From Gammaproteobacteria bacterium (GTDB lineage Bacteria; Pseudomonadota; Gammaproteobacteria; Steroidobacterales; SZUA-146): a stretch of DNA of 42,967 nt. Positions 1 to 42,967 of the stretch are shown here, one piece after another; position 1 is the first letter of the stretch, and the number at the start of each line of letters is the position of its first letter. The stretch covers positions 1 through 42,967 of the forward strand of contig JABDLQ010000274.1 of assembly GCA_013002925.1 (NCBI GenBank). The letters are read 5' to 3'. Under the pieces are notes generated by a model. It did no database searches, was not told where the DNA came from, and saw only the letters and a program-made list of their open reading frames with translations. A program made the position numbers and the translations under genes.

Positions 1-1
1 G

Positions 2-1069
2 GACATACCGGCCGAGCTCAAGGTGCATCGCGTGTTTGCATTAGACACCAAGCGTCATCTGTCATTGTTGGGACGTTATCCGGGATTTCTGGCAAAACCG
101 GATCGCTGGTGTAGCTGGATTTATACAGGTACGCGTGCCGGCCATAAAATTGTACGCCAGTTTCAACCCCATGTAATCTGGTCGACGTATCCGATTGCAA
201 GCGCTCATGCCATTGCCCTGCGTCTCAGGCACGAATACAAAATTCCATGGGTGGCTGATTTTCGCGACTTGATGACCGAAGATGACTGGCCGCCTGACGC
301 CCGCCAAAGGCGCGAGCTTCGTGGCCTTGAAAAAGAAGTAATAACGCAAGCAACGCGCTGTGTTTTCACAACTCCCGGTGCAGCAAGTTACTACAAGGAA
401 TACTATGCAGCCGAGCCAGCCGCCAAGTTTGTTTGTCTGCCAAATGGATTTGATGAATCGAGTTTTACGCACGTCAAGACAAAAGAGCAGCAGGTGGGAA
501 AGCGCCTGACTTTGTTGCATGCCGGAATACTGTATCCCTGGGAACGCGATCCGGTGCCATTTTATAATGCGCTTGCGGCTCTTAAGTCGAAAGGGCGGGT
601 CAGCGCATCTAACCTATCGGTGTGTTTACGGGCAACCGGGCACGATGAGTATCATCGCCCACTATTGAAAAAACTGGGCATCGACGACATTGTCGAGCTT
701 GCTGGCCCCTTGCCGTATCGAGAGGTGTTGCAGGAAATGACTGATAGTGATGGTTTGCTGATTTTTCAGGCCGATAATTGCAATCGCCAGATTCCTGCCA
801 AACTCTATGAGTACTTTCGCGCCGGACGACCTATCTTTGCACTGACTGATAAACACGGCGACACCGCTGCACAAATCAATCAGGAACAGGCTGGCATAAT
901 CTGTCAAATCGATAACACGAATGACATCGAGCATCGACTTGAGGAGTTTCTGCAGACGTTGCGAAATCACAAGGCAAAAACTATCAGCACTGACAGGATT
1001 CAGCGCTATTCTCGTATTAATCAGACCGCGGATCTGGCTGGAGTACTTGAGGCTAGTATGCAAGAATAG
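2..1069 (+). CDS. GT4-family glycosyltransferase, 5'-truncated by the window edge
   Basis: Frame is open from base 2. Motifs 'VIWSTYPIASAH', 'PWVADFRD', 'LPNGFD' and 'IPAKLYEYFRAGRPI' are typical of GT-B/GT4 EPS glycosyltransferases. Confidence 0.9.
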   Translation, partial: DIPAELKVHRVFALDTKRHLSLLGRYPGFLAKPDRWCSWIYTGTRAGHKIVRQFQPHVIWSTYPIASAHAIALRLRHEYKIPWVADFRDLMTEDDWPPDARQRRELRGLEKEVITQATRCVFTTPGAASYYKEYYAAEPAAKFVCLPNGFDESSFTHVKTKEQQVGKRLTLLHAGILYPWERDPVPFYNALAALKSKGRVSASNLSVCLRATGHDEYHRPLLKKLGIDDIVELAGPLPYREVLQEMTDSDGLLIFQADNCNRQIPAKLYEYFRAGRPIFALTDKHGDTAAQINQEQAGIICQIDNTNDIEHRLEEFLQTLRNHKAKTISTDRIQRYSRINQTADLAGVLEASMQE

Positions 1070-1377
1070 GACGTAGGTCATTGATCGTTAAAGTGAGCGA
1101 TACGTGTATCTGTTTTATAAACTAATGACTAATTGCGCAAGACTCACAACTATTGGAATATGGTGAATTAGTAATGGGGTCTTCAGAAGCTCTACGTATT
1201 GTTCAGGAGTAGTTAAAAGAGACAGGAAAGTCGAAGTTTGTTGTCGCCGTTAAGCGACGTTTGGGTTCTTGATTAGATCGCGCTAAGCTTGTGCCGCGCA
1301 AGTGCACCAATGTTATGTGGAATGTTGTAAAACCATTGCATGGGTGAAAAATTCTTACGCATTATTTCAAGCTTCGG

Positions 1378-1430
1378 GAACGTGATTAACTTCACATTTT
1401 GTGTTTTCCCGGAGTCGCATAATTAAATCT
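1378..1430 (+). promoter_or_regulatory. CRP/Clp-type box with class II sigma70 promoter
   Basis: gaaCGTGA-ttaact-TCACAttt (core 1381-1396) against consensus aaaTGTGA-N6-TCACAttt. -10 CATAAT at 1418-1423 puts the box centre at -41.5 and +1 near 1430, just before the riboswitch P1. Confidence 0.7.
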
Positions 1431-1431
1431 A

Positions 1432-1517
1432 CATTGCAAAAGGCTCACCTGTCGAAAGGCAGGGTCGCAAAGCTACCGGTCTAAGGGATTTATCCTATGA
1501 AAGCGGGGTTACCAGTG
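1432..1517 (+). ncRNA. c-di-GMP-I (GEMM-I) riboswitch
   Basis: P1 CATTG(1432-36)/CAGTG(1513-17); P2 CCTGTC-GAAA-GGCAGG; junction CGCAAAGC; P3 with tetraloop receptor CTAAG...TATG closing GGA-TTTA-TCC; 3' AGCGGGGTTACC as in the Vibrio Vc2 aptamer. G at the G20-equivalent position (1442). Confidence 0.93.
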
Positions 1518-1686
1518 AATAGTAGAGAGGCCATTTTAAGGCGTCCACAATTTGTTGTTACCCGCCGTTACATTCCAACCCCACCGTTAGGTTTTACAGA
1601 CAAGACGCTGAGACACTTTCGGCTGAGTTATTTTGATCAATTTACGCTGTGTTTATTTTTTTGAAAGATTTGAGATCAAATTACTT

Positions 1687-4600
1687 ATGAGTGTTTATCA
1701 TATTGCGCGAAAGATTCAGTGGGTGGTGTTACTCGTATTAAGCGGGGCTGTCGTTCACTCTACATTCGCGGATGCCATCGATGATCTATTACCCGGTCAA
1801 TGGTATGCTGCGCCTAACTCGAAAATGCAGAGCGTCAATCCTTGCCCGACAGGCGGTTGTGCGTATACCGGCCAGACTGGTTTTCGTTCAGTTCAGATTG
1901 CGTGGAGCGGTGCGGCCTTTGACACCAATAGTGACAGGCTTATTGTCTGGGGTGGGGGTCACGGCGATTACTGGGGCAATGAAGTCTATGTCTTTGACGT
2001 AAACTCTTCACAGTGGTCGCGCTTGACGGAACCCAGCACGCTGGGCCCGAATTCGCAGGAATGCACAGGTATCAATCCGGATGGTCGGCCACGTTCCAGG
2101 CACACCTACAACAATCTCGATTTTTCGCCTGAGCTGAATGCATTTATCAGTTTCGGCAATAGTGGCACGTCGCCTGCAAATATTTGCGCTGATCGTAAGA
2201 CCTGGATTTTGCCGCTTGACAGCGCCACACCGGAGTGGCAGCTGGGCACTGATAATACCCTGTCTGGTGCGACCGGTATGGGCGCGACCGCCTACGATCC
2301 GGTGCGCGGAACATTCTGGCATCAACGGTCCGATGTCGGTGGGTTTGGCATGTATGACCCTGCGACGCACACGTGGCAAAACTATGGTTCCCGGGCGTTG
2401 GCAATTTATGCAACCGGTGCCATCGATCCACTGCGAGATCAAATGCTGGTTATCGGTGGAACTGCCAGCCAGGCATTTGTCTGGGATCTGGCAAACCCGA
2501 ACAACCCACCGCTGAATCTTTTAAGCAACTCCACTTTCACGTCAACCGACACTGATGGTATAGCAGGTGGTCGTGGCGTTGGCCTTGCCTATGATCCTGT
2601 CGTTGACGCTTTTGTCGTGTGGGACGGTGGTACCACTGTTTATACCATTGACCCTGACACCTGGGCGGTCAGCCGGATCAATGCTGACGCCGGTAACACA
2701 GTGAATCCGGGCACAGCGATTACCGCTGGAACGTATGGGCGCTTTCGCTATGTGCCATCCCGCAATGTCTATATTCTTGCCAACGGGGTTGACAAGGATG
2801 TGTTTTTCTATCGGCTCTCAGATGGTGGCGGTAGCACTGCAGCACCGGTCATCGGTATGACGCTGACGAACAGCAATATATTGATTGGCGAAGATGCTGA
2901 TTTGAGCTGGTCCGTTGCCCATGCTGATTCCTGTGTTGCCAGCGGAGACTGGTCAGGTAGTAAGCCGGTAGCAGGCAGCACGACATTTCCCGCGCTGACA
3001 AGCGATCAAACCTTTACGCTTACTTGTAGCGGTGCGGGCGGGACCAGCAATAAATCGATTACCGTCACGGTGTCAGCGCCACCGCCACCACCAGCCGGGA
3101 CAGAAGACTGGGAGGCGCGTTCCACCGCACCGGGCGTATTGTCTGCCATTGGTTTTGATGTGGAAAGCGAAGTGACGAACTGGATACATCTTGATTCCAA
3201 GCAGGATCATGTGGTGTGGGAAACTGCAAACACGTCTTCCGGTGCGGGTGCATTACGCTTTAACATTTTAAAAACGGACGGAGCAAATTCAGGCAACTGG
3301 CGTCGATGGTTAGCCGATGACGAGCGCGAATTTGTTGAAGGCGATGAGTTCTATATTTCTTATCGTCAATATATTCCTGAATACTATGCCACTCATCAAT
3401 TCCTCGGCGGCGGTGGCTGGAAACAGATAATCGTAAGTCGTAACGCCGGCAATATGAATGGAGTGAACTATGTAGGTACACCAACCGGATCCAACCAGGT
3501 CAATGAAATTGTGATGAACAATTACCTTTATCGGAGTTTGCCACAAGGTTATCATCGCACCACGAATGGCTCCTATGTTGGTTTTTACACGGGTGCATCA
3601 ACCGCCTGTTCCCATACCGACTTCAGATTACAGAATGCTGTCGATCGCGGACCGCAATCGATTGGTACAGCGTGTGAAAATGACCGTGCACGCTATGGTG
3701 GGTTGTTTTCCTATGGCTCCCGTACCGGAGTACCGGATCCTCTCACCGGCGCATTTACTTTTACGCCCGATGAGTGGCATTCGTTTAAAATGTGGATCAA
3801 ATTGGGCAGCCAGGGTACCACTACCAGAAATACTCACGTCAAAATCTGGGCGGCGCATGACGGTGAAGATTGGGACCTCATCATAGATCGCGATGACGTC
3901 GATCTGGGTGGAGGTCCTGCGCACAATGCGTATTGGTTATTACCGTATGACACAGGCAAACAACCAGATCCTACCCGTGAGGATACGTATACGCTTTATG
4001 ACGAAGTAATCGTATCTCTGAATGACATTGCCGCGCCGGGAGCGACTGGCTCGGGTGCGACACTGCCCACGGTTGATTTGACGGCCAGCTCCGGATCTAT
4101 CCTGGACGGCGGTTCCGTGCAATTGAATTGGACTTCAACTGCTGCGGATACTTGTACGGCATCAGGGGGCTGGAGTGGTGCAAAAGCGACCAGCGGCACC
4201 GAAACTGTTGGTCCGCTGTCGGCGACAACAAGTTTTGTTCTGACGTGTACAAATGCAGACGGAAGCCGCTCAGACAGCTTGACGGTGACCGTCGAGGCAC
4301 CTATGCCTTACACGATATTACAGAGTAAAACAATTCACCATCAGGATACATTTGAACTTGACGGAGCCACTGTCTCGGATGGAATTTTTGCCTTTGTCTC
4401 GCCGGGTTCCGGGCTATCACAGGTGCAGTTTTTTCTCGATGATCCAACAGCCAGCGGTACACCTTACAGTGTCGAATTTGTTGAACCCTTTGACTTTGCC
4501 TATGATCCGGTTGGAGGGTTTGATACGACAACTATCGCCAATGGCAGCCATTCGTTAACCGCCAAATTATTTCTGGTTGGCGGAGAGGAGCAGATCATCT

Positions 4601-7600
4601 CGGTGTCTTTTACGGTTGCCAATGAGATCATTGTGCCGCCACCGACACTCAGTTTTTCCGCGAGTCCGGTCGCAGTTGATTTTGAGGGCTTTACTACGCT
4701 CACCTGGTCGACAACAAGTGCATCTTTATGCGTGGCGGGCGGAGACTGGACAGGAAGCCGCGCTGTCAGCGGCAGCGAGTCTGTTGGCCCGTTGACCAGC
4801 AATAAAACGTTTTTTTTGAGCTGCACCGGACCAGGTGGGAGCGTCAACCAGACCGCCACAGTACTTGTGGCGTCACCTGACGCCCCTGAGCTGACGATCA
4901 CAGCCACACCTTCTTCTGTTGATTACAACGGCGCTACAACAGTCTCCTGGACCACTACAGGCACAGAATCCTGCGTGGCCTCGGGCGGATGGGTGGGAGT
5001 CCGCCCGGTTTTTGGCTCGGAAACCGTCGGGACTCTGCAGGAAAACACTGATTTTACGCTGACATGCACAGGCCCTGGCGGATCTGTGACAGGTACGGCA
5101 GGCGTGACCGTCGCACCTGTGCCGGCGCCTACTGTGACTCTGGTTGCATCGCCTCCGGCGGTTGACTACAACGGTGCATCAACACTGAGTTGGAGCTCTA
5201 CCAATGCCGAATCGTGTGCGGCGTCGGGTGCCTGGAGCGGCGCACGTTCGTCCCTGGGCGTATTGACTGTCGGTCCGCTGGAAGAAACCGCGGAGTTTAC
5301 GCTGGTGTGTACGGGTGCAGGAGGCACGGGCAATGCCAGTGTCACCGTGACGGTGGCGGCGCCGGCGCCGCCCGAATTGAGCTTTACCGTTTCATCATCG
5401 TCAATCGCCTACGATGGCTCCATTTTGGCGTATTGGACAGCAACTAATGCCACCAGTTGTACCGCAAGCGGTGACTGGTCGGGCGTGCGGGGCCTCAACG
5501 GTGTTGAAGCGCTGGGTCCATTGCAGGAAGACGCCGTATACACATTAACCTGTAGTGGTCCCGGTGGATCGGTCAGCCACACCCAGACTATTTCAGTGGC
5601 CGCACCGCTGGCACCTGTCATCGGATTTACTACCGATGCAGCATCGGTAGATTACGGCAGCGGCGCCCAGTTAAGTTGGGATGTCAGTAATGCAACGAGT
5701 TGTATCGCAAGTGGTGCGTGGAGCGGCACACGGTCACTGACTGGCACCGAGGCCGTAGGTCCGCTGTTAAGCGACAGCACCTACACATTATCGTGCACAG
5801 GACTTGGCGGGACGGCGAGTCAGACGGTGACGGTGACGGTCAATCCGCCTGTACCCACGGTGTCCCTGACAGCGACACCGCTGTCCATTCCGTTTGAGGG
5901 CACAACGACGCTCTCGTGGACCAGCGAGCATGCTTCTGAATGTACAGCCAGCGGTGCATGGTCTGGTACTCTGGCAGGCAGTGGCACGCAAGTATCGGCG
6001 TCTTTATCCACTAACAGTACGTTCATGATTACGTGCACGGGCACTGGTGGGTCTGCTTCAGATTCACTGACGGTTAACGTAGCTGCACCCGGGGCTCCGT
6101 CCGTCGGTTTCTCTGCCAGTCCGGCAGCCGTGGCCAGTGGTGAGTCCACTACATTGACCTGGACATCAAGCAATACAACCGCTTGTAATGCGGCAGGTGA
6201 CTGGTCGGGTACCAAGGCGATCAATGGCAGTGAAAGCGTAGGCCCACTGACCGCCACCAGTACGTTTATACTGACGTGTTCTGGTGTAGGAGGCGACGTC
6301 ACACAGACCATTACAGTTCCGATATTGGTGCCTGAACCGGTTGTAACGTTAACCGCAGCGCCTGGGAGTGTGCCGCATAATGGCAGCACCACACTGACCT
6401 GGACCTCGACGAATGCGAACAGTTGTGAAGCGTTTGGCAGCTGGTCAGGGCTGCAGGCCCTGAACGGCAGCCTGACGGTTGATAATATCGATAGCGAACG
6501 CACGTATGCGTTGTACTGTGAAGGATCCGGTGGCACGGCCAGTGCACTGGTGACCATTGCGGTCGGCGCTCCACCTGTCCCTGAAATCAGTCTATCCACA
6601 GACGTTGTGACAGTCATGTATGGCGATACCGTGACCATCAACTGGGCAGCTACACAAGCCACAACATGTGAAGCCTACGGGGGTTGGTCAGGGATCAAGA
6701 CATTAATTGGCACAGAAGAGAGTTTGCCAATTACCAGTGACACTACGTATGTGCTGGTGTGCTCTGGCCCCGGTGGGCAGGTAGATGCCGCAACAGTCGT
6801 TACGGTTGCGGTTGAGCCCCCCAATGTAACGCTGGAGGCGTCGCCGCTGACGGTAGATTACGACGGTTCAACGACACTGACGTGGACTGCCACCGGAGCG
6901 GACTCATGCCAGGCTTTCGGCAGCTGGTCGGGTGTAAAGGTTACGTCAGGTACCGAGGTTATCGACAATCTTGCCAATACCGGAAATTTCGTATTGTTGT
7001 GTTCCGGCCCGGGAGGTGACGGGGACGCGAGTGTTTCGGTGTTGGTGAACCCGGCACCGCTACCGCTGGTCAGCCTGATCGCAGAGCCCGCAGAAGTCAG
7101 TTTTGGTGGTACAACAACCTTAAGCTGGTCAAGTCGCGATGCAGATACCTGTGAAGCATTTGGTGGCTGGTCCGGCGATCGTGATACTGAAGGGAGCTAT
7201 GTGGTCGAAGATTTACTGGCCACCACGAGTTTCACGCTTTTGTGTCAAGGTCCGGGTGGCAGTCGCGTGTTGATTGCCAATGTTGCGGTTGGAGCTCCGG
7301 AAGCGCCGATCATAGAGTTCTATGTCGAGCCCGATTTTATTGCTTACGGCGGCGCAGCTATTTTGAACTGGACAGTCAGTCAGGCTGATTCCTGTTTCGC
7401 AACCGGCGACTGGTCCGGCGACAAAGCCCTGACGGGTGTTGAAACAATCTCACCTTTGTACTCAACGGCAAATTTCGCATTGACATGTACCGGCGTGGGC
7501 GGCGGCTCGAGTGTGTCTGTCAGCGCAACCGTGGCGTCACTGGCTGACATGGCTTTACAGAATTTTGAAGACAATGAACTCAATACCGACCCGGAAGGTT

Positions 7601-10116
7601 GGATCGACACGGGTCCGGATTTTGTCACGACCCAGTTGTCATCCGCATTCAAGGTGCGTGATATTGCCGGTAGCCGTGCTCTGGCAATCACCCGTACGAC
7701 TGGGCTGGATATGCATTCACACTATGTGCTTGACGATTCGGGTAGCTGGCAGGACTATCGATATAGCGGACGGATTCGAATTCAGAACACCGAGGATAAG
7801 GCGGGAGTGACAATTCTGTCGGCGATGCCGGAGTTAGCTGCTTATTACCGTTTAGGTGTGGCAAGTACTGGTGAAAACTTTGTGTTGAGTAATGTTGGCA
7901 CGGGTGTGAACTGTGCAGGTGATCTGGACACTGGCGTACTTGCGAGTGCTGGCAACTGGTATCGTTTCGCCATCGAAGCGCAGACCAGCGAGACTCAAAC
8001 TGATGTACGTGCGCGTGTCTGGATCGATGGTGAAGCCGAGCCAGCAGAATGGCAGGCACAATGCACGGATACGGGCCCGGGTAGACGATTCCATGGGCGC
8101 GTAGGTGTCTGGGTCAGTCTGCAGTCGCCGCTCGCTGGTGGCGCCTGGGATGAATTGCTGGTCACGCCTTTGAGTGGAGCACCGGTATTACCACCACTTC
8201 TGACGTTTTACGCAAACCCGGTGACCGTAAGCAGCCTGGACTTCTCGACACTGACCTGGGAGGCTACTAATGCAGATAGCTGCGTCGCAAGCGGTGCCTG
8301 GGAAGGGGCGCGCAGCGTAAGTGGTAACGAACAAACAGCACCGCTGACGGAAAACAGCACTTTTACTATGCAGTGTAATGGCCCGGGAGGCAGTGCCACG
8401 AGTTCTGTTGTTGTAGCGGTTGGTGATGCGGTACCACCTGAACTTAGTTTTGCTGTAACGCCGGACAGCGTGTTTTCCGGGGACGATGTCACACTAACCT
8501 GGTCGTCGACTTCGACAGCGATATGTACCGCTTCCGGCGACTGGAGTGGCGCACGAAGCACCAGTGGTTCAGAGTCAATTTCCAATGTGATGGACGATAT
8601 GACATTCACCCTGGATTGTGTCGGCGCGGGAGGTAGCGTTTCACAGACAGTCAATCTTCTGCTGGCCGACATCATCCGCGACCCGCAACTTGCGTTCTCA
8701 GTTGACCCGCTGAGACTAGGTGTCGACGGCACCGTGATTCTCAACTGGAGCTCAGAAAACACCACCACATGTGAAGCCAATGGCAGCTGGAGCGGGTCTC
8801 GCCCGGTCAGCGGAGGTGAAGTAGTCGGCCCGATAAGCGCATCGGAGTCTTATGTCCTGATTTGTAGTGGTCGCGGTGGCACGGTCGCAGATGCTATTGC
8901 GGTTTCCTATGTCGATTCGGATAGTGATGCCATGCCAGATATTTGGGAGACTGCCGTTTTTGGAAGTTTGTCCAACAATGGACTGGGCGACACGGATGGT
9001 GATGGACTGCTTGATCAGGAGGAGTATCTGAGCGGCACTGATCCGCGCGATACAGATTCCGATGATGATGGACAGAACGATTTCGATGAACTTCAGTTTG
9101 GCAGTGATCCGCTGGATCCAGGCGATAATTTCGGTGATTCGTCGCCGGCGCAGCCGATTGTCGCTGACTCGGACAACGCCAGTCTCGCGTTACTGGAGAT
9201 TGACGTAATGAACGGATATAGCGACCCGGATGGAAATCCATTGCAATTTTCACACTGGCAGATCAGCTTGAGTGAGAGTTTTGATAGCATGGTGTTCGAC
9301 CGGGAAGTGTCGGGCTCAACGGCGTTGATGATACCGAGTGGGGTGTTGGACCCTGGGGTCACCTATTACATCAGAACGCGTCACGTGGATTCTTCCGATA
9401 CGCCATCCCCGTGGTCGGACGTTGCGACAATGGTTGCTGATACGGCGTACCCAAATGATCTTGATGGCAATGGCATCGATGACGAATTCCAGGTGCCTGG
9501 AAACCCGGACACCAACGGCAATGGAACGCCTGATCAGAGTGAGGGCATCTGCAATCTGTATGATGCGATGGGTGGCAATATCATTGGTATTACCAGCAAC
9601 GTCGGCGTGACTCGTTGCTATACCTCGGTATCAAATGATGTCGTAAGCGGCATTAGTTTACCGGATGGAATGGAATTGCCATTGGGGATGTTCAGTTTCC
9701 GCATCGAAGGTCTGTTTGTCGATGAAGCTTCGCCTGCACAGGTTTTTGTGAGCGTGTGGCTGCCCACGACTTATGATCCTGCCAGTGGTTGGTACAAGTG
9801 GGACGAAACAAGCGGCGAGTTAACCGACTATTCAGACTATGTCACCTACAATGACAATCGTGTGACAATCAGCCTGACCGATGGCGGCCCCGGAGATCAG
9901 GATGGGGTGGTTAACGGTATCATTGTTGATCCTAGTGGCCCTGCGATAGCCGCGGCGCCGCCGCCACCGCCGCCGCCGCCCGCACCGCCGACTACCCCGT
10001 CTGATCCGGATCCGTCGACACCTGTGGCGAGTGACAGTGGGGGAGGCGGCGCTCTGCACTGGGTGACGTTGCTGCTGCTGTATACGCTCGCATTGCGCAG
10101 ACGCCGGCCGCAGTAA
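1687..10116 (+). CDS. Giant secreted multidomain surface protein/adhesin (~2,810 aa): beta-propeller, polysaccharide-lyase-like domain, 17 Ig-like repeats, lectin-like domain, TSP3-like Asp repeats, choice-of-anchor U-like domain, GlyGly-CTERM
   Basis: ORF is open from TTG 1633; ATG 1687 gives a clean signal peptide (MSVYHIARK...HSTFA|D). The C-terminus 'LTDGGPGDQDGVVNGIIVDPSGP', Pro linker, then 'SGGGGALHWVTLLLLYTLALRRRRPQ' matches the rhombosortase GlyGly-CTERM signal. Confidence 0.9.
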   Translation: MSVYHIARKIQWVVLLVLSGAVVHSTFADAIDDLLPGQWYAAPNSKMQSVNPCPTGGCAYTGQTGFRSVQIAWSGAAFDTNSDRLIVWGGGHGDYWGNEVYVFDVNSSQWSRLTEPSTLGPNSQECTGINPDGRPRSRHTYNNLDFSPELNAFISFGNSGTSPANICADRKTWILPLDSATPEWQLGTDNTLSGATGMGATAYDPVRGTFWHQRSDVGGFGMYDPATHTWQNYGSRALAIYATGAIDPLRDQMLVIGGTASQAFVWDLANPNNPPLNLLSNSTFTSTDTDGIAGGRGVGLAYDPVVDAFVVWDGGTTVYTIDPDTWAVSRINADAGNTVNPGTAITAGTYGRFRYVPSRNVYILANGVDKDVFFYRLSDGGGSTAAPVIGMTLTNSNILIGEDADLSWSVAHADSCVASGDWSGSKPVAGSTTFPALTSDQTFTLTCSGAGGTSNKSITVTVSAPPPPPAGTEDWEARSTAPGVLSAIGFDVESEVTNWIHLDSKQDHVVWETANTSSGAGALRFNILKTDGANSGNWRRWLADDEREFVEGDEFYISYRQYIPEYYATHQFLGGGGWKQIIVSRNAGNMNGVNYVGTPTGSNQVNEIVMNNYLYRSLPQGYHRTTNGSYVGFYTGASTACSHTDFRLQNAVDRGPQSIGTACENDRARYGGLFSYGSRTGVPDPLTGAFTFTPDEWHSFKMWIKLGSQGTTTRNTHVKIWAAHDGEDWDLIIDRDDVDLGGGPAHNAYWLLPYDTGKQPDPTREDTYTLYDEVIVSLNDIAAPGATGSGATLPTVDLTASSGSILDGGSVQLNWTSTAADTCTASGGWSGAKATSGTETVGPLSATTSFVLTCTNADGSRSDSLTVTVEAPMPYTILQSKTIHHQDTFELDGATVSDGIFAFVSPGSGLSQVQFFLDDPTASGTPYSVEFVEPFDFAYDPVGGFDTTTIANGSHSLTAKLFLVGGEEQIISVSFTVANEIIVPPPTLSFSASPVAVDFEGFTTLTWSTTSASLCVAGGDWTGSRAVSGSESVGPLTSNKTFFLSCTGPGGSVNQTATVLVASPDAPELTITATPSSVDYNGATTVSWTTTGTESCVASGGWVGVRPVFGSETVGTLQENTDFTLTCTGPGGSVTGTAGVTVAPVPAPTVTLVASPPAVDYNGASTLSWSSTNAESCAASGAWSGARSSLGVLTVGPLEETAEFTLVCTGAGGTGNASVTVTVAAPAPPELSFTVSSSSIAYDGSILAYWTATNATSCTASGDWSGVRGLNGVEALGPLQEDAVYTLTCSGPGGSVSHTQTISVAAPLAPVIGFTTDAASVDYGSGAQLSWDVSNATSCIASGAWSGTRSLTGTEAVGPLLSDSTYTLSCTGLGGTASQTVTVTVNPPVPTVSLTATPLSIPFEGTTTLSWTSEHASECTASGAWSGTLAGSGTQVSASLSTNSTFMITCTGTGGSASDSLTVNVAAPGAPSVGFSASPAAVASGESTTLTWTSSNTTACNAAGDWSGTKAINGSESVGPLTATSTFILTCSGVGGDVTQTITVPILVPEPVVTLTAAPGSVPHNGSTTLTWTSTNANSCEAFGSWSGLQALNGSLTVDNIDSERTYALYCEGSGGTASALVTIAVGAPPVPEISLSTDVVTVMYGDTVTINWAATQATTCEAYGGWSGIKTLIGTEESLPITSDTTYVLVCSGPGGQVDAATVVTVAVEPPNVTLEASPLTVDYDGSTTLTWTATGADSCQAFGSWSGVKVTSGTEVIDNLANTGNFVLLCSGPGGDGDASVSVLVNPAPLPLVSLIAEPAEVSFGGTTTLSWSSRDADTCEAFGGWSGDRDTEGSYVVEDLLATTSFTLLCQGPGGSRVLIANVAVGAPEAPIIEFYVEPDFIAYGGAAILNWTVSQADSCFATGDWSGDKALTGVETISPLYSTANFALTCTGVGGGSSVSVSATVASLADMALQNFEDNELNTDPEGWIDTGPDFVTTQLSSAFKVRDIAGSRALAITRTTGLDMHSHYVLDDSGSWQDYRYSGRIRIQNTEDKAGVTILSAMPELAAYYRLGVASTGENFVLSNVGTGVNCAGDLDTGVLASAGNWYRFAIEAQTSETQTDVRARVWIDGEAEPAEWQAQCTDTGPGRRFHGRVGVWVSLQSPLAGGAWDELLVTPLSGAPVLPPLLTFYANPVTVSSLDFSTLTWEATNADSCVASGAWEGARSVSGNEQTAPLTENSTFTMQCNGPGGSATSSVVVAVGDAVPPELSFAVTPDSVFSGDDVTLTWSSTSTAICTASGDWSGARSTSGSESISNVMDDMTFTLDCVGAGGSVSQTVNLLLADIIRDPQLAFSVDPLRLGVDGTVILNWSSENTTTCEANGSWSGSRPVSGGEVVGPISASESYVLICSGRGGTVADAIAVSYVDSDSDAMPDIWETAVFGSLSNNGLGDTDGDGLLDQEEYLSGTDPRDTDSDDDGQNDFDELQFGSDPLDPGDNFGDSSPAQPIVADSDNASLALLEIDVMNGYSDPDGNPLQFSHWQISLSESFDSMVFDREVSGSTALMIPSGVLDPGVTYYIRTRHVDSSDTPSPWSDVATMVADTAYPNDLDGNGIDDEFQVPGNPDTNGNGTPDQSEGICNLYDAMGGNIIGITSNVGVTRCYTSVSNDVVSGISLPDGMELPLGMFSFRIEGLFVDEASPAQVFVSVWLPTTYDPASGWYKWDETSGELTDYSDYVTYNDNRVTISLTDGGPGDQDGVVNGIIVDPSGPAIAAAPPPPPPPPAPPTTPSDPDPSTPVASDSGGGGALHWVTLLLLYTLALRRRRPQ
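4636..7535 (+). repeat. 12 tandem ~80-82-aa Ig-like repeats inside the giant ORF (5 further copies at ~2842-3075, ~4063-4295 and ~8191-8910)
   Basis: Recurring motif P-x-V/L-x-F/L...L-x-W...C-x-A-S/F-G-x-W-S-G...G...L...F/Y-x-L-x-C-x-G-x-GG...V-x-V, diverged at DNA level. Confidence 0.9.
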
Positions 10117-10127
10117 GGTAACTACAG

Positions 10128-10162
10128 AAAAACCGGTCTCTCTTGATGAGGCCGGTTTTTTT
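10128..10162. terminator. Bidirectional intrinsic terminator
   Basis: AAAAA-CCGGTCTC-tcttgat-GAGGCCGG-TTTTTTT between convergent genes. Confidence 0.9.
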
Positions 10163-10171
10163 ATGCGTCGT

Positions 10172-11410
10172 CTAGACCAGAAATTCCCGTGGCGCCGGAT
10201 GACTCAAAAAGTACTGTGGGCTGGCAGTGTATCCATAGGCACCACTTTGAAACACGACCACAAGATCATCGATGTCCGCCTCCGCAAGTGTCATTTTCGC
10301 GGCGAGCAGGTCCAGAGGCGTGCACAATGGTCCGACTACAGATGCAGTTGCCGTTGACGTCGCCTGCATTTTAGTACCGATGGCAACCGGGTAGTTTTTG
10401 CGCAACACCTGTCCAAAGTTACCGCTCGCGGCCAAATGGTGATGCAAGCCACCATTACAAATCAAAAAAATCTGCCCGCGAGACACTTTTTTGTCGGTGA
10501 TACGGCACACATAGATGCCGGATTCAGCAACAAGGTAACGACCCAGTTCAACCACCAGATCCGCCTGCGGTAATTGTTGCTGCATCGCGGCGCTCAGGGT
10601 GTTCAGACTGGCGCCAATGGGTTCGATATCAAGTGGTGTTTCATTCGGAAAATAAGGCACGCCAAGACCACCACCGATATTCAGCATACGCACGGGTGAG
10701 GGCGCAAACCGGGCAAGGCGCACCGCGAGTTCGCAGGCCTTGTTCTGGCTCTCAATAATTGCATCCGCACGTAAATTCTGGGACCCACTAAAAATATGAA
10801 AACCGTGAAAGTCCAAATGCATATACTGCATGGTGGAGAGAACTGCCGGAACCTGTTCAGCATCAATGCCGAACTGCTGCGGCCCGCCAGCCATTTTCAT
10901 GCCCGAATTCTGCAGTTGAAAATCCGGGTTTACGCGCAGCGCAACTTTTGGGCGAAAGCCCATGTCAGCGGCAAGCCCGTCAATTCGTTCAAGTTCAGTG
11001 GCACTTTCGCAGTTGATTACGATGCCCTTCGTGATGGCCAGCCGCAGTTCGTCGGTTTGCTTGCCTGGTCCGGCAAAACTGATTTCATGGCGCGGTGTTT
11101 GTGTCGCAGCAGCAACCTCCAGTTCGCGCCCTGAGGCGACATCCAGCCCATCCACCAATGACGCCATGTGCGCTACAAGTTCGGGCATCGGATTAGCTTT
11201 GATGGCGAAATGTAATTTAACAGAACGCGGAAAGTGCTCTCTCAGCTGGGCAACTTTTTGCGCCATGATCGAGCGGTCGTATGCATAGAACGCCAGGCCA
11301 TCAGCACGCGTTGCCAGTTCACTCACGGTGTGACCGCCAATGACCAGGTCATTATTCTGCACGTCGAAACACGTGATGGGGCTATGGCGGTCAAATTCAA
11401 TGGTGCTCAT
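10172..11410 (-). CDS. Pyridoxal-dependent decarboxylase, exosortase A system-associated (LysA-like fold)
   Basis: PLP lysine in 'FAIKANP', plus 'HIFSGSQ', 'NIGGGLG', 'ELGRYLV', 'GPLCTPLD' and 'GAYG'. 'GGLHHHLAASGNFGQVLRKNYP' is characteristic of this subfamily. 4-bp overlap with the ligase gene. Confidence 0.9.
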   Translation of the reverse strand: MSTIEFDRHSPITCFDVQNNDLVIGGHTVSELATRADGLAFYAYDRSIMAQKVAQLREHFPRSVKLHFAIKANPMPELVAHMASLVDGLDVASGRELEVAAATQTPRHEISFAGPGKQTDELRLAITKGIVINCESATELERIDGLAADMGFRPKVALRVNPDFQLQNSGMKMAGGPQQFGIDAEQVPAVLSTMQYMHLDFHGFHIFSGSQNLRADAIIESQNKACELAVRLARFAPSPVRMLNIGGGLGVPYFPNETPLDIEPIGASLNTLSAAMQQQLPQADLVVELGRYLVAESGIYVCRITDKKVSRGQIFLICNGGLHHHLAASGNFGQVLRKNYPVAIGTKMQATSTATASVVGPLCTPLDLLAAKMTLAEADIDDLVVVFQSGAYGYTASPQYFLSHPAPREFLV

Positions 11411-12987
11411 TGCTGCAATCCTTTCAGCAATGCAGGTAATTCCTGTGCGAGCCCGGCGCGATCAATTTTGCCATTGGCGTTGCGTGGCATATCGGCCACC
11501 CAGATGATGTGCTTTGGCAGCATGAAATTGGCCAGTTCCTGGCGGCACGCCAATGACAATGCGGCCGTATCCTGCTCTGAGTCGTGCGTCGCGACCACGA
11601 TCGCTACAATGGCTTCTCCAAGGTCTTTGTCAGCAGTGCCAAGGGCGACAGCCTCGCTGACCATGCCGGTCGCAAACAGAGCTTCTTCGACTTCGTTCGG
11701 GCTGACCCGATATCCGCTCGTCTTGATCATTTCGTCGCGGCGACCGACAAAGTAAAGATAACCATCTTCGTCACAGCGCACCCGGTCTCCCGACCACACG
11801 GCAATTTCTTCCATTACCAGTTCCTTCTGATGATGCGGAGCGGGTTTGAAGCGCGCCGCCGTTTTCTCCGGATTATTCCAGTATCCCAAAGATACCAGGG
11901 AACCGCGATGGACGAGTTCCCCGATTTCATCTGGCGCACAAATTCCGCCATCGTCGTTGACCACCATAATCTCGGCATTGGGAATTGCTTTGCCCATGGA
12001 ACCGTGACGTTTATCCAGCTCTGCAGGTGGGAGCCAGGTTGACCGGAATGCCTCTGTTAATCCATACATCAATACCGGGTCCGTTTTTGGTAGTGCGGTA
12101 CGCAGGGATTCAAGTGTCACTTGTGGCATCGCTCCCCCGGAATTTGTCCAGTATCTCAGATGGTCGGTTGCCGTTTCAGGCCAGGGCAGCCCCGCCAGCT
12201 GATTCCACAACGGAGGGACGCCGGCAAGCCCGGTAATTTCTTCCTGGCACACTTTACGAATGACATCGCGGGGCAGAAGATATTCCATCAACACGACGCT
12301 GGCGCCACGGCAAAACGCAGTAGTGAGCTGACTGAACCCGTAATCAAAGCTGAACGGCAATACGGCCAGGAGTTTATCGGACGCCGTGTTTTCCAGGTAC
12401 TCGGACACGCTAAATGCCCCGGTCACCATATTCTTGTGACTGAGAACCACGCCCTTCGGCTTGCCGGTGCTACCTGATGTATAGAGTATGGAAGCGACAT
12501 CGGCATCGATAATGCGCCACATATCTACCGATGGCGCCGCCAGTAAGTCGTCCCAGGAAATCACCTGTTTGCTTGACGATAGCTCTTGTAATTCGTCCAC
12601 CAGCACAATCGCTTCGAGCGCAGGACAGTCGGCAATTACTGTCTCCAGGCTCTGCGCGCGCTGCCGTGAAGTGACCAGAATCCGCACGTCACAATCTGTC
12701 AGAATGTGCTGCACCTGGGCAGGTTTGAGCAAAGGGTTTACCGGAACGAATACACCACCGGCATGCGCGGTTGCAAAAATGCTGACCACCGTTTCGATTT
12801 GTTTGGGCAGGTAGATGCCGATACGGTCCCCTTTACGCATTCCGGCGGCAATAAAGCCGTTGGCCGCCGCGCGCATTAGCTCCGTCAACTGGCCATAATC
12901 CAGCCGCCGTGAGCGATCAATCAATGCCGGCGCCGAATCGCCAGTTTTGCCGCCATGAGTGATGAGTTGTGACAGACACAGAGTCAA
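11407..12987 (-). CDS. Acyl-CoA ligase (AMP-forming), exosortase A system-associated
   Basis: AMP-binding motifs 'ILYTSGSTGKPKGV', 'MYGLTEAFRST', 'SGD...FVGRRDEMIKTSGYRVSP' and 'PRNANGKIDR'; coupled to the decarboxylase. Confidence 0.9.
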   Translation of the reverse strand: MTLCLSQLITHGGKTGDSAPALIDRSRRLDYGQLTELMRAAANGFIAAGMRKGDRIGIYLPKQIETVVSIFATAHAGGVFVPVNPLLKPAQVQHILTDCDVRILVTSRQRAQSLETVIADCPALEAIVLVDELQELSSSKQVISWDDLLAAPSVDMWRIIDADVASILYTSGSTGKPKGVVLSHKNMVTGAFSVSEYLENTASDKLLAVLPFSFDYGFSQLTTAFCRGASVVLMEYLLPRDVIRKVCQEEITGLAGVPPLWNQLAGLPWPETATDHLRYWTNSGGAMPQVTLESLRTALPKTDPVLMYGLTEAFRSTWLPPAELDKRHGSMGKAIPNAEIMVVNDDGGICAPDEIGELVHRGSLVSLGYWNNPEKTAARFKPAPHHQKELVMEEIAVWSGDRVRCDEDGYLYFVGRRDEMIKTSGYRVSPNEVEEALFATGMVSEAVALGTADKDLGEAIVAIVVATHDSEQDTAALSLACRQELANFMLPKHIIWVADMPRNANGKIDRAGLAQELPALLKGLQQ

Positions 12988-13106
12988 GCGGGTTCTCCAG
13001 AAAACAGGTCGCGCTATTGTACCTCAGCACTGTGGATTTTGGTCTTTTGTTGCAATAAACAGGTATAGTCAACATATAACAACAATGACGAGAACGAGAG
13101 GACAAA

Positions 13107-14306
13107 GTGACGGTAACAACTGCTGATTTCGTAATCATTGGCGGTGGTATCGCCGGTATTACAATCGCACTGGAAATTCGCCGGCGTCAGCCGCGCGCTT
13201 CGATCATGGTCTTTGAAAAAGATGCGCGTTGCGGGTTGCACGCCAGTGGTCGCAATAGCGGTGTGCTGCATGCCGGCTTTTATTACACCGCAGATAGTCT
13301 CAAGGCACGTTTTACCCGCGATGGTAGCCGGCAGATGGCGGCCTACTGTGAGGCAAGGGGCCTGTCGCTAAACCGGTGCGGAAAATTGGTGGTTGCCCGG
13401 CAAGAAAAAGATATTGCCGTATTTGACACACTCCTGGAGCGGGCCGGCGCTAACGGAGTCCGTCTTGAGCGCCTTGCGCTGGACGATGCACGCCGTATCG
13501 AGCCGCGTGTGAAATCCAAAGGAGATGTGCTGTTTTCACCGGACACGATGTCTGTCGATCCGCAGGAAGTCATGCGGTCACTCATTGAAGATGCCAGGCA
13601 TACAGGAATCTCGATCCGTACGGGACAGAGCTTCATGGGACGTGACGGCGAAACTTTGAGAATCGGGCAGGACCGGGTGCAGGCGGGCTTCGTCATCAAT
13701 GCGGCCGGGCTCTATGCCGATCAGATAGCCAAAGCGTTCGGGTTTTGTCAGAACTACACCATCATGCCTTTTAAGGGGCTCTATCTGTTCGGTCGGCATC
13801 CCGGGTCGGTCGCCACAAATATTTATCCGGTTCCCGATATTGCGAATCCGTTTCTCGGCGTTCACTACACCGTTAGTGCAAACGGGCGAATCAGTATCGG
13901 GCCTACGGCGATACCCGCTTTCTGGCGGGAGCACTATCGTGGATTCTCCGGTTTTTCGCTGAGAGAGCTGTTGGCTATAACCTCCAGGCAACTTGGTTTG
14001 CTGGTGCGTAACGATTTCGGGTTTCGCGGACTGGCATGGCAGGAAATTCCCAAGTATCTGAAATCGACCATGATTAAGCTGGCCGGTGAGCTCGCCGAAA
14101 ACCCTGAACAGGATGAGTTTGATCAGTGGGGACCGGCCGGGATCCGGGCACAATTGGTTAATATCAGGGACCACTCACTGGAAATGGATTTTGTCTGGGA
14201 AGGCGATGAGCATTCCTTTCACGTGTTAAACGCTGTTTCTCCGGCGTTTACCTGTTCACTGGCCCTGTCAGAATACTTTGTCGATCAGTTTGAAGTGACG
14301 CTTTGA
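13107..14306 (+). CDS. lhgO: FAD-dependent oxidoreductase, L-2-hydroxyglutarate oxidase (LhgO) family
   Basis: 'IIGGGIAG', 'HASGRNSGVLHAGFYY', 'INAAGLYAD', 'PFLGVH', 'GIRAQL' and 'LNAVSPAFTCS'. Confidence 0.8.
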   Translation: MTVTTADFVIIGGGIAGITIALEIRRRQPRASIMVFEKDARCGLHASGRNSGVLHAGFYYTADSLKARFTRDGSRQMAAYCEARGLSLNRCGKLVVARQEKDIAVFDTLLERAGANGVRLERLALDDARRIEPRVKSKGDVLFSPDTMSVDPQEVMRSLIEDARHTGISIRTGQSFMGRDGETLRIGQDRVQAGFVINAAGLYADQIAKAFGFCQNYTIMPFKGLYLFGRHPGSVATNIYPVPDIANPFLGVHYTVSANGRISIGPTAIPAFWREHYRGFSGFSLRELLAITSRQLGLLVRNDFGFRGLAWQEIPKYLKSTMIKLAGELAENPEQDEFDQWGPAGIRAQLVNIRDHSLEMDFVWEGDEHSFHVLNAVSPAFTCSLALSEYFVDQFEVTL

Positions 14307-14558
14307 TAAGCAATTTTGGCACAATTTATTTTTGCGGGTAGCACGGGTTGAGTAAGCTAACGTTACACAGGATGCACTTATTCGCCCACGAGTCGCTACT
14401 TTCGCTTGGTAGACTGGGTAGTGGTCAGCTATTTGGGTCATCCGGCAGAAAATTCCTGAAAGTGGACAGAAGTCCGTGCCTGTCAGTACATTTTGTCGTA
14501 TAAATTCAAATAAATCAGGTGCCGATGGCGTTGGAGCCGCACTGAAGAGGAAGGGTGT

Positions 14559-15338
14559 ATGAAAGTCGTATTGTTTTGTGGTGGCATGGGTACCCGATTG
14601 CGCGAGCAGTCAGGGACGATCCCCAAACCGCTGGTGCCGGTGGGTGAGCGACCGATTATGTGGCACATGATGAAATTCTATGCGCATCATGGACACACTG
14701 ATTTCATTCTGTGCCTCGGTTACAAAGGCGAAATGATCAAAGAGTATTTTTTGGACTATAAAGCCTATCGCGGTGCGGAGTTTGTTACCAAAAACAAAGG
14801 CAAGGTGACAGTACCCAACGACAGTGATGTGGACGACTGGAACATCACTTTCGTGCAAACCGGGTTGCATTCCAATATCGGGCAGCGCCTGTTGGCGGTG
14901 AAGCACCTGCTGAAAGATGAAGAAATTTTTATGGCAAACTACAGCGACCAGTTAAGTGATGTGGATTTGTCTGAATACCTGCGACTGTTTGAGCAACGCA
15001 AAGATGCGGTTGCGGGAATTGTCGGTGTGCGACCATCCCAGTCGTTTCATAATGTGCGTATCAATGACAGTGGCAATGTTACGAAGATCGAACCTGTGGC
15101 CGTTTCCGACTTCTGGATAAATGGTGGGTATATTGTAATGCGCAATGAAATTTTTGACTACATAAAGGACGGGGAAGAACTGGTCGAGGAGCCGTTTCAG
15201 CGGCTGATCAGCGAAAAACGGCTATTCGCGTACAAATATAAAGGCTTTTGGGCGGCGATGGATACTTTTAAGGACAAAATTACTTTTGACCGCATGGATG
15301 GGCAGGGCGACCGTCCGTGGCAGGTTTGGGATAAGTAA
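14559..15338 (+). CDS. Glucose-1-phosphate cytidylyltransferase (RfbF-like)
   Basis: 'LFCGGMGTRLRE...PKPLV', 'FILCLGYKG', 'WINGGY', 'GFWAAMDTFKDK' and C-terminal 'PWQVW'. Confidence 0.88.
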   Translation: MKVVLFCGGMGTRLREQSGTIPKPLVPVGERPIMWHMMKFYAHHGHTDFILCLGYKGEMIKEYFLDYKAYRGAEFVTKNKGKVTVPNDSDVDDWNITFVQTGLHSNIGQRLLAVKHLLKDEEIFMANYSDQLSDVDLSEYLRLFEQRKDAVAGIVGVRPSQSFHNVRINDSGNVTKIEPVAVSDFWINGGYIVMRNEIFDYIKDGEELVEEPFQRLISEKRLFAYKYKGFWAAMDTFKDKITFDRMDGQGDRPWQVWDK

Positions 15339-15341
15339 ACG

Positions 15342-16001
15342 ATGGAATCATTTGTAGAAATTGATCAGCGGATGCGTGCCGGTGGTGGCCATATTTTATG
15401 CCTGGGCGCACACTGTGACGATATTGATATCGGGGCAGGAGGAACCCTGATTAAATGGCTGGCACAGTGGCCACAGACGCGTGTCACGTGGGTTGCGTTG
15501 TCGAGCGATAGTCGCCGCGCTGCTGAATTACGCGCTTCGGCACAGTTATTTTTGGCAGGCGCAGCAGAATACGATGTCTTGTGCGCTGAATTCAAAAATG
15601 GCTTTTTTCCGTTCCACGGTGACCCCATCAAGGAATATTTTGAAGCATTAAAAGAGTTGCCCAACCCGGATATTGTTTTTACTCACCAGCGCGATGATCG
15701 TCATCAGGATCATCGCCTGGTCAGCGAGCTGACCTGGAATACGTTTCGAAATCATATGGTGCTGGAATATGAGATTCCAAAATATGATGGTGAATTGGTG
15801 CAACCGAACACGTTCGTGGAAATCGAGGAAGAAATAATCGATCGCAAATCACGAATTCTGACCGAGTGTTATCCCAGTCAACAAGATAAACAGTGGTTTG
15901 ATCGTGACCTGTTTCGTGGCATCGCAAGGCTACGAGGCGTGGAATGCGCCAGTTCAACGCGCTTTGCCGAGGCGTTCAGCGGGCGTAAGCTGGTGCTATA
16001 A
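15342..16001 (+). CDS. PIG-L/LmbE family deacetylase
   Basis: 'GAHCDDIDIG' and 'DRHQDH' metal motifs; C-terminal 'FAEAF'. Confidence 0.88.
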   Translation: MESFVEIDQRMRAGGGHILCLGAHCDDIDIGAGGTLIKWLAQWPQTRVTWVALSSDSRRAAELRASAQLFLAGAAEYDVLCAEFKNGFFPFHGDPIKEYFEALKELPNPDIVFTHQRDDRHQDHRLVSELTWNTFRNHMVLEYEIPKYDGELVQPNTFVEIEEEIIDRKSRILTECYPSQQDKQWFDRDLFRGIARLRGVECASSTRFAEAFSGRKLVL

Positions 16002-16216
16002 ACAAATTCTGTTGCAGCAGTGGCTACGGCCCCGCGTGTCACAGGGCTGTCCGGGCGAGAGACGCTCAATTGTCCGGCACCATGGGGGTGATGTAACAGC
16101 ACTGTTGCCCTGATAAGAGGTCGATCGTTCTATCGGGCCCGGATGCGACCTGCAAGGATGAGATCGTAATGAATTTATGCTACATATCGCATTGGATTGG
16201 CAACCTGTAGATCATC

Positions 16217-17317
16217 GTGAAAAAAATAACTGTACATTTAATTGCTGCGGCCAGGCCTAATTTTATGAAGGTCGCTCCTTTGTACCATGCGATGGTGGCA
16301 GCACCGTGGTGTGAACCGATTATTGTGCACACAGGCCAGCACTACGATGCCAACATGTCGGATGCGTTTTTTAACGATTTACAACTACCCAAACCTACCG
16401 TTCATTTGGGAGTTGGCAGTGGCAGCCACGCCGAACAAACCGGTGGGGTAATGATTGCCTATGAAAAAGTATGCATGGCTGACCGACCCGACTGGATCGT
16501 TGTGTGTGGCGATGTCAATTCCACAATTGCCTGTGCATTGGTAGGTGCCAAATTGTGGATTCCGGTCATCCACCTGGAAGCGGGCCTGCGCAGCGGCGAT
16601 CGTGCCATGCCCGAGGAAATAAACCGCCTGGCCACTGACAGCATTGCAGAAGTCTTATGGACCCCGTCACCTGATGGAGACGAGCACCTTCTGCGCGAAG
16701 GCGTGACGCCTGAACGGATTACACGCATAGGCAACATCATGATTGATTCGTTTGAGCTCATGCGCAATCAGATCGAAGCCGACGGGACCCGTCATGACAT
16801 GGGTCTGAAGTCCGGAAAATATGGAGTGGTCACGCTGCACCGGCCCTCCAACGTGGACACCCGTGAGGCCCTGCAGGTGCTGGTTGATCAGTTGGTTGGT
16901 GCCTCGCGACAGATCAGACTGGTGTTTGCGGTGCACCCGCGCACGCGTGCACGTCTGCAGGAGTTTGAACTTGAAGCACAGCTTGGCGCAGCTGATGGCA
17001 TGATCCTGTGCGATCCCCTGGGCTATATCCAGTTCATGAACCTGGTCACTGGTGCTGCCATGGTCATAACAGATTCTGGCGGGATCCAGGAAGAAACCAC
17101 CTATCTGGGGATTCCTTGCATGACATTACGCACGTCGACAGAGCGGCCCATAACAGTCACGCAGGGTACTAACCGTTTGATAAAACCGGCTCAACTTCTG
17201 GTGAGCATCAATAAAGTAGTTCAAGGTGACTGGCCGACCGGCCGACGCCCAGACCTTTGGGATGGTCGCACCGCACAGCGCGCTGTCGAAGATCTGTATA
17301 CCCGGTTAAACAATTAA
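16217..17317 (+). CDS. wecB: UDP-N-acetylglucosamine 2-epimerase (non-hydrolysing)
   Basis: 'ARPNFMK', 'HTGQHYD', 'GDVNST', 'HLEAGLRS...MPEEINR', 'TDSGGIQEE' and 'TERP'. Confidence 0.93.
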   Translation: MKKITVHLIAAARPNFMKVAPLYHAMVAAPWCEPIIVHTGQHYDANMSDAFFNDLQLPKPTVHLGVGSGSHAEQTGGVMIAYEKVCMADRPDWIVVCGDVNSTIACALVGAKLWIPVIHLEAGLRSGDRAMPEEINRLATDSIAEVLWTPSPDGDEHLLREGVTPERITRIGNIMIDSFELMRNQIEADGTRHDMGLKSGKYGVVTLHRPSNVDTREALQVLVDQLVGASRQIRLVFAVHPRTRARLQEFELEAQLGAADGMILCDPLGYIQFMNLVTGAAMVITDSGGIQEETTYLGIPCMTLRTSTERPITVTQGTNRLIKPAQLLVSINKVVQGDWPTGRRPDLWDGRTAQRAVEDLYTRLNN

Positions 17318-17332
17318 GCTGCGGCAGGTGCT

Positions 17333-18679
17333 TCAGACATGACTGTGTTTAAACACCTCCGGATCCAGTTGGTGACGCGCCAGCAACTTGTAAAAATCTG
17401 TGCGATTTCGTTTTGCCATGCGTGCCGCCTGCGTCACGTTGCCGCCGGTCATTTTTAAAAGTCTTGCCAGATAGCTGCGGATAAACTCATCCCTGGCGAC
17501 GGCAAAAGAGGGCAGGGGGCTGTCGAGATCACCTAGTGTGTCGCGCACCAGTTCGGCGCTGATCACCGGTGTTCTGCATAAGCTGACATGCTCTTTTACC
17601 AGGTTTTTTAATTGTCTAACGTTGCCCGGAAGCCGCGCACTCATAAGACATTCGATTGCCTCCGGTGCATAGACCATGCGGGGTCGCGACAACCGGGCAA
17701 TATGCTCGTCCAAAAAACTGTTGGCCAGAACCGGAATATCCTCCGCGTGCTCATGCAACGCAGGCATTGTCAAACTGGTCTGGGTCAATCGGTAGTAAAG
17801 ATCTTCCCGAAAGCGACCATCCATGATTAACGCTCTCAGGTCCTTGTTGGTCGTCGAGAAAATACGCGCATTTACCGGCACAGTCTCGGAACTCCCAACC
17901 GGTCGAACGGCGTTTTCCTCTATGACTCGCAGTAGTTTCACCTGCAGACGTACCGGCATGTCGCCAATTTCATCGAGAAGCAGAATCCCGTCCTGTGCCT
18001 GCTGAAACAAGCCTTCGCGCGGATTCGGCTGATCTGCAAAAACGTCAGCGGTACGGCCAAACAGCTCCGCTTCGAGCAGATTTTCTGCCATCGCACTGCA
18101 TTTCATTACAACAAAACGACCGTTCTTTTGCGGACTCGCCCGATGCATGCTCTCGGCCAGTAATTCTTTGCCAACACCACTCTCACCAAAAATTGCCACA
18201 CGCGAATTACTGGCGGCGATAGTATGGGCTTTATCCAGCAAACTGTTCAGCACCGGACTGCGCGTAATAAATTGTGCCCGCCAGTTCGACTCGTCGGTGT
18301 CCGGTGGGCGCGAAACCTTGATGGCACGGCTAATCAAATCGAGCAATTCGTTTTTATCAATCGGTTTGGTGATAAAGCCAAACGCTCCACATTGGGTGGC
18401 TTTGACTGCATCCGGAATAGTCCCGTGCGCAGTCATCAAAAGCACGGGTAAACCAGGCCATTTTCCCTGCAGTGATTGTAGCAACTCTATGCCGTCGACA
18501 TTTTCCATGCGTAAGTCAGTAATCACCACATCCGGGCGAAAGGACTCGGTGGCATCCAGGGCTGCGGCACCATTGTCGACGCCTTCAATCTCGTAACCCT
18601 CGGCGAGCAGTCGAATGCTGAGCAGACGCAGCAGGCCAGGATCATCGTCAACCAACAAAATGCGTGGTGGTGTTTTCAT
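17333..18679 (-). CDS. glrR: Response regulator GlrR/QseF-like (REC-AAA+-HTH), GAFTGA motif degenerate
   Basis: 'ILLVDDDPGLLRLL', 'TAHGTIPDAVKATQ', Walker A 'GESGVGKE' and C-terminal 'GNVTQAARMAKRNRTDFYKLL' match GlrR; synteny with glrK and a lipoprotein gene. Confidence 0.85.
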   Translation of the reverse strand: MKTPPRILLVDDDPGLLRLLSIRLLAEGYEIEGVDNGAAALDATESFRPDVVITDLRMENVDGIELLQSLQGKWPGLPVLLMTAHGTIPDAVKATQCGAFGFITKPIDKNELLDLISRAIKVSRPPDTDESNWRAQFITRSPVLNSLLDKAHTIAASNSRVAIFGESGVGKELLAESMHRASPQKNGRFVVMKCSAMAENLLEAELFGRTADVFADQPNPREGLFQQAQDGILLLDEIGDMPVRLQVKLLRVIEENAVRPVGSSETVPVNARIFSTTNKDLRALIMDGRFREDLYYRLTQTSLTMPALHEHAEDIPVLANSFLDEHIARLSRPRMVYAPEAIECLMSARLPGNVRQLKNLVKEHVSLCRTPVISAELVRDTLGDLDSPLPSFAVARDEFIRSYLARLLKMTGGNVTQAARMAKRNRTDFYKLLARHQLDPEVFKHSHV

Positions 18680-18687
18680 ATTTAAAA

Positions 18688-19305
18688 TTACTCTGAAGAA
18701 ACTTCAATGTTTTTGATGGCATCCAGTTTTGCTTCGGCCTCCGCAAGTTCGGCCTGCAACGTCTCGATTTCAAGCTCGGCTTGCGCCAGACGCTCGCGCG
18801 CTTGCTGTAAGTCAATACGGCTGGAGCGGCCGCTTTTGCTGATTCTGGACCTGGTATCCGATACGATATCGTCAAGTTCGGCATTCCGTGTCTCGAGAAT
18901 CATCAGCTGTGCTGCACTGTGTGCAACAACTCTCGCAAGGTTCAGTTCAGCCGTGGTGAGATCGCCGGGCGCGTCGATGAGCCTGGACAGTTCGGTATAC
19001 CCCTTGCCGATATCAGCATTTGGATGTCCGCGTGTGGTGAGGGCCAGCGCATGACGAAACGCTGCCCTGGAACTGGATTGCGCCTGCAATTCTTCCTGAA
19101 CCCGGGTAAACAGATTCAATCGTTGCTGATAGGGCCCGCTGGTAATTTCACGCATTAACGAAAGATGAGAGTTGAGATGTTCCAGATCCTGCAGCTGCTG
19201 CTGTTTGAGGTGGGACTGTTGTCCTGCAGACCAGTTGCTTAACCCGGTGCATGCACTGAGTGTCAGCAGTGCAATGCAAACGAACATGTGCGTCAGTGAT
19301 TTCAT
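18688..19305 (-). CDS. QseG/YfhG-like alpha-helical lipoprotein of the GlrK/GlrR system
   Basis: Lipobox 'LSAC', C-terminal coiled coil ending 'KLDAIKNIE', and position between kinase and regulator. ATG 19305 preferred over TTG 19311. Confidence 0.7.
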   Translation of the reverse strand: MKSLTHMFVCIALLTLSACTGLSNWSAGQQSHLKQQQLQDLEHLNSHLSLMREITSGPYQQRLNLFTRVQEELQAQSSSRAAFRHALALTTRGHPNADIGKGYTELSRLIDAPGDLTTAELNLARVVAHSAAQLMILETRNAELDDIVSDTRSRISKSGRSSRIDLQQARERLAQAELEIETLQAELAEAEAKLDAIKNIEVSSE

Positions 19306-19314
19306 CAACAACCT

Positions 19315-20760
19315 TTAAGCGGCAACCGGTGTGGGAATCAGCGGTAACGAAATCCGAAAATGCGCTCCCGGGTGCTGGCCCTCAATGATACTTATTTTTC
19401 CACCGTGTGCGCTAACGCATTCGAACACCACTGATAACCCAATGCCCGTGCCTTTTACATGCCCGCTTTGTGCGGTGCTTCCCTGGTAGAATGGATCAAA
19501 TATTCGGGCGCGGTCTTGCGCCGAAATACCCAAACCCTCATCAGCGATTTCAATAACATAAGAGTTTTCTTCCTGAAATGCGGACACAAAAATCGTCCCG
19601 TTGCCGGGGCTGAATTTGATCGCATTTGACAGCAGATTATCGAAAACCATGCGTAGCTTGGATTTGTCAGCAATTACCTCAATTTCCTCCAAAGCGAACT
19701 TGATCTGCAAATCCTGTGCGCTGAGCGACAGGCGCTGCTGGTCGATAATCGTCCGAATCAGCGACGCGAGGTTGAATTCTTCGAGTTCCAATGCCGACAG
19801 GTTTGATTGCCATGCGCTAAAACTCAGCAGGTTCTCGATCAGTTTTTGCAATGACAAACTGTTTTCGCGGAGGATGTCAGCTACTTCCTTTTGAGGTGGG
19901 TGCAACTCGCCGACAGAACCATCGATCAATAGCTCAGTGCCTTCCCGGATATTCGCCAGTGGGGTTTTGAGCTCATGTGACATGTGGCGCAGAAATTTAT
20001 CTTTTTCGCGCTCTTGTTCACGGAGACGCTCTCGCAACCATTCCAATTGATTACCGAGAGTTTCCAGGTCAGCAGGACCCTTGACATTGATAGGATTGGA
20101 AAATTGTCCATCGCCGAGCGCGCTGATAGCCCGGTCCAGCTGTCGCAATGGACGTGCCAGCAGGGCCGTGAAAAATACGATGACGAGCAGCGTAAAAGGT
20201 GCGAGCAACGCGGTCTGGATCGCCAGTTGGCGCTGTGTGCGCCTGGCCCGCTCCTGCAAAGTGCTGAGACCCTGATCGATATACCGATTACTCTCACGCG
20301 CCATGTCATCAACAAAGTCACGCAACTGTTGAAAATCTTCGATTGCTTTGTCGAGTTGCGCGGGCTGGCTCTCTGCACTGCGCAAAATCGTGTCAAACTC
20401 GCTTAAACGCAGTTTCAGTTCGCGAATCTGACCCAGTCGCTGTGCGTCCGATGTGGCGGTCGCAATTTCGTCAAGCGTTATGTCGATTCGTTCAAGGCGT
20501 TCGGCGTAGGCGGCGAGAAGTTCAGGTTCACCAATCACCCGATATACCCGGGCGCTGCGCTCAATAGATGAAAGCTGTTTGCGCAGACTCTGATTTTGAT
20601 CTGTTGCCAGCACTCCCTGTATCACCAACTGCTGCGATTCGGTAGCAAAGCGGTTCATTTGTGTAGACGCGCGTGCGATCGCCAACAACAGGGGCAGGGA
20701 TACAAGAACGAATCCCAATAGTAGCAGTCCACTTAACGATTTTGGTCTGGGTAACCGCAT
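19315..20760 (-). CDS. glrK: Sensor histidine kinase GlrK/QseE-like
   Basis: Two TM segments, HAMP, H-box 'FLRHMSHELKTPLANIREGTELL', N-box 'NLLSNAIKFSP' and G2 'GTGIGLS'. Confidence 0.85.
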   Translation of the reverse strand: MRLPRPKSLSGLLLLGFVLVSLPLLLAIARASTQMNRFATESQQLVIQGVLATDQNQSLRKQLSSIERSARVYRVIGEPELLAAYAERLERIDITLDEIATATSDAQRLGQIRELKLRLSEFDTILRSAESQPAQLDKAIEDFQQLRDFVDDMARESNRYIDQGLSTLQERARRTQRQLAIQTALLAPFTLLVIVFFTALLARPLRQLDRAISALGDGQFSNPINVKGPADLETLGNQLEWLRERLREQEREKDKFLRHMSHELKTPLANIREGTELLIDGSVGELHPPQKEVADILRENSLSLQKLIENLLSFSAWQSNLSALELEEFNLASLIRTIIDQQRLSLSAQDLQIKFALEEIEVIADKSKLRMVFDNLLSNAIKFSPGNGTIFVSAFQEENSYVIEIADEGLGISAQDRARIFDPFYQGSTAQSGHVKGTGIGLSVVFECVSAHGGKISIIEGQHPGAHFRISLPLIPTPVAA

Positions 20761-20833
20761 GCAATAAACACACCTCGATCAGAACAGAGTACCTTTTCTA
20801 ACTCAACCGGCAACGCGCAGATTTGCCCACTGC

Positions 20834-21835
20834 TCAGCCTTGGTCGGCATAGAGCTTGCGTTCCCAGTTCAGCGCGGTTTTGGCAATCGCACTGAGATCA
20901 TCATATTTTGGGGTCCAGCCGAGCAACTCGTGAGCAAGATCGACGCGGGCAACCAGTTGGGGTGGATCTCCGGCCCGACGTTCCTCTTCGATAGTTTTAA
21001 GTGGCTGACCGTGGACCTGTTGCACCATATCAATGACTTCACGAACGCTATATCCATGGCCGTAGCCGCAGTTGATGGTTACTGAGTCACCACCCCGAAC
21101 CAGATAATCGAGCGCTTTGAGATGCGCGTCTGCGAGATCTTCAACATGGATGTAATCACGGACTCCGGTGCCATCCGGCGTCGCATAGTCGGTTCCAAAA
21201 ATAGAGACATGGGGTCTTTTGCCAACGGCGACTTCACAAGCGACTTTGGTTAGCAATGTGGCCTTGGCCGTTGACTGACCAATGCGCCCACCCGGGTCGG
21301 CACCAGCAACATTAAAGTAGCGCAAAGTGACATTGCGCAACGGTGATACAGCAGACAAATCACGCAACATCCATTCACTCATCAACTTGGACGTGCCATA
21401 AGGGTTGATAGGAGCGGTCGCTGCGGTTTCATCGATCAGCGGTTGCTCAGGCTCGCCGTAAACAGCCGCGGTCGACGAAAAAATAAAGTGTTCCACACCG
21501 GCATCACTGCAGCACTCCAGAAGATTACGCGTATTTGCGGTGTTGTTGCGATAGTACTTGAGAGGATTGGCAACCGACTCGGGCACAATGGTGGCCGCCG
21601 CAAAATGCATAACCGATTTTATCGCGTGCCGGTCGAGTATCGTGCTGACCAGGTTCTGATCGCCAACATCACCTACAATCAGCTCACCGTGTAACACGGC
21701 ATCTGCAAAACCGGTTGCTAAATTGTCGATAACGACGACATCAAAGCCTGCCTCGCCAAGCTGGCGCACAACGTGACTGCCGATATATCCGGCACCGCCG
21801 GTAACAAGAATGGTTGAGCTCATTGTGGTGTCCAT
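20834..21835 (-). CDS. galE: UDP-glucose 4-epimerase
   Basis: 'LVTGGAGYIGSH', 'FSSTAAVYG', 'PYGTSK', 'LRYFNVAGA' and 'DGTGVRDYIHVEDLA'. The start may be ATG 21823. Confidence 0.95.
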   Translation of the reverse strand: MDTTMSSTILVTGGAGYIGSHVVRQLGEAGFDVVVIDNLATGFADAVLHGELIVGDVGDQNLVSTILDRHAIKSVMHFAAATIVPESVANPLKYYRNNTANTRNLLECCSDAGVEHFIFSSTAAVYGEPEQPLIDETAATAPINPYGTSKLMSEWMLRDLSAVSPLRNVTLRYFNVAGADPGGRIGQSTAKATLLTKVACEVAVGKRPHVSIFGTDYATPDGTGVRDYIHVEDLADAHLKALDYLVRGGDSVTINCGYGHGYSVREVIDMVQQVHGQPLKTIEEERRAGDPPQLVARVDLAHELLGWTPKYDDLSAIAKTALNWERKLYADQG

Positions 21836-21916
21836 ATGTCAGGGTCAGCCATATTATCAAGGCTCATCCGGTAATCCTATGTGATCTATTCCTCAGCCTT
21901 GCAGGTTTGCCGTATT

Positions 21917-22921
21917 TTACGCGGCGCCAGACAGTGCCAGCACCGGCTCGTGCATCAGCGCCAGCTGCTCCTTCAGGCTCAGGATGTGATCCTGCCAGAA
22001 TCTGGCGGTATTGAACCAGGGAAATGCGCGGGGAAAAGCCGGATCAGACCAGCGCCGCGCCAGCCAGGCCGTGTGATGCATGATGCGCATGGTGCGTAAG
22101 CACTCAACCAGCGTCAGTTGACTGGATGGAAATGGTCGAAACATTTCGTAACCGGTGGCGAGGGCATCCAGGTTGGTCTGCATTTCGGTGCGTTCACCTG
22201 AAAGGAACATCCACAGGTCCTGAATTTCCGGGCCATTGCAGGCATCATCGAAGTCCAGTAGCACCGGTCCTGCTTGATTCCACAGTAGATTTCCGACATG
22301 CATGTCACCGTGGAGTCGTCCAAAGCGGCTCGGGTCGGTGAGTTGCATGCGTTGATCCAGCATAGTCAGAACCGGCTCCGCAATTGCCGCATAGGCTTCC
22401 TGCAACTCATCAGGCAAAAAAGGTCCTGTGATGATAAAGCGTGCAGACCCCAGTGCATGCTGGTCAAACGTCAGGTCGATGCGCTCTTCAAAGCACCGGG
22501 TAAATCCGCAATTGTGAATGCGCGCGAGCAGCCGCCCGATTTGTTCCAGCCTGGCCGGGTCATCCAGGCCGGGTGCATGACCCGAGGCTTTCCGATACAC
22601 GGAAAAACGAAAGTTCCCGTGCTCACAAAGGGTCTTCCCGGAAGGCGAGGGCAGGGGTGTCAGCACCGGTAAGTCGAGCGCCACCAGCTCGTCAGTAAAT
22701 TCGAACTCTTCCAGAATCTGCTCGTCGGTCCAGCGATCGGGGCGGTAAAACTTGGCGACAACATTGCTGCCGTCATTCAGACCAATCTGGTAGACCCGGT
22801 TTTCATAACTGGCCATGGCCTGAATTTCACCGTTACATTCCCAGCCGCAGGCTTCAAGGCACGTGATAATTTCGTCAGGCAATAGTCCGGAAAAGGCACT
22901 TTTTTTGGCAGTCGGGGTCAT
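21917..22921 (-). CDS. srkA: Stress-response Ser/Thr kinase SrkA (RdoA/YihE)
   Basis: 'SYENRVY', 'AKFYRPDRW', 'LHGDMHVGN', 'DFDD', 'QDLWM' and 'WLARRWSDPAFPRAFPWF'. ATG 22921 taken as start. Confidence 0.93.
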   Translation of the reverse strand: MTPTAKKSAFSGLLPDEIITCLEACGWECNGEIQAMASYENRVYQIGLNDGSNVVAKFYRPDRWTDEQILEEFEFTDELVALDLPVLTPLPSPSGKTLCEHGNFRFSVYRKASGHAPGLDDPARLEQIGRLLARIHNCGFTRCFEERIDLTFDQHALGSARFIITGPFLPDELQEAYAAIAEPVLTMLDQRMQLTDPSRFGRLHGDMHVGNLLWNQAGPVLLDFDDACNGPEIQDLWMFLSGERTEMQTNLDALATGYEMFRPFPSSQLTLVECLRTMRIMHHTAWLARRWSDPAFPRAFPWFNTARFWQDHILSLKEQLALMHEPVLALSGAA

Positions 22922-22994
22922 AGTGAGGAGTTTGTTCACACGGTATTCAGGTCAATATTGCATAATGGACGATCTTGGGTCAGGAGACCAGTCA

Positions 22995-24695
22995 GTGTTT
23001 GACAGGCAACCGGTAACGACAAAATCAACGCCGCGACAGTTTGCTGGTAGTACCTGCCGCAAGGTGCTGTTGCTGACCGTGCTGGTGACATTGGCTGCCT
23101 GCGGTGGAAGCGGTGGCGGCGATGCAACCCCAACACCGGTTACGGACCCTGGCGCAGCGGGCGATACCCTCATTACAGGGAAGGCGACCTATGACCTGGT
23201 GCCGCAGGTCAATTTCGATAACAGTCTGAACTACAATTCAATCAGGGTGCAGCCGATACGCGGCGCTACCGTTGAACTCTTGAACTCGGCAGGCAGCCTG
23301 CTCGAGCGTGCGACCACTTCGGCATCCGGCGATTATCAGTTTACTGTTGCCGATGGCGCGAACGTGCGTCTCCGGGTCCGTGCCGAGCTGCTTGCGGCCG
23401 GGTCACCCGCCTGGGATGTAAAAGTCATCAACAACACGAATAATGGCTCGTTGTATGCGATCGAGGGGGGCGAGTTTACAGCCGCCGGTGCCGCTGTCAC
23501 GCATGACATCCACGCCCCTTCAGGCTGGACCGGCAGCGGTTATGGCCAGACCCGGGCCGCGGCCCCGTTTGCCGTGCTGGATGTGATTTACACCGGGATG
23601 CAAAAAGTTCTGATGGCATCACCTGGGGTGGTGTTTCCTCCTCTTAGCATTAACTGGAGCCCGGACAATCGGCCGACTCAGGGCGATGAAGCGCGCGGTG
23701 AGATTGGCACCAGTTTTTATCGAAATGTCGGTGACGACAGCCATATATTTTTGCTCGGCAAAGAGAATGTCGATACTGACGAGTACGATCGTCATATCGT
23801 AGCTCACGAATGGACACATTATCTCGAGAATCGGTTGGGGCGTTCAGACAGTCTCGGTGGTGGGCATAGCAGTGGTGATCGCCTGGATCCGAGGGTTGCT
23901 TTTGGGGAGGGCCTTGGGTACGCCTTTGCCGGTGCTATTTTGGACAATCCCAACACTATCGATACCCTGGGCCCTGGTCAGGAGCAAGGTAGCAATATCA
24001 ATGTTGAAGACAACAGCATTCTGAATCCCGGGTGGTATAACGAGGGCTCGGTACAGGCAGCGATCTACGATTTTTATGATTCAGCCGTTGACGGGCCTGA
24101 TACTGTTGAACTGGGGTTCGTGCCCCTGTTTGACGTGCTGACTGGCCAATTCGCTGACGGAGTCGCGCTGACAACCATCCATGCCTATGCGACGGCGTTA
24201 AAACTCGCCAATCCCGCAGCTGCTGTTGCAATCGACGCAATTATTGAAAATCAGCATATCGCATCGGAAAATACCGATGCCTTTGCGCGCAACGAGACTA
24301 ACGATGCAGACAATGCCAATGACGTCTTGCCGATCTACACCGCGCTACCGCTGGATGGGCGGACGGTCAATCTTTGCAGCATTGGCGGAAATTTACCGCC
24401 CGCTTCATTTGGAACCTACAACAAACTCAGTAACCGCCGTTTTTTGCACTTTGAAACAATGGCGCCGGGCACGGTATCAATTACTGCGACCGGACCAAAT
24501 GGCTCCGATCCGGATCTGATACTGCATCGGGCAGGAATACTGCAGGTGGCCGAATCAGTGTCGGCAACCGAGACTTTGTCAACAGTGCTGGAAGCGGGCC
24601 GGTATGTCATCGAGATTTATGAATACAGCAACGTGACGGACAACCCGCGGGGTCGAACCTGCTTTGGCATCAGCGCAACCGTCAATCAGGAGTAA
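22995..24695 (+). CDS. Lipoprotein zinc metallopeptidase with C-terminal PPC-like domain
   Basis: GTG 22995 follows AGGAG (22982-86); the longer ORF-track start overlaps srkA. Lipobox 'LAAC', 'AHEWTH' with downstream 'FGEG', and PPC-like 'SDPDLIL...LEAGRYVIEI'. Confidence 0.75.
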   Translation: MFDRQPVTTKSTPRQFAGSTCRKVLLLTVLVTLAACGGSGGGDATPTPVTDPGAAGDTLITGKATYDLVPQVNFDNSLNYNSIRVQPIRGATVELLNSAGSLLERATTSASGDYQFTVADGANVRLRVRAELLAAGSPAWDVKVINNTNNGSLYAIEGGEFTAAGAAVTHDIHAPSGWTGSGYGQTRAAAPFAVLDVIYTGMQKVLMASPGVVFPPLSINWSPDNRPTQGDEARGEIGTSFYRNVGDDSHIFLLGKENVDTDEYDRHIVAHEWTHYLENRLGRSDSLGGGHSSGDRLDPRVAFGEGLGYAFAGAILDNPNTIDTLGPGQEQGSNINVEDNSILNPGWYNEGSVQAAIYDFYDSAVDGPDTVELGFVPLFDVLTGQFADGVALTTIHAYATALKLANPAAAVAIDAIIENQHIASENTDAFARNETNDADNANDVLPIYTALPLDGRTVNLCSIGGNLPPASFGTYNKLSNRRFLHFETMAPGTVSITATGPNGSDPDLILHRAGILQVAESVSATETLSTVLEAGRYVIEIYEYSNVTDNPRGRTCFGISATVNQE

Positions 24696-24697
24696 CT

Positions 24698-25312
24698 ATG
24701 AACAGGCAAACCCGCTGGCAACCTCTGTGCCGAACCGCTGTCGCTGTGCTGTTGATAGGCGTCTCTACAGTATGGGTGGCAGCCGACGTCGACGGGCTAT
24801 CAGAAAATAGCGCAAAACGCCCATGTTCTGATGCAGCAGCGACCAAACTAACGTCCCCTGTCCGCAGTCCCGGCAAGGCGTCTATCCCCGTCAAATTTGT
24901 CAATCCCGGACGCTTCAAAGCCAATCTGGGCGAGCAGGTCGTCGTTTCCCTGACCCTGTTGGCCACTGAGAAAATTGCACAGCTTCAGGTGCAGGCAACG
25001 ACAGAGAATGCGCGGATCGTCGTGGGCTCTGTCAGCGATACAAGTTTTTACAATATTCCAGCTGGCGAGCAGGTGACACTGGACTACACGGTGCAACCAC
25101 AAACAGACGGGCTGAGCTACGTCAATGTCTTCCTCTCGACACATTCCGGTCAGGGCAAGCGCATGGCCAGTTATTCGATTCCTGTCGAAGTCGGCGATAT
25201 TCGCGGCGCCGTCGCCACCAAGAGCGTACCGGACCTGGTTGTCGCTGAAGACGGCGTTGTACTCGAGATTATGCGGGCACGCGATACAAGCCCCACACCA
25301 CCACGCCCCTGA
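24698..25312 (+). CDS. Secreted hypothetical protein, probable beta-sandwich
   Basis: Starts 2 bp after the peptidase stop with RBS AGGAG; signal peptide; alternating beta-strand pattern. Confidence 0.7.
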   Translation: MNRQTRWQPLCRTAVAVLLIGVSTVWVAADVDGLSENSAKRPCSDAAATKLTSPVRSPGKASIPVKFVNPGRFKANLGEQVVVSLTLLATEKIAQLQVQATTENARIVVGSVSDTSFYNIPAGEQVTLDYTVQPQTDGLSYVNVFLSTHSGQGKRMASYSIPVEVGDIRGAVATKSVPDLVVAEDGVVLEIMRARDTSPTPPRP

Positions 25313-25448
25313 TAGAGTCAAAGTCCGTAGGCGGTGGCAAAGAAGGGTTGGCGTCTCGCCGATCTGACGGCAACCCGCGCTGGCGGGAATGATCCAACAC
25401 CCTGCTCAGGCCAATAAAAAATAATCATGCTGCGATCCGCATAAACTG

Positions 25449-25461
25449 TATAATCCGCGGC
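25449..25461 (+). promoter_or_regulatory. -10 box with GC-rich discriminator upstream of typA
   Basis: TATAAT (25449-54) followed by CCGCGGC, typical of stringently controlled translation genes; -35 is poor. Confidence 0.5.
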
Positions 25462-25481
25462 TTTTAGCCTTGTGAAGAGTC

Positions 25482-27308
25482 ATGTTCGAAGGAATACGCA
25501 ATATCGCGATCATCGCGCACGTTGATCACGGCAAAACCACGCTTGTTGATCAGTTGCTCAAGTGTTCGGGGATGCTGGCTGCACGGGTGGATGTGCCCAG
25601 CCGCGCGCTGGACTCCAGCGACCTGGAAAAAGAGCGCGGGATTACCATTCTCTCCAAGAATACCGCTATCCGGTGGCAAAATTTTCGAATTAACATCGTG
25701 GACACACCGGGCCACGCAGATTTTGGAGGCGAAGTTGAGCGCGTACTGAGTATGGTCGACTCGGTGCTACTGGTTGTCGATGCGGTCGACGGCCCGATGC
25801 CGCAGACGCGGTTTGTCACGATGAAGGCTTTCAGCCATGGCTTGAATCCGATTGTTATTGTAAACAAGGTAGATCGCCCTGGAAGCCGGCCAGACTGGGT
25901 GGTAGAGCAAATATTTGATTTGTTTGATCGTTTGGGCGCTCACGACGAACAACTTGATTTTCCGGTTGTCTATACCTCAGCTCTGCAGGGTACATCGGGG
26001 GTCACCGCAACCGGGCAGGAGGCCGGCATGGATGCTGTGTTTGAAGCCATTACCGAGCATTGCCCGCCACCAGGCGTTAATGAGGATGGTCCGTTTCAGA
26101 TGCAGATCAGTTCGCTGGACTATTCCAGCTATGTGGGTGCAATTGCAATTGGTCGGATTTTTCGTGGCACCGTGCGGCGCAACGATACGGTTGCCGTGGT
26201 CGGCATTGACGGCTCGACGCGGCGTGAAAAAATTTCCCAGATTCTGGGCTTTGAAGGACTCGAACGCGTAGAAATTCAGTCTGCAGCGGCTGGCGACATC
26301 GTGGCGCTGGCTGGCATCGAACGGCCGCGCATATCCGATACCTTGTGCCACCCGGATGCAGCAGAGGCACTGCCTGGTCTAACGGTCGATGAACCGACCA
26401 TCAGCATGGTCTTCGAAACGAACAGCTCACCGTTTGCAGGACTGGAGGGCAAGTTTGTCACCAGCCGACAAATTCGCGAAAGACTGATGCGTGAAACGTT
26501 ACATAACGTCGCACTGCGCGTCGCGGACACCGATGATCCTGAAAAATTTCGTGTCAGCGGTCGCGGCGAACTGCACCTGTCAATTTTGCTGGAAACAATG
26601 CGGCGCGAAGGTTACGAGTTGGCAGTGTCCCGGCCGCGGGTGATCTTTCGCGAAATTGATGGGGTAAGACAGGAGCCGTATGAGCTATTGGCCGTTGATA
26701 TTGAAGAACGTGATCAGGGCGCAGTGATGGAGGCCCTGGGTGAGCGCGGCGGAAAACTGTCCAACATGACACCCGACGGGAATGGCAGAACCAGGCTCGA
26801 TTACAAGATTCCGTCCCGTGGGCTGATTGGGTTTCAAACGCATTTTCGCACGCTCACCAGCGGTAATGGCATGCTCTATCATGTTTTTGATGAATACCGT
26901 GAAGCGCTCAGTCAGCCGGTAGCTCAGCGCCAGGCAGGCGTGCTGATTTCCACGGCAAGAGGCAAGGCGCTGGCATACGCACTGTTTAATCTGCAGGAAC
27001 GCGGACGACTGTTCATTCGGCATGCTGACGAGGTGTACGAAGGGCAGATCGTTGGTCAACACAACCGCGACAATGATTTGCCGGTCAATCCGCTCAAAGG
27101 AAAGCAGCTGACCAACGTCCGTGCTTCAGGCCGTGACGAAAAAATTGTCCTGACCCCGGCGATTGAATTCTCTCTGGAGCAGGCACTCGAATTTATCGAT
27201 GACGATGAACTGGTAGAAATAACTCCGCAACACATTCGATTGCGCAAGCGCTTTTTGAAAGAACATGAGCGCAAGCGTGCCAGCAGGCAAAAAGCCGCTG
27301 ACGCTTAA
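25482..27308 (+). CDS. typA: Translational GTPase TypA/BipA
   Basis: 'RNIAIIAHVDHGKTTLVD', 'EKERGITIL', 'DTPGHADFGGEVER', 'NKVD', 'GRGELHL' and 'KQLTNVRASG'. Confidence 0.98.
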   Translation: MFEGIRNIAIIAHVDHGKTTLVDQLLKCSGMLAARVDVPSRALDSSDLEKERGITILSKNTAIRWQNFRINIVDTPGHADFGGEVERVLSMVDSVLLVVDAVDGPMPQTRFVTMKAFSHGLNPIVIVNKVDRPGSRPDWVVEQIFDLFDRLGAHDEQLDFPVVYTSALQGTSGVTATGQEAGMDAVFEAITEHCPPPGVNEDGPFQMQISSLDYSSYVGAIAIGRIFRGTVRRNDTVAVVGIDGSTRREKISQILGFEGLERVEIQSAAAGDIVALAGIERPRISDTLCHPDAAEALPGLTVDEPTISMVFETNSSPFAGLEGKFVTSRQIRERLMRETLHNVALRVADTDDPEKFRVSGRGELHLSILLETMRREGYELAVSRPRVIFREIDGVRQEPYELLAVDIEERDQGAVMEALGERGGKLSNMTPDGNGRTRLDYKIPSRGLIGFQTHFRTLTSGNGMLYHVFDEYREALSQPVAQRQAGVLISTARGKALAYALFNLQERGRLFIRHADEVYEGQIVGQHNRDNDLPVNPLKGKQLTNVRASGRDEKIVLTPAIEFSLEQALEFIDDDELVEITPQHIRLRKRFLKEHERKRASRQKAADA

Positions 27309-27316
27309 ACTCGTTC

Positions 27317-27913
27317 CTAGTTGCTGGTTCGCCGAGTATCGTCAGGGGCGCGGGGGCGCTGACGAGGGCTGTCCATGTGGCGATAATCGCGAACCCTTGA
27401 CGGTGGTGGTCGGGATACGGGTGCAGGCCTGGCAACCGGTGCAGCGCCACTGGTATTAGTACCTCTCGCTACGGGTGTTCTCGTATTCAAAATGGGTCGT
27501 CCCCGCGAAGAACCGCTGTAGCTATAGGGATAGCGCGCCGAATTGCCCGCAAAGTTGCCATTGATCTGGTAGACCGGGTTTCCCCAACGATCGTAATAAA
27601 GTGGCTCCCGCGATTGTGCTCTTGAGGCTGGCAAGTAACGGATATCGCCGACATAATAACGATTGTTACCGAGCGCTTCATGCGTGTTCATCGTGTACAC
27701 GCGATTGCCATCTGCATCGGTAATCCACTGTTTGCGAAAAATCGACAACGACCCCTGTGTTTGCGCGCTGGCGGAATAATAATCCGTTCCATCATCAACG
27801 AAACTGTCATCAATGGGCACAACGGCGGTCCGGGCAGCGCTGCTTGCGCAGCCGCCAAGAACGGGCAGCGAAACTGCCGTCAGCGCGGTTATCAGCAAAG
27901 CACAATGGCGCAA
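27317..27913 (-). CDS. Hypothetical lipoprotein with Tyr-rich core and Pro/Arg-rich tail
   Basis: Signal peptide with 'LGGC' lipobox; fills the gap between typA and the GGDEF gene. TTG start is uncertain. Confidence 0.65.
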   Translation of the reverse strand: MRHCALLITALTAVSLPVLGGCASSAARTAVVPIDDSFVDDGTDYYSASAQTQGSLSIFRKQWITDADGNRVYTMNTHEALGNNRYYVGDIRYLPASRAQSREPLYYDRWGNPVYQINGNFAGNSARYPYSYSGSSRGRPILNTRTPVARGTNTSGAAPVARPAPVSRPPPSRVRDYRHMDSPRQRPRAPDDTRRTSN

Positions 27914-28037
27914 AATTTTTTCTCCGTTCAGGCAGATAGAGCCAACAATAATTACGACATTATGCGGTACCGACAGTTCATTGTCCGGGGATTTTGAACT
28001 TTCGGAATATGTTAAATCGCAGCAGAGATTAACGACT

Positions 28038-28080
28038 TGTGACGTACGTCACACATTATACCGGATACTGGCGCTAGATT
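28038..28080 (+). promoter_or_regulatory. CRP/Clp-type box (perfect 16-bp palindrome) with class II promoter
   Basis: TGTGA-CGTACG-TCACA at 28038-28053; -10-like TAGATT at 28075-80 gives a centre at -41.5. Confidence 0.7.
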
Positions 28081-28141
28081 TGATTTCGGGATTGGGACAA
28101 TTTTCCCAATCTATCAAAGCATTTCTATTGGCGGTGGTAAT

Positions 28142-29905
28142 GTGTCACATGTAAAAATTAAGAAAAACAAAAGCTTAGCGAAAAGTCATTTGCCACGTCG
28201 GGGTTCCAGAGCGGCTCTGCAGGCGATCAGCGACGGTGTTGTTGTCACTAATGAGCATGGGATGGTCGAATTCCTGAATCCCGCGGCTGAGTTGTTGTCG
28301 GGTTGGCGGACCCAGGATGCTGCCAATCTTCCGGTGGATAAAGTCGTTCATCTGTGTGACGAGAATTCCGGCCAACCCATGGAAGACACCGGCGTCTGGA
28401 AACGTCCTGACATCGCCTGTAACAAGGTCGGGCGTTGCACGTTACAGTCGCGTTCCGGTACTCAGCATCTGATCGACGCCAATGTCTCGCCAGTACTGGA
28501 CGCCGATGGCACCGTAACAGGAACGGTTCTGGTACTGCGGGATTTGAGTCAGGAAACCGGCTTGCTCGAACGACTCGATTACCAGGCAACGCATGATTCG
28601 CGTACCGGGTTGTTAAATCGTTCTGCCTTCGAACAGGCGGTTCGTGAATTGCATATGGACCCTGCCTCAGCGGGTGCAAGAAACGCAATCATTTACATAG
28701 ACGTGGATCAGTTCAAAATAATCAACGACACTTGTGGGCATGTCGCCGGCGATCATTTTCTTGAAGCGTTGTCCGAAAAATTGCAGAGCCGTGTCCGCGA
28801 AAGCGATGTGCTGGCGCGTCTGGGCGGTGACGAGTTTGGCGTGTTGTTGCGTGGCTGTACACGCCGCCATGCGCAAGCCCTGGCGGAACAGATTTGTCAC
28901 CTTGTTGAAGATATGCGTTTTGCCTGGGGTGGTCGCCTGCACCGTCACACGGCCAGCGTGGGAGTGACGGCCATCAGTGAAGATGCCAACGTAGCTTCAG
29001 TTTTGAGTGCCGCAGAAATTGCCTGTTTTACCGCAAAAGATCAGGGTCGAAACAGGGTGCACGTCTATCACAATGAAAATGTGCCTAGTCGGCATGTTGA
29101 AATGCAATGGGTGGCACGCATTTCGAGAGCGCTGGACGAAAACCGGCTCACCGCATTTCATCAACCCATCGTACCACTGGGCGATGACCATTCCCGGGAC
29201 GAGCGGCCGCACTACGAGCTATTGGTGCGCATGACTGATCGGTTCGGGCAAATCATACTGCCAAAATATTTTATTTCTGCAGCCGAACGGTACAACCTGA
29301 TGCCCAGTATCGATCGTTGGATGGTGACCGAAGTATTGTCGCGCCTGGTCTGGAGAAAAGATCTGGGACCCGGCTTCAAACCGTATACGCTGTCCATCAA
29401 TCTGTCGGGTACTTCGCTCAGTGACACCAGCTTTATGAACTTTCTCGAACGCGAGCTGGAACGCTATCCTATCGAGCCGCGCACTTTGTGTTTTGAGATA
29501 ACTGAGACTGCAGCCATCTCCAATATTGCGGACGTTGCCAACGTAATGCGCCGCCTAAAGAGTCGGGGCTGCATGTTTTCGCTGGACGACTTTGGCAGTG
29601 GCTTATCGTCGTTCGCCTATCTCAAAGGCCTGCCAGTCGACCTGATAAAAATTGATGGTGATTTTATCGCCGATATTCTGAACTCGCCGGCCGATACCGC
29701 TTTTGTGGATGCCATCTGTCGGGTCGCAAAAGCCATGAATATACGCACGGTGGCTGAGCACGTTGATTCAACTGAACTTTTGGACGCTTTGAGCGAGCTT
29801 GGCGTTGATTATGCGCAGGGCTATCACATCGCCAAACCGCGTCGGGTACACAATCGGTCAAGTTTTGCGTTGCCGGGCTCGAAAACGCCACTCGAGGCCG
29901 TCTGA
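28142..29905 (+). CDS. PAS-GGDEF-EAL diguanylate cyclase/phosphodiesterase
   Basis: PAS 'ISDGVVVTN...FLNPAAE'; 'RESD-VLARL-GGDEF' with I-site RxxD intact; EAL variant 'YELLVR', 'SINLS', 'FEITET', 'LDDFGSG', 'IKIDG' and 'AQGY'. Confidence 0.95.
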   Translation: MSHVKIKKNKSLAKSHLPRRGSRAALQAISDGVVVTNEHGMVEFLNPAAELLSGWRTQDAANLPVDKVVHLCDENSGQPMEDTGVWKRPDIACNKVGRCTLQSRSGTQHLIDANVSPVLDADGTVTGTVLVLRDLSQETGLLERLDYQATHDSRTGLLNRSAFEQAVRELHMDPASAGARNAIIYIDVDQFKIINDTCGHVAGDHFLEALSEKLQSRVRESDVLARLGGDEFGVLLRGCTRRHAQALAEQICHLVEDMRFAWGGRLHRHTASVGVTAISEDANVASVLSAAEIACFTAKDQGRNRVHVYHNENVPSRHVEMQWVARISRALDENRLTAFHQPIVPLGDDHSRDERPHYELLVRMTDRFGQIILPKYFISAAERYNLMPSIDRWMVTEVLSRLVWRKDLGPGFKPYTLSINLSGTSLSDTSFMNFLERELERYPIEPRTLCFEITETAAISNIADVANVMRRLKSRGCMFSLDDFGSGLSSFAYLKGLPVDLIKIDGDFIADILNSPADTAFVDAICRVAKAMNIRTVAEHVDSTELLDALSELGVDYAQGYHIAKPRRVHNRSSFALPGSKTPLEAV

Positions 29906-30168
29906 TTTACGGTATCCTGCGACAGGCCCAAACGGACTAGGCGTTCGCGGTATCAGGCCGCATTCCCGCCATCTGTTTATCTTCACCGGCCGCCAGCACC
30001 CGGGACTCCGGCCGGCGCAATCCGGACCGCTGCCGGCTATACAGCATGGTACTCGACCCGGAGACTCCTGTGTTAATATACGCCCATAAACCGGTGCAGG
30101 GGCGGCCGTGTCCTGACGCGGGTCATCACACTACGGTAAAGCAAAAACTCGAAACTATCCGGGGAAAT

Positions 30169-30984
30169 ATGGAACAAGCCATCTGGACATCCAATAGCGC
30201 GTTGTTTGACGAACATGATCCGCCGCCGTTTACGATCATGAACCCGGATTCCGATTTGCCGTTATTACTGGTGGCGGACCACGCCAGCAATCGTATTCCC
30301 GCGCGTCTTGGTGATCTGGGTCTCGATCAGGATACTCTGCTACGACACATTGCCTATGACCGGGGCACTGAAGCGCTCACGATGCAAATTGCGGAGCGTG
30401 TCGGCTGTCGAGCCGTTCTGTGTAACTACTCGCGACTGGTGGTGGATTGTAACCGGCATCTGCACGATGGCACGGCGATTCTTGAAGTCAGTGATTTAAC
30501 CCGAATTCCGGGCAACGAAAATCTGTCGGATGCGCAACGCGAAGCGCGTATTGCCGGAATCTATGCGGCCTATCATCAGGCGATCGAGCAGACGCTGAAT
30601 CAATTGCAACAAATAGTAGCGGCGCCTGCATTGCTGGCGGTTCATTCATTTACACCGCGATTAAAAATGGGCGATGCCCGCCCATGGCACGTGGGCGTGC
30701 TGTGGGACAAGGATGAACGTATTGCAACGCGGTTGCTGGCGCATCTGCGCCAGAATCCGGATTTGCATGTCGGAGATAATCAACCCTATTCCGGCAAGCA
30801 TCCGGCTGACTATACGATAGATACCCATGGAGAAGCCCGTGGCTTGCCCTGTGCATCCATTGAGATACGAAAAGATCTGCTGGCCGATGAGGGTATGGTA
30901 GATCAGTGGGCACAGCGGCTGATCGGTTTTGCGCAATCCTTGATTACGGAACCCGAAATATTTGCCGAAATCAGGTCCGAATGA
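30169..30984 (+). CDS. N-formylglutamate amidohydrolase family protein
   Basis: 'ADHASNRIP', 'HIAYDRG', 'SRLVVDCNR', 'VHSFTP' and 'GDNQPYSG'. ATG 30169 follows GGGG; the ORF-track extension from 30046 looks spurious. Confidence 0.88.
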   Translation: MEQAIWTSNSALFDEHDPPPFTIMNPDSDLPLLLVADHASNRIPARLGDLGLDQDTLLRHIAYDRGTEALTMQIAERVGCRAVLCNYSRLVVDCNRHLHDGTAILEVSDLTRIPGNENLSDAQREARIAGIYAAYHQAIEQTLNQLQQIVAAPALLAVHSFTPRLKMGDARPWHVGVLWDKDERIATRLLAHLRQNPDLHVGDNQPYSGKHPADYTIDTHGEARGLPCASIEIRKDLLADEGMVDQWAQRLIGFAQSLITEPEIFAEIRSE

Positions 30985-31013
30985 TTTTTTAAAAAGTAAC
31001 TAAAGGGGCGCCC

Positions 31014-32156
31014 ATGATTAACACTCCGCCATTTACCATTGGCATAGAAGAAGAGTACTTACTCGTCGATAAAGCGACCCGGGATCTTGCCACGGATCCA
31101 CCTGAACAAATGCGCAACGAATGTCAGGAAGCCTGTCCAGGCCAAATCACACCCGAATTTTTGCGTGCGCAGATCGAAATTGGCACCAGGGTCTGCAAAA
31201 ACATCGGTGAAGCACGTGAAGAACTGACTAATTTGCGTGGTTGCGTTGTCGACATTGCTGATCAATACGGGCTGGCACCGATCGCGGCTTCAACACACCC
31301 GTTTGCACACTGGCAGGCGCAAAAACAGACTGACAACCCTCGTTATGATGATCTCAATCGTGATATGCAGGCCTCCGCACGGCGCTTGCTGATTTGCGGC
31401 ATGCATGTCCACGTGGGTCTGGATGACGATGAGTTGCGTGTGGACCTCATGAATCAGTTCACTTATTTTTTGCCGCATTTGCTGGCACTAAGCTGCTCTT
31501 CGCCGTTCTGGGAAGGGGATGATACCGGGCTGCAGTCCTACCGTTTGACAGTGTTTGATGGCATGCCGCGCACTCGTCTGCCGGAGACGTTTTCAAGCTA
31601 TAGTGAGTATCAGCGGCACATCGATATCCTGATCAGTTCAGGCATTATCCAGGACGCAACAAAAATATGGTGGGATGTGCGCCCCAGCGCGCGCTATCCG
31701 ACGCTGGAAATGCGGGTTACGGATGTATGCACTCGTGTCGATGATGCCCTGTGCGTGGCGGCATTGACAGTTTCCATTATGAGCATGTTGTATCGCCTGC
31801 GCTGCGAAAACAAGCGCTGGCGCCAGTATGCACATATGCTGATTCAGGAAAACCGCTGGCGTGCATTGCGTTACGGCGTCGAAAATGGCCTGGTTGACTT
31901 TGGGTGTGGCAAAGTTATTTCTTTTACGGATTTATTCGCTGAAATACTGGAGCTGGTCAGCGAGGACGCGCGCCGATTGGGTTGCCTCAAAGAAGTGATG
32001 CATGCCGTCAAGATCATTCAGATGGGCAATAGTGCAAGGCTGCAACGGCAAGTTTACTATGCGGCGTTAGACAACGGAAAGTCAAAGGAAGATGCGTTGC
32101 GTGACGTTGTTGATTTTTTGGTGGCTGAAACCCGTCGCAAGCCGTCCTCTGAATAG
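31014..32156 (+). CDS. Carboxylate-amine ligase (YbdK / glutamate-cysteine ligase family 2)
   Basis: 'FTIGIEEEY', 'QIEIGT', 'ASTHPF', 'ICGMHVHVG', 'SSPFW' and 'WWDVRPS..YPTLEMRVTD'. Confidence 0.92.
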   Translation: MINTPPFTIGIEEEYLLVDKATRDLATDPPEQMRNECQEACPGQITPEFLRAQIEIGTRVCKNIGEAREELTNLRGCVVDIADQYGLAPIAASTHPFAHWQAQKQTDNPRYDDLNRDMQASARRLLICGMHVHVGLDDDELRVDLMNQFTYFLPHLLALSCSSPFWEGDDTGLQSYRLTVFDGMPRTRLPETFSSYSEYQRHIDILISSGIIQDATKIWWDVRPSARYPTLEMRVTDVCTRVDDALCVAALTVSIMSMLYRLRCENKRWRQYAHMLIQENRWRALRYGVENGLVDFGCGKVISFTDLFAEILELVSEDARRLGCLKEVMHAVKIIQMGNSARLQRQVYYAALDNGKSKEDALRDVVDFLVAETRRKPSSE

Positions 32157-32179
32157 ATGTGAGCCTGGTGCGGTGACAG

Positions 32180-33166
32180 ATGATTGACGACCGGCGCATC
32201 AGCGTTGCGCCCATGATGAACTGGACCGATCGCCATTGCCGATATTTTCATCGCCTGCTGCACCCGCAGGCATGTTTATTTACGGAAATGATCCACGCGA
32301 ATGCCGTGATCAATGGTGATCGTGATTATCTGCTGGGTTTCAATGATGCTGAACATCCGGTGGTTGTCCAGCTCGGCGGTAATCATCCGGCAACGCTTGC
32401 GCGTGCCGCGGTCATTTGTGCTGAACATGGCTACGACGAGATCAATCTCAATATCGGTTGTCCCAGCGAGCGCGTGCAAATCGGTGACTTTGGCGCATGT
32501 CTGATGGCGCAACCGCAATTGGTTGGTGAGTGCATCGCCGCAATGAAAGCTGCTGTAAACGTGCCGGTGTCGGTGAAAACACGTATCGGCATTGACGCGC
32601 ATGATTCTTATGATTTCTTGCATACTTTTATTGCGGAGGTAGTTGCAGCGGGTGCAGATGTAATCGTAGTGCATGCGCGGATTGCTATCCTGTCCGGGCT
32701 TAGCCCGAAACAAAACCGCGAAGTGCCGCCTCTGAACTATTCAAGGGTGGCCCGGATTGTCGCTGAGTTTCCCGATGTTCCGGTGATTCTGAATGGCGGT
32801 ATATGCGGTCTGGGTCAGATCAAAGAGGCGCTGGAGACTTATGTGGGCGTAATGCTCGGACGTGCTGCGTACCACAACCCCTGGTTGCTGGCCCAAATTG
32901 CCGCGCAGTGGCAGATTCAGAAGACACCACCAGATCGGGAGACTGCGGTCAGGCAGTTTATTCCCTATATGAGGCAACAGTGTGAAGCAGGAGTGCCGTT
33001 ACACAAAATGACTCGCCATATACTTGGCTTGTATCAGGGGCAGCGCGGGGCCCGCGCCTGGCGACGCCACCTGAGCGAAAACAGCCATCGCTCAAAGGCT
33101 GATGTCAGTGTGGTGGAAGCTGCCATGTCGCTAGTGGACCACGGTTCTGTAATCACGTATAAGTAG
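32180..33166 (+). CDS. dusA: tRNA dihydrouridine(20/20a) synthase DusA
   Basis: 'SVAPMMNWTDRHCRY', 'QLGG', 'INLNIGCPSERVQ..FGACLM' and 'GLSPKQNREVPPL'. Confidence 0.95.
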   Translation: MIDDRRISVAPMMNWTDRHCRYFHRLLHPQACLFTEMIHANAVINGDRDYLLGFNDAEHPVVVQLGGNHPATLARAAVICAEHGYDEINLNIGCPSERVQIGDFGACLMAQPQLVGECIAAMKAAVNVPVSVKTRIGIDAHDSYDFLHTFIAEVVAAGADVIVVHARIAILSGLSPKQNREVPPLNYSRVARIVAEFPDVPVILNGGICGLGQIKEALETYVGVMLGRAAYHNPWLLAQIAAQWQIQKTPPDRETAVRQFIPYMRQQCEAGVPLHKMTRHILGLYQGQRGARAWRRHLSENSHRSKADVSVVEAAMSLVDHGSVITYK

Positions 33167-33201
33167 CACTTCGTCAGCGCACGCGGGGAAGGAAAAAACA
33201 G

Positions 33202-34044
33202 ATGTCAAAACCTGAAAAAGCACAAAAACAACGCAAACGGAAGGGTCTGCCACCCATGGCAGATGTTGCGGATCGACATCAGCTTTATGAAATGTCCGTG
33301 CAGAGTGTTGAGACTGAAGTAGAGTTTCTGGGCGATACCTACCGGTCCGTGCGTGGCCGTCCGGCAATCTCGTTGCGTGAAGATTTTTGTGGAACGGCTG
33401 CAGCAGCTTGCGAATGGATCAAAGTCAATCCGGAGCATACAGCGATCGGGATTGACATTGATGGTGAGGTGCTTGAATGGGGACTGAATCATCATATTGC
33501 AAAGCTTGACGACGCAGGGCGCGCGCGCTTGCGCATCGTCGAGGACGATGTTCTGCATGCAGAGGTCGAGCCGGTTGATATTTTAACGGCGTTTAATTTC
33601 AGTTACTGGATTTTTAAAACCCGCGATTCACTGCGTAACTACTTTGCTATCGCACGCGATGGGCTGAAAGATGATGGTCTGTTTTTTATCGACGCATTTG
33701 GTGGTTCCGAAGCACATGATGTAATGGAAGAAGAAACCGAACATGACGGTTTCACTTACATCTGGCAACAGGGAAGTTTTGATCCGATAACACACGATCT
33801 GAGTTGTTATATTCATTTTGAGTTTCCTGACGGTTCGCGTCTCAAACGCGCCTTTAGCTATCACTGGCGCCTATGGATGCTGCCCGAACTTCAGGAGTTG
33901 CTAACGGAGGCCGGGTTCTCCAACGTCACTGTATACTGGCAACAGGAAGATGACGATGATGATGAGGAAGAAGGCGATTTTGAACCCGCGACCCGCGGGG
34001 AGCCGGACCCGGCCTGGATAGCGTATATTGTCGCGGAAAAATAG
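33202..34044 (+). CDS. Class I SAM-dependent methyltransferase
   Basis: 'LREDFCGT', 'IGIDID', 'AFNFSY' and 'LKDDGLFFID', with terminal 'LTEAGF'. Confidence 0.85.
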   Translation: MSKPEKAQKQRKRKGLPPMADVADRHQLYEMSVQSVETEVEFLGDTYRSVRGRPAISLREDFCGTAAAACEWIKVNPEHTAIGIDIDGEVLEWGLNHHIAKLDDAGRARLRIVEDDVLHAEVEPVDILTAFNFSYWIFKTRDSLRNYFAIARDGLKDDGLFFIDAFGGSEAHDVMEEETEHDGFTYIWQQGSFDPITHDLSCYIHFEFPDGSRLKRAFSYHWRLWMLPELQELLTEAGFSNVTVYWQQEDDDDDEEEGDFEPATRGEPDPAWIAYIVAEK

Positions 34045-34173
34045 TTTTGGTCGTCAGTGCCCTGGAAACGTGGTGAATGTATACCCCGCAACGTGTGCGG
34101 GCTATAATCTCGACACTGATACGCGGTAAAACACACCAATAAGCTGGGTCATGCAGGGCTTCATGGTAATGGA

Positions 34174-35070
34174 ATGGTAAACCACGCAGAACTTGCAATA
34201 TTGTTTGCTGATGTTGTTGGCAGCACCAAGCTCTACGAGCTAATGGGTGACGCCAAGGCACGCGTCACTGTGCAAAACTGTATAGACCTGATGACTCGTG
34301 CAACAGAGGAAAACTCGGGTAACGTCATCAAGACCATGGGTGACGAAGTTATGTGCACATTTCCAACGGTCGACAACGCGGTCGAGGCGGCCGCTCAGAT
34401 GCAGCAAATGATCAGTGAAGATCTCAGTGTCGACGATGTACCGGTTGCGATTCGTGTAGGGTTTCATTTTGGCCCGGTGATGCTCGAGGATGACGATGTG
34501 TTTGGCGGGGCTGTGCATACCGCTAATCGAATGACCAGTCAGGCAAAAGCCGCGCAAATTATCACGACTGCAATTGCCGTCGGAAAAATGTCTTCTGACT
34601 GGCAGTCCTGGACACGGCAAATTGATCTGGCGACCGTAAAAGGTGTCAAGGATGAAATTGCGTTGTTTGAGGTGTTGTGGCAGCGGGAAGACAACACCCG
34701 CATGTTGCCAACCATAAACTGGAGTCAGGCAACTGATGTGCGTAATCAGCGGCTGCGCCTGACCTATCGGGGCCAGGAAGTAGTGGTTGACAATGTTCGT
34801 CCCTACGTCAGTATTGGCCGAGCGGAAGACAGCGATATCGTTGTCAAAGATACGTTAATTTCGCGATTGCATGCACGTATCGAATTTGTACGGGGAAAAT
34901 TTGTCCTGTATGACGAAAGCACGAATGGAACGTGCGTAAAACAAGACTCCGGCGAAGAGCAATTTGTGCGGCGTGACAGCTTGCAAATCACGGGTGCTGG
35001 CTCTATCGGCCTGGGGCGTGTGCCACAGCCTAATTCACCGCAGGCAATACAATTCAATTATGAAGAATAG
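34174..35070 (+). CDS. Class III adenylate/guanylate cyclase with C-terminal FHA domain
   Basis: 'LFADVVGST', 'IKTMGD', 'RVGFHFG', 'DVFGGAVHTANR'; FHA 'IGR...SRLHA...STNGT'. Confidence 0.92.
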   Translation: MVNHAELAILFADVVGSTKLYELMGDAKARVTVQNCIDLMTRATEENSGNVIKTMGDEVMCTFPTVDNAVEAAAQMQQMISEDLSVDDVPVAIRVGFHFGPVMLEDDDVFGGAVHTANRMTSQAKAAQIITTAIAVGKMSSDWQSWTRQIDLATVKGVKDEIALFEVLWQREDNTRMLPTINWSQATDVRNQRLRLTYRGQEVVVDNVRPYVSIGRAEDSDIVVKDTLISRLHARIEFVRGKFVLYDESTNGTCVKQDSGEEQFVRRDSLQITGAGSIGLGRVPQPNSPQAIQFNYEE

Positions 35071-35531
35071 CGACGCAGGGGGATCGTCATCCTCCGGCAT
35101 CGTCAGACAGTTTCCTGATTGCATGTTAACCGTCCTTTAACGATTTTATCAGGAGCTCTTCAATAGACCTCCGATAATCGCCACCAGCTTCTGTTCCTGC
35201 GCGCTATTTGAACGGGTCGGATGAAGAGGTTTGGCAAGAGGTCAGGAGTCAATTTCGTGCTTGCCGATGTCTTTATCTTCACCCGAGCCGACACCAACCC
35301 ACGGACAACGTCCGATCTCATCGAAAATGACAGACAGATGCCGGTTCACAAACCGGCCAATGCTTGCACTACGGTGATTATTCTCAGGGCGCCCCGAACG
35401 AGACCGTGAAAAAATTATCGGACGGATTTCATAAAATGCGACCTGAAGGTGCGGTCGCAAGAAGAGGGAATGTTCGCCGCAAATCATTGCGCCTGAGAGA
35501 GAAGGGGGTATTACTTTTGCAGGTTCCAGAT

Positions 35532-35564
35532 AAAAAAACGCCCCCACGGTTGTGGGGGCGTTTT
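35532..35564 (-). terminator. Intrinsic terminator of the phasin gene (possibly bidirectional)
   Basis: AAAAAAA-CGCCCCCAC-ggtt-GTGGGGGCG-TTTT on the + strand, about 25 bp past the phasin stop. Confidence 0.9.
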
Positions 35565-35589
35565 CAGTTACGCGGTCAGCCTGTTGTTG

Positions 35590-36183
35590 CTAGGCGACTT
35601 TTCGGGTTCGCTTTTTGGCGGTTTTACGTACAGTCTTGCCCGCTTTAGTTGCCTTCTTTTTGGCGGTTTTTTTGGATCTTGAGACTTTTTTACCTGGCTG
35701 ACGAGCCAGCTTGGTCGCTGTTTTGCGGGTGCGCTTGACAGCTTTTTCACTCTCTTTGCCAAATTCACCGGCAATGTCCACAACCCAGTCCCGCAGTTCA
35801 GCACCAGTGTCCGTGAACACCGCAATGACGTTGCGGGTATCGCGTGTTAAGCGCTCACGGGTTTTTGGCATCAGATCGACCTGATCGCTCCAGAGCATCT
35901 GAAAGCTGTCGGCATTTGCAGCTACGTCGAGGCGTTTCGCCACGCCGCGCAAACTGCCTTGTACCAGGCGGCTTTGCTCATTGAGCAAACGTGCCAGCAT
36001 GTCGTGAGAAATTTTGTTTAATTTCAGACCTTTATTTGAAGCCTTAGCAACATCCTTCGTGCTTTTGGCAACCCAGTCTGAACTGGTTTCAGCCAGCTTG
36101 CGGCTGCGCTTTACGCTGGCAGTTGCCAGATTTACAGAACCGTCTACAACGGGTTGAACAATCTTTTCGATGACCGGATTCAT
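35590..36183 (-). CDS. Phasin-family (PHA granule-associated) protein with Lys-rich histone-H1-like tail
   Basis: ATG 36183 follows AGGAGG. Amphipathic helical core ('LDVAANADSFQMLWSDQVDL') and tail 'KKVSRSKKTAKKKATKAGKTVRKTAKKR'. PhaR-like TGC repeats overlap the promoter. Confidence 0.7.
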   Translation of the reverse strand: MNPVIEKIVQPVVDGSVNLATASVKRSRKLAETSSDWVAKSTKDVAKASNKGLKLNKISHDMLARLLNEQSRLVQGSLRGVAKRLDVAANADSFQMLWSDQVDLMPKTRERLTRDTRNVIAVFTDTGAELRDWVVDIAGEFGKESEKAVKRTRKTATKLARQPGKKVSRSKKTAKKKATKAGKTVRKTAKKRTRKVA

Positions 36184-36216
36184 GATGGCCTCCTGTGTGG
36201 TTAACAAAACACTAAA

Positions 36217-36256
36217 TGTTGCATTGCACTATACGAGTTTTGTTGCACTGTGTCAA
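36217..36256 (-). promoter_or_regulatory. sigma70 promoter with overlapping PhaR-like TGC-rich operators
   Basis: Minus strand TTGACA (36256-51), 17 bp, TATAGT (36233-28). Repeats GTGCAACA and GTGCAATGCAACA flank the -10. Confidence 0.75.
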
Positions 36257-36394
36257 TTATTTTAAGCCCGCAATTTAACGGGTGTGAAAACCTGTTTTTG
36301 AGATAAGCAAAATCCTTAGATACAACGATCAAATAGTCAGGGTTCACCGGATAATTGCTTCTGCCAAAACGTGCAAATCACCGAACTCTTGAAG

Positions 36395-36444
36395 TGTGAT
36401 GACTCTCACAAGTAAAAGCCCATGGCCTCTTTACAATCCGAATA
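36395..36444 (+). promoter_or_regulatory. CRP/Clp-type box with class II promoter for the DUF11 operon
   Basis: TGTGA-TGACTC-TCACA at 36395-36410; -10 TACAAT at 36432-37 gives a centre at -41.5. Confidence 0.75.
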
Positions 36445-36621
36445 TTGTTGAGTAACCGGTCACTTGGGGGCCAATTGCGGGTGCGATCAGGCGTTCGGCC
36501 TTCAGACAAAGTGCATCGGTATGTGGTTTTCCCTGGTTTATGTCGCATGACCAGACCATCTGATTATTGATCAGGCGCGCCAGAGGGATGTCCTGTAAGG
36601 GGCGTCGGTATTTAAGTATTC

Positions 36622-37626
36622 ATGACAGATTTCCGTCAACAGCGAGTATGGTGGCAGCTGCTTTGCGCAGCCGGAATCCTGTGGAGTCGTGCTGACGCAT
36701 TTGCTGAGGGCACAATCGCCGGTACCGACATCGCTAATACTGCCCGGATCGAGTACAGCGTCGGTGTCAATTCTGTCACCACGTCCTCAAACACCGCCGT
36801 AGTGACGGTTGCAGAGATTATCGACGTCGATGTCGTGTTACAAAGCGGCCAGGTACCCGTAGGCCCCGGTGAGACAAACCAGGGCCTCGTGTTCACGATT
36901 ACCAATACCGGTAATGGTACTGAAACGTTTACGCTGATTGCGGACAGCACGCTGCCAGGTGATGATTTTGATCCGGTGTTGTCGTCACCGAACCCGATAT
37001 TTTTTGACACCGATGGCAGCGGTGATTTCTCGGCTGCAGACGTCGCCTATCTTCCGGGAACGAATGATCCAGAATTGAGTCCGGACGAGCATATCACTGT
37101 AGTGGTCCTGAACGACATACCAGCCAGCGGTTTGGTTGACACCCAGACTGGCAGCACGCGCCTGCACGTTGAAGCACGCACAGGGGTGGGTGTGGCCGGC
37201 ACAATTTTTGTCGGTGCCGGTGATGGGGGTGTGGATGCGATGGCGGGAGCCACGGAAGGCGATGGCGAAGACACCGGCGAGTACATGATCAAGACCATCG
37301 ACCTGAATGTTTCAAAATCGGCCGGCATTAGCGATCCCTTTGGCAACGCTCTACCTGTGCCAGGTGCCGAAATTACCTATCGCATCGAAGTTTCGGTAAC
37401 CGGTACCGGGGTGGCATCCGGTGTTGTGATGACAGATGTTATTCCTGCGCACACCACGTATGTGCCCGGGACTATCGAGCTTAATGGTACGCAGCTCACT
37501 GACGCACCTGATGCCGATGTCGGTGAGTTTAACGCCGGCACTGATCCAGCCGTTGCGGTGCAAATAGGCGATATTTCTGAAGCCGGCGGCCCACAGGTTG
37601 TCGAATTTAAAGTTGTAATCAATTGA
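36622..37626 (+). CDS. Secreted DUF11-domain pilin-like protein
   Basis: Signal peptide ending 'ADAFA|E'; N-terminal 'GTIAGTDIANTA'; middle 'FTITNTGN'; C-terminal 'LNVSK...PGAEITYRI...TDVIPAHTTYVPGT'. Confidence 0.85.
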   Translation: MTDFRQQRVWWQLLCAAGILWSRADAFAEGTIAGTDIANTARIEYSVGVNSVTTSSNTAVVTVAEIIDVDVVLQSGQVPVGPGETNQGLVFTITNTGNGTETFTLIADSTLPGDDFDPVLSSPNPIFFDTDGSGDFSAADVAYLPGTNDPELSPDEHITVVVLNDIPASGLVDTQTGSTRLHVEARTGVGVAGTIFVGAGDGGVDAMAGATEGDGEDTGEYMIKTIDLNVSKSAGISDPFGNALPVPGAEITYRIEVSVTGTGVASGVVMTDVIPAHTTYVPGTIELNGTQLTDAPDADVGEFNAGTDPAVAVQIGDISEAGGPQVVEFKVVIN

Positions 37627-37643
37627 CCCGCAAGGGGGAGCAC

Positions 37644-38132
37644 ATGATGAAATCTATCCGCATGTTCATAACCGTCTCTGTAGCCATTGCAAGTGTCGCG
37701 GTTGGCGCCCAGCAAGCACCGGTTTCAATGACGACAGTTGCAGAGAAAGAGGAAGCCTATACCGACGGGCAGGGTATTGAACGCACCCGCCTGGTACCCG
37801 TGGCAACCGTTATTCCCGGTGATCGCATCGTCTACACGATTACTTTTGCAAACAAGGGAGAGGAAGTCGCAGATAACATCAATGTCGTCGATCCGATTCC
37901 TGAACAGATGCGCTTTATTGCGGGCTCGGCGTTTGGGCCGGGCACCAAAATCACTTTTTCCGCTGATGGCGGAAAGACGTTTGGACTGCCTGGTGACATT
38001 ACGGTAGTTGATGACACAGGGCGCGTGCGATCTGCATCACCAGCGGATTACACCCATATCAGATGGAAATTTCTGAGCCCGCTGAAACCTGGAACACAAG
38101 CGTATGCGCAGTTTAAGGCAGAGCTGAAATAA
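37644..38132 (+). CDS. Small secreted single DUF11-like domain protein
   Basis: RBS GGGGGAG before ATG 37644/37647; signal peptide; 'PGDRIVYTITFANKG...VVDPIPEQMRFIAGSA'. Confidence 0.85.
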   Translation: MMKSIRMFITVSVAIASVAVGAQQAPVSMTTVAEKEEAYTDGQGIERTRLVPVATVIPGDRIVYTITFANKGEEVADNINVVDPIPEQMRFIAGSAFGPGTKITFSADGGKTFGLPGDITVVDDTGRVRSASPADYTHIRWKFLSPLKPGTQAYAQFKAELK

Positions 38133-38186
38133 GTTATCCCGGGCCTGCTGATGGCAGGTCTGGCTGTTTTTATTGAGGAGTGTATT

Positions 38187-39446
38187 GTGAAATTTTCACG
38201 CAAAAACCTGTACCCGCTGTTGCAGCTGCTGATTCCCGCGTTAGCATTGATTTATACGCAAGCCGGGCTGGCTGCCGGAACTGATCCGGGAGGTACAGCA
38301 GCGGGTACCAGCGTAGCCAACCAGGCGACACTGGACTATGAAATTGGTGGTATCCCACAAACCCAGGTGTTGAGTGACAATGACGGTAATCCCGCCAACG
38401 GCTCCAATGCAACGACCTTTGTCGTTGATCGCAAACTGGACGCACTGGTCAGCGAAAATGGCGCCACCTACAACAGTTCCACCACTGCCACAGTGGTACC
38501 CGGACTTTCCCAGGGAGGTGGCAGTACCGGGGCCGTGTTGTCATTTACGGTAACCAACGAGGGCAATGAGGTTCAGGACTTTAGCCTGTCGGCAGCGCCC
38601 ACGGTGTTTGATCCTTTCAGCGGTACGGATAATTTTGATGCCACAAACGTCAATATTTTTGTTGATGGCAATGGTAATGGTACCTATGAACCGGCGATTG
38701 ACACCGCAACTTACATTGACGAACTGGACTACTTTGGGAACGGCGCAGGTAATCCGAGCTCCACTGTAGTTTTTGTGGTCGCCGATATTCCGGCGGTACA
38801 GGTCAACGGTGACATTGCGGCCTATGTGCTGAATGCGCAGGTAGCTGAAGGCGGCACCGCTGCCACACAAGGCGCAGATATCACGACTGATGATTCCGCA
38901 GTGGCCGATGATCCTGCAGTTGTACAGGATGTGTTTGCAGATAGTGAAAACACCAACAATGCCGGAGATGGAATCAGCGATGGAATCGCTTCTATTGAAG
39001 ATGCATACCTGATATCGTCGCCTACACTGACGATTGCGAAAAGTTCAGCGGTGATTAGTGATCCGTTTACATGCCCGGTTTTGCCATGTGCACCGGGTAC
39101 GGATCCGAAGGCGATACCGGGAGCGGTCATTGAGTATACGATCGCCATTGTTAACGCTACAGGAGCAGCTGCCGCGACCAATGTCAGCGTGTCAGATGAT
39201 CTGTCATCTGAAATCGTTGGTGGTGGGGGCACCGAAAGTATCGACTTTTTGCTGGGTCAATATGGTGGCGCTGGCGCCGACATAGAGTTGACTGTGAACA
39301 GTGGAGGAACCGTGGTAACCAATCTCGGTGCATCAGCGTTTGACGGTGACGCGGGTCAGTTTGTTGCCAACGTTGTGACAGTGACAGTCGCTAACCTGGC
39401 GGGTGGGGAGTCTGCAGAAGTCAGGTTCCGCGTGGAAATTCAGTAA
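38187..39446 (+). CDS. Secreted DUF11-domain pilin-like protein (candidate major subunit)
   Basis: GTG 38187 follows GAGGAG; signal peptide; 'GTAAGTSVANQA'; 'FTVTNEGN'; C-terminal 'LTIAK...AIPGAVIEYTIAIVN...VSDDL'. Confidence 0.85.
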   Translation: MKFSRKNLYPLLQLLIPALALIYTQAGLAAGTDPGGTAAGTSVANQATLDYEIGGIPQTQVLSDNDGNPANGSNATTFVVDRKLDALVSENGATYNSSTTATVVPGLSQGGGSTGAVLSFTVTNEGNEVQDFSLSAAPTVFDPFSGTDNFDATNVNIFVDGNGNGTYEPAIDTATYIDELDYFGNGAGNPSSTVVFVVADIPAVQVNGDIAAYVLNAQVAEGGTAATQGADITTDDSAVADDPAVVQDVFADSENTNNAGDGISDGIASIEDAYLISSPTLTIAKSSAVISDPFTCPVLPCAPGTDPKAIPGAVIEYTIAIVNATGAAAATNVSVSDDLSSEIVGGGGTESIDFLLGQYGGAGADIELTVNSGGTVVTNLGASAFDGDAGQFVANVVTVTVANLAGGESAEVRFRVEIQ

Positions 39447-39471
39447 CGCGAGTAAGGATACGGGAATACGT

Positions 39472-42400
39472 ATGTTGAGCCACCTGCTGATGGTATCCGG
39501 ATTGCCCGGCGCGCTGCGCTGGCTGATGCGATGTGCTCAACAACGCAGGCAACGCAAGCGCACTGATTCCATAGTTGGCGGGGGTGCTTCGACACACTCC
39601 AGACGTGGAGCGCGACGCTGGTCAGCGCGCTTTACGGTTCTCCTGTTTTTACCCGTGTGCGGGATAACTGCAACCAGCGCCCAGACACTACCCGGGACAC
39701 AGCTGCAGAATATTGCCGGGATCACCTGGCTGGCAGCCCCCGGAGGGGTGAGCAGCGTTACCAGTAATCCGGTCACTATTCGCACAGTATTGCCTGATTC
39801 AAGCGCTGCAGTAAGTTTCACCCGGCCCGCTCTCGTAAGCGGAACAGTTGATACCTTGTACGAAACAGCCTGTCAGGGTTCGGCGGGCACAGTTGCGTTA
39901 CCTGATCCGACGTTGCTGGATGGCACCTCCTTGCCGACAGGGAGCAGCCTGCAATTTTCCACCAGTAATGTGTTTCACGCCGGCGAGCCCCTGTTTATCC
40001 GGCTTGAAGATGCTGATCAAAACCTTGACGGTCTGAGTATAGATTTCATCGATGTGACCGTGGAGTTTGAGGCGACCGGCGATGTCGAGTTTATCAAACT
40101 GGCGGAAACCGGAGAAAACTCAGGAGTATTCCTTGGGTATGTGCCGACAAGCATTACTGCTGCCATACGCAGCGATTGTGTGCTTCAGGTTGCAGTCAAC
40201 GATCGCGCTACAGTGCGTTACACCGATCCCACTGATGGCGCGGATATTGCCGCAAACAGCGCGCTGGTCGATCCGCGCGGAGTCGTGTTTGACTCGGCAA
40301 CTGGTCAACCTGTCGATGGCGTCACCATTACTCTGATCGATACGTTGACCGGGATGCCCGCGATCGTGCGTGGAGACGACGGCATCAGCAGCTACCCTGC
40401 GCAAGTGATTTCAGGTGGGAGCGCCACTGACGGGGCTGGAAATAATTATACTTTTGCACCTGGCGGCTATGTTTTTCCGCTGGTTGCCCCGGGTAGCTAT
40501 CGGTTACAGGTAGATTCGCCGCCAGGATTCAGCTCACCATCACTGGTGTCAATTGCCGAGCTACAGCAATTGCCCGGTGCACCGTTTGCATTGGGAGCGG
40601 CCTCGTATGGTGCAGTGTTTGTGGTGACTCCAGGCCCGATCATTCATATCGATATCCCACTTGACACAGCATCCAGCGATTTGTTTTTGCAAAAATCAAC
40701 CGTGACCACCGTGGCGGCGCCGGGAGATTTTGTGCAATACGAGTTGCGGCTGGACAATGCCAATCCGACCTCGAACGTTACTGCTGCCCGCATTCTGGAT
40801 CAATTGCCCGCGGGGTTTCGCTATGTTCGTGGCTCCACCGTTATTGACGGCAACACCGCAGCCGATCCACAAATTGATACGGACGGACGTTCGCTGACAT
40901 TTACCCTGGGTACGCTCGGCCCCACGCAGAGCCGACGTGTAAGCTATGTGACGGAAATTACTACTGCAACGAACGGTCAGCAAGCAACAAATACCGCCGT
41001 TGCCCAGGCCGGTGGTGCGGCGCAATCGAACATTGCGAGCACCACAATTACCCTGGCGGAAGATTTGTTCGCGAGCCGCAGCATACTGATTGGGCGAATT
41101 ATCGAGGGCAGTTGCGACAACGATGTCAGTAACGACACTGTTGGTCTTGCCAACGCCCGCGTGTATATGGAGGACGGCCGTTACGCGATTACCGATGAGG
41201 GTGGACGTTTTCATTTCGAAGGAATCCAGCCTGGTGCGCACGTAGTGCAACTTGATGTAGACAGCCTGCCGCGTGACTACGAAGTAATGCCCTGCCAGGA
41301 GAACTCGCGGTTTGCAGGCCGTTCATTTTCGCAGTTCGTCGATTTGCGTCCCGGCGCGCTGTGGCGCGCAGATTTTTATGTGCAGAAAACCCCGCCCAAG
41401 ACCGGTGACGTAAGCATTGAGCTGTCCAGTGTGCCCAATGGGGACCGGGTTGAGTACGCGCTGGAGATAACGGGTGCGGGTTCTGTTGGTCTCGAAGATA
41501 TCCGCAGCATGGTGTTGCTGCCCGACGGGTCAAATTATCTTGCCGGCAGCGCCACCCTCGACGCGCAACCGGTTGTTGATCCTGAAGTTGAAGGTGCGGT
41601 GCTCGCCTGGAACCTGGGGGCGCGCAGCGGTGACTGGCACCATGTTCTACGCTTCTCCACGCAAATAAATTCTCATGGCAGCCGTGAGCATCTGACCAAA
41701 GCAATGGCGCTGTTCACTACACCGGCCAAAAAACAACAGCGCACGCCGTTGGCTGAAAACCTGTTCGTGTTTGTGCCGCCGGCGTATGAACGCATGGAGT
41801 GGGTGCTGGAGCCACGGTTTGGTGTGCGCAACGCGCAGTTAACTGATACAGATCGACAAGACATCAAAATGCTGGTGTCACGCATCGATCTTACTCGTGA
41901 CATTCGGGTGCGTGCTGTAGGACATACTGATAATGTACGCATCGCCCCGGAAAATCGCAGGGAGTATGCGAACAACTACGAGCTGTCGCTGGATCGTGCG
42001 CGCACGGTAGCAAACTATCTGCGTGATCTGTTGAAGTTGACACCCAGCCAGATAACGGTCGAAGGCAAAGGGCCGGACATGCCGGTGGCAAGTAACACGA
42101 CGCGGGATGGGCGTGCACGCAATCGCCGCGTTGAGCTGACCATTTGGGCGGAACGGCAACAAATCGGCTTGCAACAAATTTCCGCAGAGCAAAGTCGCCT
42201 GAACAGTGGCGCGCAAAAGGCAACCGTAACGGGCTCGTTAACAGCGGATGAAATGCAGGATACGGCAGTTCCACAAAGCGACGACGATCTGTACCTCGAT
42301 ACTGCATGGGCAGATCGCCTTTCACCTGGCATTGAGCTGCTGCTGCCACGTGAAGGATTTAACCCGGCGATACCGAGCCTCAAAATTGCTGTCAAGCATG

Positions 42401-42967
42401 CTCCGCAGCACAAAGTCAGCGTTTCGATAAACGGTGAGCCTGTCAGCGGCATACATTTTGATGGCGTGACGCGTAAGCAGGATAAATCTGTGATTATCAG
42501 TCGCTGGCGTGGCACTAACATCGTGCCCGGTGATAATCAGCTTGAGATCGAGGTGCGTGATCGCGATGGCGCGGTTGCTCAACGCATCGTGCGTAACGTT
42601 CACTACAGCGGCGGGCCGGTGCGGGCGCGATTCAATCAGAGCAGCTCGAAACTGGTCGCAGATGGCAGAAGCCGGCCGCTCATTGTACTGGATATGTTTG
42701 ATCGCGAGGGTTACCCGGCCAGACCAGCTGCGGTCGGAGTTTATCATGTCGCTCCTCCGTATCGTTCCCAGTGGGAGGTTGATGCTGCGCGCGAAAACCA
42801 ATTGATCAGTGTGGGTGACCGTGATCCGGTTTACTCCCTCAATGAGCAAGGGCAGGCAGTGATAGAACTGGAGCCGACCAGTCGCGCCGGGGAGGTGGTG
42901 TTAAACCTGAGTTTTGAAAACAATCGGGAACAGGAAGTTCGTGTCTGGCTGGCCCCGGCTGCGCGTG
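39472..42967 (+). CDS. Very large exported DUF11 + OmpA-like domain protein, 3'-truncated by the window (absent from the ORF track)
   Basis: Frame +1 reads open from ATG 39472 to the window end (>1,160 codons). Signal '...VLLFLPVCGITATSA|Q'; complete DUF11 at ~40678-41056; OmpA-like 'VGHTDN...NYELSLDRARTV...GKGPDMPVASN...GRARNRRVEL' at ~41806-42150. Exact start is uncertain. Confidence 0.88.
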   Translation, partial: MLSHLLMVSGLPGALRWLMRCAQQRRQRKRTDSIVGGGASTHSRRGARRWSARFTVLLFLPVCGITATSAQTLPGTQLQNIAGITWLAAPGGVSSVTSNPVTIRTVLPDSSAAVSFTRPALVSGTVDTLYETACQGSAGTVALPDPTLLDGTSLPTGSSLQFSTSNVFHAGEPLFIRLEDADQNLDGLSIDFIDVTVEFEATGDVEFIKLAETGENSGVFLGYVPTSITAAIRSDCVLQVAVNDRATVRYTDPTDGADIAANSALVDPRGVVFDSATGQPVDGVTITLIDTLTGMPAIVRGDDGISSYPAQVISGGSATDGAGNNYTFAPGGYVFPLVAPGSYRLQVDSPPGFSSPSLVSIAELQQLPGAPFALGAASYGAVFVVTPGPIIHIDIPLDTASSDLFLQKSTVTTVAAPGDFVQYELRLDNANPTSNVTAARILDQLPAGFRYVRGSTVIDGNTAADPQIDTDGRSLTFTLGTLGPTQSRRVSYVTEITTATNGQQATNTAVAQAGGAAQSNIASTTITLAEDLFASRSILIGRIIEGSCDNDVSNDTVGLANARVYMEDGRYAITDEGGRFHFEGIQPGAHVVQLDVDSLPRDYEVMPCQENSRFAGRSFSQFVDLRPGALWRADFYVQKTPPKTGDVSIELSSVPNGDRVEYALEITGAGSVGLEDIRSMVLLPDGSNYLAGSATLDAQPVVDPEVEGAVLAWNLGARSGDWHHVLRFSTQINSHGSREHLTKAMALFTTPAKKQQRTPLAENLFVFVPPAYERMEWVLEPRFGVRNAQLTDTDRQDIKMLVSRIDLTRDIRVRAVGHTDNVRIAPENRREYANNYELSLDRARTVANYLRDLLKLTPSQITVEGKGPDMPVASNTTRDGRARNRRVELTIWAERQQIGLQQISAEQSRLNSGAQKATVTGSLTADEMQDTAVPQSDDDLYLDTAWADRLSPGIELLLPREGFNPAIPSLKIAVKHAPQHKVSVSINGEPVSGIHFDGVTRKQDKSVIISRWRGTNIVPGDNQLEIEVRDRDGAVAQRIVRNVHYSGGPVRARFNQSSSKLVADGRSRPLIVLDMFDREGYPARPAAVGVYHVAPPYRSQWEVDAARENQLISVGDRDPVYSLNEQGQAVIELEPTSRAGEVVLNLSFENNREQEVRVWLAPAAR

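What the first reader, a model, noticed from the sequence alone, without database searches (positions are those of the whole stretch)
36622..42967. Four-gene DUF11 operon looks like a donor-strand-complemented, isopeptide-crosslinked fibre with anchor, shaft and cap subunits
Seen: the intact DUF11 domain in the large gene reads L-x-x-x-K(40693)...PG...Y...D(40798)QLP...VSYVTEI and then ends with 'GQQATN(40990)TAVAQ...SNIASTTI'. In the two pilin-like genes this domain appears split. Their C-termini hold the first part (LNVSK 37315, TD 37435, stop after VEFKVVIN; LTIAK 39039, SD 39195, stop after VRFRVEIQ). The missing last strands sit at their mature N-termini ('GTDIAN(36736)TARIEY...SNTAVVTV'; 'GTSVAN(38319)QATLDY...SNATTFVV'). 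The large OmpA protein has a free N-terminal donor ('GTQLQN(39709)IAGITW...SNPVTI'). The small gene has only the acceptor half. Established: Lys-Asn isopeptide bonds catalysed by an acidic residue form in Cna-type Ig domains, and donor-strand complementation builds chaperone-usher pili. Inference: each subunit's Asn-bearing strands complete the next subunit's Lys/Asp half-domain, giving a covalent, sortase-independent fibre in a Gram-negative cell. It would be rooted on the OmpA protein. I do not know of a named system with this layout, but I cannot search the literature.
Basis: partly seen in the sequence, partly recalled or inferred. Interest (0 to 1): 0.9.

Follow-up and report, generated by a model that had tools for sequence, protein, structure and literature searches.

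The report
Self-locking split-domain pilus operon
Four neighbouring genes of a sediment bacterium seem to build a surface fibre whose subunits each lend a few strands to complete a domain of the next subunit, where a self-forming chemical bond could then lock them together, a way of making covalent pili not described for bacteria with an outer membrane.

Summary

Genes A (334 aa) and C (431 aa) end exactly where strand G of a DUF11/CLIPPER domain ends. The missing Asn-bearing strands sit at their mature N-termini. Gene D carries one intact CLIPPER domain (Z 14.1 to PDB 9IFR). It also has an N-terminal donor with no acceptor of its own.

The split Asn / Lys / Asp triad is conserved:
- A: 75/80, 80/80 and 80/80.
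- C: 72/72, with 67/72 for Lys and Asp.
- D donor: Asn in 63/66.

The A-B-C-D order holds in 65 of 65 loci with enough DNA, and in a second proteobacterial class.

A three-copy model of A inserts each N-terminus into the next copy's C-domain, with Asp272 touching Asn39. The score is 0.59 against 0.00 for the best control.

- B lacks the Lys and the Asp, so it is a non-covalent cap or a chaperone.
- D is about 2000 aa and ends in a large barrel-like part with no known family.
- The OmpA domain is not universal.
- The principle already has precedents in BsaA and archaeal threads.

No experiment exists. Verdict: a new variant of a known kind, and interesting.

The parts
36622..37626 (+). Gene A, pilin-like subunit, 334 aa. 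First gene of the operon and the likely major shaft subunit.
   Evidence: ORF. The family has 588 hits at E<=1e-3 and 797 clusters at E<=1e-30. The AF2 monomer has pLDDT 95.8.
36706..36819 (+). A donor: mature N-terminal strands, residues 29-66. The Asn39 codon is at 36736-36738.
   Evidence: Asn in 115/119 and 75/80 homologues. The donor HMMs cross-hit. The segment contacts the next copy's C-domain in the trimer model.
36811..37299 (+). A middle domain, a complete Ig-like sandwich (residues 64-226). It carries an invariant Asp-rich loop, DTDGSGDFSAAD.
   Evidence: VIA-align matches to macroglobulin MG, CARDB and CLIPPER domains at Z 7.9-9.6, model range 36-198. Invariant columns.
37300..37623 (+). 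A acceptor: a DUF11/CLIPPER domain lacking its last strands (residues 227-334). Lys232 is at 37315 and Asp272 at 37435. The stop codon follows directly after strand G.
   Evidence: Pfam DUF11 profile 9-79 of 114. hhalign to D columns 3-96 of 133, 95.9 %. Lys 80/80 and Asp 80/80.
37644..38132 (+). Gene B, a small secreted protein (162 aa from the ATG at 37644). It has the acceptor-type DUF11 fold without donor strands and without the Lys/Asp pair.
   Evidence: Pfam DUF11 profile 8-53. hhalign 96.6 %, ending at its C-terminus. Asp position is Asn in 63/75 and K42 is Lys in 37/75. No donor HMM hit.
38139..38163 (+). Terminator-like hairpin with a T-run between B and C. It is a possible attenuator that would set A and B above C and D.
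   Evidence: Consensus scan. The number of sites found was not above the shuffles. A crude scan found a similar hairpin after B in 15 of 65 loci, against 1 of 65 after A and 8 of 65 after C.
38151..39446 (+). Gene C, second pilin-like subunit (431 aa from the first ATG; a GTG at 38187 is an alternative start). It is a paralogue of A.
   Evidence: ORF, alternative starts. TIGR01451 at 320-355. tblastn links A and C at 27-35 % identity.
38283..38438 (+). C donor strands (residues 45-96). The Asn57 codon is at 38319-38321.
   Evidence: Asn in 72/72. The A-donor HMM hits C 48-72 at iE 1.2e-10.
39003..39443 (+). C acceptor domain (residues 285-431). Lys297 is at 39039 and Asp349 at 39195. The protein ends after strand G.
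   Evidence: hhalign to D columns 1-97, 97.3 %. Lys 67/72 and Asp 67/72; the other rows are mostly gaps from cut sequences, with one Glu at the Asp position.
39403..42967 (+). Gene D, 5' part (1188 codons, open at the contig end). It is the large anchor and outer-membrane protein. It continues on contig C430 to about 2000 aa.
   Evidence: Homologues are single frames of more than 1900 aa in 40 loci.
39682..39810 (+). D N-terminal donor strands (residues 94-136). The Asn103 codon is at 39709-39711. No matching acceptor was found within D.
   Evidence: Asn in 63/66. Donor HMM cross-hits. Both DUF11-type domains of D are complete.
40672..41070 (+). D intact CLIPPER/DUF11 domain (residues 424-556) with Lys431, Asp466 and Asn530 on one chain.
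   Evidence: Pfam profile 1-108 of 114. VIA-align to 9IFR: Z 14.1, rmsd 2.3 A, 116 of 123 residues. Triad kept in 61-62 of 66.
41818..42126 (+). D OmpA-like peptidoglycan-binding domain (residues 806-908).
   Evidence: Pfam PF00691, E 4.4e-14. The domain is missing from D in some lineages.

Best explanation
The four genes encode a sortase-independent and chaperone/usher-independent fibre. It would be built by donor-strand complementation of a split CLIPPER (DUF11, CnaA-like) domain and then locked by an autocatalytic Lys-Asn isopeptide bond.

The pilins A and C are exported by Sec. Each has three parts: N-terminal strands H-J carrying the Asn, a complete middle Ig-like domain, and a C-terminal CLIPPER domain that stops after strand G and carries the Lys and the catalytic Asp.

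The N-terminal strands of one subunit complete the C-terminal domain of its neighbour. This rebuilds the Lys/Asp/Asn triad across two chains, so the bond known to form inside intact CLIPPER domains would join the chains.

D closes the chain at the cell-proximal end. Its N-terminal donor fills the last free acceptor. Its stalk of Ig-like domains includes an intact, internally cross-linked CLIPPER domain. Its OmpA domain, where present, and its roughly 830-aa C-terminal barrel-like part tie the fibre to the wall and the outer membrane. The barrel may also be the pore through which subunits pass.

B has an acceptor-type fold but none of the reactive residues. It takes the one donor left over at the distal end (a cap), or it holds donors transiently in the periplasm (a chaperone).

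What is shown here: the split anatomy, its conservation and the synteny. What is supported only by a model: trans insertion. What is inferred: bond formation, open-ended polymerisation, surface location, and the roles of B and of the barrel.
For: 1. Anatomy. A, C and B align to the first 96-97 of the 133 columns of D's intact domain and stop there. In tandem DUF11 proteins the donor-like segment follows the acceptor-like one in 20 of 20 repeats. The donors of A, C and D are mutually homologous, and B has none.

2. The intact D domain is a CLIPPER domain: Z 14.1, rmsd 2.3 A over 116 of 123 residues against 9IFR. The crystal structure of 9IFR shows a Lys715-Asn806 bond with Asp748 (PMC12617251, passages read). 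The spacing in D (K431, D466, N530) matches.

3. Conservation across 66-80 related operons. In A, Asn is kept in 75/80, Lys in 80/80 and Asp in 80/80. In C, Asn is kept in 72/72, with Lys and Asp each in 67/72. In the D donor, Asn is kept in 63/66. The same holds in more distant operons of the class. In five operons from four genomes outside that class, N, K and D are all kept in A and C and the donor Asn is kept in D.

4. Counting. There are three Asn donors (A, C, D) and only two Lys/Asp acceptors (A, C). B lacks both residues and both DUF11-type domains of D are complete. So the conserved Asn of D has a partner only on another chain.

5. Asn39 of A is replaced by Ser in 5 of 80 loci. These do not form one clade, yet Lys232 and Asp272 are kept in all five. 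The same is seen in L085. This fits an acceptor that is served by another chain's donor.

6. Three-copy model of mature A (ESMFold2 with my alignment). The median score (ipSAE) is 0.59 and the best of 3 controls 0.00. The runs agree in at least 88 % of contacts, and partner pLDDT is at least 85. The tool's calibration is that 20 of 30 proteins solved as pairs of one chain reached the mark, against 1 of 23 solved as single chains. The tool says this holds only roughly here, because my own alignment and three copies were used. Residues 2-38 of copy 3 touch residues 197-250 and 299-306 of copy 2. Residues 2-38 of copy 1 touch residues 202-250 and 305-306 of copy 3. That gives a linear head-to-tail chain. 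Residue 244 (Asp272) touches residue 11 (Asn39), and residue 204 (Lys232) is in the interface.

7. The A-B-C-D order holds in 65 of 65 loci that have enough DNA. It also holds in other families of the class and outside the class.
Against: - There is no experimental evidence of any kind: no fibre, no ladder on a gel, no mass spectrum.
- The complex model is only a model, and it may draw on learned donor-strand complexes. The tool states that it supports binding but does not show it.
- The Lys232-Asn39 pair itself is not among the 25 lowest-error contacts listed.
- The AlphaFold2 monomer of A is very confident (pLDDT 95.8, N-terminal blocks 90-95). So a self-complemented (cis) fold may be sterically possible, and if it formed first the bond would lock a monomer.
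- hhalign of the short donor profiles against the intact domain was not significant by itself.
- B has no Lys or Asp, so the 'cap' is not cross-linked.
- Where the N-terminal part of D sits, periplasm or surface, is unknown. That the C-terminal part is a barrel rests on three things: automatic Atlas cluster names, weak structural likeness (TM 0.40-0.41) to clusters in which a minority of members carry porin or outer-membrane barrel families, and a crude hydropathy count. Pfam, NCBIfam and a PDB profile search find nothing there.
- No RNA run holding the operon was listed, so expression was not assessed.
Confidence: 0.62

Rival explanations
1. Simple circular permutation. A and C are monomeric two-domain surface or periplasmic proteins. 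In each, the N-terminal strands fold back onto the same chain's C-terminal domain and the isopeptide forms in cis. D and B then pair only with each other.
For: The AlphaFold2 monomer of A is confident throughout (pLDDT 95.8, pTM 0.80, N-terminal blocks 90-95). Nested or interrupted CnaA-like domains are known in Gram-positive pilins; the survey gives GBS104-like_Ig boundaries of 137-211 plus 587-717 and mentions RrgA (PMC12617251, passages read). An intramolecular reaction would be kinetically favoured. Self-complemented monomers are known for FimA (PMC6615685; search listing and start of the abstract only).
Against: Given three copies, the model chose trans insertion for two of the three donors. 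The D donor keeps its Asn in 63/66, but its only possible cis-world partner, B, has no Lys or Asp. That conservation would then have no use. A lineages with Ser39 keep Lys232 and Asp272. D's N-terminus is predicted with the same strand pattern at pLDDT 87-91 although D has no cis acceptor. So a confident N-terminus in a monomer model does not show cis docking.
Confidence: 0.15
2. A defined multi-chain stalk rather than an open-ended polymer. One copy each of D, C, A and B, in the order D-(A/C)-(C/A)-B, is stitched together by strand complementation. In effect this is a fibrillar adhesin encoded in four pieces.
For: Donor and acceptor numbers balance exactly for one copy of each: donors A, C and D, acceptors A, C and B. 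Single-chain adhesins with CLIPPER stalks and an OmpA-like anchor exist, for example the source protein of 9IFR (PMC12617251, passage read). A and C are kept as two distinct paralogues in every operon examined.
Against: The A-A junction is modelled with confidence, so nothing visible stops homopolymerisation. A terminator-like hairpin after B, in the window and in 15 of 65 loci, hints at unequal expression. That evidence is weak.
Confidence: 0.13
3. B is a periplasmic chaperone, not a cap. It is a decoy half-pilin stripped of all reactive residues. It would hold a pilin's donor strands, and perhaps shield its open acceptor, non-covalently until the pilin is handed over at D. This is a rival only for the role of B within the fibre model, so its confidence overlaps with the best explanation and is not additive.
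For: B keeps the fold, but the Asp position is Asn in 63/75 and no Lys is conserved. A junction that can never lock suits a transient partner. B sits next to A, upstream of the terminator-like hairpin. Some device is needed to stop pilins from locking themselves in cis.
Against: A non-covalent cap explains the same facts.
Confidence: 0.3

Closest known systems
BsaA biofilm fibres of Clostridium perfringens (TasA family), the 'exchange and lock' mechanism
   Same: An N-terminal segment of one monomer inserts into a beta-sheet of the next. An Asn on the donor (N35) then bonds to a Lys on the acceptor (K74), catalysed by an acidic residue of the acceptor (E56). No sortase is involved, and mutants lose oligomerisation (10.1101/2024.11.04.621531, passages read).
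   Different: BsaA has a different fold (TasA-like, not CnaA/CLIPPER). It comes from a Gram-positive cell and is processed by SipW. It donates one strand rather than three, has no middle domain and has no outer-membrane component. No sequence relation was seen: Pfam gives only DUF11-type hits for A, B and D.
Archaeal thread filament (Saci_0406, Sulfolobus acidocaldarius)
   Same: Subunits are joined by donor-strand complementation and also appear covalently linked by an isopeptide involving an Asn (PMC9715654, passages read).
   Different: [quoted passage not shown] Threads are archaeal, glycosylated, have no outer membrane and use a different fold.
Chaperone-usher pili (type 1, P, archaic Csu/CupE)
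   Same: The polarity logic is the same. There is an acceptor-only unit at one end, subunits that give an N-terminal extension to the previous subunit's incomplete Ig fold, and a large outer-membrane protein at the base. This rests on general knowledge and on the account given in PMC11821415 (passages read).
   Different: No PapD-like chaperone family and no usher family was found in any of the four proteins. Three strands are donated instead of one. Each junction carries a reactive triad. The base protein itself carries a donor.
CLIPPER (DUF11) stalk domains of fibrillar adhesins, and CnaA-type domains of sortase-assembled Gram-positive pilins
   Same: The domain family and the Lys/Asp/Asn chemistry are the same. 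D's intact domain matches 9IFR at Z 14.1, and then EbpB, CppA, SpaD, LrpA and RrgB at Z 11.8-13.1.
   Different: In those proteins the bond is intramolecular and chains are joined by sortase, or there is only one chain. Here the domain is cut in the G-H loop and its two parts sit at opposite ends of the polypeptide. The survey paper has no occurrence of 'permut', 'donor' or 'strand-swap'.
SpyTag/SpyCatcher (an engineered split CnaB domain; recalled from memory, not checked in any call)
   Same: A Lys/acid-bearing partial Ig domain reacts spontaneously with a separate Asx-bearing strand.
   Different: It is man-made, uses a CnaB rather than a CnaA fold, and uses Asp rather than Asn. The operon here would be a natural counterpart used for polymerisation.

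Membership tests
DUF11 / CLIPPER domain (PF01345; TIGR01451) | Match to the family model above its curated cut-off | tested here: met
   Pfam scores against a cut-off of 24.6 bits: A 26.7, B 31.4, D 34.5. C is matched only by TIGR01451, at 28.7 bits against a cut-off of 24.
DUF11 / CLIPPER domain (PF01345; TIGR01451) | CnaA-like beta-sandwich fold like PDB 9IFR | tested here: met
   D model residues 331-459 against 9ifr_A: Z 14.1, rmsd 2.3 A, 116 of 123 residues, the top hit. The C-domain of A alone gives only Z 7.7-9.6 to various Ig folds. This is expected if three strands are missing in sequence order.
DUF11 / CLIPPER domain (PF01345; TIGR01451) | Lys (first strand), Asp and Asn (late strand) triad within one domain | tested here: met
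   The row's status refers to D's intact domain: K431, D466 and N530 are kept in 61-62 of 66. In A and C the triad is present but split between the two ends of the chain. In B it is not met. The second DUF11-like domain of D (676-784) is complete; in the printed window row Thr aligns with the Asn, and the Lys column lies outside the alignment.
Chaperone-usher pili | PapD-like periplasmic chaperone and a fimbrial usher protein in the operon | tested here: not met
   Pfam scans of A, B, C, D, the C-terminal part of D and three full-length D homologues list no chaperone or usher family. A PDB profile search with the barrel part gave only two chance-level hits, with best E 0.096.
Chaperone-usher pili | An N-terminal extension of one subunit completes the incomplete Ig fold of the neighbouring subunit | tested here: inconclusive
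   The three-copy model shows this, at score 0.59 against 0.00 for the best control. It is a prediction, not a structure.
Sortase-assembled Gram-positive pili | C-terminal LPXTG-type sorting signal and a pilin-specific sortase | tested here: not met
   A ends ...VEFKVVIN and C ends ...VRFRVEIQ, directly after the last strand. No sortase family appears among the window's scanned proteins. Only the larger ORFs of the window were scanned.
TasA/BsaA family fibres | TasA-like fold and a SipW signal peptidase in the operon | tested here: not met
   No such Pfam family was found in A-D. The operon has four genes only, in 65 of 65 loci. The system works like this family but is not a member.
Type V pili (Bacteroidia) | Lipoprotein precursors matured by protease-mediated strand exchange | tested here: not met
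   The signal peptides of A, B and C end in Ala-X-Ala-type sites (D in Thr-Ser-Ala) with no Cys at the cleavage site (direct reading). Proteolytic maturation was not testable.
OmpA-like peptidoglycan-binding domain (PF00691), in D | Match above the curated cut-off | tested here: met
   53.1 bits against a cut-off of 27.2, residues 806-908. No OmpA match in homologue L067. The region 664-969 is unmatched in the out-of-class operons L090-L093; in L094 the gap is 662-898.

The most novel reading that the evidence does not exclude
This is a previously unrecognised class of Gram-negative pilus. A roughly 2000-aa outer-membrane protein of no known family would act at once as pore, assembly platform, terminator and covalently attached anchor. 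The pilins would be natural SpyTag/SpyCatcher-type halves that polymerise and lock themselves without chaperone, usher, sortase or ATP. The small protein B would be a 'dead' half-pilin, with Asn, Lys and Asp all removed, that works as a donor-holding chaperone so pilins do not lock themselves in cis.
Probability: 0.3. Interest if true: 0.9.

Novelty: new variant of a known kind. Interest (0 to 1): 0.8.

Why it matters
Covalently linked pili are textbook features of Gram-positive bacteria and depend on sortases. Gram-negative pili are held together non-covalently.

If this reading is right, a widespread group has a fibre that is covalent from the first pilin junction to the anchor protein D, made by a split self-reacting domain. 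The group covers Woeseiaceae, Steroidobacteraceae and their relatives, as named in record titles. It includes 538 or more species-level loci, hundreds of protein clusters and operons outside the class. These organisms live in sediment and soil.

This would extend the 'exchange and lock' principle, so far shown for one Gram-positive matrix protein and proposed for archaeal threads, to diderm bacteria and to the CnaA/CLIPPER fold.

It would also give a function to a large outer-membrane protein family that has no annotation. And it would offer natural, orthogonal protein-ligation pairs: three donors and two reactive acceptors per operon.

It also warns that surveys of 'intramolecular' isopeptide domains built from single-chain models can miss, or misread, split domains.

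Tried and rejected

- PDB sequence search with A gave only chance-level hits: designed Cake proteins and calmodulin-type Asp-rich loops.

- Foldseek with the A monomer gave multi-Ig hits with TM about 0.3 (integrin legs, AgI/II C-domains, CfaB and Saf donor-strand constructs). These say nothing on cis versus trans.

- VIA-align ranges never included residues 1-35 of A or 1-36 of D. So where the N-terminal strands sit in the two AlphaFold2 monomer models could not be read. The tools do not expose coordinates.

- hhalign of the short donor profiles against the intact domain was not significant. The tandem-repeat test and the HMM cross-hits replaced it.

- Pfam, NCBIfam and a PDB profile search with the C-terminal part of D found nothing. 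So 'barrel' rests on automatic Atlas cluster names, weak structural likeness (TM 0.40-0.41) to clusters in which a minority of members carry porin or outer-membrane barrel families, and a crude count of 35 amphipathic segments.

- No RNA holder was listed for the operon. DNA holders were beach-sand and sediment metagenomes.

- I considered a covariation test of which donor pairs with which acceptor and dropped it without running it. The contact positions are nearly invariant.

- Five literature searches found no paper on a Gram-negative split-DUF11 fibre. The supplementary tables of the isopeptide survey (PMC12617251) might list these proteins.

Full report
WHAT IS THERE. The window is a whole 42,967-base contig of a metagenome-assembled genome. 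Its last 6.3 kb hold four same-strand genes:
- A, 36622-37626, 334 aa.
- B, 37623-38132; the likely start is the ATG at 37644, behind a GGGGGAG, giving 162 aa.
- C, 38151-39446, 431 aa.
- D, from 39403, open at the contig end after 1188 codons.

A second contig of the same genome overlaps the last 541 bases at 98 % identity and carries the frame on for about another 830 codons. In 40 related loci D is one uninterrupted frame of more than 1900 aa.

CHECK OF THE OBSERVATION.

Pfam finds a full DUF11 domain only in D (426-543, profile 1-108 of 114). It also finds OmpA (806-908) and CarboxypepD_reg-type domains in D. A and B match only the first part of the profile (9-79 and 8-53). C is seen only by TIGR01451.

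Profile-profile comparison shows that the C-terminal domains of A, C and B cover columns 3-96, 1-97 and 7-96 of the 133-column intact domain of D. Probabilities are 95.9-97.3 %. Each alignment runs to the protein's last or last-but-one residue.

The N-terminal 35-50 mature residues of A, C and D are homologous to one another. HMM cross-hits reach 1e-10 at best, and B has none. Only these three of the 170 long frames in the window are hit.

The most telling test uses a 5697-aa tandem DUF11 protein. There, every one of the 20 listed repeats shows an A-acceptor hit followed 3-5 residues later by an A-donor hit. So the N-terminus of A is the piece that, in an intact domain, comes right after the point where A ends. 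The cut lies in the G-H loop.

Direct hhalign of the short donors against D's domain was not significant on its own.

THE CHEMISTRY. DUF11 has been renamed CLIPPER. A crystal structure (9IFR) shows an intramolecular Lys715-Asn806 bond with Asp748 (PMC12617251, passages read). D's intact domain matches 9IFR best of about 48,000 chains: Z 14.1, rmsd 2.3 A, 116 of 123 residues. Isopeptide-bearing Gram-positive pilins follow. The spacing K431, D466, N530 agrees with 9IFR.

In A and C the Lys and Asp lie in the C-terminal part and the Asn in the N-terminal part. Conservation is strong.
- Among 119 database homologues of A: Asn 115 (4 Ser), Lys 118, Asp 119.
- Among operons from 80 species-level loci:
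  - A: N39 75/80 (5 Ser), K232 80/80, D272 80/80.
  - C: N57 72/72, K297 67/72 and D349 67/72. The five non-Lys rows at K297 are gaps from cut sequences. At D349 four rows are gaps and one has Glu.
  - D donor: N103 63/66.
  - D's internal triad: 61-62 of 66.
- The pattern largely holds in operons at 30-45 % identity from other families of the class. Exceptions there: Ser for A's Asn in L085, uncertain alignments at A's Lys and C's Asp in L086, and no internal triad in D of L087 and L088.
- It also holds in five operons from four genomes outside the class.

B differs. The Asp position is Asn in 63 of 75. Neither candidate Lys position is conserved: K42 is Lys in 37 of 75, and the HMM-register position R56 reads as a mix of R, K and E in the alignment rows printed.

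CIS OR TRANS. A split of this kind could be a mere circular permutation, so this is the central question. Four lines bear on it.

1. Counting. Each operon has three Asn-bearing donors (A, C, D) but only two Lys/Asp-bearing acceptors (A, C). Both DUF11-type domains of D are complete and B is unreactive. So the conserved Asn of D can only be used on another chain. That in turn frees that chain's own donor.

2. Asn39 of A has changed to Ser in 5 of the 80 loci, which do not form one clade, and again in the distant operon L085. Lys232 and Asp272 are kept every time. This fits an acceptor served by another chain.

3. A three-copy model of mature A gave a linear head-to-tail chain.
   - Residues 2-38 of copy 3 lie on residues 197-250 and 299-306 of copy 2. 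Residues 2-38 of copy 1 lie on residues 202-250 and 305-306 of copy 3.
   - Residue 244 (Asp272) touches residues 11 (Asn39) and 13. Residues 204 (Lys232) and 206 touch donor residues 31 and 33.
   - The median score is 0.59 against 0.00 for the best of three controls. The runs share at least 88 % of contacts, and partner pLDDT is at least 85.
   - The tool's calibration is that 20 of 30 proteins solved as homo-pairs reached the mark, against 1 of 23 solved as single chains. The tool warns that this holds only roughly here, because my own alignment and three copies were used. It also warns that a pass may reflect memory of solved donor-strand complexes.
   - The Lys-Asn pair itself is not in the short list of lowest-error contacts.

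4. Against trans: the AlphaFold2 monomer of A is very confident, N-terminus included (pLDDT 95.8). So a self-complemented form may be possible. I could not inspect coordinates. However, D's N-terminus gets the same four-strand pattern at pLDDT 87-91 although D has no cis acceptor. So a confident N-terminus does not prove cis docking.

HOW IT PROBABLY WORKS. The final product that satisfies every half-domain is B-(A/C)n-D.

B is acceptor-only and sits at one end. The pilins are linked head to tail, each junction rebuilding a CLIPPER domain that can lock itself. D's donor closes the last acceptor.

This is the same polarity logic as in chaperone-usher pili: an acceptor-only tip, N-terminal extensions, and an outer-membrane protein at the base. 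Yet no chaperone or usher family is present.

D's N-terminal 800 residues look like a load-bearing stalk, with an internally cross-linked CLIPPER domain and CnaB-like CarboxypepD_reg/SdrD_B domains. A peptidoglycan-binding OmpA domain follows. Last comes an 830-aa part with these properties:
- about 35 amphipathic segments;
- no Cys and no hydrophobic helix;
- no Pfam, NCBIfam or PDB relative;
- nearest Atlas clusters automatically named 'outer membrane protein'.

I infer that this part is a large outer-membrane barrel that anchors the fibre and may be its pore. This was not tested.

OmpA is not essential to the design. It is unmatched in D of some lineages (L009, L056, L067, L070, L075). No OmpA match appears in L067. 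In the out-of-class operons L090-L093 the region 664-969 is unmatched, and in L094 the gap is 662-898.

B, lacking every reactive residue, is either a non-covalent cap or a chaperone that holds donors so that pilins do not lock themselves. A terminator-like hairpin follows B in the window and in 15 of 65 loci, against 1 of 65 after A. This hints that A and B are made in excess over C and D. It would fit A as the major subunit and B as a stoichiometric partner, but the evidence is weak.

DISTRIBUTION. The A family has 588 word-indexed hits. In a 1.84-billion-protein library it has 7978, 3319 and 797 cluster representatives at E up to 1e-3, 1e-10 and 1e-30. The two looser counts include giant tandem DUF11 proteins.
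- A scan of one genome per species found 538 or more loci. The best 80 are all MAGs, whose record titles name Woeseiaceae, Steroidobacteraceae, Povalibacter and unclassified Gammaproteobacteria.
- The A-B-C-D order is present in 65 of 65 loci with enough downstream DNA. The other 15 loci are cut by the end of the held DNA.
- In even samples, 9 of 401 genomes of the class matched at E up to 1e-20. This tally includes the window's own genome and the unpublished G296.
- In the phylum sample, 9 of 401 genomes matched at E up to 1e-15. This tally includes the window's own genome and G120. Six of the seven out-of-class genomes belong to one family, and all six are 100 % complete.
- One genome has two copies of the operon.
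- The neighbours are housekeeping genes and are partly syntenic. So this is a chromosomal, vertically kept trait.

COMPARISON WITH WHAT IS KNOWN. The principle is not new.
- C. perfringens BsaA polymerises by donor-strand exchange followed by an Asn35-Lys74 bond catalysed by Glu56. The authors tested this by mutation (10.1101/2024.11.04.621531, passages read).
- Archaeal threads combine donor-strand complementation with an N-terminal-amine-to-Asn link (PMC9715654, passages read).
- Haloarchaeal tafi and TasA use non-covalent exchange (PMC11821415, passages read).

What is new here:
- the fold (a split CnaA/CLIPPER domain);
- the three-strand donor;
- the diderm setting, with a dedicated giant outer-membrane protein that itself carries a donor;
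- the reactive-residue-free fourth protein.

Five full-text searches found no description of such a system. The CLIPPER survey has no occurrence of 'permut', 'donor' or 'strand-swap'. Subscription journals and supplementary files were out of reach.

VERDICT. It is best filed as a new variant of a known kind (exchange-and-lock fibres). It is not a member of the chaperone-usher, sortase, TasA or type V families. Confidence in the trans-linked fibre is about 0.6. The main rival is a cis-locked permuted monomer, at about 0.15.

Noticed in passing
window 1633-10116 (+): A 2827-aa ORF with no Pfam family at E<=1e-4. It is rich in Thr, Ser and Gly and has a signal-peptide-like start. Its C-terminus reads as a Pro-rich stretch, a Gly run, a hydrophobic helix and RRRR. 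This resembles a GlyGly-CTERM/PEP-CTERM-type sorting tail; that motif name is recalled, not tested.
   Followed up: partly
window 37006-37041 (A residues 129-140): The loop DTDGSGDFSAAD in the middle domain of A fits the 12-residue EF-hand-type calcium loop pattern DxDxSGxFxxxD. Several of its positions are invariant in 24 homologues (F128, D129, D131, G134, D140). The weak calmodulin hits come from this region. Calcium binding was not tested.
   Followed up: no
window 38139-38163: A terminator-like hairpin of 11 pairs with a T-run lies right after B and overlaps the first ATG of C. So C may start at the GTG at 38187. Similar hairpins follow B in 15 of 65 related loci.
   Followed up: partly
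loci L056, L067, L070, L075, L009; L090-L094: D homologues in some lineages lack the OmpA region, leaving D at about 1560-1850 aa. In the operons outside the class D is 1660-1760 aa. So peptidoglycan binding is an add-on, not part of the core.
   Followed up: partly
L092 and L093 (genome G573): One complete genome outside the class carries two full copies of the A-B-C-D operon.
   Followed up: no
window 34174-35070 (+) and 28142-29905 (+): A nucleotide cyclase fused to an FHA domain lies 1.5 kb upstream, and its homologue was found in 30 of the 80 related loci. A PAS-GGDEF-EAL protein lies further upstream. They may regulate the operon or may just be syntenic.
   Followed up: no
window 42427-42967 and L003 11391-11931: The contig end overlaps another contig of the same genome at 98 % rather than 100 % identity. 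The assembly probably broke at strain-level variation inside gene D.
   Followed up: no
protein P0134 (1335 aa): A database protein has a strong donor-like segment at 29-64 (iE 1e-8) and a weak second hit at 1031-1066 (iE 0.07). An A-like acceptor lies at its very end (1226-1335). It may be a long pilin variant or two genes fused by a calling error.
   Followed up: no
D residues 676-784 (window about 41428-41754): D has a second, complete DUF11-like domain that Pfam did not list (hhalign 98.5 % to the intact domain). In the window's D, Thr aligns with the Asn; the Lys column lies outside the alignment (a Glu there by my reading). It is probably a non-cross-linked stalk domain.
   Followed up: partly
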